Numbered from the stretch's first letter, positions 1-64,000 are shown. The stretch is 64,000 nucleotides of DNA from Candidatus Brocadiia bacterium JP1 (GCA_051388875.1 JBMFFR010000002.1:283940-347939); one strand, 5' to 3'. Notes: a model not told the origin generated them from the sequence alone. Numbers and translations are program-made.

Positions 1-2
1 AA

Positions 3-881
3 ATCCTCTTTAAGGAGGGAGACCCGGTAGAGGAGGGTCAACTCCTTATTGTGCTGAATAGTGAAAGATACAGGTTAAGGGTGGAAGAGAACCGCGCAAA
101 GTTAAGACGGGCAGAGGCTTCTTTAGAACTGGCCCAGAAAACCTTAGAGAGAAAGCGCCAACTATACCGGGAGGGGGTGGTTCCATTACAAGAATACGAC
201 GATGCCTTGAATGTGGTTGACCTTGCCAAGGCAAATATGGAGACGGACCAGGCCAGTCTTGCCCTTGCAGAAAAAGACCTGAAGGATACCAGCATATTTG
301 CCCCTTTCTCGGGTCTTATAGGCAAAAGGTTTGTAGAGGTGGGAGAGTACGTTAAAGAAGGGGACAAACTCTTCAATATTGTAAAGATAGACCCCATTCG
401 TGTGGAATTTTATGTGCCTGAAAGGTATATGCCATTGGTGGAGTTAGGGCGGGTGCTTAGTGTAACCGTTGAGGCCTATCCAAAAGAAGAATTTCTGGGT
501 GAAATTTATTTCGTAAATCCCAAGATTAAGCCAGAGACACGCCGCTTCCAGTGCCAGGCGAGGATAAATAACTTTGAATCCAAATTAAAGCCCGGCTTCT
601 TTGCTACCTGCAGAATAGTTCTCTCAAGAAACCCTGACGCCATTGTAATTCCGCAAGAGGCCATCCTATCTGAAGAAGGCATTAACTATTGCTTTACGGT
701 GGAGGCAGGACGGGCTAAAAAAATTATTGTAAAGCCAGGGATAAAATTGAAGGAAGGCATGATTGAAGTTGTCAATGGAGTAGAAGAGGGTACACCCGTC
801 ATAGTAAGGGGGCAGTATGCGTTAGTGGAGGGAGACAGGGTAGAACCCAGAGTTTTTGAAGTAGCTGGAGAAGGTAAGTAA
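3..881 (+). CDS. RND efflux periplasmic adaptor (membrane fusion protein, AcrA/HlyD family); 5' end cut by the window edge
   Basis: The frame is open from nt 3. It has a coiled-coil hairpin (RLRVEENRAKLRRAEASLELAQKTLERKRQLY ... DLAKANMETDQASLALAEKDL) followed by beta-barrel-type sequence. The stop lies 2 nt before an AcrB-type pump gene. Confidence 0.85.
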   Translation: MLFKEGDPVEEGQLLIVLNSERYRLRVEENRAKLRRAEASLELAQKTLERKRQLYREGVVPLQEYDDALNVVDLAKANMETDQASLALAEKDLKDTSIFAPFSGLIGKRFVEVGEYVKEGDKLFNIVKIDPIRVEFYVPERYMPLVELGRVLSVTVEAYPKEEFLGEIYFVNPKIKPETRRFQCQARINNFESKLKPGFFATCRIVLSRNPDAIVIPQEAILSEEGINYCFTVEAGRAKKIIVKPGIKLKEGMIEVVNGVEEGTPVIVRGQYALVEGDRVEPRVFEVAGEGK

Positions 882-883
882 TT

Positions 884-3800
884 ATGTTTCTTTCAGATGT
901 TTCCATAAGAAGGCCCATATTCACCACAATGATGATGGTCGGGCTAATCATTTTTGGGGTTATAGGGTACGCGCGGCTCGGCATAGACGAGTTCCCAAAT
1001 GTTGATTATCCCTACATAGGGGTGTACACCGTCCTGAGAGGTGCAAGCCCAGAAGTCATAGAGGCGGACGTAACCGATGTGCTGGAGGAGGAAATCAATG
1101 CCATCCAGGGGATTAAGAACCTCATCTCCAGCAGTTCAGAGGGTGTGTCCCTAATAGTTATAGAATTTGAACTGGGAAGGGATGTGGATGCGGCTGCTCA
1201 GGACGTCCGAGAAAAGGTGGCCATGGCCATGGAGAAACTTCCCAAGGATATAGAAAACCCGGTAGTGGAGAAGCAAGACCCTCAGACCAGACCCATGATA
1301 TGGCTGGCAATCACCGGGGATAAGAGCCTGCGGGATCTGAGTGACTACGGGCACTATGACCTGAAGCCCAAATTTGAAATCCTGGAGGGCGTTGGGTCTA
1401 TAGTAGAGGGGGCTTTTAGACAGAAAGCCATGCGGATATGGCTGGATAAAGACCGCTTAGAGGCCTATCAAGTCGCTGTGTCAGAGGTTTTGCGTGCTAT
1501 AAGGGAAAAACATGCAGAGATACCGGGAGGCAAGATAGAAGGGGATGTACTGGAGTTCTCTATAAGGACGGAGGGGGAGCTACAAACGGCCGATGAGTTT
1601 AACAACCTTATTATTGACTATCGTGGCAGTGCCCCTATCAAGCTAATAGATATAGGTTTTGCGGAAGAAGGGATGGAAGACCGCAGAATGGTAGGGAGGT
1701 ACCGTTTTGAACCAGGGATGATTGAGCCAGCCGTGGGGTTAGGCGTCAAGCGCCAGTCTGGTTCCAACACGGTGGCCGTCTCCGATAGGGTAAACGAGGT
1801 CTATGATAGGATAAGGAACTCTCTCAGGGAAGGTATAAAGATGGATGTGGCGGTGGACCGCTCTGTGTACATAAGGGCCTCTATTCGGGACATTCAAATC
1901 TCCCTTATCTCCGCTGTCGTCTTGACCGCAATGAGCGTGATCCTTTTCCTGAGGAGTTGGCTGAGTACCCTATTTATATCCCTTACCCTGCCGACCTCCT
2001 TCATGGGGACCTTTGGGATAATGTATTTCCTGGGCTTTAGCTTGAACAGTATGACCCTACTTGCCCTAAGCCTTGCGGCTGGAGAGGTGGTGGACGATGC
2101 CATAATTGTACTTGAAAACATTTTCCGCCGGAGAGAGGAGGGGGAAGACCTCCTGACCGCCTCCAGGCTGGGCACGAGCCAGGTGGCTTTTGCAGCCCTT
2201 GCTTCTACAATAAGTACTGCCGCCGTCTTTATCCCTATTGCCTTCATGAGTGGCGTAGCAGGGCGATTCTTTTATGAGTTTGGTATTACCGTAGCCTCTG
2301 CTGTATTAATATCCCTATTTGTAGCGCTCACACTCACCCCTATGCTATGCGCACGGTGGCTGAGGCTGCCTGGTAAAAACCCTGTATATAGGGCCTTGGA
2401 GTGGGCCTTCAGGAAGTTAGAGAATGCCTACCGCAAGGTGCTGGTATGGACTCTTCGTTTCAGGTATGTAGTGGTAATTATAGCTGTAGCTAGTTTTGTC
2501 GGTGGCTTTTTCCTGTATTGGAGCTTAGGGAAGGAGCTGGTAACCTCTGCTGATGAAGGTCAATTTATGATAATAGTGAAAACCCCGGTGGGGTCCTCTC
2601 TGGACTACACTAATAGCGCTATCCGTCAGATAGAAAGACTTTTGGACAATCTCCCGGAAACAAGGTCTTACTTCAGTGCGGCGGGGTTTGGGGGTGCATC
2701 GGAGATGGCAAATAGAGGCGTCATCTTTGTACACCTTACCAAATGGTGGAAGAGGGATATATCACAGAGGCAGATAGTTGACTATCTTCGTAAAGAGTTT
2801 ACAAAAATGCCGGGGTTGTTAGCTATCCCTATGGAATTTGGCGAGGCTTTTGGTGCAAGGAGGGGGTCACCTCTGGAGTTCAGCATCTCTGGACCAGACT
2901 TAACTACGCTCGTCTCACTCAATCAGGGGTTTACCACCAGATTAAAGTCCACAAAAGGAATTGTTGACGTGGACTCAGACCTTGAACTGGGGCGCCCTAC
3001 CATAAGGGTCAGTATTAACAGGGAGAAGGCAGCGGACCTGGGAGTGGACGTGGCTACAATCGGAGAGACCATAAGGGTCCTTATGGGTGGATTAGATGTG
3101 GGCAAATTTAAGAGTGAGGGTAAACGTTACGACATTATAGTAAGGCTTACAGAGCCGGAACGAGAAACCCTTCAGGACATACTGAGACTTACGGTTAAAA
3201 ATACCCGGGGAGAAATCATAGGACTAAATGATATTGTGAGTGTTGAAGAGTATAGCGGACTTAACATAATAAATAGGCGGAACCGTCAGCGCGCTGTTAC
3301 CATCTCAGCAAATCTGGAAAGGGATAAGAAATTGAGCGATGCCCTTGCAGATATGTACAGGATTGCTAAAGAAATCCTACCAGAAGATTATTCCATATCA
3401 CTATCAGGAAAGGCAGAGACCTTTGCAGAATCCTACCGTGGCCTTTTGTTCGCCTTTGTTCTTGCCACTATAATTACATACATGGTACTGGCCTCACTCT
3501 TTGATAGCTTTATCCACCCATTTACCATTATGCTTGCAGTACCACTTAGCGTTGTTGGAGGGCTTGGGATGCTAGCAGCCACGCAGAACACCCTGAATGC
3601 CTTCAGCGTCATAGGGCTTATTCTCATTATGGGTATCGTAACGAAAAACTCTATCCTCCTGGTAGACTTTACTAATGCCTTGAGGAAAGAAGGGGTGGAA
3701 AGGAATCGGGCCATTTTACAGGCCGGGCCGATACGATTGAGGCCCATCCTTATGACTGCCGTAACCACAGTTTTTGCCGCTATTCCGATAGCACTCGGCG

Positions 3801-4000
3801 TCGGCTACGGTGGTGAGACCAGAGCCCCCATGGGAATCGTTACGGGTGGTGGTATGGTATCTTCCACCCTTCTCACGCTCCTGGTAGTGCCAGTATTTTA
3901 CACGCTCCTGGATGACTTAGTAATGATAGTTACCCGAAAGGGACGCAAGAAAAGGAAATCTATAACGGGTAAAGCAGGGGTGACAACCTCTAAAGACTAA
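884..4000 (+). CDS. RND multidrug/HAE1-type efflux permease (AcrB/AcrD/AcrF family)
   Basis: The 1038-aa product has N-terminal MFLSDVSIRRPIFTTMMM, two large periplasmic loops and two 6-TM bundles, as expected for AcrB-like pumps. It is directly coupled to the adaptor gene. Confidence 0.92.
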   Translation: MFLSDVSIRRPIFTTMMMVGLIIFGVIGYARLGIDEFPNVDYPYIGVYTVLRGASPEVIEADVTDVLEEEINAIQGIKNLISSSSEGVSLIVIEFELGRDVDAAAQDVREKVAMAMEKLPKDIENPVVEKQDPQTRPMIWLAITGDKSLRDLSDYGHYDLKPKFEILEGVGSIVEGAFRQKAMRIWLDKDRLEAYQVAVSEVLRAIREKHAEIPGGKIEGDVLEFSIRTEGELQTADEFNNLIIDYRGSAPIKLIDIGFAEEGMEDRRMVGRYRFEPGMIEPAVGLGVKRQSGSNTVAVSDRVNEVYDRIRNSLREGIKMDVAVDRSVYIRASIRDIQISLISAVVLTAMSVILFLRSWLSTLFISLTLPTSFMGTFGIMYFLGFSLNSMTLLALSLAAGEVVDDAIIVLENIFRRREEGEDLLTASRLGTSQVAFAALASTISTAAVFIPIAFMSGVAGRFFYEFGITVASAVLISLFVALTLTPMLCARWLRLPGKNPVYRALEWAFRKLENAYRKVLVWTLRFRYVVVIIAVASFVGGFFLYWSLGKELVTSADEGQFMIIVKTPVGSSLDYTNSAIRQIERLLDNLPETRSYFSAAGFGGASEMANRGVIFVHLTKWWKRDISQRQIVDYLRKEFTKMPGLLAIPMEFGEAFGARRGSPLEFSISGPDLTTLVSLNQGFTTRLKSTKGIVDVDSDLELGRPTIRVSINREKAADLGVDVATIGETIRVLMGGLDVGKFKSEGKRYDIIVRLTEPERETLQDILRLTVKNTRGEIIGLNDIVSVEEYSGLNIINRRNRQRAVTISANLERDKKLSDALADMYRIAKEILPEDYSISLSGKAETFAESYRGLLFAFVLATIITYMVLASLFDSFIHPFTIMLAVPLSVVGGLGMLAATQNTLNAFSVIGLILIMGIVTKNSILLVDFTNALRKEGVERNRAILQAGPIRLRPILMTAVTTVFAAIPIALGVGYGGETRAPMGIVTGGGMVSSTLLTLLVVPVFYTLLDDLVMIVTRKGRKKRKSITGKAGVTTSKD

Positions 4001-4001
4001 T

Positions 4002-4796
4002 ATGTCCCTGGCCATCATAATCCTTACAAAAGAAGGTCTTCAAGTAGCCGAGCGGCTAAAAATGGACTTGCCAGAAGGGGACCTTTACGTGGTGGAGGGC
4101 CTCTGGCAGGCCGAATGGGCGGGCTTAAAATCTACCCCTAACGTCTTTTCAGGTATTGGTAAACTGGTTGGAGATATATTTCATAAATATGATGGATTCG
4201 TATTTATTATGGCCCTGGGCTTAGTTATTAGGGCCATTGCACCTTACATAAAGGACAAGTACACAGACCCCGCCGTGGTGGTGGTAGATGACGTCGGGCG
4301 ATTCGTCATTAGTGCCTTATCCGGCCATGAGGGTGGTGCCAATCAACTGGCATCCAGAGTAGCCTCTAGTTTATGTACGGAAGCCGTAATTACAACTGGA
4401 ACTGAGGCCAGAAAAGATATAATAATAGGTTTTGGTTGTAGTGCTACCTCTACAAGTGAAAAAATTAGGCATGCAATAATGGAGGGACTCAAGCTTGCTC
4501 AAATTCCACTAGAAAGGGTTAGGCTCTTGACTACAATAAAAGAGCGGGCCAGTCTACCAGAGGTGCACAAGGCCGCCCTGGAACTGGGAATACCCATAAG
4601 GGTTTTCCCGCGTGAGGAAATAGCAACTTGTATTAAAGAATACTCAAGTTCTGAATTTGTGAAGGAAAAAATTGGTATTGGAGGGGTTTGTGAACCAACA
4701 GCCCTCCTTGCCGGGAGGAAGACCAGATTAATACTCAGAAAACAACACTTCTCAGGAGTAACAGTAGCCATAACACAGGAAAACTTAACGTGGTAG
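4002..4796 (+). CDS. cbiG: Cobalt-precorrin-5A hydrolase CbiG
   Basis: It shows a CbiG N-domain pattern (FIMALGLVIRAIAPYIKDKYTDPAVVVVDDVGRFVISALSGHEGGAN) and a CbiG C-domain pattern (IGFGCS...RLLTTIKERASLPEVHKAALELGIP). The start is 1 nt after the RND stop. Confidence 0.85.
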   Translation: MSLAIIILTKEGLQVAERLKMDLPEGDLYVVEGLWQAEWAGLKSTPNVFSGIGKLVGDIFHKYDGFVFIMALGLVIRAIAPYIKDKYTDPAVVVVDDVGRFVISALSGHEGGANQLASRVASSLCTEAVITTGTEARKDIIIGFGCSATSTSEKIRHAIMEGLKLAQIPLERVRLLTTIKERASLPEVHKAALELGIPIRVFPREEIATCIKEYSSSEFVKEKIGIGGVCEPTALLAGRKTRLILRKQHFSGVTVAITQENLTW

Positions 4797-5512
4797 GTAT
4801 AGGCCCAGGGGCTAAGGAAGATATGACCCTGCGCGCCAGCACAACACTGTTGAGTTCGGATATAATTGTTGGTTATAAAACGTATTTAGAAATAATAAAA
4901 GAGGTGATAAAAGACAAACCCACCATTTTCTCAGGCATGGGGGAGGAGAGGGAGAGATGCCAGGCGGCACTTAATGAAGCCTCACAAGGAAAGGTGACCT
5001 CGTTAGTCTCAAGCGGTGACCCAGGAGTGTATGGTATGGCGGGGCTGATGCTTGAAATATCCAGTTCCACCGGCTCCACCATACCCGTTGAGGTAATCCC
5101 AGGCGTACCTGCCTCTTATGCAGCTGCTGCACTGCTTGGCGCACCACTAGCCCATGACCACGCCATTATCAGCCTGAGCGACCTACTTACACCCTGGGAA
5201 CTAATTGAAAAGAGGCTCAGACTTGCCGCCCAGGGCGATTTCTCTATAGTCTTATATAATCCTAAAAGCTCCCAGAGAACCTGGCAGATTGAAAGGACCA
5301 GGGAAATCTTGTTGGAATACTTCCCACCCACCCTCCCAGTAGGTATCGTAAAGCAGGCAGGAAGGCCGGGCCAAGCCGTTACCGTAACTACCCTCGGTAA
5401 TATGCTTGAATCTTCAATAGAAATAGATATGAATACCATTATAATTACTGGAAATTCTACCACCTTTGTTTACAATGGTCTTATGATTACCAAGCGGGGT
5501 TATAAGTTATGA
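4790..5512 (+). CDS. cbiH: Cobalt-precorrin-3B / precorrin-3B C17-methyltransferase (CbiH/CobJ)
   Basis: It is a tetrapyrrole methylase: VGIGPG..EDMTLRA...SDIIVGYKTY, SSGDPGVYGMAG. The GTG start overlaps the cbiG end. Confidence 0.88.
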   Translation: MVGIGPGAKEDMTLRASTTLLSSDIIVGYKTYLEIIKEVIKDKPTIFSGMGEERERCQAALNEASQGKVTSLVSSGDPGVYGMAGLMLEISSSTGSTIPVEVIPGVPASYAAAALLGAPLAHDHAIISLSDLLTPWELIEKRLRLAAQGDFSIVLYNPKSSQRTWQIERTREILLEYFPPTLPVGIVKQAGRPGQAVTVTTLGNMLESSIEIDMNTIIITGNSTTFVYNGLMITKRGYKL

Positions 5513-6261
5513 TACTGGTGATGTCTGGTACATCCGATGGAAGGGAGTTGGTCAAAGAGCTAAACAAGAGGGGGAAGAAGCTCATTACTACCGTGGCCAC
5601 CTCTTATGGGGCATCTCTATTTGATGATATGGGGCTAGGTGACCTCTGTATTGAAGGTAAACTAGATAAAGAGGGCTTGGTAAAATTAATTGAAGAAAAA
5701 GGTATTAACACAGTAGTAGATGCCACCCATCCGTACGCTAAAGAAGCATCTAAAAACGCCATAGAAGCATGTAAGACCAAGGGGGTTAAATACATACGAT
5801 TTGAGAGGGACTCTACCACTTTACCAAAGTCCCCTTTAATACACCTAGTTGATGACCTGGAAAGTGCCGTAGAACTCTCTGGCTCCCTGGGTAATCGCAT
5901 CTTGGTAACTACCGGGTATAATAGCTTAGTAAGCTTTGTAAGGTTGAAGAACAAAAACGACCTCGTCGTGCGTATTCTGCCAATACCTGAGCACATCCAG
6001 GGCTGTATAAAGTTGGGTATAGACCCATGGAATATACTCGCCTTACAAGGCCCGTTCTCCAAAGAATTTAACCGCGCTACAATAAGAGAATTTAACATTG
6101 ACGTTGTAGTTACCAAGGACGGTGGAGAAGAGGCCAAGACATCGGAAAAAATAGACGCCTGCCTGGAAGAGGGCATACCCATTGTTATCCTCCGAAGGCC
6201 AAGTCTTGATTACCCTAATGTATGCTCTAGCATAGAAGATGTCCTTGAAAAGGTTAACTGA
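5509..6261 (+). CDS. cbiJ: Cobalt-precorrin-6A / precorrin-6x reductase (CbiJ/CobK)
   Basis: It has N-terminal ILVMSGTSDGRELV, DATHPYA and VVTKDGG motifs, and a 4-nt overlap with cbiH. Confidence 0.85.
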   Translation: MILVMSGTSDGRELVKELNKRGKKLITTVATSYGASLFDDMGLGDLCIEGKLDKEGLVKLIEEKGINTVVDATHPYAKEASKNAIEACKTKGVKYIRFERDSTTLPKSPLIHLVDDLESAVELSGSLGNRILVTTGYNSLVSFVRLKNKNDLVVRILPIPEHIQGCIKLGIDPWNILALQGPFSKEFNRATIREFNIDVVVTKDGGEEAKTSEKIDACLEEGIPIVILRRPSLDYPNVCSSIEDVLEKVN

Positions 6262-6395
6262 TTGGGAGGTTCGGTAGTAGGGATTAGGGCTTTGCCAAAC
6301 TTTTGCATCTCTTTTTATACAAACACTTCCAAAGTTTTGGTTTCAAAAGTAGCTAAAGCTTAAAAATTACATAGTTAAACTATTGGGAGACAAAC

Positions 6396-6755
6396 ATGCA
6401 CATTGCACTTGATGCCATTGGGTTGATACTCTCCTCGGTAGCTCTTTATTTTGTGATTGCAGCCAGGGGTGGAAAACTAAAGCTTATCAATCGGAGTATT
6501 TTTTTCCTTTCCCTTGACGTTGGTTGTGACGTGCTTGAGGATTTGTTGCGGTGGTGGAAAGGGATTATGTTCACACCAGAGGGCATCTCCCTGGAAATTC
6601 TTTCCTTGGCATTGACAGCGATGGCCCTTTACTATGTTGCATCAGGTAAATACAAGGAAGAAAAAACCCCCTTCAATGTGGCTAGCTGGTGTATGGCATG
6701 GGTTGTCCTGGGAGAATTCTCTGAATTCATTTTCGGGCTTATAATGGGAGAATAA
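6396..6755 (+). CDS. Small integral membrane protein, unknown function
   Basis: The 119-aa ORF has about 4 hydrophobic segments and GGGAGA 6 nt upstream of the ATG. I recognise no family. Confidence 0.55.
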   Translation: MHIALDAIGLILSSVALYFVIAARGGKLKLINRSIFFLSLDVGCDVLEDLLRWWKGIMFTPEGISLEILSLALTAMALYYVASGKYKEEKTPFNVASWCMAWVVLGEFSEFIFGLIMGE

Positions 6756-7014
6756 GATTTAACAAACTTAGAGAGAGGTTCTGTTGCGAAATAGTGTCCG
6801 GTTTCCAGACAGCCTTCATTGACAAAATCTAAGCCTTTGCTAAAATGTCCTTAGAGTTGAGTTTTAGCGCAAAGTTATTATTTTTCCGTTTGATGACGAA
6901 TCAGTAAAAAAAGCCGCCAATTACTTACTGTTGTTTTGGAGAGTTTAAAATATGCAGAAATTCTTGTTTTTTCTTATCTTTTCAATTTTTACGATATTTT
7001 CGGAAGGAGAAATA

Positions 7015-7659
7015 ATGGCCGAACAGACTAAGTTTAACAAGGCCTTCTTTGAAGAAGTAGAACCCATAAAGCTAGTTGATCCCTTGGCAGTGGTGCTCGG
7101 GGCTATAGATAAGGGAGAACCATTGGTTTATACTTATGGAGATGCCATAAAGATGGCTGGTCATTCTTGCCCTGCCGTCTCAGGGGCCTATAAGCTTACC
7201 CAGGTAGCCCTTAAAGACCTTTACAAAGACAAAACACCTGTAAGGGGCGAAATAAAGATAACCTTCAGGGGAGGGGTGGACTACAAAGTTAATGGCCCAA
7301 TCTCCCAGGTAGTATCCCTGATAACGGGGGCAGCACCAGAAAGCGGCTTTGGTGGACTCGGCGGCGGGAAGTTCAACAGAAAAAACCTCTTAAGTTTTGA
7401 CGAAAAGGATGAGCCTAACCCTGCCTGCGTATGTTCTGTAGTCTTTGAGAGGATGGATACCGGCAAAAAAATAGAAATCACCTACTCCAAGCATATGCTT
7501 GATGCAGACCCCAAAATAGCAGACCTCATGCCCAGGACAGTAAAAGGTATAGCCAGTGACGTAGAACAAAAGGAGTTTGGAAACCTCTGGCATGAACAAA
7601 TAAAGACTATACTCCTCAATCCCCCGGACGGGATGTTTGTTATAAAAGAGGTAAAGTAG
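7015..7659 (+). CDS. Hypothetical protein, possibly FmdE-like
   Basis: The ORF-track start is 6952, but GGAAGGAG sits 6 nt before the ATG at 7015. The AGHSCPAVSGAY segment resembles the GHxCPG core of FmdE-family proteins. This family call is weak. Confidence 0.5.
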   Translation: MAEQTKFNKAFFEEVEPIKLVDPLAVVLGAIDKGEPLVYTYGDAIKMAGHSCPAVSGAYKLTQVALKDLYKDKTPVRGEIKITFRGGVDYKVNGPISQVVSLITGAAPESGFGGLGGGKFNRKNLLSFDEKDEPNPACVCSVVFERMDTGKKIEITYSKHMLDADPKIADLMPRTVKGIASDVEQKEFGNLWHEQIKTILLNPPDGMFVIKEVK

Positions 7660-7816
7660 TAAAGGGTCTTAGAACCCTTTGCATTCCTTCCACTCTGGCA
7701 AGGGTTCTTTTGATTAATCAGGCTCAAATAAGTCCAAAAGACCTAAAGCAAGAAGGATTATCGCCTGGAAGGAATCTGAACCGGTTACAAAAGCCCAACT
7801 TAAAAGATTTTACAAG

Positions 7817-8740
7817 ATGAACTCCTCTACGGCCATTTTTGTCGTAACATTTTGGTTTTTAACGACGGTCATTTGCGAGGCTACTGCTCAGGAGCAAATA
7901 GCCACCTCTCAAGACGACTACCAAAAAGGGATAGAACTTCTGGAACAAGGTAAGGTGGATGAGGCATTACCCTTGCTACAAAAGTTGGTAGAAAAAGAGC
8001 CGAGAAAGGCAGAACACCACCTCAGCCTCGCACAGGCCTACGCCAAAAAGAGACGATTGGACGAGGCGATTAAAGCCTATCAGAAATACTCAGAACTCAA
8101 CCCCACCGACGCCCTGACCTATAACAACATGGGTGTGCTATATAACATTAAAAACATGCCCAGAGAGGCAATAGACTCTTACAAAAAGGCTATAGAGGTT
8201 AACCCCAAGTTCATAGACGCCTATAATAATCTTGCCGTACTATTCCTCAAACACGGGTGGCACACCGAAGCTAGAGAAACCCTTGAGAAAGCTCTAGAGA
8301 TAGACCCCAAAAATCCCCACGTACACTTCCACCTTGGCATCCTACATACTCAGGAGCGGGCAGTTGAGGCAGCCATAAATGAATACATCAATGCTATTGA
8401 GATGGACCCCAAGTACGTAGAGGCATATAACAACCTTGGAATCCTCCTGGAAGGCGAAGGTAACCCGGACGAAGCAGTAAAGTTGTGGAATAAGGCCATT
8501 GAGATAGACCCTAAATTTGTGGATGCTTACCACAATCTGGGCTCATATTACTTTGGTATAAAAAACTATAATGAGGCGATGTCAGTCTGGAAAAAAATGC
8601 AGGAATTAAACCCTGATGACTTATGGGCTTACTACTATCTTGCCGCTACTTACAAACAGCTTAAAATGACCAAAGAGGCTGAAGAGGCCAATGCAAAGTT
8701 TGAGGAGTTGAGAAGAAAGGCAGGGGTAGAACTAGAGTAA
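7817..8740 (+). CDS. Tetratricopeptide (TPR) repeat protein, secreted
   Basis: It has an N-terminal signal-like segment and then about 7 consecutive 34-aa TPR units (A..Y.KA.E.NP....AY.NLG). Confidence 0.85.
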   Translation: MNSSTAIFVVTFWFLTTVICEATAQEQIATSQDDYQKGIELLEQGKVDEALPLLQKLVEKEPRKAEHHLSLAQAYAKKRRLDEAIKAYQKYSELNPTDALTYNNMGVLYNIKNMPREAIDSYKKAIEVNPKFIDAYNNLAVLFLKHGWHTEARETLEKALEIDPKNPHVHFHLGILHTQERAVEAAINEYINAIEMDPKYVEAYNNLGILLEGEGNPDEAVKLWNKAIEIDPKFVDAYHNLGSYYFGIKNYNEAMSVWKKMQELNPDDLWAYYYLAATYKQLKMTKEAEEANAKFEELRRKAGVELE

Positions 8741-8910
8741 GCCAAATCTAAGGAATGCGAACCTGGAGCCATTTTAATCAGATAACCCCCATGGGTAGGC
8801 TTTTGACCTAATTTATAAGTGATGAATAAGAATCAGTAAAAGCTTTACAGACCCGAATTTTTTTCTCCCGCTTCAAAAAGGCAAACAAACCACACTACCC
8901 ATAAAAAACT

Positions 8911-9894
8911 ATGGCCCTAACCGAGCTATTCATGCAGTCCTTTGACAAATTCATGATTTGGTGGAAGCCCCCCAAAAAGAGCCGCATACCCCAAAGGCCC
9001 ACAAGCCAGAACTTTGAATACTACATGGATAGTCAATTCATAAATGCCCCAGAACTTTTTTATGAAAGACCACAAAGAGTGCCCATATTTTCAAACCAGC
9101 TAGCCTCAAAGACCAAACACTATGAGCTTTACAAGTTAGAATGCGAGACCTGCACTTCAAGCGAATATAAAGAAAACAACAAAATTCACCTAGAATACTT
9201 TAAAGTCAAACAGAGTCCAAAGGTTTTACTCACATTACACGGCTGGGGTCTCAGAAAGAGAGAGGTGGAAAAGACCCTCAGCGAACACCTGGCGAAACAA
9301 GGGATTAGCTCAATAGTAATTATCCTCCCCTATCATATGGAAAGGGCACCCCTGGGCACATGGAGCGGGGAGTATTTCCTATCTGGCAACATAAATCGGA
9401 CAATTGAGGCCGTCAGGCAGACCGTTACGGAGATAAGCTATCTAATAAACTTCTTTAAAGAAAAATATGCCCTTATCGGCCTTTACGGCCCGAGTTTAGG
9501 GGGCATCCTTGCCCACATAGCCATGGCCGCCGAAGACAGACTGGACTTCGGCATATCAGTGCTCGCAGGGGGCAACCCCGCCGGCGTTGTCTGGGATGGC
9601 CTCATGACCCAATACGTACGACGTGATATAGAACTGGCTGGACTCAGCCGTCAGGAACTGGAAAAGCTATGGCAGGTAATAGACCCTGCCACCCTACCTT
9701 GTAAACTAAAAAAAGACAGATTGCTTATGATAAACGGAAAATACGACCAGATAATTCCCCCCATCTACTCTCAACAACTATGGGAACACCTAGACCACCC
9801 AGAGATAATATGGTACCCCTGCGCCCATTATAGTATGTATTTTTTTATCCAGAAACTTTTTAGAGATATATCAGACTTTATAAAAGCCCTCTGA
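8911..9894 (+). CDS. Alpha/beta-fold hydrolase
   Basis: It has an HGWG oxyanion-type motif and a nucleophile elbow GPSLGG (GxSxG). Length and order fit an alpha/beta hydrolase. Confidence 0.65.
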   Translation: MALTELFMQSFDKFMIWWKPPKKSRIPQRPTSQNFEYYMDSQFINAPELFYERPQRVPIFSNQLASKTKHYELYKLECETCTSSEYKENNKIHLEYFKVKQSPKVLLTLHGWGLRKREVEKTLSEHLAKQGISSIVIILPYHMERAPLGTWSGEYFLSGNINRTIEAVRQTVTEISYLINFFKEKYALIGLYGPSLGGILAHIAMAAEDRLDFGISVLAGGNPAGVVWDGLMTQYVRRDIELAGLSRQELEKLWQVIDPATLPCKLKKDRLLMINGKYDQIIPPIYSQQLWEHLDHPEIIWYPCAHYSMYFFIQKLFRDISDFIKAL

Positions 9895-10137
9895 GAGATT
9901 AAATACTTTTCCGCTGCCTGAGCAGAAAGCCCCCGGTCTTAAAATTGCCCGCAAAATGCATGGCGTAAGTATCTCTTTCTCTAGCTTCATAGACTCCCCA
10001 AGCCCGTATCTTTGGGGGCATCTTGCACTTTTTAACAGGAATCTTAAGACGCTACCAAACAAAGTTATTCATTACGATTATGGTTCTTTTTACCCTTATA
10101 TACTACCGTGTACTCCTCCCGCCCTCTAGAAACTTTT

Positions 10138-11226
10138 TTACCTAGTTTCAATTGTTAATACAGGCAATCCCTCTTTCGTTCCTGTCTCAGAGATGGTAAA
10201 TAGCAGCACCATCATTGCAAAAGTACGTTTAGACATCAAGTCTTTATCATCAACCCAAAACCAGTGATCACGGTAAGACACGGCCACCAGGGCGTCATCC
10301 GGTGCACTTGTACTGCTGTGGATCCTAAGCAATGGTTTACCGGTCCCTTCTTTTTCGGCCCCTTCGGCAAGCGCCGGCCATGTGCGGCCTTCTTCCATAT
10401 GCTCTTTAGGCACTTCAACGTAGGAGGCCAGCTCAATCAGTATCCTCAGCACAGAGCGGGTCAGCATGGCTATCTCATTGTCAGCGCTTGGCACATTTCC
10501 ATATATTACCTTATATTCCTTTAAATCGGGCTGTACGCCCATAAGCTGACGAATTTCCTTAACGGCTGCCTTTGCCTCGGGGTCAAGTTTTCTTTCACCC
10601 ACGGCTATAAGGGTCACCTCTTTTTTATTCTCCTCTTGTCTGATAATCATCCTGATTCCACCAGCAGCCTGTAAATTACGGAGCAGTTCAGTTAACCGAT
10701 AAAATCCCGGGTGCCCCGCTCGCCACCGCCCCGCAGTGCCTGAGCGGTTGTGAAGGTTGTTGATAGAATCCACGCACAAACTCAATACAAAATCAGCTGC
10801 ATAACCTGCCTGTAGCATGAAAAGGATGGCAGCTGGTGGAATAGGGCTCATCAAGTTCTTCATGAATTGCACGCCTGTTAAGGGTGTGTAGGAGATGGTG
10901 GGTCTATCCCTGTATCTTGCCGCCCCTCCAATATTCAGCAAGCTTTCAAAAGAGGAGCTATCCGAAAGCCCAGAGAGCACCTGTGTCAGGTTTAACAGGC
11001 CTGTGCTCTCCAGGTCATAACCTGTGACTATCTGTCCCACTTCCAGGAATACAGGGAACTCCGCGTAGCGGACCTTTACCAGGTTGAGCAAGAGCTGCCT
11101 ATTCCATGAAGTACCAAGGACTCCCATGAAGTCTGTACGGTCCCGCGGGATAGTTCCTGCTCCAATATTGGTGCAGCCTGCCAACCACAAAACAACCAAT
11201 AGCGTGCAGATTTTAGAGTACCACAC
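10138..11226 (-). CDS. Lipoprotein, unknown function
   Basis: The signal peptide has a lipobox (LVVLWLAGC). I recognise no family. Confidence 0.6.
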   Translation of the reverse strand: MWYSKICTLLVVLWLAGCTNIGAGTIPRDRTDFMGVLGTSWNRQLLLNLVKVRYAEFPVFLEVGQIVTGYDLESTGLLNLTQVLSGLSDSSSFESLLNIGGAARYRDRPTISYTPLTGVQFMKNLMSPIPPAAILFMLQAGYAADFVLSLCVDSINNLHNRSGTAGRWRAGHPGFYRLTELLRNLQAAGGIRMIIRQEENKKEVTLIAVGERKLDPEAKAAVKEIRQLMGVQPDLKEYKVIYGNVPSADNEIAMLTRSVLRILIELASYVEVPKEHMEEGRTWPALAEGAEKEGTGKPLLRIHSSTSAPDDALVAVSYRDHWFWVDDKDLMSKRTFAMMVLLFTISETGTKEGLPVLTIETR

Positions 11227-11461
11227 CTCTCCTCTTACTCTACCATACAGTAGTGTTAGGCCGTAAATTAGGACAGTGTAGTATAATGCCCAACGGATTT
11301 TTTACCAGTGCCATTTGCCGGAATCTGGCCAAAGTTCCGAAATAGCCCCTTTTGCCATGAATCCTTTAGGCGGTTTAGAGCAAAGACACCGAAAATCCCT
11401 ACGTACGTCCAATGTGCCCAACGGAAGTAAGAGTGAGTTATAGTCTCAACTCCTTACACTA

Positions 11462-14400
11462 TTAGCCTATGCCTTCAAACACCTTCATATTGTTGTCTTC
11501 GTTACATTCCGAGAGTTGATTCTTGTAATCTGCTGTTACCTCCAAGGTCACGTCAGGATTATACACCCAGTAAGGTAGGTAGAAGGTAACACTTGTAGAC
11601 GCCCCGGGCGCAAGTGCCGGGGTATTGGCAGTAGCGTTGTATGGCGCGCCGGTTGGCTGCAATGTAGTTGGATCAATTACTCTGGCTATGGTGGGCCCAG
11701 CAGGTGCATCTCCAATATTTTTGATGGTGGCACTAATCACTGAACGCCTGTTTGCTTGATCCCAGACGGGTTTGTCTATATGCTCTACTATCAGATCAGG
11801 GCAACCCGTAGTTCCTGGACGCCGTGGCGACACGTACTCAACGTGTAGTGTTTCTACCTGCCCGGTTGCCCCGGCCGCCGTGTACACTGCAACAACGTCC
11901 AGTTCTACCTTGCTCTTGATAACTACAAATCCTTTCAAAAAATCGGCTCTAGTATCAGTGTGCTCAAAAATGTCCCGGTTATCTATTTCAAATGCCTCAT
12001 CTGGACCGAGTTTGGTCTTAAAGAACTGCGACACAGGACCAGGTTTTTCGCCAGGCAAGGCAATGGCAAACTTTTTCGTTAAGACAATTCCTGTGTCAGT
12101 CGGATTGTGTACATTAATAGCTGTGAAATATTTTCCCGGAGCTACTACCGTACCATCTGATTTTCCGCAAACGAATTTCACTGCATACTGAAACACTACC
12201 GATGACGTAACATCAACGTCTTTTAAGGCTTCCTTAACTGCTTTCTCGGCATTTACCCTCCCTGCACCGGTTTTATCGTCAACCCCAGGGAGATCAATGT
12301 CATCTGCCGTTTCACGTAATATCTTTTTAACTTGAGCAGGCTTCAAATCAGGGTTTGCAGAAAGTATGAGTGCCACAACACCGGCGACTTTTGGTGTTGC
12401 CGAAGAAGTGCCCCCGAAAGTAGGTGTGTAATCTGCGCGATTGGCATCAGATGGATTAAGCAGCGAACCATCGTGATACCCACCCGCTCCCTGTATATCA
12501 GTGGTATAGCTCCAGGGGCTGGGTGCGACGATGTCTGGCCCATCTCCAACATAGCTAGATCCCCAAGCAAATGACCCATCGCTGCTAGCCGCAGCTTTGT
12601 GCTCATCAGTCGGGCTAGAGGCTCCCACGCAAATCACATCAGTTGAGCCGGTGAGATTTCCAGGGAAAGCGACGTCGTATGTCCAGGGGGCGCGATCAGG
12701 GCCGTTACCTGCGGCAAAAAGAACAACCCTGCCTGCATTTAAAGCGTCGTTGATTGCTCCCGCAATATCCGCAGAGGGGGCTCCAACCCAACCCCATGAG
12801 TTGCTCAAGACGTCTGCGTCGTGGGCAACAGCCACATCTATCGCATTTGCAATTTCAGTGTAGTTACCTCCCATATATACGGGTATGATTTTCACACCGG
12901 GGGCAGTGCCTATAACACCGAGGGAATTATTTCTTTTAGCTCCCACATTACCGGCACAGGCTGTGCCATGAGACCCTCGGGGACCGCCTCCAGTTGTTCC
13001 GTCAGGGTCATAACCCGCAACCAGGTTGAGGTCTGGGTGTGTTAAATCCACCCCAGAATCTACAACAGCGACGACCACATCAGGGGAGACAGAAACAAGG
13101 TCCCATGCTTCGGGCACATTCATGTCGTTACTGTCGCCACCAAGTCCAGCAATTTGTCCGGCATTTTTCATCTCGTAAAGCCGTGCGCTGTACGTATCAT
13201 TTCCCAAAGGTTCTGTGTCTACATCCGCCGTGCCGACTATTCTGACCTGGTCAATATAAAGTCCCTCTTGAGTTCTGCTACTGTCACTGCGGAAAACAAA
13301 TCTGACACGTACCCCATCCTGACGCAAGGCTGGCGGAACCCGAACCAGCGCTCGCCGCCAACCACGGTCTGTAGTAGGATCGCTTGTTAAGTCACCAGTA
13401 TAGCAAACTGCCAGGGCACTCATGTACGCTGTAGTATCTGACACGGGGTTGTAAATTCCCACAACACCGCGATCAGGAACAGTACAGGAAGCGGGGGCGG
13501 TAGCCTCATATCTGGCGTAGAACCAGAGCTCTATATACACCTCTTCGTATGAAGCCAGATTCAACGTCGGTGTATCTAGCCAGCTGAAAGAATTGTTTGG
13601 ATAATCACCAGGAGCCGGAACACCCTGAGCACCTCCACCTGTGGCATAGATACTCTGACTGCCTGCATGACTTCTATAGTTGGTCACACTCCAAAAGGCA
13701 TCGGCGTTCGTGTTCCCCATCCTTCCGGTTGACCAGCCAGACGGAATAGCCGTTCCTTCAAAACTCTCATTAACCAAGACTGTCCAGGTGACTGGGGAGT
13801 TTCTCGTTGGCGTCGGGTTTCCACCTCCCTCCCCACCCTGGAATTCTATGGCTGAATTTCCGCCAGGTAGCATGGGAACAAGTGGCTCACGAAGCAGCAC
13901 CACAATGTGGTTGGGCTCTGCAAAATCAATTTCATTCTGTTTAGCTAGAAACTGGCATACCTGGTAGACTCGGCCATTTGATGGGTTGCCTATTCTCAAT
14001 ATATAAGTATTTTTGCGGTGTTCTTTAACCTCAACAATTCCTTGAGTGTCCCGGTAACGATCAAAATAGCTACGCGCTTGTGAAAGAGTCAAAGCCTCCT
14101 TGAATCCCACTATAATCTCGTTATGGGGGATCAACAGCGCCTGGCCCTGTTCAAAAACTGGCTGGATCTCTTCACCGACTGTTGGTGCAAAATGTTCTAA
14201 TTGCTGGCGCAGATCCATTCGCCTTTCAGTCTTACTTGTGGGGGCTTTGACTCTATAAAGACCAAGTTTGCGGTCCTTTAGTTGATCTATGTCACTTAAA
14301 GGGTCTCGCTCTAAACTCTGAGCTCTGGCAAAAGTACTGAAAGTGGCCCCGGTCTCAGTTACTCCTGTTTCACTTGCTACCATTAGTTCTTCACTTGGGG

Positions 14401-14668
14401 TAAGGGGAATGAATTGTCCCGTATAATAGTAGCCATATTTGAAGCTTTCTGGTGTAGTTGGCTCTGGTTGAGGTTGTGCGCTACTATAGCCAACTGGTAA
14501 TATAGCAAAGTAAAACACAATTGCTAGCAAGAGCCATGTGTACCATCGTTTAGTCTTGAATTCTCTTCTTTTTTCAGCGGTGTACGTTTGGTCCTTTATT
14601 CTGAATATTTTCAGGAAAGAGATTTTCATTGTCTTAAAAGTCATACCAGGATTAACGCTATGATTCAT
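11462..14668 (-). CDS. Multidomain secreted subtilisin-like serine protease (peptidase S8)
   Basis: The catalytic triad motifs are VAVVDSGVD (Asp), HGTACAG (His) and GGTSSATPKVAG (Ser). It also has an I9-like propeptide (IIVGFKE...AEPNH), a MAM/lectin-like insert and a C-terminal CARDB-like domain. I start it at 14668 (MNHSV) because AAGGAGG lies about 7 nt upstream. The ORF-track extension to 14896 overlaps transposase-remnant DNA. Confidence 0.9.
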   Translation of the reverse strand: MNHSVNPGMTFKTMKISFLKIFRIKDQTYTAEKRREFKTKRWYTWLLLAIVFYFAILPVGYSSAQPQPEPTTPESFKYGYYYTGQFIPLTPSEELMVASETGVTETGATFSTFARAQSLERDPLSDIDQLKDRKLGLYRVKAPTSKTERRMDLRQQLEHFAPTVGEEIQPVFEQGQALLIPHNEIIVGFKEALTLSQARSYFDRYRDTQGIVEVKEHRKNTYILRIGNPSNGRVYQVCQFLAKQNEIDFAEPNHIVVLLREPLVPMLPGGNSAIEFQGGEGGGNPTPTRNSPVTWTVLVNESFEGTAIPSGWSTGRMGNTNADAFWSVTNYRSHAGSQSIYATGGGAQGVPAPGDYPNNSFSWLDTPTLNLASYEEVYIELWFYARYEATAPASCTVPDRGVVGIYNPVSDTTAYMSALAVCYTGDLTSDPTTDRGWRRALVRVPPALRQDGVRVRFVFRSDSSRTQEGLYIDQVRIVGTADVDTEPLGNDTYSARLYEMKNAGQIAGLGGDSNDMNVPEAWDLVSVSPDVVVAVVDSGVDLTHPDLNLVAGYDPDGTTGGGPRGSHGTACAGNVGAKRNNSLGVIGTAPGVKIIPVYMGGNYTEIANAIDVAVAHDADVLSNSWGWVGAPSADIAGAINDALNAGRVVLFAAGNGPDRAPWTYDVAFPGNLTGSTDVICVGASSPTDEHKAAASSDGSFAWGSSYVGDGPDIVAPSPWSYTTDIQGAGGYHDGSLLNPSDANRADYTPTFGGTSSATPKVAGVVALILSANPDLKPAQVKKILRETADDIDLPGVDDKTGAGRVNAEKAVKEALKDVDVTSSVVFQYAVKFVCGKSDGTVVAPGKYFTAINVHNPTDTGIVLTKKFAIALPGEKPGPVSQFFKTKLGPDEAFEIDNRDIFEHTDTRADFLKGFVVIKSKVELDVVAVYTAAGATGQVETLHVEYVSPRRPGTTGCPDLIVEHIDKPVWDQANRRSVISATIKNIGDAPAGPTIARVIDPTTLQPTGAPYNATANTPALAPGASTSVTFYLPYWVYNPDVTLEVTADYKNQLSECNEDNNMKVFEGIG

Positions 14669-14814
14669 GTTATTGTCCTCCTTTTTGTTATCTCGTCCTG
14701 ATGATTTGAGTATTTTTAAGGCAAATATATCCCCATGTTGCCCTAAAATCCCAGTAGTAAAAGTATACCACCACATACGGCCATTTTCCATGAGACCCCT
14801 GGGTTTCTTAGTGG

Positions 14815-15050
14815 GGAGTGTGCGATGGAAGGACGTCCCCTTGGATGAGTTTATCCGCCAGGGTGCGAGGTACATGTTACAGGTGGCCCTGGTCAACCGG
14901 GAGAGCTATACTAGCTGGCTGTGCTTTCTTGAGGACATGATACATAGGGGTCTAAGAGAATCCCCGCTCACAGTATCTGATGGAAATGCTGGCCTGAGGA
15001 AGGCCGCCAGAGAGGTCTTTCCCAATGCCTATAGACAGTTTGAAGGATAC
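14815..15050 (+). pseudogene. IS256/Mutator-family transposase remnant (internally deleted and truncated)
   Basis: The translation DEFIRQGARYMLQVAL joins directly to SWLCFLEDMIHRGLRESPLTVSDGNAGLRKAAREVFPNAYRQ. These match the N-terminal and mid-region signatures of IS256-type transposases. The ~180 aa normally between them and the C-terminal half are missing. Confidence 0.7.
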
Positions 15051-15075
15051 ATCCTGCTGCACCATTTATCATTTG

Positions 15076-15300
15076 TGGTGCGTTTCACGCACCCTAGATT
15101 GTTACAGCATTAAATTATGGAGTCCATTGATCGTGTCAATGGGCATCTTTCTCTAAATCAATTTCCAGCCACACGGTGGCCGGACTCCACAACCTATTTT
15201 GTAGGGACAGGGTTTTAACCCTATCCGCTCTATTGGACAGACCAAAAGGGCTGTCCCTACATGCTTCTCCCCTCTAGAAAGAGGGGACTAAGGGGTGTGT
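15076..15300. repeat. Cluster of dispersed hairpin repeats (families B, C, A)
   Basis: GTGGTGCGTTTCACGCACCCTAG lies at 15076-15098. GTAGGGACAG...CTGTCCCTAC lies at 15201-15260. CCCCTCTAGAAAGAGGGG..AAGGGGTGTGT lies at 15270-15300. All three recur elsewhere in the window (20650, 22816, 22940; 47732-47836; 47657-47690). Confidence 0.8.
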
Positions 15301-15444
15301 ACTTTAGATAAACAGTGCGTTGCATATACCCTGTGACACTCTTATCCTTGAGTGAAGCGAAGAAACAGGACGGTTTTATATAACAGTTGTGACTGTCGGA
15401 TTGGATTTAAACTAAGGCAGAGGATATTTTTTAGCACAAAACTA

Positions 15445-16050
15445 TTATGGATTAAGAATTTCTCCAGTGCGGAGATCGTAACACCCAAACGATGATTCTC
15501 CAGGTACTTCAGCGATGCAGTCTACAGGGATTATTATTTTTGTGGTCGCACTTTCATGAGCAATATCCGAGTACTTTCCTCTATAAGATAACTTTTGCGT
15601 CCTGGGGTCGTAAAATACACCCTCTACCAAAAACTCTTTATTATTGTCAAGTACCGCAAGTCCCTTTGAACCCGGTAAAAGAATTTGCACCAAATCTTCT
15701 CTAATTATTCCAATCTCCTCCCCGCTTGTTATACCAAGTTCTTTTGGGGGTTTTTTAGATTCTTCTATTAGCTCTTCTAAGGCTTGAATAGTCTCTACGT
15801 TGGCGCTCACACCAGCATCAAGAGAACAAACCTCTTTTGCTTTCTCAAAAGCGGCTTTTAACACATAAGGATCCATTAATTTACTTGTCAGCCTAAGACT
15901 GCCGTATGTTTGATCATAAATTGAGACAAATTTTGTATCCTTTGCTATTGATATTGAGTCACGAGGTGCTCTATGTTTATCAATTCCAAAACTTATGTCT
16001 CTCCTTTCAATGGACAATAGCCCATTTATTTTCGGATAGGAAAGCGTCAA
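15445..16050 (-). CDS. Hypothetical protein; possibly a 5'-truncated gene remnant
   Basis: The 201-aa ORF has only a TTG start and no SD. The segment VSIYDQTYGSLRLTSKL loosely resembles the post-zinc-finger part of DUF1998 helicase-associated domains. It sits beside transposase and repeat debris. Confidence 0.35.
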   Translation of the reverse strand: MTLSYPKINGLLSIERRDISFGIDKHRAPRDSISIAKDTKFVSIYDQTYGSLRLTSKLMDPYVLKAAFEKAKEVCSLDAGVSANVETIQALEELIEESKKPPKELGITSGEEIGIIREDLVQILLPGSKGLAVLDNNKEFLVEGVFYDPRTQKLSYRGKYSDIAHESATTKIIIPVDCIAEVPGESSFGCYDLRTGEILNP

Positions 16051-16180
16051 GGTTCATTTTTGCCTCCTTTTTCCAGTTCTTGCTGAAATAAGGATTGAAT
16101 CTTCTTAACTACTATTTGGGAATTGGCATAATTTGAAACTACACCCTACATTCTTTATCCTCAAGAGGTGAAGCGCCAGC

Positions 16181-17731
16181 TTATCCATCTCCCTTAACTT
16201 TATCAGTAGCATTAATAAACCTGTACGGATGTTTTGTATCTTCAAATATATACACGTCGTCGCTTAGGGGTTCGTAGTTTGTGCCGAAGTATAGATTAAG
16301 AATTAACCGGAAAGTGTTTACCGGGGTGATAGAGGGGTACATACCGGTTTTGTCAACATCGGGCAGATAATACGTGTTAAGGATTTCCATATGTGATTTA
16401 AGCGCTTCTTTGCTTAAAGCCCTCCAATCTACCTCATGCCCTTCCTTTCCCTTAAATTCTTCATGCAAATAAGGACCCTCATCCGATTGTAAGATGATAA
16501 TCGGTGGGCGTTCTGAGTTGGATAAAATCCTGTCAATCACCCGCATCATCTTTTTGTTAGCAAAGATTAACTGATTCAAGTAAAGCTCTTTGGCGTGTTT
16601 ACTTTCTTGTTCCTGTTTTGTTATCGCCTCCCCATTTGGGCCAAAAACAAACGGCTCATGGGGGGTGAGCAGGTGGGCAAACACAAACTTGGGCCCCTTA
16701 ACGCCGGGCATCTCCATCAACTTCTCAAACTGATACAAGACCTCTTCTCTATATCTTTTACACTGGAACTCATAATAGGGAATGTACTCTGTCTTGGTTA
16801 AGATGGGATAAATTACCGTGCTTTGCAGTAAGACTAACAGAAATTGGTTGGAACTTGCCGAGTTAAAATTAATATTTGCGCATCTATTTGTCCTTGTCGG
16901 CTTCCACCAGGAGCCTATGTTGATAAATTTGTACCCTTTAGATTTCAGAAAACGCACCACCTCGTTATCCTCCACGATCTCATAAACAACCATCTTGTCG
17001 GAGGCGTCATTTCCTACTAAGTCTGTCAAGTAAGTGAGGTGTTTCATGTTGAGGGAAGAGGCCAATGCCAGAAAAGTCTGTGGATAGTTAGTTTGGCTCT
17101 GCCGGGCAACGTAAAAGTGTTTGCTTGTTAGATACTCAGCAAATTCATCATTATCAAAATTAAAGAGCTCTTTGAGTGTGCCAAAGCTTGCATATCTATC
17201 AAGAATTATATAGTAGATGTCTGGGAAGGAGTTACTGGCTGGATTAGCCTCTGCGGTTTGTGCAATTCTGTCGCTTTTCTTGGCACGCAATTCTCGTTTA
17301 AGTTCATAAATACCAATATTAACCAGATTAATCACAACTAAAAAAGATGCCACAAGATTCAACACTGTTGTTAGATTATAGAGCGCTCGCTTTGACTTTA
17401 TGGAGAGGTAAAGGCAGGTAAAGAGGACGCTCCACCCAAGCAGGAGGGCTATGTGATGGCCCAGAGAAAGGGTCTTCAGGTTATAGAAATGTCCGTAAGA
17501 GAAAAACCACAATAAAAAAAGTGTAGCACCAAGCCCCGCTTTCACATCATCTTTTGTTAGGAAAGTTAACACAGACCACAAATAGAGGGTGAATAGTAGC
17601 GTAACACCCGCTGGCACAATAACTTCGTCCAATGATACCAGTTCTACGTTATGCGAAAACAGAAAAACAGTGAAGAATATACTAAATAGAAAGGGATGAA
17701 TAACGGTTAATTTCTTTGCATTTTCATTCAT
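16181..17731 (-). CDS. Membrane-anchored sulfatase-like (alkaline-phosphatase superfamily) hydrolase/transferase
   Basis: About 5 N-terminal TM helices are followed by a soluble domain (IYYIILDRY..., LTPHEPFVF, IILQSDEGP). The architecture resembles the LTA-synthase / phosphoethanolamine-transferase type. Confidence 0.6.
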   Translation of the reverse strand: MNENAKKLTVIHPFLFSIFFTVFLFSHNVELVSLDEVIVPAGVTLLFTLYLWSVLTFLTKDDVKAGLGATLFLLWFFSYGHFYNLKTLSLGHHIALLLGWSVLFTCLYLSIKSKRALYNLTTVLNLVASFLVVINLVNIGIYELKRELRAKKSDRIAQTAEANPASNSFPDIYYIILDRYASFGTLKELFNFDNDEFAEYLTSKHFYVARQSQTNYPQTFLALASSLNMKHLTYLTDLVGNDASDKMVVYEIVEDNEVVRFLKSKGYKFINIGSWWKPTRTNRCANINFNSASSNQFLLVLLQSTVIYPILTKTEYIPYYEFQCKRYREEVLYQFEKLMEMPGVKGPKFVFAHLLTPHEPFVFGPNGEAITKQEQESKHAKELYLNQLIFANKKMMRVIDRILSNSERPPIIILQSDEGPYLHEEFKGKEGHEVDWRALSKEALKSHMEILNTYYLPDVDKTGMYPSITPVNTFRLILNLYFGTNYEPLSDDVYIFEDTKHPYRFINATDKVKGDG

Positions 17732-17738
17732 TTTTCAA

Positions 17739-19112
17739 TCATTTTTTCCACATGCAATATAGGATTCTCTCAGAATCCATGAGTTTTGTAGAGGTTTGTA
17801 TCTCAAAATTCCTGCCAAAATGAGTCTCAAAAACTTGTTGCGTATAATCAGGGAAGATGTCCTCTCTGGTGGATAATAGCCGCTGAACCTGCGAGTCACT
17901 CTTTGGAACAAATTCTATAATAAGTGAGTTAGAAATATTGCTAAAGAAGGAGGCTATCCTGTCCATCGGCAGATTGTTGGATATGGCCAGATGATGGATT
18001 AAGCCCAGGGCAAGGGCCGTATCTGCTGGGCCACGCTCCCATAGGGACATCCTTTCCTGATTCTCCCAGCCAATAGGGGGGCTGGGGTTTGTCAGGTCTA
18101 GCAGGAGAGGGAGGATGTTAGTTTCCTTCTTCTCTAGGCACTCCAGATAGTTTTTCTCAACCGTTGCAGGGTCCATGTCAAAGGATAGCGTGGGTATCCC
18201 TTTATTACTGGCGATACGGCTAAATATGCCTGTATTTGCCCCTAAATCCCATACGTTCCTTGGTTTAAGCCTGCTTATAAATTCCTCCACAAGCTGTTTT
18301 TTATGTTGAAAGGCAGCAAGTGAGTAGTTACTCACTTCATAATAGTTAATCCACTCGGTGCCGCGAGGCTCCCACTTCAGCCTCAGGATGGTTGACTCCA
18401 GGCTATCAATGAGGGCTAGTAAACCAGTACGGGACACTTTATGTTTGGGTATAGTGGTAGGCTTCCCTGCGAAACACTTCTGGCTCTTAGCATGAAGATG
18501 GATATGAGAAATCATAGAAAAACGTAGAAAGGTGCTTATTGGGAGGAGCGCACTTGCTAAATCCAGTGGAATGCCATCTATGTGAATCCGCAGTAATTGA
18601 TTCAGTCGTACGTCTGTATAACTCATAAGCGCCAGGGGTGCTACGAAATGCTGACAAAACTGCCTGTAGGCTACCCAAGGCGTTCCCTCGCGGTATTTTT
18701 CAAACGAAAGTGTATCAATAAGTACTGGCCTTCCACGCAAAAATTGTATGTTATAAGCGCTGCCATCCTTCAAGGTCATCCCCGAGTTGAGGGCTATCTT
18801 CTGAATTTTAAGGAGCGTTAGGGCTGCATCTTTAAGCTGGCTGAAACACCACTCGTATGGGTACGACACGAAAGGGATTAATTCAGGCTTGAGTATCTTA
18901 TATGCATTAGCAGGGATAGAGTCGTTTGCCGTAACTTCCTCGTGAGAGACCAGCAGTCCAGAGTCAACGAGGGTTTTATAGAGGCCAGAGTTAATCAGGA
19001 GGGTGTAATTATCTTTGTAAGCTTGGTTTACATGGCGGTAAATTAAGCCATCTTCAGAGAATAAAAACCCACTCGGGTCTCTAAACGATCCTGGGATTTT
19101 CTCCTTGAGCAA
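17739..19112 (-). CDS. Class I SAM-dependent methyltransferase with an N-terminal domain of unknown function
   Basis: The SAM motif I is VWDLGANTGIFS, followed by an acidic loop (SFDMD). Confidence 0.7.
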   Translation of the reverse strand: MLKEKIPGSFRDPSGFLFSEDGLIYRHVNQAYKDNYTLLINSGLYKTLVDSGLLVSHEEVTANDSIPANAYKILKPELIPFVSYPYEWCFSQLKDAALTLLKIQKIALNSGMTLKDGSAYNIQFLRGRPVLIDTLSFEKYREGTPWVAYRQFCQHFVAPLALMSYTDVRLNQLLRIHIDGIPLDLASALLPISTFLRFSMISHIHLHAKSQKCFAGKPTTIPKHKVSRTGLLALIDSLESTILRLKWEPRGTEWINYYEVSNYSLAAFQHKKQLVEEFISRLKPRNVWDLGANTGIFSRIASNKGIPTLSFDMDPATVEKNYLECLEKKETNILPLLLDLTNPSPPIGWENQERMSLWERGPADTALALGLIHHLAISNNLPMDRIASFFSNISNSLIIEFVPKSDSQVQRLLSTREDIFPDYTQQVFETHFGRNFEIQTSTKLMDSERILYCMWKK

Positions 19113-19114
19113 GA

Positions 19115-19330
19115 TTATTTTCCTCTGGAGAAGAAGTTCCTAAAGAGGTCCTTAATGTTGCCCCAGAAGACCTTGACTGCGTAAAGTGACCCTAGCAGGG
19201 CGGCCATGAGGATCTGAAATATATAACTGCCTGTACCTGGGTCTATATAGGCGTGGGCATCTTTTGGAAAGACAAAATACGTTGCTACCATCAAAATCAT
19301 AAACCCTTGTAAATACTTAAGATGCTTCAT
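19115..19330 (-). CDS. Small membrane peptide (71 aa)
   Basis: It has a signal/TM segment, a YIDPGTGSYIFQ motif and a second TM. It is the first gene of an apparent three-gene operon (19330 to 16181) with 2-7 nt gaps. Confidence 0.5.
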   Translation of the reverse strand: MKHLKYLQGFMILMVATYFVFPKDAHAYIDPGTGSYIFQILMAALLGSLYAVKVFWGNIKDLFRNFFSRGK

Positions 19331-19761
19331 GGTGACCCTCCGCTAATGGGACCTTTAAGGCGGTCTAATAAATAGGCCAATAATGCATTAAACACCAATA
19401 TTAACCCATTATAAGTAAATAAATTTATCTATGTGTGTAAATTATACCATAGTATTTAAAAAAGTCAATTCTTTTGGATATTCTTTGTGTGGTTTTATCG
19501 GAGGGATATTTACTTCTTTGCTTAAATAAACCGTATAATTATTTCCAGAGTTTTCCCGATAAGGTCTCTTTGTCTCAAACTTGATTACAGGAAATTTGAG
19601 CCTTGACCCTGTGGGCATATTAGGCTTTACTTTTTAGGCACTTTTGAATAATATTTGATTCTGAAATTAGAGAAGAGGTTCTAAAGGTAGCCGGGAAAAG
19701 GCATGTTTGTGCCTAACTGCATTGCCAGAAATAGCACAAGTTTAAAATAAAGGATACAAAA

Positions 19762-20457
19762 ATGAAAACTATTAAGATAGGAGAGATTATTTTTGGTGTG
19801 ATGATGTGTTTAATGGTGGTTACGGGCTGTGCTACTACGCAAGATAAAATGACTCATGTGGGCTTTTTGTCGGATTACTCAGGCTTTGAGCGGGGTCCGG
19901 CCGGGGGCGCCAACTGGCGCTATATTAACAAAAATGTAGATTTTAAGAAGTACAACAAGATTTTGATGGAGCATGTGGCGTTCTATTTCGCTGACCAGTC
20001 AAAATACAAGGGCATCCACCCCGATGAGCTGAACAAACTGGCAGACGAATTCCATAAGTATATGGTGGAGGCTGTTGGTGATGCGTATCCCTTCGTGGAT
20101 GAACCTGGTCCGGATGTAATACGGATTCGCGTAGCCATCACGGATTTGGTAGCGAACAAGCCGGTAATGGGGTCCGTCACGGCTATCACGCCGATGGGTG
20201 CTGTTATGGGTGCCGTGAAGGAAGGGGTAACAGGGGTAAACACCTTTGTGGGCCAAGCGGCTATTGAGGCGGAGTTGCTAGATTCGCAGACCAATGAACG
20301 ACTTGCTGCCGTAATAGACAGGAGGGTGGGTAAGAAGTATGAGCAATACTTTGAAGGTATGCAGAAGTGGGGGCACGTGGAAGAGGCATTTAAATGGTGG
20401 GCCAGACGCCTCCGCGATTGGTTAGACGAAGCCCACAGTGGCAAAAGCCCATTGTAA
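19762..20457 (+). CDS. Lipoprotein, DUF3313-like
   Basis: It has a lipobox (MVVTGC), and FLSDYSGF plus the overall length recall DUF3313 lipoproteins. This is from memory only. Confidence 0.5.
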   Translation: MKTIKIGEIIFGVMMCLMVVTGCATTQDKMTHVGFLSDYSGFERGPAGGANWRYINKNVDFKKYNKILMEHVAFYFADQSKYKGIHPDELNKLADEFHKYMVEAVGDAYPFVDEPGPDVIRIRVAITDLVANKPVMGSVTAITPMGAVMGAVKEGVTGVNTFVGQAAIEAELLDSQTNERLAAVIDRRVGKKYEQYFEGMQKWGHVEEAFKWWARRLRDWLDEAHSGKSPL

Positions 20458-20649
20458 ATAATACTAGACCTCGGAAAAAGTTAAAAAGTTTCCCTTTAGG
20501 GTAGGGGGGGATGACTTACCAATTTACTTAAGTCCACCTGGTCATGCCAGAGGCGGATTCACCACGGAGAACCTTGAGAGAAAAATTGTGCGTTCAGGGT
20601 GTAAGCCTGACCTGTCTCTATGGATGATGGTGCAGGAAATCAATAGTAA

Positions 20650-20677
20650 GTGGTGCGTTTCACGCACCCTACAAAAC
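20650..20677. repeat. Family B hairpin repeat (GGTGCGTTTCACGCACCCTAC)
   Basis: It is near-identical to 15076-15098 and 22940-22966, and it interrupts an integrase 3' remnant. Confidence 0.8.
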
Positions 20678-20731
20678 TGTCAGGTCTTAGCCAGGGATAC
20701 CAGGGACTTTTATGAGAGGGTGTCATTTTAG
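20678..20731 (+). pseudogene. Tyrosine recombinase (integrase) extreme 3' remnant
   Basis: It translates to CQVLARDTRDFYERVSF*. This is homologous to the end of the longer remnant at 22687-22812. Confidence 0.5.
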
Positions 20732-20755
20732 AGGAATAATATGACCAGCTGGTGG

Positions 20756-21829
20756 TCAGGGAGTGAAGCTTTTCATGAGTTCTTCTAATTCCTCTTGTGT
20801 TATTCCAGTACTTTCTAATTCTTTAGAAATTTCCTCTTTGGTGAGAAAGGGTAATAAGCCTTTCTTCATCCTATGAGTGCCTATAATCAAGAAAGCAATT
20901 AATTTCGTGCGGTGTTCCGGATGTTCGTTGTAGAAATCATTTAAGTAATTTGCAATTTCCAATATAGTCATACCCTCAAGGTTTTCCAATGCTTTACGAG
21001 GTTCTCCTGGTAGGAAGGCGTACATCTGTGTTGCATCTATAAATCCTCGGACATACCATAGCAGACTTGGCAAATGTAAATCTGCTATACCAATTTTTGC
21101 ACCTAATTGTTGAAGTTCAGTAAGGGATTCTCCACTAACAAAACCAACCATGTGTTGTGAAGATATTTTGAAAGGTGCGAGTGGGCCAGAGTGTATTAAA
21201 GAGTGCATAAATTCAAGGGTAGATAGTTCTTCAGGGGTTTCTGTAACACTGAAAGAATCTAAAAATTCCCAAACCGTCTTTGATGATGATAATTTTTTTA
21301 GAATAACTACCTGCACACTATAGTGTCTGTTTTTAACTATATAAACTCTTGCTATCGTTACAAAAACAAAAGGGCCTTTGGAAACCTCGACTACTAGCTC
21401 CCTCCCCGGATAATTACCAAGTGATATAGGTTTTTCACTTATGAGTTTGCCTCGAACGTTCGCAACCATACCATCACGTGCACCATCTAACAACTCGCTG
21501 ACATCGACAGCTTGAATTGCAACATAAGGATAGTCACTATATGATACTGCGAACCAACTATTTTCTTTTTCTGATAAGAAAAAATGTATATTGAGTGGGC
21601 CTATAGCACTATCTACAGTCTCGACTTCCTCTTTTGGATTACTAGGAAATAGAGCAGAAAATCTTCCCTCTGATGAGGTAAATTGTTTCCAAGTTTCGTC
21701 TTTACTTATTTTTCCCGACAAGGTCACTGATGGTTTTTTGCTAAGGTTTTCAGCAAAAGCATAACCCCACCACGGGAAGGCGAGAAAAAGGGCTAGAAAG
21801 ATGCTAATGAAAAAAGCTTTCTTTTTCAT
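20756..21829 (-). CDS. Secreted hypothetical protein
   Basis: The 357-aa product has a signal peptide ([26 protein letters not shown]) and a 4-nt overlap with the upstream DnaJ-domain gene. Confidence 0.6.
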
Positions 21830-22446
21830 GATAGTTTTTCCTTAATCAATGCGTTAACGAGACCTACCATTGCTCCTATAAACGCTGCTATTAAAATACC
21901 CGTAATAAATGTAAAAGAGAACCCACTAAATTCCTTTAACCACGTCAACACCCCTGCTCCTATAATGAATACTAAACCTGTTGTGCCATATACTATTATT
22001 TTTTTCTTCTTAGAAAAGCGTGGGGGCACTTCACCTACGGTGGGAGACTGACTTTGCTCTGATTCCTTTCGGCCACCCGAACTAAAGCCTTGGTTTTGAT
22101 TGTAGAACTTGTTCTCCCAGCTCCGCTCAGTAGCATCAGATTCTTCTTCTGTACTTGCGTCCCTTGCTCGATATTCAGTCGATTCTTGGGCCTCTTTCTC
22201 CCAGAGTAGCTTAAGATAGGCATCGTACTGCCTTCGTTTCTCTGGGTCGCTTAAAGCCTGATAAGCTTCATTAATCAACTTCAACTTTTCCTGCGCCTCT
22301 TGCCTTAGTCGGTAGAGGTGAGAGGGTATCCTGTCGGGATGGTATTCTTTAGCCAAACGCCGATAGGCTGCGGAGATTTCTTTCTGGCTCGCTGTTTCGT
22401 CAACTTCTAAGATTTTATAATAATGAGGATTATCAAAGATACGCAT
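21826..22446 (-). CDS. J-domain (DnaJ-like) membrane protein
   Basis: It has an N-terminal J domain ([31 protein letters not shown]), an acidic linker and two C-terminal TM helices. Confidence 0.8.
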
Positions 22447-22686
22447 TACTATTTAGGTATAGAATACAAGGCTTACCTACCTCTTCTTTATTTTCAATCA
22501 TTGGTTGGCGGTTTGCACACTTTGCATGGAATGTAACCTGAATGTTGTGCCTCCTTTGCAGATTTAAAGGTGAGGAGACTAAATTTTAAGTACCCCATAG
22601 GTAACCCTCTCCAAGACACCTACAAGCGACATAGTAGTAGCCTTTTAGATTTGACTTGTTAAGGGAATTTGAAGTAGGAATGCTTT

Positions 22687-22812
22687 AATGAGACTGCCCC
22701 TCTCCCAGTACTTAAGAAGTGGCTAGGGCATTCCAGTATATCCAGGACTATGATTTACTGCCAGGTGCTGGCAAAGGATGCCAGGGGGTTTTATGAGGCC
22801 ACAAACTTTTAA
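22687..22812 (+). pseudogene. Tyrosine recombinase (phage integrase family) C-terminal remnant
   Basis: It translates to NETAPLPVLKKWLGHSSISRTMIYCQVLAKDARGFYEATNF*. LGHSSIS.T..Y is the box II / catalytic Tyr signature. There is a stop immediately upstream and no N-terminal part. Confidence 0.7.
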
Positions 22813-23480
22813 GCAGTAGGGTGCGTCAGGACGCACCGGTTATCAATCGCGGTGTGTGTTGCACGCATCTTACAAAGCTATAGAAAAAGGTAAGCCTCCC
22901 TCACCTTAATCCTCTCCCAGGTGGGGAGAGGAAGATAAATGGTGCGTTGCTCGCACCCTACAAAACTTCCGAGTAGATAAGAGATTGCTTCTCCGCCTCA
23001 GGCGGATTTGGACAGGCACGGAGGCCTGCCCCTACTTTCGGACAGGCATCCGCCTCAGGCGGACACTACATGACTTCGGCAACAGCCTCATACATTTCAA
23101 ATTTCAAATTTTGATATGGAGTTCAGCTTGCCTTAGGCGGATCGCTGGGAATTTCTTGGAGTCTGGTACTCCTCAGGCAGATGTCTCTACTATAAATTCC
23201 CATTGACATGGTTAATGGACTCCAAAAGATTTTGCCCTCCCCCTTGAGGGGGAGGGGAGGGAGGGGGTGGGTTGTGGAATTCGGAATTCAGAATGAAAGA
23301 TGATAAATGGCTGGTTCAATCCGCAAGATTGAACCAGATGGGGTGGGAGAAAGAAAATCCCCCTCGCCTCAATCCTCTCCCCGATGGGGAGAGGAAGAAG
23401 GTGGGGTGTTGCGGCGTGGCGTCTCTTTAATGGAGAGAGGAAATAGAGAGATAAATCACAAAACTACCCGTGAGGTAGTA
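22813..23480. repeat. Non-coding region made almost entirely of dispersed hairpin repeats
   Basis: Family B lies at 22816-22837 (inverted) and 22940-22966. Family A (CCTCTCCC-N4-GGGGAGAGG) lies at about 22908-22935 and 23371-23398. The palindrome TCCGCCTCAGGCGGA lies at 22992-23006 and 23049-23063. CCCTCCCCCTTGAGGGGGAGGG lies at 23236-23258. Confidence 0.8.
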
Positions 23481-23488
23481 ATATCAAC

Positions 23489-24448
23489 TCATCTCTTTTT
23501 CAACTGGTCTATCACCACTGCCACAAGAATCACCAATCCCTTTACCACCCACTGATAGAAGGTGGGGACGCCTTTGAGGAGGAGTCCGTTTTCAAGCACC
23601 CCCATAAAGAGGGCGCCAAAGACCGTGCCTATCACAGAGCCCCGTCCCCCCATGAGGCTTGTGCCGCCAAGGACTACGGCGGCAATGGCGATGAGTTCGT
23701 ACATAAAACCTAATTTGGGGTCGCCCGAGCCTAAGCGGCTGGCCAGGATAATACCACATATCCCTGAAAACATCCCGCTTATTACATAGACCCAGAACTT
23801 CACTGCCTTGACGTTTATGCCTGAGAGGCGGGCCGCCTCCTCGTTACCACCAACTGCATAGACATACCGTCCGAATACTGTGTAGCGGGTTATTACGAAA
23901 AGGGAGGCCGAAAGGATGGCCATGATGAAGACGGGTACTGGAATAGTACCTACGGTGCCGGTACCGATTAATTTAAACGCTGCTGGGAGGTGGCCTATGG
24001 GCCTGGCATCGCAGTAGATATTGGCAGCACCTCTGGCCATTGTCATCATGGCCAGGGTGGCAATGAAGGGGGGAATCCTGAAGGCAATGACCATAGCACC
24101 GTTAAATGCCCCAAGGGTAGAACCTACGCCTAAAGCCACTAACCAGGCAATAGGTATAATTCCCCACGATAACAACTCTAAACGTTTTGCTACATCTGCA
24201 CATATCACGGCGCTTATTGCCACTAAAGAGCCAACTGAGAGGTCTATCCCACCGGTGATGATAACCACTGTCATCCCTACTGCCAGGATTATATATACGG
24301 AGTTCTGGTTGAGTATATTGGTAAAATTCTCCAGTGTGGCAAAGCCCCTGGCATCTAGTGCAAAGTATATGGACATCACTGCCAGGGCGATGACAATGAC
24401 ATAATCCAGTACTACCTCTTTTATCCTGGCGCCCCTTGTCTTTTTCAT
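23489..24448 (-). CDS. ABC transporter permease, sugar (RbsC/AraH, BPD_transp_2) type; no partner genes nearby
   Basis: The 319-aa polytopic protein has GGIDLSVGS and typical RbsC-like conservation. Confidence 0.8.
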   Translation of the reverse strand: MKKTRGARIKEVVLDYVIVIALAVMSIYFALDARGFATLENFTNILNQNSVYIILAVGMTVVIITGGIDLSVGSLVAISAVICADVAKRLELLSWGIIPIAWLVALGVGSTLGAFNGAMVIAFRIPPFIATLAMMTMARGAANIYCDARPIGHLPAAFKLIGTGTVGTIPVPVFIMAILSASLFVITRYTVFGRYVYAVGGNEEAARLSGINVKAVKFWVYVISGMFSGICGIILASRLGSGDPKLGFMYELIAIAAVVLGGTSLMGGRGSVIGTVFGALFMGVLENGLLLKGVPTFYQWVVKGLVILVAVVIDQLKKR

Positions 24449-24654
24449 ATTGCTACCTTTATCATTCTGGGAGTAAAGTTAGACTCCAAAAGCCAAGCTA
24501 GAGGCTATCACACCCAAGGTTGCCGCATTATCTTCAGTATAAAGAGTGTTAGGACCTCAACTCCCCAAAAGGGCACATATTTTACCAGTGTTAGGATTTA
24601 TTTTCATTGGCGATAGTGCTGAACTCTTTTTGCCTGAAGATCCGTTACATTACT

Positions 24655-24682
24655 TTGACTATGCGGAAGGGTAAAATATAAT
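24655..24682 (+). promoter_or_regulatory. Sigma70-like promoter for the MATE gene
   Basis: TTGACT (24655-24660), a 16-nt spacer and TATAAT (24677-24682). The ATG at 24694 is only about 5 nt from the predicted start site, so the mRNA would be near-leaderless. Confidence 0.4.
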
Positions 24683-24693
24683 GCCACTTTATT

Positions 24694-26073
24694 ATGTCAA
24701 GCCAGCAACAGACTCATCGTGAGGGAGCTCTCCTGGAGCTTACAGAGAAGAACTTAAACAGGAACATCTTGCGCCTGGCCCTGCCTGCCGCTACCGAGAA
24801 CGTCCTCCATATGACTGTTTTTATCGTGGATATTATCATGGTGGGTCGGCTGGGCACAGAGGCGATAGCCTCCGTTGGGCTTGCTGGGGCACTAAATTTT
24901 GTACTGACCATAGTCTTCGCCTCTCTGGCGGCAGGGACACTAAGCCTGGTGGCAAGGCATATAGGGGCGAGGGAAAGGGATGTGGCAGATAAGGTTGCTG
25001 CCCAGTCTCTACTACTTTCTACGACAGTGGGGGTTACAGTAGCCCCGCTTTTATCCCACTATTCCGACGGCATCTTCTACCTGTTGAGCGCAGAGCCCGG
25101 GATAATTAAGCTCAGCACCCTTTATTTCACCACGGTAATAGCCTTTTTGCCCTGTCGTCTGATAATCCTCACCAGCAGCGCGGCCCTGAGGGGTTCGGGT
25201 GATACACGGACCCCTATGTTTATAACCCTGGTTATGAACCTTACCAACGTGCTCTTTAACTGGTTGTTAATATTCGGGATATGGATATTTCCCAGGATGG
25301 AGGTGGCTGGGGCAGCATGGGGTACTGTTATTGCCTACATAGTAGGTGCGACCCTGAGCCTTACCATACTGCTAAGGGGAAGGGCCTTTGTTACTCTGCA
25401 TTTGAGAAACGCACTTGGTTTTGATGTGCAACTGATAAGGAGGCTCCTTAAGATATCCCTCCCTGCTACCCTTGATGCCTTCCTTACACAAATAGGCTAT
25501 CTTGTTTTTATAAAGATAGTTACCATGCTGGGTACGGAATCGCTGGCCGCTCATCAAATTGCCGTAAGGATAGAATCCATTTCCTTCATGCCTGGTTACG
25601 CCCTTGGGGTCTCCACTGCTACTTTAGTGGGACAAAGCCTGGGGGCACAAAAGGAAGAGCTTGCACGCTTGAGCATGAGGAGGAATTGCATATTTGCCCT
25701 GGCCCTTATGTGTACTTTCGGTGTGATATTTTTAATCCTTCCCAGGGAGCTAGCCATGGTGTTTAGCCCGGAAGAGGGGGTACTTCACCTAAGTAGTCTC
25801 TGCGTAATGATTTCTGCCATAGAACAACCCGCCCTGGCTATTTATATGGTCTACGCGGGGGGACTCAGGGGGGCGGGGGATACCTTAAGTCCTATGCTAA
25901 TAACTATCGTTGGCACGATATTTTTTCATCTGCCTATGTCTTATCTTCTTGGGATAACTCTCGGCTGGGGACTGGCGGGCATATGGTTTGGGGCGGCGGT
26001 GGACTGGATAGGACGCTCCATCGCGGTGTATATCCTCTTCCGTAAGGGGAGGTGGCGAAGACTCAAGGTTTAG
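24694..26073 (+). CDS. MATE family efflux transporter
   Basis: The 459-aa, 12-TM protein has the typical N-terminus (ILRLALPAATENVLHMTVFIVDIIMVGRLG) and internal duplication. Confidence 0.88.
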   Translation: MSSQQQTHREGALLELTEKNLNRNILRLALPAATENVLHMTVFIVDIIMVGRLGTEAIASVGLAGALNFVLTIVFASLAAGTLSLVARHIGARERDVADKVAAQSLLLSTTVGVTVAPLLSHYSDGIFYLLSAEPGIIKLSTLYFTTVIAFLPCRLIILTSSAALRGSGDTRTPMFITLVMNLTNVLFNWLLIFGIWIFPRMEVAGAAWGTVIAYIVGATLSLTILLRGRAFVTLHLRNALGFDVQLIRRLLKISLPATLDAFLTQIGYLVFIKIVTMLGTESLAAHQIAVRIESISFMPGYALGVSTATLVGQSLGAQKEELARLSMRRNCIFALALMCTFGVIFLILPRELAMVFSPEEGVLHLSSLCVMISAIEQPALAIYMVYAGGLRGAGDTLSPMLITIVGTIFFHLPMSYLLGITLGWGLAGIWFGAAVDWIGRSIAVYILFRKGRWRRLKV

Positions 26074-26312
26074 CCTCTAGGATTTTTTCCCTTACTGGCT
26101 TGATTAAAGAGTCCCCGACATAGCACCCTAAAACAAGGTGAGAAAAATGGTAAGTTTTGCCCCCTTCTCCCCTGACGAGGGGAGAATTCTTATGAGCATC
26201 CTTTAAGCGTTTTAGTATACTGATTTTCAAAACTTGCAAGTTTTAAAATAATTGATTTTTGGGTATAATTTTTTTGCTACAAAGAGACACAATTTCAGGT
26301 ATGGAAGGGAAG

Positions 26313-28799
26313 ATGATGGAGGAGAGTGCTTACAAGTTTTGGGAGATTGAGCCTAAGTGGCAGGAGTATTGGAACCGCCACGGGCTTTTTAAGATAAAGG
26401 GGACCCCACTTAAAGAGAAGTTTTACTGCCTCGTGATGTTCCCCTACCCTTCTGGGACCCTTCACGTGGGCCATGCAAGGAATTATATCCTTGGGGATGT
26501 GGTGGTGCGGTACAAACTCATGAAGGGCTACGACGTTCTTACCCCGATGGGGTGGGATGCCTTTGGCCTACCGGCAGAAAATGCAGCTATAAAAGAAGGG
26601 CGTCATCCGGCCGAACTTACTTATAGAAATATTGCGGCTATGAAATTGCAACTCCTCCACTGGGGAACGGGTTACGATTGGGACAGAGAGGTGGCTGCCT
26701 GCGACCCTGAGTATTATAAATGGACTCAATGGATATTCCTCAGGCTTTATGAAAAGGGGCTGGCCTACAAGAAGAAGGCGGCAGTAAACTGGTGTCCTTC
26801 TTGTTCCACTGTTCTTGCCAATGAACAGGTGGTGGATGGCCTCTGTGAGCGGTGTGACACCCCTGTTAAGCAAAAAGACTTGGAACAATGGTTCTTTAAG
26901 ATTACGGATTATGCCCAGAGACTCCTGGACGACCTTGAACTCCTGGAGGGATGGCCTGAGAGGGTAAAGGTCATGCAGAGGAACTGGATTGGTAAGAGTG
27001 AGGGGGCCAGAATTGATTTCAAGTTGGAATCCCTTGGCATTACCCTTAGCTGCTTTACCACAAGGCCGGACACCCTTTTCGGCGTTACCTTTATGGTGCT
27101 TGCCCCGGAGCATCCTGTTATAGAACTCCTTCTTAAGGATAATCCCAGAAGGGAGGAAATCCTTGCCTTTGCAGAAAAAGCTAGGAATGAGAGTCTTGTC
27201 CAGCGCTCCGCCGTAGGTGCACTAAAGGAGGGGATATTTACAGGTTTTTACGTCATAAATCCGGTAAATAACGAGCGTGTACCCCTATGGATAGCCAACT
27301 ATGCCCTGATGGAATATGGGACTGGGGCAGTGATGGCTGTACCTGCCCACGACCAGAGGGATTTTGAGTTTGCCCGGACTTACAATCTTCCCATAAAGGT
27401 GGTCATACAGCCTGAGGGCGATACCTTAGAGCCTGGTGCAATGAAGGAGGCATACGCAGGGGACGGTGTACAGGTAAACTCCGGGCCCTTCAGTGGTTTG
27501 CCCAATAGGGAGGCTATCGGAAAAATTGCTAAGTATTTGGAAAATAAGGAGTTAGGACGACACGCTATAAATTATCGCCTGAGAGATTGGCTCATATCCC
27601 GTCAGAGGTACTGGGGGGCACCCATCCCGATTTTATACTGTGACAACTGCGGGATAGTCCCCGTACCTGAAAAAGATTTGCCCGTGCTTTTACCTCCCAT
27701 AGAAAAGCTGAAACCCTCCAGCCAGAGCCCACTGACAGAAGTAAAAGAATTTGTAAATACACACTGTCCGAAGTGTCAGGGGAAGGCCCGCAGGGAAGTA
27801 GATACAATGGATACCTTTGTGGACTCAGGGTGGTATTATCTCAGGTATCTATCCCCAAAGGATTCTTCTAAGCCCTTTGATAGTGAGCTTGTGAACCGCT
27901 GGCTGCCAGTGGACCAGTACATCGGTGGGGTGGAGCACGCCATACTGCACCTTCTCTATTCCAGGTTCATTATTAAGGTGCTTTACGATATGGGCTATGT
28001 GGCATTCCAGGAGCCTTTCAAGAATCTTTTTACTCAGGGGATGATTATTAAGGACGGCGCCAAGATGTCAAAATCCAAGGGCAACGTGGTGAGCCCGGAG
28101 GATATTATAAAAAAGTACGGTGCTGATACCTTGAGACTCTATATCCTCTTTATAGGCCCGCCTGAAAAGGATGCCGAGTGGAGTGACAGGGCAGTAGTCG
28201 GCAGTTTCCGGTTCCTTAGTCGCCTATGGCATAAGGTTACTAAGGAGGCAGAAAGGGTTAGAGACCTGTCAAAGACAAAGATTGAACCTGCTCAACTTTC
28301 TGGAGAGGCTAAAGACCTCTTTAGAGCAACCCATCTTACTATAAAGAAAGTGTCCGAGGATATTGAGACCTCCTGGCACTTTAACACCGCCATTGCAGCC
28401 ATTATGGAGCTATTTAACAGGGTGGAGGATTTCAAGGCTGAGGATGCCCCATCTTCGCAAGTCCTCCGCCACTCTTTGGAATCCATTGCGTTACTCCTTG
28501 CCCCCTTTGCACCCCATATATGCGAAGAACTCTGGCAATCCCTGGGTAACAAACCCAGCCTCTTTGAACAGCCCCGTCCCACTTACGACCCAGAGGCTAT
28601 CAAAGTGGAGGAAATGGAGCTGCCTATACAGGTAAACGGAAAGCTCAGAGGACGGATAATCATCCCGGTTGAATTAAGTGAAGAGGAGATTAAGGCAAGG
28701 GCACTGGAGGATGAGAAGGTAAAGAAGTTCTTGGATGGCAAGAAGGTGGTGAATATAATTCTAGTACCCAGAAAGCTGTTGAATATTGTGGTGAGGTAA
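26313..28799 (+). CDS. leuS: Leucyl-tRNA synthetase
   Basis: It has the HIGH motif (PYPSGTLHVGHARNY), the KMSKS motif (GAKMSKSKGN), a CP1 editing domain and a zinc-binding CxxC pair. The ORF-track start is a TTG at 26259 that lies inside a TATAAT. ATG codons at 26301 and 26313 are the likely starts. Confidence 0.95.
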   Translation: MMEESAYKFWEIEPKWQEYWNRHGLFKIKGTPLKEKFYCLVMFPYPSGTLHVGHARNYILGDVVVRYKLMKGYDVLTPMGWDAFGLPAENAAIKEGRHPAELTYRNIAAMKLQLLHWGTGYDWDREVAACDPEYYKWTQWIFLRLYEKGLAYKKKAAVNWCPSCSTVLANEQVVDGLCERCDTPVKQKDLEQWFFKITDYAQRLLDDLELLEGWPERVKVMQRNWIGKSEGARIDFKLESLGITLSCFTTRPDTLFGVTFMVLAPEHPVIELLLKDNPRREEILAFAEKARNESLVQRSAVGALKEGIFTGFYVINPVNNERVPLWIANYALMEYGTGAVMAVPAHDQRDFEFARTYNLPIKVVIQPEGDTLEPGAMKEAYAGDGVQVNSGPFSGLPNREAIGKIAKYLENKELGRHAINYRLRDWLISRQRYWGAPIPILYCDNCGIVPVPEKDLPVLLPPIEKLKPSSQSPLTEVKEFVNTHCPKCQGKARREVDTMDTFVDSGWYYLRYLSPKDSSKPFDSELVNRWLPVDQYIGGVEHAILHLLYSRFIIKVLYDMGYVAFQEPFKNLFTQGMIIKDGAKMSKSKGNVVSPEDIIKKYGADTLRLYILFIGPPEKDAEWSDRAVVGSFRFLSRLWHKVTKEAERVRDLSKTKIEPAQLSGEAKDLFRATHLTIKKVSEDIETSWHFNTAIAAIMELFNRVEDFKAEDAPSSQVLRHSLESIALLLAPFAPHICEELWQSLGNKPSLFEQPRPTYDPEAIKVEEMELPIQVNGKLRGRIIIPVELSEEEIKARALEDEKVKKFLDGKKVVNIILVPRKLLNIVVR
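28699..28799 (+). repeat. Copy 1 (functional) of the leuS 3'-terminal segment that is triplicated downstream
   Basis: It encodes ALEDEKVKKFLDGKKVVNIILVPRKLLNIVVR*. The 23-nt core AAGAAGGTGGTGAATATAATTCT is identical in all three copies. Confidence 0.9.
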
Positions 28800-28829
28800 G
28801 AGTTACTGAAGATAAAGGAGGTTAGGATT

Positions 28830-29039
28830 ATGACTGTCAAAGGAGCTATTGCAGAGGTATTCTGGACGGCCTTTCGTGCCTTGCCGAAGAAGGAGAGAGA
28901 GGCCGTCTTAGAAAAATTTTTAAAAAATAGGGAATTTATGGAAGACCTGATTGATATAGCAACCATAAAACAGCGAAAGAAGGAACCCTCACGCCCCCTG
29001 GAGGAATACCTTGCAGAAAGAAGAAAAAAGAGGACTTAA
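28830..29039 (+). CDS. Putative antitoxin of a RelE/ParE-type TA pair
   Basis: The 69-aa ORF has GGAGG upstream and a 1-nt overlap (TAATG) with the toxin gene. I did not recognise the family. Confidence 0.6.
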   Translation: MTVKGAIAEVFWTAFRALPKKEREAVLEKFLKNREFMEDLIDIATIKQRKKEPSRPLEEYLAERRKKRT

Positions 29040-29290
29040 TGTCTTATGTCGTTTTCTTGAAAAGGTCTGCCGAAAAAGATTTAAATCGCCTTCCTGTGAA
29101 GACGCATGATAGAATTGTAGAGCACCTTATCTCTTTAAAAGAAGACCCTCGTCCCCACGGCGTAAAAAAGCTCCGAGGCAGAGAGGGATATAGAATAAGG
29201 GTTGGGGATTACAGAATACTTTACATTGTCCACGATGAGGAAAAAAAGGTTGAAGTATTTTCCGTTGCCCATCGTAAAGAGGTCTATTAA
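29039..29290 (+). CDS. Type II toxin, RelE/ParE family
   Basis: The 83-aa product has KKLRGREGYRIRVGDYRILYIVHDEEKKVEVFSVAHRKEVY, the classic RelE/ParE C-terminal pattern. Confidence 0.85.
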   Translation: MSYVVFLKRSAEKDLNRLPVKTHDRIVEHLISLKEDPRPHGVKKLRGREGYRIRVGDYRILYIVHDEEKKVEVFSVAHRKEVY

Positions 29291-29392
29291 GAGGCACTAG
29301 AGGACGAAAATGTAAATAAATTCTTGGATGGTAAGAAGGTGGTGAATATAATTCTGGTGCCGAGGAAATTATTAAATATTGTGGTAAAGTGA
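29291..29392 (+). repeat. Copy 2 of the leuS 3' end (orphan)
   Basis: It encodes EALEDENVNKFLDGKKVVNIILVPRKLLNIVVK* in an intact frame and begins immediately after the relE stop. Differences from copy 1 are mostly synonymous. Confidence 0.9.
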
Positions 29393-29429
29393 ATTTAGAG
29401 GGAAATTTGGAACCCGAACCTGTAATATT

Positions 29430-29750
29430 ATGAGGAAGCCTTCAAAAGAGAAAATTATTGATATCCTAAGGAGGGAGTTGCCGTATTTAAGGGAGAGATA
29501 TGGGGTAGAGAAAATTGCTGTCTTCGGTTCTTTTGCAAAGGGATTACAACGTAAAGGAAGCGATGTGGACATCCTTGTGGAACTCAAAAAACCATTGGGG
29601 CTTGATTTTGTAGACCTTGCATACTATCTGGAGGAAGTGCTGAATAAGAAAGTAGATGTAGCAACCTTTGATTGTTTTAAGAATAGTTTCAAAAATCCAA
29701 GGTATAGACCCATTGCTGAGGATATTGAACGTAGCCTAATCTATGTCTAA
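29430..29750 (+). CDS. Nucleotidyltransferase-domain antitoxin (MNT/MntA type)
   Basis: It has GSFAKG...GSDVDILV, the minimal nucleotidyltransferase signature. It overlaps the HEPN gene by 8 nt. Confidence 0.85.
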   Translation: MRKPSKEKIIDILRRELPYLRERYGVEKIAVFGSFAKGLQRKGSDVDILVELKKPLGLDFVDLAYYLEEVLNKKVDVATFDCFKNSFKNPRYRPIAEDIERSLIYV

Positions 29751-30084
29751 AAGAAGGGATATTGATTACCTTGGGGATATTAAAGAGGCGATAGAATTAA
29801 TAATCACATACACGCAAGGATTAGGGTTTGACGAGTTTATTCAGGACAGAAAAACACAGGATGCTGTTATCCGCAATCTTGAGATTATAGGAGAGGCCAC
29901 CAAGAACACATCTGTTCACCTGAGGAAGAAATATCCACAAATCCCTTGGAAGGAATTTGCTGGCCTGAGAGACAAGGTTATCCACCATTACTTTGGAATC
30001 AAACATGACGTAATATGGCAAGTTAAAGAAGAGCTAGCAAAGATTATCCCCAAAATAAGAGAAATTATAGATAAAGAAGTCTAA
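29743..30084 (+). CDS. HEPN-domain toxin (DUF86/HepT type)
   Basis: It has the R-x4-H motif (RDKVIHHY), DUF86-like sequence and pairing with the MNT gene. Confidence 0.85.
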   Translation: MSKRRDIDYLGDIKEAIELIITYTQGLGFDEFIQDRKTQDAVIRNLEIIGEATKNTSVHLRKKYPQIPWKEFAGLRDKVIHHYFGIKHDVIWQVKEELAKIIPKIREIIDKEV

Positions 30085-30104
30085 ATTCCATGAATAGTCA
30101 TACA

Positions 30105-30194
30105 GATAAACGTATAAGTAAGTTTCTGGATGGCAAGAAGGTGGTGAATATAATTCTGGTGCCGAGGAAGCTGGTGAATATTGTGGTGAAATAA
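30105..30194 (+). repeat. Copy 3 of the leuS 3' end (orphan)
   Basis: It encodes DKRISKFLDGKKVVNIILVPRKLVNIVVK* with the frame intact. Confidence 0.9.
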
Positions 30195-30199
30195 GAAGC

Positions 30200-31183
30200 C
30201 TAAATTTCATTCAAGAGAAGGTTTTCGCCTTTTTCATCTACCACGTATTTTATTAACCTAACGGTTTTTTCTTCAATTGATCTTCTCCGAGCTACGTATT
30301 CACGGACTTTTTGGTCAAAATCAAATCCTACGAGAATGCTCTGTACCATCTCAGTATCCCCGTTTGCAAGCTTCCTGATTAACCAATCTTCATACCTAAC
30401 AATCTGGTTAAGGTCATCCTCTATAACTGTATCCGTTTTCAACTCTATACAAGTGAACTTATGCAATATATCTACTGAGTCGATAGATGTAACATGCGTG
30501 AGGAAGATATCCATTACTTTATTAAAGGAAGTAGGAACATAATTTATGTAGTCTCTGTACTCACCAATCACTTCTTTTAGTTTGTTTTGCTTGAACTGGC
30601 TCATAAACCATGCGTTAAGATAACCTTCGTAAATCAGGCGTCCCTTCTTGTCAGATTCAAGTTTGATTGCTAAAGGCTTTTCTATGTTTGGTGTATATGG
30701 CTTGCTCGGAGGTTGAACCGGCAAAAATATAGGATTATTGCGCAACAACAGTCTTATCAATTCCTTTCCTTCTTCTGTCGTTATGGGATTGTGATTCTTT
30801 TTCCTAAATGCATTCAAGTCAAAGGTCCATATCTTACCTTTATCTTTTAAATCCAAAATGTCGCTAAGCGCGATAGGCTTTGAAAATTTTCTTATTATGG
30901 GTTCAACACAGATTCTTATGGGATACAGTTGTTCTTTATCTTCAAAAATAAGGGTAGTGTCATAAAAAGGGCCGCTATTAACTTTCCACAAACCATACAG
31001 GCCCTCTCCAGAGACATAGAAGAATACGAAATCTCCTGGTTTGATCCCAGTAAAACTGCCAATAATATCGGCGTTAATCTGGGGTGATTTACTAGAACCT
31101 ACTGATTCGGTACCACCATATACCCCTCTCTGGATATTAAACTCAAAGTTTTCCTTCTTTGTCAGGAAGATATGATAGCCCAT
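30200..31183 (-). CDS. EVE/PUA-like domain fused to a PD-(D/E)xK nuclease-like domain; putative modification-dependent restriction enzyme
   Basis: The N-terminus (GDFVFFYVSGEGLYGLWKV ... PIALSDILDL) looks like an EVE domain. The C-terminus has D (MDIFLTHV) ... CIELK (ExK), as expected for a restriction-endonuclease fold. Confidence 0.5.
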   Translation of the reverse strand: MGYHIFLTKKENFEFNIQRGVYGGTESVGSSKSPQINADIIGSFTGIKPGDFVFFYVSGEGLYGLWKVNSGPFYDTTLIFEDKEQLYPIRICVEPIIRKFSKPIALSDILDLKDKGKIWTFDLNAFRKKNHNPITTEEGKELIRLLLRNNPIFLPVQPPSKPYTPNIEKPLAIKLESDKKGRLIYEGYLNAWFMSQFKQNKLKEVIGEYRDYINYVPTSFNKVMDIFLTHVTSIDSVDILHKFTCIELKTDTVIEDDLNQIVRYEDWLIRKLANGDTEMVQSILVGFDFDQKVREYVARRRSIEEKTVRLIKYVVDEKGENLLLNEI

Positions 31184-31295
31184 GTCCTTGCCTTTTAGTT
31201 TTAATCAAATAATTGATTATTGCACTCTTGTCAAATATAATCTTGGAGGTCTTTGTTTTTCAAAATTTAAAAAATATCAAATGGAGGTTATCCAG

Positions 31296-31496
31296 ATGAG
31301 CGAGGAAGACATCTTTAAGCCAGAAAAAGCCCAGTTCAAAGAGCTAGAGAAAGTCTTTCTCATAAGGATGTTTGTTTGCCCTAAGTGTGAAAGGCTATTT
31401 GAGTTTGAAGAGGCAGTCTCAGATGGTGACTTTGTACAGTGTTATAAATGTGATTCAATTTATCAGATAATTGACCCTACCACCAAGATATTATAA
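31296..31496 (+). CDS. Small zinc-ribbon protein (66 aa)
   Basis: It has CPKC...x19...CYKC. GGAGGT lies 7 nt before the ATG at 31296. The ORF-track start at 31182 overlaps the divergent gene and is unlikely. Confidence 0.5.
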   Translation: MSEEDIFKPEKAQFKELEKVFLIRMFVCPKCERLFEFEEAVSDGDFVQCYKCDSIYQIIDPTTKIL

Positions 31497-31517
31497 GGTA
31501 ATAGAACAAGGTGAATT

Positions 31518-31775
31518 ATGTTAAAAGGAAAGATTACAAAAAAACAAATTGAGCAAGAATGGCAAAGATTAAATTTTGAGATTTTTGAAAATAAGCCTAA
31601 AACTGATAAACCGTATCCCTCCGACGTAGTTAAAAGGAGAGAACTGCTGCTTTTTGCTCAGGTACACCTAGCTGAAATTTCATGGGCTAAAAGGTGTAAG
31701 GATCGGGAAACCGAGGCATTGCATACAGAAGTGTATAATTTAGTATTGCAGAATTATTACAGTTGGTGCAAATAG
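31518..31775 (+). CDS. Hypothetical protein (85 aa)
   Basis: This is an ORF with an upstream purine-rich tract, tightly spaced before holA. I recognise no family. Confidence 0.4.
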   Translation: MLKGKITKKQIEQEWQRLNFEIFENKPKTDKPYPSDVVKRRELLLFAQVHLAEISWAKRCKDRETEALHTEVYNLVLQNYYSWCK

Positions 31776-31779
31776 AAAA

Positions 31780-32778
31780 ATGGACTTTCTTCACTTTAAA
31801 AACCATTTCCTTAGTGAAAAACTTTTACCTCTCTATCTTATCCATGGGGAGGAGGAGTTTTTTGTAAGGGAGGCCATTTCGTCCATCAAGTCCCGTGTTC
31901 TGGAAGGGGATACCAGCGGGCTGACGGAGATAGAGGGTGAAGAAATCTCTTTGTCTGCAATATTAGAGGAAGTGCGCACCCCTCGCCTCTTCGGCAAAGG
32001 GGGTAGAAAATTAGTAATAGTACAGAAGGCCGATAAACTGTTTAAAGAAGGTGGGCAGGTGTGGGAAAGGTTGATTTCTTCACCAGTGGTGGATAGCGTT
32101 TTGGTGCTTGTGCTTAAGGGGGCGGAGATAAAGGGGGCGCTGTGTGATAAGATAAAGAGGAAGGGTGGGGTCATCAATTGTAAGGGATTGGCTGATAAGG
32201 ACTTAGTACCGTGGATAGTTGCCCGGGTAAAGCATTACGGTAAGCAAATCACCATAGATGCACTGCATATTTTACATGAGAACGCGGGTAATAATTTATT
32301 ATTGCTGGATAATCATATAGAAAAGCTTTGCCTTTATATAGGTAATCGTAATAAAATAAATAAAAGCGATGTAGAGGAGTTAGTGAGTCATGATAGGCAG
32401 CAGAAGGTCTTTGAGTTTACTGCTGCAATTGCTAAGAAAGAGGTAACTTCTGCCCTGAAGATGATTCACCAGTTGATGTCATTTATGAGGTCCGGGGAGG
32501 AGGCACTGAAGGTTATTCCTCCTCTGGCCTGGCAGATGAAGAGGCTTTTACAGGCCAAGCGGCTGTTGGCCAGTGGCAATAGAAAAGAGGCATTGTTCAA
32601 CGAGTTAAAGGTGCCTTACCGTTTCCAGAAAGAGCTCGTGAGACAGACACACCTATTTTCTGAAACGGAATTAGAAAGGGATTATCAACTCCTGCTAGAG
32701 GCTGATATACATAGTAAGACTGACAATATAGATACCAGGCTCCTTTTAGAGACGCTGGTTTTTAGACTGTGTAAATAA
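31780..32778 (+). CDS. holA: DNA polymerase III delta subunit
   Basis: The 332-aa product has the N-terminus [17 protein letters not shown] and a general HolA pattern. The leuS...holA neighbourhood is a common conserved synteny. Confidence 0.8.
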
Positions 32779-32794
32779 TTGGGGAGGGTACGAG

Positions 32795-33469
32795 ATGAAA
32801 TTTTTTGTAGATACAGCGGACGTAAAAGAAATTAGAGAGGCCCACAGTGTGGGCATACTTGATGGCGTAACCACTAATCCTTCGTTAATATCTAAGACGG
32901 GTAGGCCCTGGCGGGAATGTGTGGAGGAAATTTGTTCAATAGTGGAGGGCCCGGTGAGTGTTGAGGCAGTAGGGTTTAAGGCTGATGAGATTATCCCGGA
33001 GGCAAGGGAACTCTCTAAAATTGCAGAGAACGTTGTGGTGAAAGTACCTATTATCAAAGAGGGTCTTAAGGCGGTAAGGGTACTCTCCTCTGAAGGTGTT
33101 AAGGTGAATATGACCCTGTGTTTTTCCCCTAACCAGGCGTTGCTGGCCGCCAAGGCAGGGGCCACTTACGTTAGCCCCTTTGTGGGGAGGCTGGATGATG
33201 TAGGGCAATCGGGCATGAGCCTGATTGAGGAAATCCGCACTATTTATGATAACTACGGCTATAAGACCCAAATTATTGTTGCCAGCATCCGGCATCCTAT
33301 GCACGTGAGGGATGCTGCCTTAATGGGGGCTGACATTGCCACCATTCCTTTTGAAGTCTTTGAAAAGCTTGTGCAACACCCGCTTACTGACGTTGGCATT
33401 AAGCGCTTCCTTGCTGACTGGGAAAAGGTACCGAGAAAGGAGAAGGCAGCGGTCTTTGCCAGGGCATAA
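32795..33469 (+). CDS. tal: Transaldolase / fructose-6-phosphate aldolase (short subfamily 3B)
   Basis: It has [16 protein letters not shown]...GVTTNPSLI, the Schiff-base Lys region (VVKVP) and [13 protein letters not shown]. Confidence 0.9.
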
Positions 33470-33579
33470 AGAGGTTATCGGTGTCGGCTTTGACGCATAC
33501 AGCAGATGGTCGGGACGGCTAGCGATACATGAAGAGGTTAAGTGGGGCGGCTTAGAGGTATGAAGAAGATAACTGAACT

Positions 33580-33614
33580 GGGGCGGCCAAAGGCCGCCCC
33601 CAATATTTTATTTT
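33580..33614 (+). terminator. Rho-independent terminator between convergent tal and HD genes
   Basis: It is a perfect hairpin, GGGGCGGCC-AAA-GGCCGCCCC (33580-33600), followed by CAATATTTTATTTT. Confidence 0.8.
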
Positions 33615-34294
33615 AGACCGTTTTCCTGTATTACCTGTACTTCAAAGATGCAGTTCAGGAGTTTTGCAGCCCGACGGCAGGCTACCATACGCGCAGTGAA
33701 TATCTCAAAGTATTCCACTAAATCGGAGATATCTTTATCTATATCAAGCGCAAGGCTTATTATTCTTTTTTGAGTATCCAGGTTAAGCTCAGCCCTTCTT
33801 ACCGCATAATTAACCCGGTCGTGTATATCAAGTTTTATCCCCTTTTTGGCACGCACACGGGAGCGGTGGACGTCTGATTTATCAGCTATTATTAAGGCTG
33901 CACCCACTTTATTTACTGGCTCACATGTGTCTTCATCATGATTTCCCAGAGCTCCCATTATCTCAAGGATATCTTCCAGTGGCATACCCAGTTCCCTAAG
34001 GAAATCATGGGCCAGATAAGCACCCATTGCCGCATGAAAAGTTCTGTTAACTATGTTTCCTATATCGTGGATATACCCCGCGATAGACGCTAGCTCGCAA
34101 AGCCGCTCCTCGTAACCAAGTTCTCTCAGGATTCTACCTGCATTGTAAGCTACATAGTTGGCGTGTCTTCTGCCATGCTCTGTATAGCCAATGTTTCCTA
34201 GAAATTCATCCGTTTTGTCTATATACGTTATCACGTCCGTATGGTCTTTCACCATTTGTAGTGTAACTACTGGTTTAGCAGTCTCTAACTTCAC
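33608..34294 (-). CDS. HD-domain metal-dependent phosphohydrolase
   Basis: It has H...HD motifs (GRRHANYV ... GYIHDIGN ... HD). Confidence 0.75.
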   Translation of the reverse strand: MKLETAKPVVTLQMVKDHTDVITYIDKTDEFLGNIGYTEHGRRHANYVAYNAGRILRELGYEERLCELASIAGYIHDIGNIVNRTFHAAMGAYLAHDFLRELGMPLEDILEIMGALGNHDEDTCEPVNKVGAALIIADKSDVHRSRVRAKKGIKLDIHDRVNYAVRRAELNLDTQKRIISLALDIDKDISDLVEYFEIFTARMVACRRAAKLLNCIFEVQVIQENGLK

Positions 34295-34433
34295 AAATAA
34301 CTCCTTTTATCTTAGTAGTAAGTCCTTTATTATTATTGCGTCAATTCCTGTTCTTATTCTAAATAACCAACGTAAGAGTCAGTCTCCTCAGAAACTAGCG
34401 TGTCCTTTAATTTTTCGCACACTTCTACTACGC

Positions 34434-35900
34434 TTATACCCATTCCAGCTTCCTTCTCCACCGGGTTCCTTCTGGTTTGTCTTCAAGGATTATGCCAAGC
34501 CTGTCAAGCTGGCTGCGGACCTCGTCGGCCAATTGCCACTGTTTGGCCTGTCGGAGTCTGTTACGGGTCTCTACCAGGACTTGCACCAAAGCCTCCTCCC
34601 CCTCATCCTTGCCTTTGGCTGCACCGAGATGTTCTACAATTATACCAAGAACGTCCTCGCCAAAAGTACGGTAAAAATTGTCTATTTCTGATAAGACCTG
34701 GCGACTTATTTCCTGACCAGAGCTAAGGATGAGGTTAACCTCTCTTGAGAACTGAAATAGCGCTGCGAGTGCCTCTGCTGTGTTAAAGTCATCATCCAGG
34801 GCTTCAAGAAAGTTTTTCTTATGGGCTTGAATTTTTTCTAGAATGGCTTCCTCTGGGGCTGATTCTTTGGCGTATCTTAATTGCTCTCTAACTGCTTTTG
34901 CAGGTATGAGGAGGTGTTCAAGTCCGTTAGCCGCTGCTTGCAGTGCCTCTTCAGTATAATCTAGTGGACTCCTATAGTGGGAATTCAGTATGAAGAATCT
35001 AATCACCATGGGGGGATACTTTTCAAATGCCTGTTTCAGGGTAACAAAGTTCCCCAGGGACTTTCCCATCTTTTGTCCACCCACTGTAACCATATTATTA
35101 TGCATCCAGTACCTTACGAATGGTTTCTCGTTGGCGGACTCACTCTGGGCGATCTCACACTCGTGATGGGGAAAGACATTTTCAAGGCCCCCACCGTGTA
35201 TATCAAACGTCTCTCCAAGGTAGCGCATGGACATTGCGGAGCACTCCAGATGCCAGCCAGGGAACCCTTCGCCCCAGGGACTTTTCCACCTCAGGATGTG
35301 TCCGGGTAGGGCCTTTTTCCATAACGCAAAATCAAGGGGATATTGCTTCTCAGGGTTGGGTTCTATCCTGACAGAGGATTGTAATTCGTCCAGCTTGCGC
35401 CCTGAGAGTTTTCCATATCCCTCAAACCTTCTAACGTAAAAGTACACTGAGCCGCTGATTTCGTATGCGTAGCCCTTCTCAAGGAGCTTTTCTACGAGTT
35501 CAACCTGTTCGGGTACATGCCCCGTAGCCCTGGGGGATATATCGGCCCTCAGGTTATTCAGGGCGTCCATGTCATCAAAGTAGCTCTTCATGTATTTTTC
35601 AACCAGCTCCATAGGCTCAAGCCTTTCCAGGCGTGCCCTTTGCAGGATTTTGTCCTCCCCGGCATCGGCGTTATCTGTAAGGTGCCCTACGTCCGTTATG
35701 TTTTGTACGTAACGTACCTTGTAGCCTAAGTGACGGAGATAACGAATCACTACGTCAAAACTCACGTAACTCTTGGCATGACCGAGATGTGGGTGGTCGT
35801 ATACGGTAGGGCCACACACGTATATACCCACCATTCCTGCGTGCAGGGGCTGAAATTCTTCTCTTTTTCTGGTTAGTGTATTATATATCTTAAGGCTCAT
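34434..35900 (-). CDS. cysS: Cysteinyl-tRNA synthetase
   Basis: It has the HIGH motif (HLGHA), the KMSKS variant (KMGKSLGN) and the N-terminus MSLKIYNTLTRKREEF. Confidence 0.95.
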   Translation of the reverse strand: MSLKIYNTLTRKREEFQPLHAGMVGIYVCGPTVYDHPHLGHAKSYVSFDVVIRYLRHLGYKVRYVQNITDVGHLTDNADAGEDKILQRARLERLEPMELVEKYMKSYFDDMDALNNLRADISPRATGHVPEQVELVEKLLEKGYAYEISGSVYFYVRRFEGYGKLSGRKLDELQSSVRIEPNPEKQYPLDFALWKKALPGHILRWKSPWGEGFPGWHLECSAMSMRYLGETFDIHGGGLENVFPHHECEIAQSESANEKPFVRYWMHNNMVTVGGQKMGKSLGNFVTLKQAFEKYPPMVIRFFILNSHYRSPLDYTEEALQAAANGLEHLLIPAKAVREQLRYAKESAPEEAILEKIQAHKKNFLEALDDDFNTAEALAALFQFSREVNLILSSGQEISRQVLSEIDNFYRTFGEDVLGIIVEHLGAAKGKDEGEEALVQVLVETRNRLRQAKQWQLADEVRSQLDRLGIILEDKPEGTRWRRKLEWV

Positions 35901-36176
35901 GGTTTAGTGTCTTGGCAATATTCCTCTCAGCATTGCATACGCTCTCCGTGTCCATCTAATACACTTTACATATTTTACACCATATTAAAATCTGGTGTAG
36001 TTGTATTTTTATCCGGTTTTGCCCCATCTTACTGGATAGGAAAAAGGTACTATGACAATTCAAAAGCATACCACCAGGTAGGCCATTAGGCAAGGGATTT
36101 TTGAGACCCATGTTGACGTATCGCCCAAAAGGGGTATAATTTTTGTATTCATTTTTATTTATAGGAGGTAAAGCAA

Positions 36177-36650
36177 ATGACGTCCCTAAAAAAGGTCTTT
36201 TTCCTGTTTGGTTTGTGTATCGTTACTATGGCTATGGCTAAGCTAACATTGGGCACCTATAGTCGTACCATTCTTATGACCGGGGAAGCACCGCCGATAC
36301 CAGTACCTGAGGAGAAATACAGCCCCAAAATGGTTACATTAAAGGTAGAAGAAAGGGTTACTTATGAGGTGTCAGTTCCTGAGGAAAAACTCCAGCAAGG
36401 GGAAGTAAAGCCACAAGACCTTGATCTGATAGAGGTGCAGGATAAGGAGAGCGTGAACTTCCATCAGATAGATTGCTTTTATTATCGTCCGGTAACCCAG
36501 AGACAGACACGTACCACAGATGCGCTTGTCTGTACCCGTTCCAGAGAGGGCACGGAGTATTGGTTCACCAACAAGACCCGTTTTGTGGAATGGGAGCCCT
36601 GGTCTGAATGGGTAGCTATTCCCAAGAAAGGGCTGGTTAAAAAGGAATAG
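36177..36650 (+). CDS. Hypothetical membrane-anchored/secreted protein
   Basis: The 157-aa product has an N-terminal hydrophobic anchor and AGGAGG upstream. Confidence 0.5.
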   Translation: MTSLKKVFFLFGLCIVTMAMAKLTLGTYSRTILMTGEAPPIPVPEEKYSPKMVTLKVEERVTYEVSVPEEKLQQGEVKPQDLDLIEVQDKESVNFHQIDCFYYRPVTQRQTRTTDALVCTRSREGTEYWFTNKTRFVEWEPWSEWVAIPKKGLVKKE

Positions 36651-36875
36651 CAGTACACCCTAACAATGAGGGTGTATAAATTTGTCAAAAGAAGAAAATA
36701 CTCCTCTTCCAAAGAGATCCCGAAGGTGGCCCTGGCTAGAATAGTTACTGCTGATACCAGAGTTTATACTAGCCCTTCTGCCCTTCTTCTGGGGAGCAGA
36801 TTACCCGGAAGGCCGTTAATCTTTTTAGACAGTTAATGATTTAAAATCCTAGACCGGTCTTTCATTAAGCTTTCA

Positions 36876-38135
36876 TTAAGACTGGACTCCCATCCGAGAT
36901 GGCCGTGTTTTACTTTGTCTGCTAATCGGGTCTTTGATGGCCGAGTAATAATTTTTTAATAACATATACTGGTCAAAAAACCCTCTCGCCGAAGTACCCA
37001 GCGGGTGTTTAAAGTAGATGGCAAGCTGGGGCTGTATGCCATGCTCACCCCTACGAAGGGCAAATTCCAATAGCCTGACCAAATCCAGAATCAATGGGGC
37101 AGCCAGTATGGAATCCCTTCCTAACCAGTTTATTTTCATACTCATAGGCATACCGAGCCATCCAGAGAAATCTATACTCTCCCACGCCTCTTTGTTATCA
37201 CCCCTGGGGGCATAGTAATGGATGTCCACAATATGGGGGAAATGGTTATAGCCCAGTATAGGCTCCAGTACCCCTAATTTATCCTCCATCTTGGTCTGCC
37301 TGTGTTCCGGGAGTGCAAGTACCCTGCCATCGTTGTTTCCAAGTATGTTGGTGCTGTACCATCCATCCAGATGCAGATTCCTTATTTTAAACATCTGGGC
37401 TATTACAGTCTTGATAAGGGTCTGGCCGGTGTTACCGTCTCTACCTGCCAGAGGAACCCTCTTTTCTTCGGCCAGTTGCAAGAGGGCGGGCACCTTTAAA
37501 GTTACATTTGGCGTAAAATCCGCAAAGGGACAACCAGTTTCTATCGCAGCAAAGGCATATAACATGGCTGAGCTTATGGATTGGTCATTCTCCCTTAGCG
37601 CCTTCTTAAAACTGTCAATGTCTTTATGGAGTTCCTTTGTTTTAATATGTTTTAAAGGGGAACCCAGAAACACCATCACAGCCTTATCCAGATTATTGTT
37701 TTTCTTGAAAGAGAGTATATCTTGTTTAATGGCAGAAAGCCCTTCCTCCAGCGAAGAGGCTGTGCGGACGTTGTTACCCTTTCTAGCCGAATCTACATCG
37801 TGTGTGGTTACGGTGGCCCTCCAGGGGTGTATTGCTTCTAGTTCGGACCGCAAGCCCTCTACAAGCCATGGCTCCAACACCTTATTGGTGAGGGCAGCCC
37901 TGTAAGCATCCTGTCCATTGACGTCCCAACCGCCGAAGATGAATTGGTCTAGTTGGGAGAGGTTTAGGTGCGAGAAAGACTCAGTCTCAGTTAACATTCC
38001 AAAAAAATTGCTGCTCAGCCCCTTCTTTAGGGCTAGGGAGCCGGCTACCGTTGTGTTTGCCGTGGCCCCATTGAGTCCCACCAACAAAACGCCTATCTTT
38101 TCCTTCTTCATTACCTCATGATTACTCATTATCAT
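36876..38135 (-). CDS. ino1: myo-Inositol-1-phosphate (inositol-3-phosphate) synthase
   Basis: It has an N-terminal Rossmann segment (IGVLLVGLNGATA). The C-terminal half matches the MIPS pattern (GRDGNTGQTLIKT...NILGNNDG...DIHYYAPRGDNKEAWE...RDSILAAPLILDLVRL). I place the start at 38135, where AAGGAGG lies 8 nt upstream. Confidence 0.75.
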   Translation of the reverse strand: MIMSNHEVMKKEKIGVLLVGLNGATANTTVAGSLALKKGLSSNFFGMLTETESFSHLNLSQLDQFIFGGWDVNGQDAYRAALTNKVLEPWLVEGLRSELEAIHPWRATVTTHDVDSARKGNNVRTASSLEEGLSAIKQDILSFKKNNNLDKAVMVFLGSPLKHIKTKELHKDIDSFKKALRENDQSISSAMLYAFAAIETGCPFADFTPNVTLKVPALLQLAEEKRVPLAGRDGNTGQTLIKTVIAQMFKIRNLHLDGWYSTNILGNNDGRVLALPEHRQTKMEDKLGVLEPILGYNHFPHIVDIHYYAPRGDNKEAWESIDFSGWLGMPMSMKINWLGRDSILAAPLILDLVRLLEFALRRGEHGIQPQLAIYFKHPLGTSARGFFDQYMLLKNYYSAIKDPISRQSKTRPSRMGVQS

Positions 38136-38239
38136 TAAATTAACCTCCTTGTGATTGCTGAATTTAATCCTACAATACCTCTGAAAATTTTGCATAATGT
38201 CCTTCTAAACTGCTAAAGGCGGTGAAGAATCTCTGCTGT

Positions 38240-38374
38240 ACCATCAGATTCTTCGCTTCGCTCAGAATGACAATTTTTCTTAACACCCTGTCGTCTCCCA
38301 ACGCCACAGTACCATCAGATTCTCCGCTTCCCCTTCCCCTTTGGCTCAGGGCTTCGGCTCGCTCAGAATGACAA
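38240..38374. repeat. Two copies of the family D dispersed repeat (..GATTCTTCGCTTC...GCTCAGAATGACAA)
   Basis: The copies lie at 38240-38273 and 38311-38374, with a third at 49943-49989. The 86-aa ORF 38170-38430 is composed of these repeats. Confidence 0.8.
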
Positions 38375-38438
38375 TAGGTGTTAGAACCACTTTGGCAGGG
38401 GTCTCCTGCAAAAACAAATTCACCTTTCACTTCTTAGT

Positions 38439-41042
38439 TTACTCCAGGCTATTCAACTGATGTAACTTCCTTGCCTCCTCCTGTATCCTTGTGAGCCTTC
38501 CCATAGTATGAGAGGTCCCCCACCACCAGCTTATATCCTGTTGTGCGTGGGCGGTGCCTTTGTACCCCTGTAAGTGATTCCAGAACCACATCTCCGTATA
38601 CTCCCTCTCTATGGGGCTGGGGTTACCATCAGCCTGGGTAAAAACACCGTACACCCCCAGGACGGGGCCTATAATCGGCAGGTGTCCGCTAGTTTCCCTG
38701 AATTGTTCGTAGAGTTGCGGTCCAAGTTTTTCCGGTCCTAACCTCTCTACCATCAAGTCCCAGAGTGGGTACGGGGGCCTTTCTTCCGGGGTGGGCTTAA
38801 CCACGTTATTGGCAAAAACTTCTTCCAGGAGGAGTTGCGCCCGGTCTACCCTCTGCCATGAGGCGAACATATATTGGTCGGTAGCATCAAACCACATACT
38901 TGAGAAGCGGTTACTATGGCACCTGGTGCATAGCTCCAGCCATAATTGCTTGCGCTTATTGTTTTCTGGGGAATAAATCTCCAGCTTCTTATCCATGGGT
39001 GGAATCTTAACCCCGTATGGGAAATCCTTAATCCTGGATTTAAATTCTACCTCTACCGGTGGGATAACCCCCATGCGCCATATACCCTTCGTTTCTACAT
39101 TCATCTCCCAGCGATTATCTCCTACATACATATGACAGTATTGACAGGTGGGGGAGAGATAATCCTTCCCAGGAACCACTTCAGAGAGTTTCTTTTCCCA
39201 ATCCCATTTCTCCCCGGTAGTATGGTAGAGTATGCCCCATTTGGACATCTCATAACTCTCCCAATCAGGGTGGTCGGGACCCATATGGCAGCCTGCACAT
39301 GCCTCTGGACGGCGGGCCTGCTCGGAGGAAAAGAGGTGGCGGGCATGGCAATCATCGCAGGAGGACATGTTCTGGTGGCACTGGTCGCACCCAACCATGG
39401 CGTGCCCTTCGCCCCTCCGGTAGTTTTCAACATACCAGGGGGTGGACACACTCCCCTCCCAGCTCTGGGTATGATTGGGCTTCCCGTAGTCCCTGCCTCT
39501 GGCGAACTCCTTGGCCTCCTTAGAATGGCAGATACCACAACTATTATCGGCAGTGGGCATGTACAGGTGCTCGTGGTCATGCCCGTGGCAGTAGGAGCAG
39601 TAGACACCGTCCGTGGTGCCAGGTGTCCACGAGTCTAGTTTCTTCCCTATAAGTTCTTCTATTTCCATGGTTTCCTGTGCCTGTTCAGGATTCCTTTTGG
39701 TGTTGGCGTGAGCGGATATTTTCCATTCTTCCACAAGCCCGGGGGTAGCCTCCTCGTGACACTCTATGCACTGCTCGTGGTCATACTTTTTTGAAAGCTC
39801 CTCGTAACGCTGACTGTCGGGTGGCGTATAATGTCTCGTCGGATTGAAATAGGTATAAAAGGGTATAGGTTTATAGGCATCGCCCCAGGGGCCATCGCCC
39901 TGTTTAAGACCAACAAATTTCTCGTACATCTTTTTAAGTGTGGCATCTGGATAGATTAGGGAAGTTGGTGGAACCCCGAGCGTAGGGGGAGATGTCTCAG
40001 AGGAGGAGGCCTGAGAGACCTTTTGACCATCTTGTTTCCCCGTTATTGACGAGGAAGGTGGAGATGCAGGCACTTCCTTTACTTGCTGTGCGGGTTGCGG
40101 TCCTGTTTGTGCTACCAATTTTTCCGCCTCTTCCACCATGAAGATTCCAAACATCCCGTTCATCATGTGTTCGTGGAAGTGGCAGTGAAATATCCAGTTA
40201 CCCGGCCCGACGTCCTTCCCAGCAATGAAGTCCAAGACGTAGGAGGTGAAGGGTACCAGTCCGATGTTATCAATGAGCTGTCCGCTGGCCCTATCTACCC
40301 AGCGGTGGCCATGGGTGTGAAAGGTGTGCACTTCCTCGGCGGAGTTTATTAGATGAAACCTCACTTTCTCTCCCACTCTCGCACGCCAGACAAGTCCTGG
40401 AAAGGCCGCACTATCTCCGTTCATAAACTCTTTGTCTCCGGACTTGTCGTTAAAGGTCTCGTACTCCTTTCCCTCTACAACGAAGGTGTGCATGAAGACC
40501 ACAAATTCTTTGTCCGGAGGGGTAGGATCTCCCTCCTTGGGTTCCACAATCAGGGCGCCCCATAACCCCCTGTAGAGGCCCTCTTGCCCGCCCCTTTCAA
40601 AGGCATGGGTATGGTAAAACCAGGTGCCGGGTGTGCCAGTGGTGTCCCATTCAAAGACCCTTGTGCCCCCTGGTTCAACTATACTCGTTGGATTGCCAGC
40701 AATATGGGCGCCGTCATTGGCTATATCATACTTTACCCCATGGGGATGGACAGAGGCGGGCACGGTGAGCTTGTTGGTGAAATTAATCCTGAGCTTTGTC
40801 CCTTCTCTAACCTTTAGGGTGGGGCCAGGTACGGTGGGCCTTTGCCCTTTGAGGCAGTAACCCCAGGCATCAAAGAATACCCCTGGCCTGAGCTCAAGGC
40901 TTACGGGCCTTGCCTCCATCTCCACTTCAACCACCCCATCCCTGCCGACAAGACAGGGGATTTCAGCGTGGGCGTCATTAAGTAAGACGGTGGAAAATGC
41001 TATTAATGCTAGCAGTAAATAAACTCTTAAGAGCCGGGGCAT
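38439..41042 (-). CDS. Exported fusion protein: two-domain multicopper oxidase + octahaem cytochrome c (HAO/ONR-like)
   Basis: The signal peptide is MPRLLRVYLLLALIAFSTVLLNDAHA. The MCO ligand motifs are HPHG, WFYHTH, HTFHTHGH and HCHFHEHMMNGM (an exact HCH-x3-H-x4-M). A P/S/Q-rich linker of about 50 aa follows. Then come eight CxxCH motifs (CIECH, CSYCH, CGICH, CDQCH, CDDCH, CAGCH, CQYCH, CTRCH). Confidence 0.9.
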   Translation of the reverse strand: MPRLLRVYLLLALIAFSTVLLNDAHAEIPCLVGRDGVVEVEMEARPVSLELRPGVFFDAWGYCLKGQRPTVPGPTLKVREGTKLRINFTNKLTVPASVHPHGVKYDIANDGAHIAGNPTSIVEPGGTRVFEWDTTGTPGTWFYHTHAFERGGQEGLYRGLWGALIVEPKEGDPTPPDKEFVVFMHTFVVEGKEYETFNDKSGDKEFMNGDSAAFPGLVWRARVGEKVRFHLINSAEEVHTFHTHGHRWVDRASGQLIDNIGLVPFTSYVLDFIAGKDVGPGNWIFHCHFHEHMMNGMFGIFMVEEAEKLVAQTGPQPAQQVKEVPASPPSSSITGKQDGQKVSQASSSETSPPTLGVPPTSLIYPDATLKKMYEKFVGLKQGDGPWGDAYKPIPFYTYFNPTRHYTPPDSQRYEELSKKYDHEQCIECHEEATPGLVEEWKISAHANTKRNPEQAQETMEIEELIGKKLDSWTPGTTDGVYCSYCHGHDHEHLYMPTADNSCGICHSKEAKEFARGRDYGKPNHTQSWEGSVSTPWYVENYRRGEGHAMVGCDQCHQNMSSCDDCHARHLFSSEQARRPEACAGCHMGPDHPDWESYEMSKWGILYHTTGEKWDWEKKLSEVVPGKDYLSPTCQYCHMYVGDNRWEMNVETKGIWRMGVIPPVEVEFKSRIKDFPYGVKIPPMDKKLEIYSPENNKRKQLWLELCTRCHSNRFSSMWFDATDQYMFASWQRVDRAQLLLEEVFANNVVKPTPEERPPYPLWDLMVERLGPEKLGPQLYEQFRETSGHLPIIGPVLGVYGVFTQADGNPSPIEREYTEMWFWNHLQGYKGTAHAQQDISWWWGTSHTMGRLTRIQEEARKLHQLNSLE

Positions 41043-41045
41043 GTT

Positions 41046-42014
41046 CTATTCAACGGTGCAAATGGCCTGTGGGCATTTGATTCTAAGTACCGAGCTACCG
41101 ACCACCCTGAAGCGGTGGTTCAGGTTCTCGGGTCCCCAGTACTCTACATGGAAATTAGCACCAACGGCCAGGTCAAGGTTATGTCTGCCCATTGATACAA
41201 CGAGCGCCACATCTTTTTTGAAAAGGTAACTCTGGAATACCCCTCCCTTTACTAGCTCCTTTATTCCATCTATTTCTAATCTCCCCGTCCGCTCGTAAAC
41301 CTTGTGGAGCAGGGCATAGAGCTTTGGGCTGACCACAAGCGCAAATGGCCCATAAAAACCCTGGCTGGTAAGTTTTTCGGTAGCGGCCACTACATCCTGA
41401 AAACCGTTGCCAATCGTGTTCCAATCACTTAGTTTTACGGTGTTTCTGCCTTCCACATTCAAAAGCCCAGCCATGCCCATATCTGGTAAGCCGTTAAATA
41501 TGAGGTCATCTTCCCTGCTGGCGGAGGCAATGGCAGCCCCAATCGCAGTGCTTATATCCAGGGGTGTTTCGCACTTCTTGCTGGACTCAATATCGCGGTA
41601 GTATAGCCAGAAATCCTTATAGATAAGGGGTATGTGGGTAATATCCCTTTTCAAGGTGTGTATTGAAGCGTTGCCTTCGCCAAGCATGTCAATGCTTGCC
41701 TTGCTGGGCACTGCGTAGGTGTCTAGCGGCACACACTGTACACCAGTCCCCAACGGGCCGTAGACCTCAATAAACTTCCTGCCGACAAGGTGTCTCTCTA
41801 CTGTCTCATGGACTGCGCGCTGTACCTTTTCCCAATCTTCATGTCCAAGACAGACCTCAGAGGTAATTTTGGCGCACCCAGACCCGCCACTCTCAAAAGA
41901 GACGGCGGCTTCCTGTCCATTTGCAAAAGAAACCGAAGTCCCTTGAAAGGAGTAAGACAATGCTACTAGAATGAAAAGCACTGTTAGGGTTTGGGGTTTT
42001 GTTAAGGGCATCAT
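41046..42014 (-). CDS. Family 1 encapsulin (linocin M18-like, HK97-fold) shell protein with an N-terminal Sec-type signal peptide
   Basis: Residues ~55-322 follow the encapsulin pattern over their whole length (EDWEKVQRAVHETVERHLVGRKFIEVYGPLG; REDDLIFNG; GPFALVVSP; ALVVSMGRHNLDLAVGANFHVEY; RIKCPQAICTVE). Residues 1-~33 are MMPLTKPQ, then TLTVLFILVALSYSF, then ..SFA. AGGAGG lies 7 nt upstream. No in-frame ATG/GTG/TTG lies between this start and the shell core. Confidence 0.85.
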   Translation of the reverse strand: MMPLTKPQTLTVLFILVALSYSFQGTSVSFANGQEAAVSFESGGSGCAKITSEVCLGHEDWEKVQRAVHETVERHLVGRKFIEVYGPLGTGVQCVPLDTYAVPSKASIDMLGEGNASIHTLKRDITHIPLIYKDFWLYYRDIESSKKCETPLDISTAIGAAIASASREDDLIFNGLPDMGMAGLLNVEGRNTVKLSDWNTIGNGFQDVVAATEKLTSQGFYGPFALVVSPKLYALLHKVYERTGRLEIDGIKELVKGGVFQSYLFKKDVALVVSMGRHNLDLAVGANFHVEYWGPENLNHRFRVVGSSVLRIKCPQAICTVE

Positions 42015-42299
42015 GGCCTCTCCTCCTGTTTATTTAAATAATAATTTTCTGTATTATTGTTTACTAAAGAATTAAACCATAACGCGTAGTAAAAGTCCAA
42101 CAAAAGGGGCTTACAGGGTTTAAATATTTTCTCTGGTGGCTGTGGGAGTCTATTCTTATGCAAGGGCGATCGGGACACCTAGTCTTTAGGGATTTCTTTC
42201 CATTAAAGAAGGCTTGTCCCACGGGAAACCCGGTGGAGGACCCAGACTCAGGCAAAAGTAGAAAGTATATTTCAAAATTCATAATTGCAATTGAGACTC

Positions 42300-42327
42300 A
42301 TTATAAATGAAACCGCGATTTTGTCAA
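42300..42327 (-). promoter_or_regulatory. Sigma70-like promoter of the encapsulin operon
   Basis: On the minus strand: TTGACA (42327-42322), a 16-nt spacer and TATAAT (42305-42300). This implies a leader of about 280 nt. Confidence 0.4.
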
Positions 42328-42450
42328 CCAAATTTTTCAACACTAGTTGAAACTAGCGTTCAAAACATAGATATTGTCAGGCTTGCCCCGGTAGCATCCG
42401 CTACAATAGAATGATTACCAAGAACTGCTCTAAGACAAATAAGTAGCGAG

Positions 42451-43041
42451 ATGAATAATAAAGAAGAGATAAGACAATCTGTATGGAAGCATCTGGAAGA
42501 CGGTGGCATCGCTGACTTCCCCCGCCCATGCTTCGGCAGGATACCTAATTTCATTGGCTCTGAGAGGGCTACCGAAAGACTACTGACACTGGAGGAATTT
42601 AAGGCCGCAAGGTGTGTGTTCTCTGCACCTGACTATGTCCTTAAAAGGGCTAGAGACCTGGTCTTGGCACAGGGTAAGACCCTGGCCTTTGCCACACCCC
42701 ATATGAAGGCCCTTTTGGAGATTGGGCCCACCAGCAAAGGGGTCTCAGCCACCATAAGGAACATGGCTAAATTGGGTAAGCCCATTAAGACCCTTGTAGA
42801 GTTAGTGCTCCAGGGCAGCGTAGCAGTGGATAGAAAGGGCAACAGGATTGGTAAAGGCAAGGGCTATGGAGATAAAGAGATAGCATGGTTAAAAAGCCAC
42901 CACCTGCTTGCCCCAAATGCCCCGATAGTAACCCTCGTCCACTCCTCCCAGGTATTAGAAGACTTCTCCGCCCTTGTTGAAAAAGGCGATGTGCCCGTGG
43001 ACTATATACTGACAGAAAAAGAGATTATACGGTGTAGATAA
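42451..43041 (+). CDS. 5-formyltetrahydrofolate cyclo-ligase family protein
   Basis: The 196-aa product has a C-terminal GNRIGKGKGYGDKE motif (G.G.GyyD-type) typical of PF01812-like proteins. Confidence 0.7.
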   Translation: MNNKEEIRQSVWKHLEDGGIADFPRPCFGRIPNFIGSERATERLLTLEEFKAARCVFSAPDYVLKRARDLVLAQGKTLAFATPHMKALLEIGPTSKGVSATIRNMAKLGKPIKTLVELVLQGSVAVDRKGNRIGKGKGYGDKEIAWLKSHHLLAPNAPIVTLVHSSQVLEDFSALVEKGDVPVDYILTEKEIIRCR

Positions 43042-43072
43042 CCCCTGTGAAGGTATGCCCCCCAAAATAAAC

Positions 43073-44008
43073 TTACCTGTCTTGCTTTCCTGTATTGGAA
43101 AGGGCCTTGCGGAGGAAGCCTCCCGATAGGAGTAGCATCTCCCTGGCCGCTTTATAATCAAGTTTTTTCAGGTGCATGAGGAGGGCAGTCTTAGCCTCGC
43201 CATTTGCCTTCTTTAAGAGGGTCATTGATTCTTTTCTGGTAAGGCCGGTTACCTTCATGACAATCCTTTCAGCCCTATCCAGGAGTTTGTTGTTAGTGGC
43301 ACGAAGGTCCACCATGAGATTTCCATACACCCTCCCCATCTTTATCATAGCCCCGGTGGTAATGGTGTTAAGCACCAATTTGGTTGCTGTGCCGGCCTTC
43401 ATGCGGGTGGAGCCTGTAACCACCTCTGGGCCGGTGATTGGCCTAATAATAACATCTACCGGGATTTTAGGCGTTACATTGGGTACACAGGTCAGAAAAA
43501 CGGTCTTTGCACCAAGCCGTTGAGCCTCTCTCAGGGCAGATTGCACAAAGGGAGTTGTACCCCCTGCGGCAATGCCAATTATTACGTCCTTTGAACTCAC
43601 TTTAGCAGTCTTTACGACCCTTGCACCTTCAAGGCGTCTATCCTCTGCACCCTCTATAGAACGGAAGACTGCCTTTTTACCCCCAGCGATAAGCCCTCTC
43701 ACCAGGCTAGCCGGCGTACCAAAAGTAGGTGGCATCTCTGAGGCATCCAGGATACCCAGCCTCCCACTTGTGCCAGCCCCTACGTAAAAGAGTCTCCCCC
43801 CCTTTCTAAAGGATTCAACAACTATATCTATTGTATGGGCTATCTCCTTTCTTTGGCTGGCTACGGCAAGTGGAACAGTCCTGTCCTCGCGGTTAATTAT
43901 ACCTACAATCTCAAGGGTACTCTTCGTATCTATATCCGATGTACTAGGATTTGATTTTTCAGTAAGGATTGCTGAGCGGTCGTAAGAGGTTGGACTTTTT
44001 CGGGGCAT
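43073..44008 (-). CDS. murQ: N-acetylmuramic acid 6-phosphate etherase
   Basis: It has a SIS domain with GAGTSGRLGILDASEMPPTFG and a conserved MurQ C-terminus. Confidence 0.9.
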   Translation of the reverse strand: MPRKSPTSYDRSAILTEKSNPSTSDIDTKSTLEIVGIINREDRTVPLAVASQRKEIAHTIDIVVESFRKGGRLFYVGAGTSGRLGILDASEMPPTFGTPASLVRGLIAGGKKAVFRSIEGAEDRRLEGARVVKTAKVSSKDVIIGIAAGGTTPFVQSALREAQRLGAKTVFLTCVPNVTPKIPVDVIIRPITGPEVVTGSTRMKAGTATKLVLNTITTGAMIKMGRVYGNLMVDLRATNNKLLDRAERIVMKVTGLTRKESMTLLKKANGEAKTALLMHLKKLDYKAAREMLLLSGGFLRKALSNTGKQDR

Positions 44009-44042
44009 ACTGTTTCTAATTTCCTTTTCCGCTACCCATTTT

Positions 44043-45311
44043 TTACTGTATATTTATTAGATTCCCCCAGTTTTTGCCAGGGGCTATCTTTCCCAGTATA
44101 ACCCTATCCCTTGCCCCTGTGGCTCTGGGTACATTGGAAGAACGTCCGACTAGCGCCTCATAGGCAAGTACGGCAAAGCTCATAGGCTCTTTGGCCTGAG
44201 TAGGGATACCCAACTCCTCTATGCTGCTGATAGTAACCGAAGGCAGGTACTCTCTCAAAAGGTTTATAAGTGTGTGGTTTTTTGTCCCGCCGCCGTACAA
44301 GATAATTTCGTGTATCATGTGATGAGGCATTATAAATCTTTTATAACCCTCTGCAATGCTTTTTGCTGTGAAGGCAGTTGCCGTTGTAAGTAGAGAGAGT
44401 GCACTTCCTGGGCCGGCCTTTTTTAGTAGGTTATCCGCAAAGTGGTGTCCAAACTCTTCCCTGCCTGTACTTTTAGGTGGAGGTTTCTGAAGGAAGGGAT
44501 GGTCCATAAGCGCCGATAAAAGGGCCTGGTCTACTTGACCGCTTTGGGCGAGGGCTCCCCCCTCATCAAAAGATTGTTTGCCGTTGGTAATGTGATACAC
44601 CAGGCGGTCAATCACCATATTACCCGGCCCTGTGTCAAAGGCAATTATATCGTCCAGCCCTCCTGAAGGGGGGAGAAAGGTTACATTAGCAATACCGCCG
44701 ATATTTTGCAAGGCAATGCCCTTTACGGGGTCCTGGAATAGCAAATAATCTACGTAAGGCACAAGTGGTGCACCGCTCCCCCCGGCCGCCACATCCGCCA
44801 TGCGGAAATCCGCCACCGTAGTTACCCCGGTCTCATAGGCGATTACAGAAGGCTCTCCTAGTTGGAGAGTGGTGGAAAGGTTGATGCCGCCGCGATTAGG
44901 ACTATTGCCCATGGGCCTGGGCTTGGGGCAGTGAAAGAAGGTATGCCCATGCGAGCCTATAAGGTCTATATTGTGTAAGGGTGTGGATGCCTTCTTAGCT
45001 ATACTTTTTGCAGCCTCCGCCAATCGGTAGCCAAGCTGGACGTTTATCCAGGCCAGCCTCTCCGTAGCCGCCACATCCGCCTTGGTCGGATGAACGATTT
45101 CTAGTATCTCTTCACGAAAGAAAGGCTCGTAAGGATTGTTCTCATGGGTAAGGACTTCTACACGAAGCCTACGAGGCTCATGTCTGGCAGTTGCTGAGAT
45201 AAGAGGAGTGATTTCTACAAGGCAGGCTGAAATTCCATCGGTAGAGGTACCCGACATAAGGCCAATGACTTTAAAACTTCGCTCGGGTAGTACTGAGGCT
45301 TTCAAAGGCAT
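44043..45311 (-). CDS. anmK: Anhydro-N-acetylmuramic acid kinase
   Basis: It has the GLMSGTSTDGI N-terminal ATPase motif and the DTGPGN motif. The start is ambiguous: ATG at 45311 or GTG at 45344. Confidence 0.88.
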   Translation of the reverse strand: MPLKASVLPERSFKVIGLMSGTSTDGISACLVEITPLISATARHEPRRLRVEVLTHENNPYEPFFREEILEIVHPTKADVAATERLAWINVQLGYRLAEAAKSIAKKASTPLHNIDLIGSHGHTFFHCPKPRPMGNSPNRGGINLSTTLQLGEPSVIAYETGVTTVADFRMADVAAGGSGAPLVPYVDYLLFQDPVKGIALQNIGGIANVTFLPPSGGLDDIIAFDTGPGNMVIDRLVYHITNGKQSFDEGGALAQSGQVDQALLSALMDHPFLQKPPPKSTGREEFGHHFADNLLKKAGPGSALSLLTTATAFTAKSIAEGYKRFIMPHHMIHEIILYGGGTKNHTLINLLREYLPSVTISSIEELGIPTQAKEPMSFAVLAYEALVGRSSNVPRATGARDRVILGKIAPGKNWGNLINIQ

Positions 45312-45465
45312 AGGATTTACAGTACAAGTGAGACGCCTGGGCACCTACGGAACTGGTAACCCACCGGATTTACTCAATCGCAAAACTTTTTAAAGTCAAT
45401 CCCACTTTTGACCCTTTTTTAGGTGGAGCCAAAAGAGCTCTCTTCTAAAGAATAAAAACACTAGC

Positions 45466-45492
45466 CCACGGGCGGAGTTGAACCGCCAACCC
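45466..45492 (-). other. tRNA 3' fragment (T-arm + acceptor strand only)
   Basis: The minus strand reads GGCGG-TTCAACT-CCGCC followed by CGTGGGC. This is a canonical T-arm followed by a 7-nt acceptor strand. I could not fold an anticodon arm, a D-arm or a matching 5' acceptor strand. Confidence 0.3.
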
Positions 45493-46056
45493 CGGCATTA
45501 CGAAAGCATTCTGACTAAGGTAGCAGTATTTCAGTTCTTTTTCAAATAGTTTATTTTATTAGTACTTACAGAGTACATGTTTGTTTTTATTTTCAGCATT
45601 TTACAGCCTTTTTTAGAGTTTTATTCTACAATCCTTCTACAGTGGAAAAACATAGGTGTTTCACCCTTACCCCCTGGGTGAGTAGAGGGGGGGTAGACGG
45701 GTTAAAAATAGCCAAGCTAGAGGTACATTTTTATCCCTGGAAAGCGATATTATTTTCTGGTGCAAGCTAAGGGCCAGGATAGGGGATTTTATATTAATAC
45801 CCTAACAACCACCCTTAAAAAGACCGATATTGCGGTACAGGGAAAGTGCAGGAATCCCCTCTGTACTAATCAGTTCATCCCTCAAAGGGTAGAGCAGAGG
45901 TGTGCTTTAAGGATATTTTAGGCTGACCTGTTCCCTTCCCTGTCGTAGTGCCTTGTCCACAACACTGTCCCGTTAGAGGCATTATACGCCCTCACTGTGA
46001 AGGCATAGCCACCTGCGGTGGTTCCGGTATAACCAGACGCAAAGACCCTTGTCCCG

Positions 46057-47307
46057 TCAGGGCTTATAAAAAGCGTGGCAGGTCATGCATGACCCGGTGC
46101 CGGCAACATACGCACGCACTGTGAAGGCATTGCCACCTGCGGTAGTTTTGGTATAACCAGCCGCAAAGACCCTGCTCCCATCAGGGCTTACCGCCACTGC
46201 CATTGCTCCATCATGAAGGTTTCCTTCCCTGTCGTAGTGCTGTGTCCACAACACTGCCCCGTTAGAGGCATCATATGCACGCACTGTGAAGGCATTGCCA
46301 CCTGCGGTGGTTTGGGTATAACCAGCCGCAAAGACCCTGCTCCCATCAGGGCTTACTGCCACTGCCTTTGCCTCATCCCCCAGGGACCCTTGCCTGTCGT
46401 AGTGCTGTGTCCACAACACTGCCCCGTTAGAGGCACCATACGCCCTCACTGTGAAGGCATCGCCACCTGCGGTGGTTTGGGTATAACCAGCCGCAAAGAC
46501 CCTGCTCCCATCAGGGCTTACTGCCACTGCTTCTGCCACATCATTCTTATTTCCTTCCCTGTCGTAGTGCCTTCCCCATAACAGTGTCCCGTTAGAGGCA
46601 CCATACGCCCTCACTGTGAAGGCATCGCCACCTGCGGTGGTTTGGGTAAAACCAGCCGCAAAGACCCTGCTCCCATCAGGGCTTACTGCCACTGCCATTG
46701 CTCTATCATAAAGGGTTCCTTCCCTGTTGTAGTGCTGTGTCCACAACACTGTCCCGTTAGAGGCATTATATGCACGCACTGTGAAGGCACCACCTCCTTC
46801 GGCAGTTTGGGTCTGACCTACGGCAAAGACCCTGGTGCCGTCAGGGCTTACTGCCACTGCATGCGCATAATCATCCATGTTTCCTTCCCTGTTGTAGTGC
46901 TGTGTCCACAACACTGCCCCGTTAGAGGCATTATATGCACGCACTGTGAAGGCATCGCCACCTGCGCTGGTTTCGGTACTACCAGCCGCAAAGACCTTTG
47001 TCCCATCAGGGCTTACTGCCACTGCATACGCATAATCATACTTGTTTCCTTCCCTGTCGTAGTGCCTTGTCCACAACACCGTCCCGCTAGAGGCATTATA
47101 CGCCCTCACTGTGAAGGCACCACCTCCTTCGGCAGTTTGGGTCTGACCTACGGCAAAGACCCTGGTGCCGTCAGGGCTTACTGCCACTGCATGCGCATAA
47201 TCATTCTTGTTTCCATCCCTGTCATAGAAGTCTTCCCACCCGAAGACAGGGAGGACGGGAAAGTAGAGGAATAAGATTACCGAGATAATTAGTCTGTCCC
47301 ACTTCAT
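46057..47307 (-). CDS. Secreted beta-propeller repeat protein (SBBP-like), 7 tandem 55-aa repeats
   Basis: A signal/anchor sequence is followed by 7 units of A.AVAVSPDG.RVFA.G.T.T..GG.AFTVRAY.AS.G..LW..HY.REG. The 165-bp DNA repeats are highly similar. Confidence 0.8.
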   Translation of the reverse strand: MKWDRLIISVILFLYFPVLPVFGWEDFYDRDGNKNDYAHAVAVSPDGTRVFAVGQTQTAEGGGAFTVRAYNASSGTVLWTRHYDREGNKYDYAYAVAVSPDGTKVFAAGSTETSAGGDAFTVRAYNASNGAVLWTQHYNREGNMDDYAHAVAVSPDGTRVFAVGQTQTAEGGGAFTVRAYNASNGTVLWTQHYNREGTLYDRAMAVAVSPDGSRVFAAGFTQTTAGGDAFTVRAYGASNGTLLWGRHYDREGNKNDVAEAVAVSPDGSRVFAAGYTQTTAGGDAFTVRAYGASNGAVLWTQHYDRQGSLGDEAKAVAVSPDGSRVFAAGYTQTTAGGNAFTVRAYDASNGAVLWTQHYDREGNLHDGAMAVAVSPDGSRVFAAGYTKTTAGGNAFTVRAYVAGTGSCMTCHAFYKP

Positions 47308-47649
47308 GCTTCGCCCTCCTTACAGGTAATAGCCTGTGTTTCAAAGGATTTGTCGGTCGTCTCTGTCACAGCCAACCTTGAAGGACCTATGAGGTATTCT
47401 GGAAAAACCAACACATAAAACTACAAAGAATATTTTAAAAGTCAAACTTTTTTTGTGAATTTTGGATGGAGGGTTCTAAAAGACGTTTATTTCGGCAGGA
47501 CGGGATACCCGCCGCCACGCTCTTGAGGGGGATGGTAAGGTAGGGGTGACTCGCCTGCTCCAACTGTAGTTAATTTTTTCCCTCCCCACACCGCCCCTAC
47601 CCCTTCCTCTCCCCACCCGGGTAGAGGACTAAGGTGTGGGGGGCCTTCC

Positions 47650-47836
47650 TTTTCCCCCCTCTAAAAAGAGTAGATAAAGGGGTGTGTATTTTTATAGCGA
47701 AAGAGAATGTAGTCTATTAAGAATGTAGAATGTAGGGACAAATCCCCAGAGCCTGCCCTGATCCGCCTGAGGCGGAGAAGGGTCTGTCCATTGAGAACAT
47801 AGGAAATTCTGGACAGGTCTAAAGAGCTGTCCCTAC
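47650..47836. repeat. Family A and family C dispersed repeats
   Basis: CCCCTCTAAAAAGAG..AAAGGGGTGTGTA lies at 47657-47690. GTAGGGACA...TCCGCCTGAGGCGGA...CTGTCCCTAC lies at 47732-47836. These match 15201-15300. Confidence 0.75.
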
Positions 47837-47849
47837 ATTGCTTTGAACC

Positions 47850-48398
47850 TTAGGGTACAGGGCAGAGCCCTGCAACACTCAAAGACAGGCTTTTGGGATT
47901 TCCCTCTTTATCCAGCTTTTCTTCAAACACCCATTCAGCGCAGAGGCACTGGCCATCCTTGATATATACACACGTCTTAACGGGGTTAGAGACGCAGTCC
48001 TTAAGGTCTGCATACTTCAAGCTGAGGCGGAGCGCTCCCTTCTCGCAATCCACCTTGAGTGAATACCCGGGTATTTCCCATTTAGGTGACTTGGCTGAGA
48101 ATTTAGTCCCACTCTTGTTAGCCTTCAGACTGCCCCCGGGGATGACGATTACGTCACAGCCGTCAATCTGCACAACTATCTCCACTGGATTCCCCTTCAG
48201 TGCGTTACAGAAGGCCGTGTTTATGCACATCCTCAGAGAGGCTTTATCTTTGGGCTCAGTCGTGTTGTACTTGAATTTTATAGAGGATTTCCCTTCTGAG
48301 TAATTTGTCATGCAATTGGGTGCACCACAACAGTCATGGTCATTACAGTCCACCTGTCCATCCAGGTCATCGTCTATTCCGTTGTTGCAGTCCTCCAT
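47850..48398 (-). CDS. Cys-rich C-terminal portion of a split surface protein (see 48587-49747)
   Basis: CNNGIDDDLDGQVDCNDHDC is a C-x-D-G-x-DDD-type metal-binding-like motif. The frame is open upstream to 48638 and there encodes ..SDYSGLWVLKLRPDG, which completes the last repeat of the upstream ORF. Confidence 0.6.
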   Translation of the reverse strand: MEDCNNGIDDDLDGQVDCNDHDCCGAPNCMTNYSEGKSSIKFKYNTTEPKDKASLRMCINTAFCNALKGNPVEIVVQIDGCDVIVIPGGSLKANKSGTKFSAKSPKWEIPGYSLKVDCEKGALRLSLKYADLKDCVSNPVKTCVYIKDGQCLCAEWVFEEKLDKEGNPKSLSLSVAGLCPVP

Positions 48399-48586
48399 AC
48401 GACAGAGGAAGTATGGTAAAGCACCGGTATCCTGAACTGTTACCGCTGTGTCTTGCGGGACGGCATTGGTATCACTTACACTGGCACTGGTGTCCTGAAC
48501 GGTGGCATTAGTGTTTGGCCCGAGAAAGTTGGTATCCCTTGTAAAGGCATCACAGGAGGGGTTTATGTACCCATCTGGCCTTAGCT

Positions 48587-49747
48587 TTAATACCCATAAA
48601 CCAGAATAATCGGAACCCCCCCTGTCACTATGTACCCGCTATCACTAGTCTGCTGGATGGAACTAGCTAGCCCACTGCCCTCAGAACCACCGTAGCTCTT
48701 CTGCCACTGGACGTTACCACCAGAATCAAGCTTCAATACCCAGAAGTTAGCAGAATATATATTGAAGAAGGCGGTATACCCTGCCACTATGTAGCCCCCA
48801 TCAGTGGTCTGCTGGATGGAATGGGCATACTCATTACTAGTAGGACCCCCGTAGGCCTTCTGCCACTCTACGTTACCATCAGAGTCAAGCTTCAATACCC
48901 AGAAATCAGCTGGTCCACCGACACCGAAGGACTTGGACCCTGCCACTATGTAGCCCCCATCAGCGGTCTGCTGGATGGAATGGGCATTATCATAACTAGG
49001 ACCCCCGTAGGTCTTCTGCCACTGGACATTACCGTCTGAGTCCAGCTTCAATACCCACATATCATTATACCCATCACCGAAGGAGCCGGTACCCCCTGCC
49101 ACTACGTAGCCCCCATCAGTGGTCTGCTGGATGGAATTGGCAGACTCACCGCCAGAACCCCCGTATGCCTTCTGCCACTCCACGTTACCACCTGAATCAA
49201 GCTTCAATACCCAGAAGGCCCTCCCTCCAGCACCGAAGGAGGTGGTAGACCCTGCCAATATGTAGCCCCCATCACTGGTCTGCTGGATGGAACCGGCATA
49301 CTCGTGTCCAGAACCCCCGTAGGCCTTCTGCCACTCTACGTTGCCATCAGAGTCAAGCTTCAAAACCCAGAAATCATAAAACCCTGCACCGAAAGACCAG
49401 GTATACCCAGCCACTATGTACCCGCCATCCCTGGTCTGCTGGATGGACTCGGCAAATTCATAACCAGAACCCCCGTAGGTCTTCTGCCATTCCAGATTGC
49501 CACCTGAGTCAAGCTTCAATACCCAGATATCCCAAGCCCCGCTGCCGAAGGAGTAGGTATAACCTGCCACTATGTAGCCCCCGTCCGTGGTCTGCTGGAT
49601 GGAACTGGCATTAGCATAGCCAGAAACCCCGTAGGTGGCGGCCCACTGGGCATAAGAGGGAGGGGCAATAATCGTGCAAAGCAATAGGGAAAACAGCAGT
49701 AAGATTGAGACCTTGCTAGAGGTGGTTTTCATGTCCTTTGCCTCCAC
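48587..49747 (-). CDS. Secreted beta-propeller-type repeat protein, 7 tandem ~51-aa repeats; N-terminal portion of a gene split at a G7 tract
   Basis: A signal peptide is followed by 7 units of YGGSG.E.A.SIQQT.DGGYIVAG.T.SFG....DFWVLKLD..GNV.WQK. The seventh unit is cut by a frameshift at the homopolymer 48616-48622. Confidence 0.75.
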   Translation of the reverse strand: MEAKDMKTTSSKVSILLLFSLLLCTIIAPPSYAQWAATYGVSGYANASSIQQTTDGGYIVAGYTYSFGSGAWDIWVLKLDSGGNLEWQKTYGGSGYEFAESIQQTRDGGYIVAGYTWSFGAGFYDFWVLKLDSDGNVEWQKAYGGSGHEYAGSIQQTSDGGYILAGSTTSFGAGGRAFWVLKLDSGGNVEWQKAYGGSGGESANSIQQTTDGGYVVAGGTGSFGDGYNDMWVLKLDSDGNVQWQKTYGGPSYDNAHSIQQTADGGYIVAGSKSFGVGGPADFWVLKLDSDGNVEWQKAYGGPTSNEYAHSIQQTTDGGYIVAGYTAFFNIYSANFWVLKLDSGGNVQWQKSYGGSEGSGLASSIQQTSDSGYIVTGGVPIILVYGY

Positions 49748-49942
49748 AAAAGCCGTCCCCGTAAGACAGCTGGTGCGTGGTACAACCCTGCTAAACTAAA
49801 ACCATCCCCGTAAAAAAACTTGCAGATTTGCCCAATTCTCCTATTCCTGAAGGAAAAAGTCAATGGAAAAACCTTCTTGTGCGCCTGAAGTGTAATTTAT
49901 CTAAAGGTAATTACATGAGACAATCTATCTTGCCTCAAAATA

Positions 49943-49989
49943 CAGGATTCTTCGCTTCCCCTGCGCCTTTGGCTCACTGAGAATGACAA
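49943..49989. repeat. Family D dispersed repeat, third copy
   Basis: CAGGATTCTTCGCTTCCCCTGCGCCTTTGGCTCACTGAGAATGACAA matches 38311-38374. Confidence 0.8.
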
Positions 49990-50216
49990 ACAATGCCACA
50001 AATACTTTTGTAGAAGGCCCTTAAGAAATCATGGGCAGGGCTCATTCTTCCCTCTAAATCCCCCACTCCTCTCCTGATAGTGAGAGGATTGAGAGGCAGT
50101 ACACTAAGCTGGCTTATAGGTTAGGTGTAAGTGTGCTGGAGATAACGAAGACGGTCAAGGATGGTATTATAGACGTCTAGCTATTCTAAATGTGTATTTA
50201 TCTCAGAATCCGACGC

Positions 50217-50423
50217 TTATTCCTCTAAGTAGTCCTTAAGATTAAAGCCGGCATCCTTTAATATCTTCAGGAATAGTCCTTTTGGCAAATCCCCTGGGTG
50301 AATAGGTACAACTGTACGAAAACCAGCCCTTTTATTCTCTAAAACAAGATGTGAGCCTTTCTGCCTTTTCTTTATAAACCCTTTCCTCTTTAAGAATTTT
50401 ACTACCTCTTTTGCAGTAGGCAT
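50217..50423 (-). CDS. hicA: Type II toxin HicA (mRNA interferase)
   Basis: The 68-aa product has KEVVKFLKRKGF...QKGSHLVL, the HicA signature. It overlaps hicB by 1 nt. Confidence 0.88.
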   Translation of the reverse strand: MPTAKEVVKFLKRKGFIKKRQKGSHLVLENKRAGFRTVVPIHPGDLPKGLFLKILKDAGFNLKDYLEE

Positions 50424-50659
50424 TAATCCTCTACTGCAATTTCAATGGAATCAAGGCCCACCACCTTTGCAGTTGATTCAGGGACAGGCTCTCCCTCAGC
50501 TAGTATATCTTCAATATAAAGGGTTAGAGCTTGTGTAATATCTCTTTTTGCCTGAGAGGGCGTATTACCCAGGCCATAAACTCCGGGAAGGTCAGGAATG
50601 TAAGCCCAGTATTTTTTGCCTTCTTTTACTAATACTATCTGGTAAGAGTATGCGTGCAT
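50423..50659 (-). CDS. hicB: Type II antitoxin HicB (N-terminal domain type)
   Basis: The 78-aa product has YWAYIPDLPGVYGLGNTPSQAKRDITQAL, a HicB-like fold pattern. Confidence 0.85.
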   Translation of the reverse strand: MHAYSYQIVLVKEGKKYWAYIPDLPGVYGLGNTPSQAKRDITQALTLYIEDILAEGEPVPESTAKVVGLDSIEIAVED

Positions 50660-50803
50660 ACATATGTCCTTTTTGTAAGGTTAATACTATGCTTACCAGT
50701 TTTCAAACCTATTTTCAAGCTCTTTGCCTTCAATTCCAGGGCTACGAGTACAACGAGTTACTGAAATCGTCTAGGGGTGGAGGCTTAACCATGTAAGCAG
50801 GTC

Positions 50804-52051
50804 TCAGTATTCTACCCTCTTTACCCCGCTTGGATGCCAGGCAGGGGATATGACGCCTGGGCCTGTGGCAGGCTCCAGTAACATCCCCCTGGTAACAGTA
50901 AACTCCCCGTATCTGTCGTTAATGGAATCTATGGCATGGGTAAGTTCTCTTTTTCTCTGGTCTTTCTCAAATAGGGGCAGTTGCTCTACCTTGACTAGAT
51001 TACTCATGCTTACCCCTACCATCCTCACTGCTTGCTTTAACCTGAAAGACCTCAGTATGAACATCGCAACGTGGCATATCTCAAGTCCATCGTTCAAATA
51101 CTCCCTTATGGTTTTCTGCTTTGAGACGGTAAAGAAGTCTGAGTATCGTACGGTAAGGGTAACCGTCCTGCCCCGGTAGTGTCCATGTCTGAGTCTCCTT
51201 GCCACCATTTCAGAGAGTAGAAGGATGTAACGTTCAAGGGTCTCATGGTCGTAAATGTCTCTCTCTAAGGTCATGCTGTGGCCAACGGATTTGGCGTCTG
51301 GTTCTTGGCCTAGTGGTATTACAGGGCTATCATCAAGTCCCTGGGCCATAAGGTGAAGTCTCTCTCCTATTACGCCGAATCTATCCTTCAGGTCTCTTGG
51401 TGGAGTCCTTGCCAATTCTCCGCATGTCCTTATACCCATCTCTAAGAGGTGTTTTTCTAACTGTGCTCCTACACCTACCAGGTCTCCTACTGGTAGGTCT
51501 TCAAGGATAGCCTCTGCCTTCTGGTGGTCTTGTATTACCACAAGGCCATCGGGCTTTTGCATATCGCTTGCCAGCTTCGCCAGGAGCTTATTAGGGGCAA
51601 TGCCTATGGAGCAAGTGAGGCCAAAGAGTGCCTTAATCTGACGCTTTATCTCAGAGGCCATTAGCTTCGCTTCGCTCACTACACGGTTTATAGACCCGTG
51701 AAAGAGGTGGGCTGTGCCTGTTACGTCCAGGAAGGCTTCGTCCACTGAGTAAACTTCTACTAGTGGCGTGTACTGCTTATAGAGTTCAACAAGGCGGGTG
51801 CAGGTGTCAATATAGCGTGAGTTGTGGGCCTGGACAAATATAATCTCTGGACATAGCCTCTTTGCCTCTCCCCTGGTCATGCCTGTCTTTACTCCGTAGG
51901 CCCTGGCCTCGTAGGAGGCGGTGGTAATGATAGTCCTCTTTTGAGAGCCTGTAACGGCTATGGGTTTGCCCCTGAGCCTTGGATTTACCTGTTGCTCCAC
52001 AGAGGCGAAGAAGGCGTTCATGTCTATGTGCATAATCACTCTGTAAGGCAT
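50804..52051 (-). CDS. dinB: Y-family DNA polymerase IV
   Basis: It has IMHIDMNAFFASVEQ, SVDEAFLDVTG and the palm/fingers/little-finger order. Confidence 0.9.
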   Translation of the reverse strand: MPYRVIMHIDMNAFFASVEQQVNPRLRGKPIAVTGSQKRTIITTASYEARAYGVKTGMTRGEAKRLCPEIIFVQAHNSRYIDTCTRLVELYKQYTPLVEVYSVDEAFLDVTGTAHLFHGSINRVVSEAKLMASEIKRQIKALFGLTCSIGIAPNKLLAKLASDMQKPDGLVVIQDHQKAEAILEDLPVGDLVGVGAQLEKHLLEMGIRTCGELARTPPRDLKDRFGVIGERLHLMAQGLDDSPVIPLGQEPDAKSVGHSMTLERDIYDHETLERYILLLSEMVARRLRHGHYRGRTVTLTVRYSDFFTVSKQKTIREYLNDGLEICHVAMFILRSFRLKQAVRMVGVSMSNLVKVEQLPLFEKDQRKRELTHAIDSINDRYGEFTVTRGMLLEPATGPGVISPAWHPSGVKRVEY

Positions 52052-52053
52052 GA

Positions 52054-52305
52054 CTAACCCTCTATCTCCACCTGGGCAAGCTCCCAGACGCAGGATTCTG
52101 TATTGTAGCGTAGCTCATATAGGTTAGCCCCATCTGTAACAGAGAAATGGTATATTACAGCCCTACCCTGACGGCTAGTCCATGTGTAGGTTATGGACTG
52201 TATGCGGTGCTGTTTACCCTGCCACTTGAACCATACGGGCTTAATCTTCCTGCCATTTCCAAAGACTACACCCACCTTAACGGGCTCATTGATAGGGGTA
52301 ATCAT
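52054..52305 (-). CDS. Hypothetical 83-aa protein embedded between lexA and dinB
   Basis: There is a 4-nt gap after the lexA stop and a 2-nt gap before the dinB start. I recognise no family. Confidence 0.6.
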   Translation of the reverse strand: MITPINEPVKVGVVFGNGRKIKPVWFKWQGKQHRIQSITYTWTSRQGRAVIYHFSVTDGANLYELRYNTESCVWELAQVEIEG

Positions 52306-52309
52306 AATA

Positions 52310-52951
52310 CTACCCTCCTCTAAAGGGCTTTAAACTCCCCTCTATACGCCTGAGAACTGCTACCACTTTGCCTACTATGGAGACGTCAGACTGTCCTGCC
52401 TTAATCACCACAGGCTTATACTCAGGATTGGCAGGCTCAAGCCTTATCTCTCTGCCCTTTCTATAGAACCTCTTTACAGTGGCCTCACCATCCATGAGGG
52501 CTGCCACTATATCCCCATTTTCGGCAGTGGGCCTGGGTTTTACCACCACATAGTCTCCGTCCTTTATATGTGCCTCAATCATGCTGTCCCCTTCCACCTT
52601 TAAGAGGAAGTTATCGTCCCCGGAGGTGAAAGACCTATCCACTAAAACGTATCCCTGGACGTCCTCTATGGCTGGTTGTGGTGCACCTGCCTTGATGTGG
52701 CCTACCAGTGGAAGGGTAACTGACTGCCGTGACTTAAGAGAATCACAGAACTCAATGGCCCTGGCCTTGCCTGTCCTTTTTATGTAGCCTTTTTGCTCAA
52801 GGGCAGAGAGGCAGTTCTGTACGGCACTGTGGCTGGCTAGCCCAAGTCCGTCTTTTAGCTCTCTTATACTGGGCGGGTAGCCTTTCTCCCGGATATACTC
52901 CTTCAAGAAAGAAAAGACTCTTGATTGGACCTGGGTTAGGGATTCTCTCAT
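52310..52951 (-). CDS. lexA: LexA repressor (wHTH + S24 peptidase)
   Basis: It has GYPPSIRELKDGLGLASHSAVQNCLSALEQKGYIKR (wHTH), the cleavage region VGHIKAGAP, VEGDSM (Ser) and VGKV (Lys). The ATG at 52951 (MRESLTQ) gives the canonical N-terminus. Alternative starts are at 52969 and 52987. Confidence 0.9.
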   Translation of the reverse strand: MRESLTQVQSRVFSFLKEYIREKGYPPSIRELKDGLGLASHSAVQNCLSALEQKGYIKRTGKARAIEFCDSLKSRQSVTLPLVGHIKAGAPQPAIEDVQGYVLVDRSFTSGDDNFLLKVEGDSMIEAHIKDGDYVVVKPRPTAENGDIVAALMDGEATVKRFYRKGREIRLEPANPEYKPVVIKAGQSDVSIVGKVVAVLRRIEGSLKPFRGG

Positions 52952-52953
52952 AC

Positions 52954-52980
52954 GGTACAAATGTACCATATTATATAAGA
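52954..52980 (-). promoter_or_regulatory. Candidate LexA operator (GGTAC-N4-GTACC) overlapping the lexA promoter
   Basis: The minus strand reads TATAAT-ATG-GGTACATTTGTACC-GT-ATG. The inverted repeat lies at 52954-52967, immediately downstream of a consensus -10 and 2 nt upstream of the preferred start codon. Confidence 0.5.
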
Positions 52981-53596
52981 TTGTCAAGCGGTATTCTACG
53001 AGATAAAGTTTAGCAAGACGTGAGGTGGATTTTCATACCTCTGGCTATCATTTGATAACAGTGACATCATCAATGCCTGTTCACTGGGTGTTGGACGTGA
53101 ATTCACAGGCAGTTTACCCTAAACTCCAACTCCCAATATCGGCAGAAGTTCTTCGGTGGTTTGAGGAGGAGGATAGGCAGTCGGGAGTTTTATCTTGAAG
53201 ACGGTAACCAAATTAACCAATCAGGACAGGACGCTAAAAATAAAGTTAACCCACCCGCCTCAGGCGGGCTACCAGACCACAATAAAACTCTTCAAGATAA
53301 GACTCCTTTCCTACTACCTTACATTCCCACGGGAATTTCAGCCCCTTACACGCACAGCCATTTGAGGTATTCAGTGATAATATCTCGGAGAAAAACGAAG
53401 CAATAATGATCGGTCATACTAGATGGGTAGATGTAGATATAAACCAAAACGTAGTTCTGTCCACCCTAAACATCCTAAGAGTGTGGAAAATATCAGGTAT
53501 TTCTTCTTAGCTTTCAGAGAACAAAAACTTGCCCCTTGGGGAAAACCTTGCACACAGTCCTGTCTCCTGTTATAAATTATTCTTTAAGGCTATTGC

Positions 53597-56500
53597 ATGA
53601 AAAACATGGCTAATACCCCTCCTATCCGCGAAGGTCAGATACTTGAGGGAAGTCTTTTCCCTGAGCCCATGAGGGTAGAGACTGTTCGCCCAAATGGTCC
53701 GGATTCATGGGAAGTCGGCCTCGTCGGTTTAGAGACAGAACGCTTCCGAAAGGTTCCCCTTACGCTTGACCAGATAAAAACCCTCGTAATTCAGGAAATA
53801 AGCCAATCTTACAAAGGTGATGGAGATACTCTCAGGCTTGGTCTCCAGGCATATATGCTTGGAATTGCCTACGAGTTTGACCCCTACTTTGGACTTTCTA
53901 TATCTCGCGTAGACCCCCTGCCCCATCAGCTTGAGGCCGTCTATGACTACCTTCTTAAACTTGCAAGAATTCGTTTCCTGCTTGCAGATGACGCAGGTGC
54001 AGGCAAGACCATTATGGCCGGTCTAGTACTCCGTGAACTTAAACTCCGTGGCCTGGCCGAACGTATCCTGGTTGTTTGCCCCGCCAATCTAACCTTCCAG
54101 TGGCAACGTGAGTTAAAAGAAAAGTTTGATGAAAAATTCATCGTCCTTAAAGGTGATGACATACGAGACCAGTACGGTATCAACCAGTGGATGGAACAAA
54201 AACAAATTATAACCTCTCTGGACCTGGCAAAGAGGGACAAGATTCTACCCGGCCTTGGCCAATGTCATTGGCATTTAGTTGTTGTGGATGAGGCCCACAG
54301 GATGTCCTGGACGCCCCCCTCCCGGAAGACAGAACGCTACGCCCTGGGTGAACTCTTAAGAGAATCCTCAGACCATTTTTTACTCTTAACGGCCACACCC
54401 CACAAAGGAGACCCTGCAAATTTCAGCCTTTTCCTGCAATTATTAGACAAGGATGCTTATGCTAACGTACGCTCCATTCAAGAGGCAATGAACCGTCGTT
54501 ATGCCCCCTTTTACCTCAGACGCACAAAGGAGGCAATGGTATATTTCCCTGAGCGGCAGCCAGACGGTACCTGGGCGGCAACAAAAATATTCAAAAAACG
54601 TATCCCCCGCACAATTAATTTTTCAATAGATGACGCAGAGTTTAATTTATACAGGGATGTTACACGCTTCGTAAAACAGCAAAGTACGAAGGCCGCCGCA
54701 ATGGGGGACGACCCGCAAGCAAGGGCGGTAGGGTTCCTGATGTCCCTCTTTCAGCGCCGCCTTGCCTCCAGCACGTATGCATTGAGACATTCATTAGAAA
54801 ACCGTGCTGATCGCCTCGAAAATAGCTTACGTCAGGCCCGAGAGTTGGCCCAAGTGGCACCGCCCGAACTGCCCACCCCGGAAGAACTGGAAGAAATGGA
54901 AGAGGCAGAACGGGAACGGCTGGAAGAATTCATTGAAGCCGTTACAATTACCAGAGACCCACAACAGATACAGGAAGAAATTGAGACCCTCAATGAACTG
55001 GCAAAGCAGGCCAAAGAGGTAGAAAACTCATGTGTTGAGGAGAAACTCAGCCGACTCAAGCAACTTCTACAAGAAGAAGGCTTTTTTGACCACCCAAATA
55101 AGAGGCTACTGATTTTCACTGAATACAGAGATACACTCAGCTACTTAATAAAAAACCTTAAAGACTGGGGATTCAGAGTGGGATACATCCACGGCGGAAT
55201 GAAACCCGGTTCCCGTGATGAGCCAGGCTCTCGTATCTATTCAGAGCAACAGTTCAAAGATGGTGCATTTCAGGTGCTGGTGGCGACCGATGCGGCGGGG
55301 GAGGGTATTAACCTGCAGTGTTGCCATGTCCTTTTCAATTATGACATCCCATGGAACCCAAATAGATTAGAACAAAGGATGGGACGTATCCACCGCTACG
55401 GGCAAAACAAGGACTGCCTGATATTTAACTTCGTTGCCGCAAATACCATTGAGGGAAAAGTGTTACAAAAACTCCTTGAAAGACTTCAGGAGATACGGGA
55501 CGCCCTGGACGACGATTCGGTCTTTAACGTAGTCGGAGAAATCCTACCCGCCGTCCAAATGGAAACGGTACTACGTGACTACTACGCAGGTAAACTAGGA
55601 GATGCAGACCTTGAGGACCGTATTCTGCGTAATGTAAAAGAGGAAAGGTTCAGGGCAATTTGTCAAAACGCCCTTGAAGGTCTGGCTGCTAAGAAGTTAA
55701 ATCTTGAAATGCTAGTGGAACGCCGTGCAAAGGCACAGGAACGACGTGTAGTCCCAGAGACAATCGCCCGCTTCATGCGAGAATCTGCCCCCCTGGTTCC
55801 TTTCACACTGAAGCCTGTCCCATCCCTGCCCCACACCTTTGACCCTTCACCTACACCACAAATCCTCCGGCGCTACGAAAAAAGTCCAAACTGGAAGCTC
55901 CCAGCCCTTGCAACCAGATACCCGAGGCTTTCTGCTGACAGAGAAACCGCAGAAAACAACAACCTTGAATGGGTAACGCCCGGCCACGAACTCTTTGAGG
56001 CCCTGAGACAACATGCCCATGCAACTGCCCAGGAAGCCTTCACGCAGGGGGCTTGTTTTTATTCTCTGGAACATACCAAACCCTCCAAGCTTGATTTCTA
56101 CAAGGCACGCGTGGTGGATGGACTCGGGCATATTATCCATGAACAACTCTTCGCCATAGAGGTCTCTGAAGATGATGAGCCAAAACTCCGAGAACCTGGG
56201 TTCCTGGGGAACCTTCAACCTGCCAGAGCACCAGAGGTTTTACCTCAGGTTGTTAGTCTACCAGAACCCCGCTCCTGGTTACATGAACAGGCCCTGCAAC
56301 CCTTCCTTGAACAGGCCAGGAAGGAACGCCTGGAGGAAGTGGAGCGTATCAGCAGGCACATTGAACTCTCCCTTACTGAACTCATAGCCCGTGAGGATGC
56401 CCTTATCGGTAGATTTGCAGAGGAGGCCGAAAGAGGGGTGGAAGGTGCGGCAGGCCGTCTGAAGCAGGCAGAAGACCGCCAGGCAGAGTTACTGGATAGA

Positions 56501-57040
56501 CGAGAACGCAGGAGACAGGAACTGGAACGTCAGAAGGCACTCTCACTACAGGCCGTAGAAAGAATCACAAGCGTCCTCATCCTGCCCCACCCTGAACGTG
56601 ATAAGCCAGAGGTACGCCGCCTGAAACCAGACGCAGAGGTTGAGGCAATAGCCATGCAAGTTGCTATTGAATGCGAGAGGTCGCAAGGCCGTGCAGTAGC
56701 AGATGTCCACGAGAAAAACCTGGGATACGACCTCACCAGCCTTGATACAAGAAGCGGTAAACTCCGCCTTATTGAGGTAAAGGGAATTGGTGAGGCCACA
56801 GGAACAGTCCTGCTTACACCCAACGAGAAACGCGTGGCTGAAGACCGCAGGGACTGCTACTGGCTATACGTGGTAACCCACTGCAATACTACACCGAAGC
56901 TACAGGAACCCATCAAAGACCCTGCAAGGCTTAGCTGGCATGAGGTTAAAAAGATAGACCATTACTACATGTCAGTTGATGCATTGACACAGCCAATGGA
57001 GGTGCGGGAAGACTCACCGCCATACGAAGGCAAAACATGA
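53597..57040 (+). CDS. SNF2-family helicase with a C-terminal DUF3883 (PD-(D/E)xK nuclease-like) domain
   Basis: The helicase motifs are LLADDAGAGKT (I), VVVDEAHRM (II), LLLTATPH (III) and QRMGRIHRYGQ (VI). A long coiled-coil region follows. The C-terminus NLGYDL...LRLIEVKG...YWLYVV is typical of DUF3883. Confidence 0.88.
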   Translation: MKNMANTPPIREGQILEGSLFPEPMRVETVRPNGPDSWEVGLVGLETERFRKVPLTLDQIKTLVIQEISQSYKGDGDTLRLGLQAYMLGIAYEFDPYFGLSISRVDPLPHQLEAVYDYLLKLARIRFLLADDAGAGKTIMAGLVLRELKLRGLAERILVVCPANLTFQWQRELKEKFDEKFIVLKGDDIRDQYGINQWMEQKQIITSLDLAKRDKILPGLGQCHWHLVVVDEAHRMSWTPPSRKTERYALGELLRESSDHFLLLTATPHKGDPANFSLFLQLLDKDAYANVRSIQEAMNRRYAPFYLRRTKEAMVYFPERQPDGTWAATKIFKKRIPRTINFSIDDAEFNLYRDVTRFVKQQSTKAAAMGDDPQARAVGFLMSLFQRRLASSTYALRHSLENRADRLENSLRQARELAQVAPPELPTPEELEEMEEAERERLEEFIEAVTITRDPQQIQEEIETLNELAKQAKEVENSCVEEKLSRLKQLLQEEGFFDHPNKRLLIFTEYRDTLSYLIKNLKDWGFRVGYIHGGMKPGSRDEPGSRIYSEQQFKDGAFQVLVATDAAGEGINLQCCHVLFNYDIPWNPNRLEQRMGRIHRYGQNKDCLIFNFVAANTIEGKVLQKLLERLQEIRDALDDDSVFNVVGEILPAVQMETVLRDYYAGKLGDADLEDRILRNVKEERFRAICQNALEGLAAKKLNLEMLVERRAKAQERRVVPETIARFMRESAPLVPFTLKPVPSLPHTFDPSPTPQILRRYEKSPNWKLPALATRYPRLSADRETAENNNLEWVTPGHELFEALRQHAHATAQEAFTQGACFYSLEHTKPSKLDFYKARVVDGLGHIIHEQLFAIEVSEDDEPKLREPGFLGNLQPARAPEVLPQVVSLPEPRSWLHEQALQPFLEQARKERLEEVERISRHIELSLTELIAREDALIGRFAEEAERGVEGAAGRLKQAEDRQAELLDRRERRRQELERQKALSLQAVERITSVLILPHPERDKPEVRRLKPDAEVEAIAMQVAIECERSQGRAVADVHEKNLGYDLTSLDTRSGKLRLIEVKGIGEATGTVLLTPNEKRVAEDRRDCYWLYVVTHCNTTPKLQEPIKDPARLSWHEVKKIDHYYMSVDALTQPMEVREDSPPYEGKT

Positions 57041-58959
57041 TACCCAAAGAATGCAAACGCCTGGCGGAGGTGGATTTCCCGATTGCGGTGGTGAGCAAAC
57101 ATTCGGCACGGGAGAAGTCTATCCGCCATGGACATCCATCTACACTCCATTTGTGGTGGGCAAGGAGACCCCTCGCCGCCTGCAGGGCCATTCTCCTGGG
57201 ACTACTACTGCCCGACCCCGTAGACCCCCATTGCCCTGAGGATTTCAAGACAAAGGCAAGGGAGTTGCTCTCACAGATAGGAGGCACTGGCACCACAGAC
57301 TATGATTTACAGCGGGCACTACTGAAATTCATTGGTGACTTCGCCAACTGGGACAATTCGTCTCATGCAACATATTTAAAGGTATCAAGAGGGCTGGTGA
57401 AGGCCGCTCATGGTGAAGAACCGCCACTGGTGGTTGACCCCTTCGCCGGGGGAGGCTCCGTACCCCTTGAGGCCCTGAGGTTAGGTTGCGAAGCCTTTGC
57501 AAGCGACATTAATCCTGTGGCCTGTCTAATCCTGAAGGTAATGCTGGAGGATATTCCACGTCATGGCCCAAAACTGGCAGAGGAACTCAGGCGTGTGGGT
57601 GCAGAGATCAAAAGAGAGGCAGAAAAGGAACTCGCAGAGTTTTATCCAAGAGACCCTGATGGTTCAACCCCGATAGCCTATTTATGGGCAAGGACGGTCA
57701 GGTGCGAGTCGCCTAATTGCGGTGCAGAAATTCCACTGGTTAGGTCTTTCTGGCTGTGTAAAAAGGCCAATAGGAAGAGGGCATTACGCCCCGTTGTCTC
57801 CCCCCTCACCCCAAACCCTCTCCCTGCGGGAGAGGGAAGGGTGATGGAAATCCCTTCTGTTGACTTTGAGATATTTGAGCCAGAATCTGATAAGGACGTA
57901 CCCAATGGTACAGTAAACCGTGCAAAGGCTACCTGCCTCTGCTGTAGTACCGTCCTTCCACCAGACCGTGTCCGTGCCCAGTTAAGGGAACAAAGGGGAG
58001 GGGCAGATGTGGTCTTTGAACCCTCCCCCTCCGGGGGAGGGAAGGGTGAGGGAGAACCCCCCCTCCCCAAACGCATCAGCGGTGCAAGGCTCCTGGCCGT
58101 GGTTACTCTAAGACCCGGTGAACAGGGCAGACACTACCGCCTGCCTACCGAACAAGATTACCTGGCAGTCTGGAAGGCACAACGCAAGCTCAGGGAAATC
58201 CTGGACGAGTGGGAGCGGGAAGGCAGAAAGGGCCTCTGCCCCGTACCAGATGAGTCAAGCCCGGAAGGTGGAGGGTCCGGTGCTGGGCGAGCTTTCTCTG
58301 TTCGCAAGTACGGCATGAATACCTTTGGGGATCTCTTCATGGCGAGGCAGAAGGTGGGGATGGTGATATTGATAAAGTACACAAAAAAACAGATAAATTC
58401 AGAAGTCACACCTATTCTTGGTCTATTGCTTGGGAAGTCGGCTGATGGTAATAATTCGCTTTCACGTTGGATGGCAGGTTACGAAAATCCGGTAAACCTG
58501 TTTTCTCGTCAAGCGATGCCTATTGTCTGGGATTTTTGTGAATCTACTCCAACTAGTGAAGCTCGTGGAGTCTTTTTAGCCGGCATTTATAGTGCTCAAG
58601 AAGTTATTGATACAAATCATTTCATTGATTCCGGTCAGGTTCAAAAAGTAAATGCTTCTCAAATACTGTTACCTAATGATGCTTGCAATGTTTGGTTTAC
58701 CGATCCACCTTACTACGATGCTATACCTTATTCAGATTTATCTGACTTCTTCTTTGTATGGTTAAAACGAGCTTTGCCAGGTCATCCTCTCCTATGTGAT
58801 CCATTCGATTTGACAAACCCTTTAACGCCCAAGGTGCAAGAAATTGTTCAGGATGAGACTAACAGTTTGATGGGAGGCCAAAAGACAGACAGTTCTTTGA
58901 AGACAGGATGGCCTGTGCCTTTGCTGAAGGACGGAGGATATTACGAGATGATGGGGTAG
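57037..58959 (+). CDS. DUF1156-domain DNA methyltransferase, N-terminal ~2/3 (gene interrupted by a frameshift)
   Basis: DUF1156 N-terminus: DFPIAVVSKHSAREKSIRHGHPSTLHLWWARRPLAACRA. SAM motif I: VVDPFAGGGS. Zn-ribbon cysteines: CESPNC...CLCC. Catalytic motif IV: FTDPPYYDAIPYSDLSDFF. It overlaps the helicase stop by 4 nt. Confidence 0.85.
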   Translation: MIPKECKRLAEVDFPIAVVSKHSAREKSIRHGHPSTLHLWWARRPLAACRAILLGLLLPDPVDPHCPEDFKTKARELLSQIGGTGTTDYDLQRALLKFIGDFANWDNSSHATYLKVSRGLVKAAHGEEPPLVVDPFAGGGSVPLEALRLGCEAFASDINPVACLILKVMLEDIPRHGPKLAEELRRVGAEIKREAEKELAEFYPRDPDGSTPIAYLWARTVRCESPNCGAEIPLVRSFWLCKKANRKRALRPVVSPLTPNPLPAGEGRVMEIPSVDFEIFEPESDKDVPNGTVNRAKATCLCCSTVLPPDRVRAQLREQRGGADVVFEPSPSGGGKGEGEPPLPKRISGARLLAVVTLRPGEQGRHYRLPTEQDYLAVWKAQRKLREILDEWEREGRKGLCPVPDESSPEGGGSGAGRAFSVRKYGMNTFGDLFMARQKVGMVILIKYTKKQINSEVTPILGLLLGKSADGNNSLSRWMAGYENPVNLFSRQAMPIVWDFCESTPTSEARGVFLAGIYSAQEVIDTNHFIDSGQVQKVNASQILLPNDACNVWFTDPPYYDAIPYSDLSDFFFVWLKRALPGHPLLCDPFDLTNPLTPKVQEIVQDETNSLMGGQKTDSSLKTGWPVPLLKDGGYYEMMG

Positions 58960-60131
58960 GTTGTGTGGTATTTGCCCACAAGACCACTGAAGGCTGGGAG
59001 GCCCTTCTAACTGGCATGATTCGGGGTGGCTGGACAATTACTGGTTCCTGGCCCATTCTTACCGAGATGGGAAGTCGCCTCCGTGCCCGTGAATCCGCGG
59101 CCCTTGCTACCAGCGTCCACCTTATCTGCCGCCCGAGGCCTGACAATGCCCCGGTGGGCGATTGGGGAGAGAAACTTCATGAACTTCCCAATCGCATAGG
59201 GGATTGGATGGAGAGGCTCTCTGGTGAGGGCATAAGGGGTGCCGATTTGGTCTTCGCCTGTATTGGCCCTGCGCTGGAATTATTCAGCAAATATTCTAAA
59301 GTAGAAACTGCGGAAGGGCGTACGGTGGAACTGCCCGAATTCCTTGAGAAGGTGTGGGAGGTGGTGGGGCGAACTGCCCTTGGTCAAATACTTGGCACTG
59401 CAGAGGCACGGGCACGCAATAGCGCCGCCGGCGCCCTTGAAGAGGACGCACGCCTCACCGCCCTATTCCTCTGGACACTTCAGTCCACAGAGGTAGGACA
59501 GGCAGGATGCCTGTCACCAAATAACAGCGAGATTGACGAAGGGGAAGAGGCTGAAGAGGAACCAGATGAGGAAGAGGCCCAAAAAAGTAAGGGGAAGAAG
59601 GGCCAGAGCTTGATATTTGATGTGGTACGACGTTTCGCCCAACCCCTTGGTATTCATCTTCAGATATGGGAGGGCCGAATAATTGAGACAGAGAAGGGTA
59701 TTGTGCGTCTGCTATCTGTGAAAGAGAGGGCCAGGCAATTGTTTGGAGAAGACGGGGCCTCTGCCATTGCAGACCAGATAGAACACAGTACGCCGGATCC
59801 CCTACAACAGCTACTCTCCTTTGCTAAAAAAGGGGTTGATGACGTTCCAAGAATCCTGGGCAAGGGCAAGGCCAGGGGTAGAAAGACCGGGACAGGTCTA
59901 GAAAAGGACTTGCAAACAAGGCAAGAAGCTACTACCTTAGACAGGGTGCATGCGGCAATGTTATTACAGGCGAGCGGACGGGCAAACGCACTGAAGGCAC
60001 TCTTAAAGGCAGAGCAACAACGAGGCCCTGATTTTCTAAGGCTCGCCAACGCCCTCTCTGCCCTGTATCCAAAAGATAGTGAGGAAAAACGCCTATTGGA
60101 TGCTATGCTACTGGCCGTGCCTCGTACATGA
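58908..60131 (+). CDS. DUF1156-type methyltransferase, C-terminal ~1/3 (continuation in the -1 frame)
   Basis: This frame is open from 58863 and encodes ..GRPKDRQFFEDRMACAFAEGRRILRDDGVGCVVFAHKTTEGWEALLTGMIRGGWTITGSWPILTE. That is the region that normally follows the DPPY motif in these enzymes. Confidence 0.8.
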   Translation: MACAFAEGRRILRDDGVGCVVFAHKTTEGWEALLTGMIRGGWTITGSWPILTEMGSRLRARESAALATSVHLICRPRPDNAPVGDWGEKLHELPNRIGDWMERLSGEGIRGADLVFACIGPALELFSKYSKVETAEGRTVELPEFLEKVWEVVGRTALGQILGTAEARARNSAAGALEEDARLTALFLWTLQSTEVGQAGCLSPNNSEIDEGEEAEEEPDEEEAQKSKGKKGQSLIFDVVRRFAQPLGIHLQIWEGRIIETEKGIVRLLSVKERARQLFGEDGASAIADQIEHSTPDPLQQLLSFAKKGVDDVPRILGKGKARGRKTGTGLEKDLQTRQEATTLDRVHAAMLLQASGRANALKALLKAEQQRGPDFLRLANALSALYPKDSEEKRLLDAMLLAVPRT

Positions 60132-60192
60132 TTTCATACTAGTAAAGATTTAATGACACACGGAACCAGTTAAGGGAGAAAAAGGGGAAAGC

Positions 60193-60474
60193 GTGCTTAA
60201 GCGAATCTTGGACCAAATGAAGGATAAGATTCGCAGGCGATTGTATGTCATGACGCTTCATGCTGAAGAAGAAATGAATGAAGATGGTTTGACGATTTAC
60301 GATGTTGAAAGTAGTATTCTCACCGGGGAGATACTTGAACGCCAGAAGGACAGAGTGACTTCAGAATGGAAATACCGAATTAGCGGGCATGCCGTTTCAG
60401 GTGGTAAGGTTGAGGTGATTGTGAAGTTAAGTCCAACTGGCAAGTTGGTCATTATTACTGTTTATATCCCATAA
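60193..60474 (+). CDS. DUF4258-family putative toxin
   Basis: The 93-aa product has LHAEEEMNEDGLTIYDVESSILTGEILE, matching the DUF4258 pattern (H..eRM..r.I....v..vl..G). Confidence 0.7.
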   Translation: MLKRILDQMKDKIRRRLYVMTLHAEEEMNEDGLTIYDVESSILTGEILERQKDRVTSEWKYRISGHAVSGGKVEVIVKLSPTGKLVIITVYIP

Positions 60475-60491
60475 AAACTGGAGGGGATCAG

Positions 60492-60719
60492 ATGTTATGT
60501 GACATTTGCGGGCAAGAAAGCGTACGTATCCGCCGGGTGGCCAGGACATACGGAAAGGGTAGGCATATACTAGTAATAGAAAACGTTCCGATAGTGAGTT
60601 GTCCGCACTGTGGGGAAAGCTACCTAACAGCAGAGACGCTTCAGGCAATAGAGCGCATTAAACTTCATCGGAGGAGCCTGGCGGTGGAACGGCCTGTGGA
60701 AGTAGTTAGCTTCGTATAG
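60492..60719 (+). CDS. YgiT-type zinc-finger protein (MqsA-N-like putative antitoxin)
   Basis: The 75-aa product has CDICG...x24...CPHCGESYL, the YgiT-type pattern. It is paired with the DUF4258 gene. Confidence 0.7.
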   Translation: MLCDICGQESVRIRRVARTYGKGRHILVIENVPIVSCPHCGESYLTAETLQAIERIKLHRRSLAVERPVEVVSFV

Positions 60720-60786
60720 AAATGCAAAATGAATCCTGACACACCTGCCTGTCAGTGGAATATAACTTAATAAGAGGTAAATAGAT

Positions 60787-63543
60787 ATGGAACCCTGGTA
60801 TAAGGTCGTAACCCCCAGAAAAGAGGTACGAGAGGGAAGGTCATTTAACCCCGATGAGTTTGCCATTGCCTTAGAACAGGTGGTGGCTGGTACTGCCCCA
60901 GAAGACTATAGTAACCCTTCTAAGTTCTTCTCCCGCACCTGCTTCACACGTGCCCTCCGTGAACATACCGGGATGGTGCTCCGCCGCCTATCAGGAAGGA
61001 CAGAGAATGCTGCGCCCGTCTTAATGCTTATCACGCAGTTTGGAGGTGGTAAGACTCACACGTTAACCGCCCTCTACCACATGGTGCAAAATGGAAATGA
61101 ATTGCAGAAGGAAGAGGGTATAAAGAATCTCCTTAAAGAGGCAGGGCTTTCTAGCCTACCGCAGGCAAAGGTCGCCGTCTTTGTGGGAAATGCCTGGGAC
61201 CCACAGGAAGGTCGTGAGACACCATGGGTTGATGTAGCACGACAGCTTGCCGGCGATGCTGGGGTAGCCGTCCTGGGTAAGGCCTCCAGAGAGGTACCCC
61301 CCGGCACTGAAACACTGGGTAATCTCTTTCAGGCTGCGGGTGGCAGGGCCTTAATCTTGTTTGATGAGGTACTAAACTTCTTTAACCGCCACCGCAGTAT
61401 GGCAGAGGGCTTCTACGCCTTTGTGCAGAATCTCACTGTGGCCATGACTGGAAGTAGTCATTGCTCGGCGGTGGTAAGTTTACCCAGAAGTCAGGTTGAG
61501 ATGACGGACTGGGACTTTCAATGGCAGGAGAAGATTACGAAGGTCATAAGGCGGGTGGCCAAGGACCTTATCGTTGCCGATGAGGCAGAAATAAGTGAAG
61601 TGCTCAGAAAACGACTGTTTGAAGACATCGGAAACGAACGGGTAAGGAAGAATGTATCAAGGACCTATGCGGACTGGTGCTTTGAGCGTAGGGCCCAACT
61701 ACCACCTGAGTGGACTGCCGTGGACACTGCCACTACAGAGGCTAAGGCTAAAGAGTTCTTGAGGTCTCAATTTGAGGCCTGTTATCCGTTCCATCCTGCA
61801 ACCCTTTCTGTATTTAGGCGTAAATGGGCCGCCCTGGCTCAGTATCAGCAGACCCGTGGCACTTTAGCCATGCTTGCCCAATGGATTTCCAGGGCGTCTC
61901 AAAAGGGTTCTCGTACAGCCCGCAAAGAACCACTGATTACCATTGGCTCGGCCCCCATGGATGTCCCCGAATTCAGGGCTACCGTTCTGGGACAGTTGGG
62001 TGAGACCCGTCTCGTTCATGCCATAGATGCCGATATAACTGGCACCCAGAGCCATGCAAGGGCATTAGACATAGATACAAAAGGGGCCTTGCGTGACATA
62101 CACTGGCGCGTGGCTGTGGCCATACTCTTTGAATCCTCCGGCGGTCAGGCCGATAAGGTTGCCCATCTACCAGAGCTACGTTTTGCCCTTGGTGAACCAG
62201 AAATAGAGACGACCTCCATTGACAACGCCGCCATTGAACTTGAAAGGAAGGGGTTCTATCTGCGTAAAGTAGGGCCGGATGGCTTTCGTTTCGGTTACAA
62301 ACCCACACTCAAAAAGGTCGTAAATGATAGGCGTGCCTCCCTTGACCCGGAGGAGATAAAAAGAGAGACCAGTGTCATTGTGAGAAAGGAGTTTGGTAAG
62401 GGCACAAGTGTACCTCTGGTCTTCTTTCCCGAAGATGGCACAACCATGCAGGACACCCCGAAACTCACTATAGTAATAATGCACCCCGAAGCCGAATGGG
62501 AAGGAGAGGGGACTACGCGTGTCCGCATAGCCGAATGGACGAGGCAAAGAGGTAAATCCCCTCGCCTTTACCCTGGCTCTCTTATCTGGTGCATCAGGCG
62601 ACCGGGGCGTGACCTCTTTGAGAAGGTAGAGATTTTACTAGCCTGGAAACGTGTGGAAAGGGAACTTAAAGAAGGTATCCTGGGGGGAGAGTTTGAGCGT
62701 TCCGAACGTGCTGAGGTGGAGTCAAAAGTGAGTGATGCGGGTGAGGCAGTAGTGGACGAGGTGTGGGCGAGCTTTCGTTTCGTTGCATTATACGATAGCA
62801 AAGAACCAGACGGTTTAAGGGAAATTAACCTGGGGGCAGGACACGCAAGTAGTGCAGAGACCCTTTGTGGACGCATTATAACTGCCCTCAAGTCTAACCA
62901 ACTATTAAACGAATCCGTTGGTGCAGGCTACATTGAACGCAACTGGCCCCCTGCACTGAAGGAATCCGGTGCCTGGCCCCTTTCAAGCCTCAGGCAGAGT
63001 TTTCTTAATGGGGCACTCACACGGCTCTTGGACCCGGATTCAGTATTGTGTGGGAAGATTATGGGCTTTTTAAGTCATGGGGAGTTTGGACTGGCCTCGG
63101 GAAAGAAACCTGAAGAAGGCTACAACAGGGTGTGGTTCAGTGAGTTAATCTCTCCAGATGATATTCTCTTTGAAGCAGATGTCTATTTACTCACAAAGGA
63201 GAAGGCAAAAAAATTAAAGGCACCATCCGAACCCATTGGGCCAGTGCCAGCCCAACCAGAAAAAGAAGAAAAGCCTCAACAAGCCATTCCAAAAGCCGAA
63301 ACTCCAGTAGAAGAGACAGCTGGCAAGAAAATTGTTTACATAAGGGGCAATATCCCACCAGAATTGTGGAATCGCCTGGGCACAAAGCTTATCCCAAAAC
63401 TAAGGGCAAGTACCAGCGTACAATATGGTATAAACTTCGTCGTGGAACTAGACCTCAAATCAGCCTTAATGCTTAAAGCAGAAATTGACCAGGTTTTGAA
63501 AGACCTCAATTTGTCAGATAGCGTTCATGCAGAAATTAAGTAA
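60787..63543 (+). CDS. DUF499-family ATPase
   Basis: It has the N-terminus MEPWYKVVTPRKEVREGRSFNPDEFAIALEQVV, Walker A TQFGGGKTHTL and Walker B ALILFDEVLNF. Length is 918 aa. Confidence 0.85.
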   Translation: MEPWYKVVTPRKEVREGRSFNPDEFAIALEQVVAGTAPEDYSNPSKFFSRTCFTRALREHTGMVLRRLSGRTENAAPVLMLITQFGGGKTHTLTALYHMVQNGNELQKEEGIKNLLKEAGLSSLPQAKVAVFVGNAWDPQEGRETPWVDVARQLAGDAGVAVLGKASREVPPGTETLGNLFQAAGGRALILFDEVLNFFNRHRSMAEGFYAFVQNLTVAMTGSSHCSAVVSLPRSQVEMTDWDFQWQEKITKVIRRVAKDLIVADEAEISEVLRKRLFEDIGNERVRKNVSRTYADWCFERRAQLPPEWTAVDTATTEAKAKEFLRSQFEACYPFHPATLSVFRRKWAALAQYQQTRGTLAMLAQWISRASQKGSRTARKEPLITIGSAPMDVPEFRATVLGQLGETRLVHAIDADITGTQSHARALDIDTKGALRDIHWRVAVAILFESSGGQADKVAHLPELRFALGEPEIETTSIDNAAIELERKGFYLRKVGPDGFRFGYKPTLKKVVNDRRASLDPEEIKRETSVIVRKEFGKGTSVPLVFFPEDGTTMQDTPKLTIVIMHPEAEWEGEGTTRVRIAEWTRQRGKSPRLYPGSLIWCIRRPGRDLFEKVEILLAWKRVERELKEGILGGEFERSERAEVESKVSDAGEAVVDEVWASFRFVALYDSKEPDGLREINLGAGHASSAETLCGRIITALKSNQLLNESVGAGYIERNWPPALKESGAWPLSSLRQSFLNGALTRLLDPDSVLCGKIMGFLSHGEFGLASGKKPEEGYNRVWFSELISPDDILFEADVYLLTKEKAKKLKAPSEPIGPVPAQPEKEEKPQQAIPKAETPVEETAGKKIVYIRGNIPPELWNRLGTKLIPKLRASTSVQYGINFVVELDLKSALMLKAEIDQVLKDLNLSDSVHAEIK

Positions 63544-64000
63544 GGGCAAGTACAATTATTTATGTAAAAATATAGAGGCATAAGAACCTCCTGAATTATG
63601 TTAGGCCACAGCCTTCATGGGGTAGAGTTTCTCTTTCGGTGGTTGAGATGACTCAATATTCTGAGGGTTATCTTTATTCCATACCACCTTTTTAAGGCGA
63701 TTATTAACGTGGCAATGCAAAGAAGAAAATAACAGGGTAATCACGGTATGATTATGAAATATCGCAAAACTGTGTTTTATCCCGCTATCTGTTTTACAAA
63801 AGGCACTCCTTTGTTAAGCCTGAGCCGCCCACTAGCACTGTCAGCCCCTTCTTATGCCTCTCTATGAGTGGATTGAATTTTACTCTGTAATTGCCGTGTT
63901 GACAAGGGTTGTCTCTTGACAATTCTTCTCTGTAGTTGTAACCTATTGAATTAATTGGAGATAACAGGTGTTTACCAGGACCCAAAAAGAAGGAATTTAC

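Follow-up and report, generated by a model that had tools for sequence, protein, structure and literature searches.

The colonisation of genes in frame by palindromic repeats has already been documented. Rickettsia palindromic elements (RPEs), which are about 100-150 bp long and confined to one lineage, reportedly enter genes in this manner (Ogata et al. 2000), and we know of no enzyme gene associated with them. The link between REPs and RAYT was argued from rare master copies that flank one small enzyme gene in inverted orientation; to our knowledge, RAYT units are not nested in frame inside host genes. The BoxC/PIT/TM repeats have been known since the 1990s (Bachellier et al.; Hoyne et al. 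2000) and occur in large numbers in the genomes of hundreds of bacteria.

Holder et al. (2015, PMC4666352) described BoxC/PIT/TM as an intrastrand-triplex motif (TM). According to the same report, TM is always intergenic in E. coli K-12, five pairs of inverted TM(+)/TM(-) units occur in E. coli, TM sites are linked with local rearrangement, and no mobility function or transposase was found associated with TM (PMC4666352). MITEs inserted in ORFs have been described for Coxiella (PMC5896051), and REPs tagged with GTAG/CGTC have been surveyed (PMC3733652). The Vsr/DUF559 fold has precedents among homing endonucleases (PMC2677866; group 58 of PMC3424549). In this study, we analysed two GC-rich hairpin segments inside a methyltransferase gene on a 64-kb stretch of DNA, hereafter called the window, and compared them with these systems.

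The hma operon and its frameshifted methylase gene

The window was found to contain co-located genes for HmaA, HmaB, and HmaC, and PADLOC and Pfam agreed in assigning them to the Hma defence system. The host of this operon is an uncultured Brocadiales planctomycete, as placed by its LeuRS homologues.

53597-57040, plus strand: hmaA, SNF2 helicase with NOV_C domain (PADLOC HmaA, 9e-171), without a TM insert
57037-60131, plus strand: hmaB, DUF1156 N6-adenine DNA methyltransferase, in two ORFs, 57037-58959 and 58908-60131 (Pfam, PADLOC)
60787-63543, plus strand: hmaC, DUF499 AAA+ ATPase (PADLOC HmaC, 4e-90; Pfam DUF499)

The order hmaA-hmaB-(embedded gene)-hmaC is that of the known Hma defence system (PADLOC, PMC8565338; Halomonas Hma, PMC11232893), and the profile matches were strong. 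In hmaB, Pfam identified the domains DUF1156 and MethyltransfD12, and PADLOC matched HmaB at 1e-81 to the first ORF and at 1e-22 to the second. Unlike the known system, the hmaB gene of the window is frameshifted and carries two TM inserts. Its orthologues are single ORFs of 984-1084 aa. Reading of the DNA located a 1-nt deletion in ccAAAAGacaga (about 58870-58875), which splits the gene into two ORFs; in correction of the first-pass annotation, the gene is not intact. Tolerance of the inserts, which the first-pass annotation had inferred as one possibility, is shown not by this frameshifted gene but by intact orthologues carrying the same insert (P0058, P0087, P0105, P0041, P0033, and P0091). 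The GC content of the operon was 50-53% vs about 46-47% for the window, and the nearest database relative of this hmaB was only 69-70% identical.

Two TM units translated within hmaB

The two segments lie on the coding strand of the first hmaB ORF and have the following block structure.

57803-57847, plus strand: element 1, four-block TM palindrome, CCCTCACCC-CAAA-CCCTCTCCC-TGC-GGGAGAGGG-AA-GGGTGATGG
58021-58068, plus strand: element 2, three-block TM(+), CCCTCCCCC-TCC-GGGGGAGGG-AA-GGGTGAGGG (58021-58052), then AGAA and CCCCCCCTCCCC

Each element contains a perfect 9-bp polypyrimidine/polypurine stem, CCCTCTCCC-TGC-GGGAGAGGG at 57816-57836 and CCCTCCCCC-TCC-GGGGGAGGG at 58021-58041, exactly as initially described, together with additional G-rich blocks. 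BoxC/PIT/TM is defined by a pyrimidine block, a complementary purine block, and a third purine block resembling GGGTGAGGG, with loops of 1-6 nt. We found this arrangement in element 1 as CCCTCTCCC-TGC-GGGAGAGGG-AA-GGGTGATGG and in element 2 as CCCTCCCCC-TCC-GGGGGAGGG-AA-GGGTGAGGG. A three-block regular expression likewise matched element 2 and, in element 1, both a TM(-) at 57803-57836 and a TM(+) at 57816-57847. Furthermore, the C-rich block CCCCCCCTCCCC of element 2 (58057-58068) looks like the start of an inverted TM(-). Both genic units matched the E. coli TMECO consensus, CCCTCTCCC-TGT-GGGAGAGGG-CCG/TTA-GGGTGAGGG (Table 1, PMC4666352), and over 41 nt their mutual identity was 85%, with an AA spacer common to both. 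As single-stranded DNA, elements 1 and 2 were predicted to fold into Watson-Crick hairpins of -15.0 kcal/mol (z -3.9) and -17.2 kcal/mol (z -2.7), respectively.

Judged by their blocks and spacing, both hmaB segments are true BoxC/PIT/TM repeats at the sequence level. What had been taken for a MITE/REP-like family is thus the already described BoxC/PIT/TM (PMC4666352), and the GTAG/CGTC head of true REPs was present at neither end of either hmaB element. No Rfam family scored above threshold across the whole 64-kb window; low-scoring Rfam matches in 57600-58300 were set aside as chance matches to GC-rich hairpins.

The translation of the ORF at 57037-58959 (640 aa) includes SPLTPNPLPAGEGRVM from element 1, whose own peptide is (S)PLTPNPLPAGEGRVM, and PSPSGGGKGEGEPPLP from element 2, which agrees with the reading given previously for both. 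The net gain was 11 residues at the first site of HmaB (site 1) and 13 residues at the second (site 2). In the alignment, the register with the orthologues resumed after each insert, indicating that the frame is kept at both, as had been claimed. The TM unit can be read without meeting a stop codon in five of six frames, and the peptides that it encodes, PSPxGRGxGEG or PLPxGEGRV, are rich in Pro/Ser/Gly/Glu/Arg. A unit that is stop-free in five of six frames is read through as a flexible loop extension and the protein is not broken; the stop-free frames and the flexible peptide therefore explain the tolerance of coding sequences for the TM unit. Its translation, together with the stop-free frames, shows that the unit is built for read-through.

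The hmaB copies share with BoxC/PIT/TM the three-block sequence and spacing, the dispersed multi-copy state, the occurrence as single units or inverted pairs, and the distribution over many phyla. The E. coli K-12 copies are intergenic, whereas those of hmaB are translated within a gene; intergenic location is a property of one species and stands outside the sequence definition. The BoxC/TM repeat, strictly intergenic in the E. coli reports, is accordingly translated here and in many HmaB orthologues, and the two inserts alone constitute a new example of in-frame colonisation in a new host gene. With RPEs the hmaB inserts have in common that a palindromic repeat lies in frame in an ORF and in a surface loop, and the Rickettsia analogy drawn earlier holds as a description of how in-frame insertion works. 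It is an analogy only, no sequence relationship being claimed: unlike RPEs, TM units are 33-48 bp long and cosmopolitan, and here they occur in Brocadiales.

Intergenic copies in the window

The pattern CCCTCYCCC-N2-6-GGGRGAGGG occurred three times in the window vs 0 in 100 dinucleotide-preserving shuffles, and a broader scan for C-rich polypyrimidine hairpins returned eight in the 64-kb window vs 0-1 in twenty shuffles. Two of the eight are those of hmaB, and the other six lie between ORFs (15267, 22910, 23235, 23373, 26165, and 47605). A repeat search of the window placed the hairpins in one family (D5, D15, D18), so that the proposed kinship of genic and intergenic hairpins was borne out by the repeat grouping and the hairpin scan alike. 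One copy that had been listed at 50061 did not hold up; its stem was weak (6-7 bp), and it failed the hairpin scan. Within the 64 kb surveyed, the repeat therefore shows the over-representation and dispersal that are characteristic of BoxC/PIT/TM. The following intergenic copies were delimited.

22898-22932, plus strand: intergenic TM(-)-type copy, CCCTCACCTTAA-TCCTCTCCC-AGGTG-GGGAGAGGA
23235-23270, plus strand: intergenic TM(+)-type copy, CCCTCCCCC-TTGA-GGGGGAGGG-GA-GGGAGGGGGTGGG
23358-23406, plus strand: intergenic four-block copy, CCCCCTCGCCTCAA-TCCTCTCCC-CGATG-GGGAGAGGA-AGAA-GGTGGGG
26165-26186, plus strand: intergenic hairpin of the same type, degenerate, TTCTCCCC-TGAC-GAGGGGAGAA
47581-47650, minus strand: intergenic four-block copy in opposite orientation (repeat search, I2; hairpin scan)

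With the regular expression, strict three-block TMs were detected in the window only in hmaB and at 22898. The intergenic copies of the window form a diverged subfamily with TCCTCTCCC/GGGAGAGGA stems, 5-nt loops, and a CACCTTAAT spacer. As a separate observation, other repeats of the window (D7, D14) do bear a GTAG head.

Recurrent insertion in HmaB orthologues

At site 2, a loop of five residues was present in 90 of 105 orthologues, and the HmaB of the window (the query) has 18 residues there. At site 1, 73 of 95 orthologues have 14 residues and the query has 25. This alignment, which the first-pass annotation had suggested as a check, shows that both segments are insertions relative to most orthologues. 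The same annotation had held that homologous residues at both sites in orthologues from repeat-free genomes would mark the segments as native low-complexity loops resembling the repeats by chance. The outcome of this comparison was mixed. Similar residues do occur at both sites in a minority of the orthologues, which are Pro/Ser/Gly-rich at these positions, yet at the DNA level they are TM insertions. Moreover, the short conserved loop is the majority state, the carriers are scattered on the tree, and perfect 9-bp DNA hairpins with a third block fit a defined consensus of which no match is expected by chance. A native origin of the two loops is thus hardly credible.

Both sites were occupied by various elements in other orthologues. 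At site 2, TM(+) units were found at the junction F-E|PSP in P0058, P0087, P0105, P0033, P0091, and P0052, a TM(-) in P0041, an HHRDTE-type palindrome in P0022 and P0072, and a PRPQGSG-type element in P0065. Site 1 contained TM units in other frames (P0043, P0013, and P0108), a GTAG-headed REP (L002), an HHRDTE palindrome (L005), and whole DUF559 cassettes, which were nested in frame in at least four orthologues. These results show that, throughout the HmaB family, both loops have repeatedly received insertions. With their unrelated repeats and nuclease domains, the loops provide a natural map of permissive insertion sites, and they suggest that methylases of defence systems are preferred as vehicles or targets. 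Presumably, insertions withstand selection only where a loop tip is permissive; a target preference at the DNA level may also play a part. The TM-type peptide signature was detected in 18 of 120 HmaB orthologues and, as controls, in none of 120 HmaA and none of 120 LeuRS sequences (HmaB vs HmaA, Fisher test, p = 3.8e-6); the HmaC set, mostly fragments, was set aside.

On a neighbour-joining tree, the carriers of TM at site 2 were dispersed among the other orthologues (7 changes by Fitch parsimony); since this tree is star-like and hmaB mosaic, it is uncertain how many insertions of the same type arose independently at site 2. The site 2 flanks of some carriers clustered locally (P0033/P0041/P0052/P0091), and the query ranked third for P0058. 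In view of tree scatter on the one hand and local flank clustering on the other, only insertions differing in type or orientation were counted as certainly independent. In L007/L008, HmaA showed 82% identity and hmaB was mosaic, with a different N-terminal module and an overall identity of 51%; this hmaB is without the inserts and, as a mosaic allele, does not give their exact boundaries. No exact pair of empty and filled alleles was found among the hmaB orthologues compared, and no convincing shared target sequence or target-site duplication was seen when filled and empty sites were compared across L001-L006. Template switching from the G-rich native AGGGGAGGGG upstream of site 2, considered as a pairing partner for the insert, was dropped because AGGGGAGGGG is not conserved in other carriers.

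The same comparison bears on an assembly or sequencing artefact, such as a misassembly that repeats induced in a metagenome-assembled genome. The sequence probably comes from a draft assembly, and the 1-nt frameshift lies in a short A-run where a sequencing error is possible. However, the frame is kept at both inserts, their flanks align perfectly with the orthologues, and homologous inserts occur at the same site in independent assemblies from other samples, so that we regard an artefact as extremely improbable.

We also considered a local jump, in which the hairpin family, active in this genome, recently entered hmaB twice, with neither a DUF559 cassette nor inheritance involved; the activity of the family here had been taken as the cause of the insertions in the first-pass annotation. 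The six further family hairpins in the intergenic DNA of the window could have served as donors. The mutual identity of the genic copies and their common AA spacer are in line with such a jump, the spacer of the TM copies in orthologues being mostly CA, as is the fact that no close hmaB relative, the next match being the one at 69-70%, shows an older origin. However, the AA spacer is present in L011 too, and the genic copies match the cosmopolitan consensus, whereas the intergenic copies are the diverged subfamily. Furthermore, orthologues from unrelated genomes of 61-65% GC bear the unit of element 2 at the identical codon junction of site 2 (as in L001 and L002), and the GC content of the hma operon exceeds that of its surroundings. 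For a family without a known transposase (PMC4666352), the mechanism of the jump would also be left unexplained. These findings do not establish that an active family of this genome made the insertions, and a local jump seems unlikely.

Position of the inserts in the predicted structure

In the AlphaFold (AF2) model of HmaB, insert 1 formed a loop between strands 248-255 and 274-280 (pLDDT about 52), and insert 2 formed a loop between strands 325-328 and 345-349 (pLDDT about 51). Residues 200-390 had a pLDDT of 74-91 outside the two inserts, within a model that is of low confidence as a whole (mean pLDDT 58). The four-cysteine Zn-ribbon consists of C223/C228 and C300/C303; insert 1 falls between these pairs, and insert 2 lies about 25 residues past both. 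A sequence search found no PDB relative of HmaB, and the loop placement therefore depends on this low-confidence model. In the model, both inserts are predicted to be at beta-hairpin tips of the beta-domain that bears the Zn-ribbon, having been added in multiples of three bases, which agrees with the loops near the Zn-ribbon that had been suggested from the sequence.

Inserts in such positions might have been kept for their usefulness, either as flexible loops that alter the surface (e.g. evading phage anti-defence proteins) or as structured DNA that promotes recombination and the swapping of modules in hmaB. The association of TM sites with local rearrangement in E. coli (PMC4666352) and the mosaic hmaB alleles would suit such usefulness. 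The frequency of TM-type peptides in HmaB and their absence in HmaA, together with the retention of a TM insert between P0087 and P0105 (84% identity), likewise count in favour of usefulness. Nevertheless, the majority of the orthologues do without inserts, and unrelated palindromes and whole nuclease domains in the same loops argue for permissiveness and against a specific function; we consider selection for usefulness rather improbable.

Association of TM units with DUF559 genes

We examined 80 DUF559 loci from Methylomirabilota, Chloroflexota, Nitrospirota, the Desulfobacterota group, and alpha-, beta-, and gamma-Proteobacteria. In this sample, which comprises the 80 best matches to one subfamily and is not a random draw from PF04480, a TM-like hairpin lay within 200 nt of the DUF559 gene in 79 loci and on both sides in 68. 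The 4.6% of the sequence nearest to the DUF559 gene contained 187 of the 294 TM-like hairpins (binomial p about 1e-170). Full three-block TMs were present upstream of DUF559 in 43 of the 80 loci and downstream in 44, and the rest of the DUF559-locus sequence, 624 kb, contained 54 in all. Upstream of DUF559 we counted 31 TM(+) vs 9 TM(-), and downstream 28 TM(-) vs 6 TM(+).

In 18 of the 80 loci, the reading frame continued beyond DUF559 for 300 nt or more in each direction, indicating that the gene is nested. In each of the eight nested proteins tested, Pfam identified host domains before and after DUF559. The hosts were MetRS, an aminotransferase, an HrpA-like helicase, PriA, Eco57I/MmeI-like enzymes, and type ISP and DUF1156 methylases. 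No intein (Hint) family was found in the eight nested proteins, for which Pfam lists DUF559, MTES_1575, and the host domains. Accordingly, the DUF559 domain presumably remains part of the mature host protein, to which TM-encoded linkers connect it. For example, the nested DUF559 of L010 (P0059) has CCCTCTCCC-TCT-GGGAGAGGG-CA-GGGTGAGGG on its left side, whereas CCCTCACCCCAA-CCCTCTCCC-AGG-GGGAGAGGG lies on its right.

This layout is analogous to that of REP/REPIN with RAYT, in that one small enzyme gene is enclosed by inverted copies of a short hairpin repeat that is otherwise abundant. It differs in that TM is without the GTAG/CGTC head and in that the flanked gene encodes DUF559 (PF04480), of the Vsr/PD-(D/E)XK fold, and not an IS200/IS605-type tyrosine (Y1) transposase. 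The inverted TM(+)/TM(-) arms around the DUF559 ORFs may correspond to the terminal inverted repeats of a MITE; DUF559 does not belong to the known transposases. The cassette also resembles inteins and homing-endonuclease genes, as a selfish Vsr-like nuclease unit located in frame in DNA-metabolism or housekeeping genes without inactivating the host. In contrast to them, its termini are structured DNA repeats, and Pfam found no Hint splicing domain in the eight nested proteins. Whereas no mobility function was reported in PMC4666352, here the units bracket DUF559 genes, and this inverted bracketing, near-universal in the sampled loci, offers a testable answer to how BoxC/PIT/TM spread.

The link between DUF559 and TM is a correlation, with which homing of the nuclease into existing TM sites fits equally well, as does the capture of the DUF559 gene promoted by TM sites. 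A tblastn search detected no DUF559 homologue in the 64-kb window. In element 1, the T-containing blocks are on the outside (C(T)-C-G-G(T)), whereas in the DUF559 cassette they face the ORF; given this opposite orientation, element 1 did not arise simply by deletion from a cassette located there.

Proposed origin of the TM units

We propose that TM units would be the inverted terminal arms of a small cassette encoding a DUF559 endonuclease (YcjD-like, Vsr/PD-(D/E)XK fold), which occurs both free-standing between genes and nested in frame within host genes. TM units without an ORF, including both hmaB elements, would then be non-autonomous MITE-/REPIN-like derivatives or footprints of the cassette. 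Their spread or upkeep could be due to the DUF559 endonuclease acting in trans, or to homing or recombination between TM-bearing alleles. We infer this cassette origin and spread from the DUF559 association described above. The inserts of the window more probably came with the horizontally mobile, mosaic hma operon than recently from local intergenic copies; inheritance with the gene is suggested by the restriction of strict TMs to hmaB and 22898, the flank clustering, the mosaic alleles, and the raised GC content of the operon.

The explanation as a whole, namely that TM copies in the loop tips of HmaB derive from a DUF559 cassette and were inherited with the hma operon, seems to us fairly probable. 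More tentatively, it is quite possible that TM repeats are the arms or ORF-less derivatives of an unrecognised mobile DUF559 cassette, for which the HmaB loops are hot spots and of which the elements of the window are footprints. In this tentative reading, taken as one, the cassette would also settle in frame in genes including the essential MetRS and PriA, its stop-free arms becoming flexible linkers. If true, it would provide a parallel to the RAYT genes mobilising REPs, and a function would be assigned to a large family of unknown function (DUF559).

In E. coli K-12, ycjD is a candidate gene beside a TM. The ycjD ORF ends in ...SPSP and the stop codon, encoded by CCCTCTCCC-TGA, and TMECO no. 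9 is located about 170 nt downstream of ycjD, directly after a duplicated piece of the ycjD 3' end. Furthermore, TMECO 1 and 2 form an inverted pair 16 nt apart (Table 1, PMC4666352). A cassette lacking its ORF would be expected to have this layout, which is shared by element 2 of hmaB.

Two triplex-motif units in frame within hmaB

The ORF that hosts both elements is hmaB; its product is the N6-adenine methylase (DUF1156) of an Hma defence system.

Features of the hma operon and hairpins within hmaB
53597-57040: hmaA, SNF2 helicase
57037-58959: first hmaB ORF, 640 codons
57816-57836: element 1 hairpin, CCCTCTCCC-TGC-GGGAGAGGG, perfect 9-bp stem
58021-58041: element 2 hairpin, CCCTCCCCC-TCC-GGGGGAGGG, perfect 9-bp stem
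58908-60131: second hmaB ORF, exact continuation of the orthologous sequence
60193-60474: DUF4258 gene, toxin-like, embedded between hmaB and hmaC
60787-63543: hmaC, DUF499 ATPase

HmaB orthologues are each one undivided protein of 984-1084 residues; in the window, the loss of one base in ccAAAAGacaga (around 58870-58875), where orthologues read G-x-P-K-D-R-x-F-F-E, breaks hmaB in two. Either the frameshift is genuine, making hmaB a pseudogene, or it stems from an error in sequencing. The slot between hmaB and hmaC is occupied by a DUF4258 and DUF2283 pair in one orthologous operon (L006) and by NYN, HEPN/NTase or PDDEXK genes in others. LexA and a Y-family (DinB/UmuC-type) polymerase (50804-52987) lie directly upstream of the operon, an edge at which no integrase was found.

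The two in-frame hairpins reported in the first-pass annotation were present in the sequence and the ORF as described, translations included (SPLTPNPLPAGEGRVM for element 1, 57803-57847; PSPSGGGKGEGEPPLP for element 2, 58021-58068). Each is more than a hairpin, with blocks that extend beyond the stem: element 1 forms a palindrome of four blocks, CCCTCACCC-CAAA-CCCTCTCCC-TGC-GGGAGAGGG-AA-GGGTGATGG, and element 2 reads CCCTCCCCC-TCC-GGGGGAGGG-AA-GGGTGAGGG-AGAA-CCCCCCCTCCCC. Folding of the hairpins as ssDNA clearly exceeded that of shuffled controls. The pattern CCCTCYCCC-N2-6-GGGRGAGGG had three matches in the window and none in 100 shuffled sequences, and a broader scan found eight C-rich polypyrimidine hairpins against 0-1 in 20 shuffles. 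Six of the eight lie between ORFs (15267, 22910, 23235, 23373, 26165, and 47605) and the other two in hmaB. A repeat search placed the window hairpins in one group, with 85% identity between elements 1 and 2 over 41 nt, in agreement with the kinship to intergenic hairpins noted earlier.

The repeat unit is the BoxC/PIT/TM intrastrand-triplex motif of Holder et al. 2015 (PMC4666352), with the E. coli consensus CCCTCTCCC-TGT-GGGAGAGGG-CCG/TTA-GGGTGAGGG, and both elements contain its three defining blocks. The MITE/REP-like family proposed at first is a repeat family that had already been named. That paper counts more than 260 genomes with the motif. In E. coli K-12 the copies are described as "always located intergenically" and form five inverted pairs; the motif is linked to local genome rearrangement and has no associated transposase or integrase (PMC4666352). 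No Rfam family matched the repeat. The TM unit is nearly free of stop codons, being open in five of six frames, and yields PSPxGRGxGEG- or PLPxGEGRV-type peptides. Two further intergenic hairpin families with GTAG-type heads, GGTGCGTTTCACGCACCCTACA and TGGACAG...CTGTCCCTACA (15072-15103, 20647-20678, 22848-22879, and 22936-22967; also 15234-15262, 23009-23037, and 47810-47838), look like classical REPs, separate from the TM family.

Recurrent insertion at two HmaB loops

HmaB was compared with 120 homologues (62-70% identity). The segment from ALR to the FEIFEP strand (site 1) had 14 residues in 73 of the 95 parsed sequences versus 25 in the query, and the loop from GGADxxF to RxGGA (site 2) had 5 residues in 90 of 105 versus 18. 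Judged from these alignments, both segments are insertions relative to most orthologues, as had been claimed. The AlphaFold model of HmaB had low overall confidence (mean pLDDT 58), with residues 200-390 at pLDDT 74-91 except for the inserts (~52 and ~51). In it, strands 248-255 and 274-280 flank insert 1, and strands 325-328 and 345-349 flank insert 2, so that both of these in-frame TM units sit at the tip of a beta-hairpin next to the Zn-ribbon with its four cysteines, matching the surface-loop location predicted beforehand. A solved structure was found for no HmaB relative. The analogy drawn with Rickettsia palindromic elements also holds, and the two inserts alone are a variant of an already known phenomenon.

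The orthologue survey showed sites 1 and 2 to be the main places of long insertions in HmaB.

Inserts at the two loops of HmaB orthologues (P, proteins; L, DNA loci; TM(+) and TM(-), the two orientations)
Site 2: TM(+) from the same junction between F-E and PSP; P0058, P0033, P0091, P0087, P0105, P0052 (n=6)
Site 2: TM(-) unit; P0041
Site 2: unrelated HHRDTE...PPWC palindrome; P0022, P0072
Site 2: PRPQGSG element; P0065
Site 1: TM units in other frames; P0043, P0013, P0108
Site 1: GTAG-headed REP; L002
Site 1: HHRDTE palindrome; L005
Site 1: whole DUF559 domain, 113 residues; P0039, P0052, P0059
Site 1: DUF559 cassette (TM-DUF559-TM unit) in hmaB; L011

The nucleotide sequences of six loci confirmed that the orthologue inserts are the same elements in DNA too; the L001 insert reads GAA-CCCTCTCCC-TCC-GGGAGAGGG-CA-GGGTGAGGG. 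The HHRDTE-type palindrome, translated as HHRDTEDTEK...SLCLRGE or HHRDTESTEK...SVPPWC, fills both sites of one orthologue (P0072, L005:2313-2618; also P0022). Insertions differing in type or orientation are certainly independent events, and the site-2 TM carriers are scattered on a neighbour-joining tree (7 changes by Fitch parsimony). Site-2 flanks group some carriers together. Furthermore, L007 (3538-6546) has the closest HmaA (82% identity) and an hmaB of 51% identity overall, in which similarity is high over the C-terminal third and much lower over the N-terminal two thirds (methylase module); L008 is alike. These mosaic alleles imply module exchange within hmaB and, together with the clustered flanks, make it likely that part of the site-2 insert sharing is due to recombination. 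The TM-type peptide signature was found in 18 of 120 HmaB versus 0 of 120 HmaA proteins of the same systems (p = 3.8e-6) and 0 of 120 LeuRS homologues, both sets serving as controls. Both loops are recurrent insertion sites. In addition, orthologue P0112 has a GIY-YIG nuclease domain (PF01541) nested at a third site, around residue 208.

TM units flank DUF559 genes

The DUF559 domain nested at locus L010 (P0059; L010:10886-11296) has TM units on both flanks, CCCTCTCCC-TCT-GGGAGAGGG-CA-GGGTGAGGG on the left and CCCTCACCCCAA-CCCTCTCCC-AGG-GGGAGAGGG on the right, inverted and with T-containing blocks pointing toward the ORF. Eighty DUF559 (PF04480) loci from many phyla were then collected by a genome scan with an alignment of nested domains and E. 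coli YcjD. A TM-like hairpin lay ≤200 nt from the DUF559 match in 79 of 80 loci, and on both sides in 68; 187 of the 294 TM-like hairpins (697 kb total) fell within the nearest 4.6% of sequence. Full three-block TMs were found upstream in 43 and downstream in 44 of the 80 loci, with 54 in all in the remaining 624 kb. A search pattern specific for orientation matched 31 TM(+) versus 9 TM(-) upstream and 28 TM(-) versus 6 TM(+) downstream, showing that DUF559 genes are flanked by inverted TM units. DUF559 was a small free-standing ORF in 52/80 loci, and in 18/80 an open frame extended at least 300 nt in each direction. The cassette nests in frame within host genes: Pfam host domains flanked DUF559 on both sides in all eight nested cases tested, the hosts being MetRS, a class-III aminotransferase, an HrpA-like helicase, PriA, two Eco57I/MmeI-like enzymes, a type ISP enzyme, and another DUF1156 methylase.

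E. coli K-12 ycjD (L009, NC_000913.3 1351200-1351760), the sole DUF559-annotated gene in the region examined, ends in ...SPSP*, encoded by the TM pyrimidine block as CCCTCTCCC-TGA. A duplicated ycjD 3'-end fragment lies ~120 nt downstream and is directly followed, at ~170 nt, by the E. coli TM copy TMECO no. 9. Within the literature collection searched, no paper tied DUF559 or YcjD to BoxC/TM, and the association appears to be undescribed so far; it makes the old question of BoxC/TM spread directly testable.

Origin of the inserts

The Vsr/DUF559 fold has homing-endonuclease precedents (PMC3424549, PMC2677866). We propose that TM units may represent the arms of the DUF559 cassette and derivatives of it that have no ORF, and that its nuclease would drive their spread. 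Element 2, consisting of TM(+), four bases, and the start of an inverted TM(-), could be an empty cassette, and its layout resembles that of E. coli BoxC pairs. In element 1 the T-blocks lie outermost, so it did not arise by simple deletion from a cassette at that site. No DUF559 gene was found within the 64-kb window.

The first-pass annotation derived the inserts from an active or recently active family of this genome. This origin is doubtful, since the genic copies belong to a cosmopolitan type and the intergenic copies nearby to a diverged subfamily. Arrival with the hma operon is favoured by this difference, by distant orthologues holding the same TM unit at the same junction, and by an operon GC above that of its surroundings. 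The earlier interpretation as a whole is supported in part, and the gene concerned is moreover frameshifted.

Other features of the window

The window LeuRS shares 82% identity with "Planctomycetes bacterium", 72% with Brocadiales MAGs, and ~66% with Brocadia, Jettenia, and Scalindua, homologues that place the organism in Brocadiales. In an 867-residue protein (38439-41042), multicopper-oxidase domains are fused to a hydrazine-dehydrogenase-like octahaem region, an arrangement that fits this placement. A 98-nt stretch of the leuS 3' end (28700-28797) is repeated twice downstream (29293-29390 and 30095-30192; 83% and 73% identity), with every copy closing a short segment, a pattern that might be left by elements which integrate at the leuS 3' end and duplicate it. 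Near-perfect tandem repeats in the DNA encode two proteins of beta-propeller type (46057-47307, period 165 nt; 48587-49747, 156 nt).
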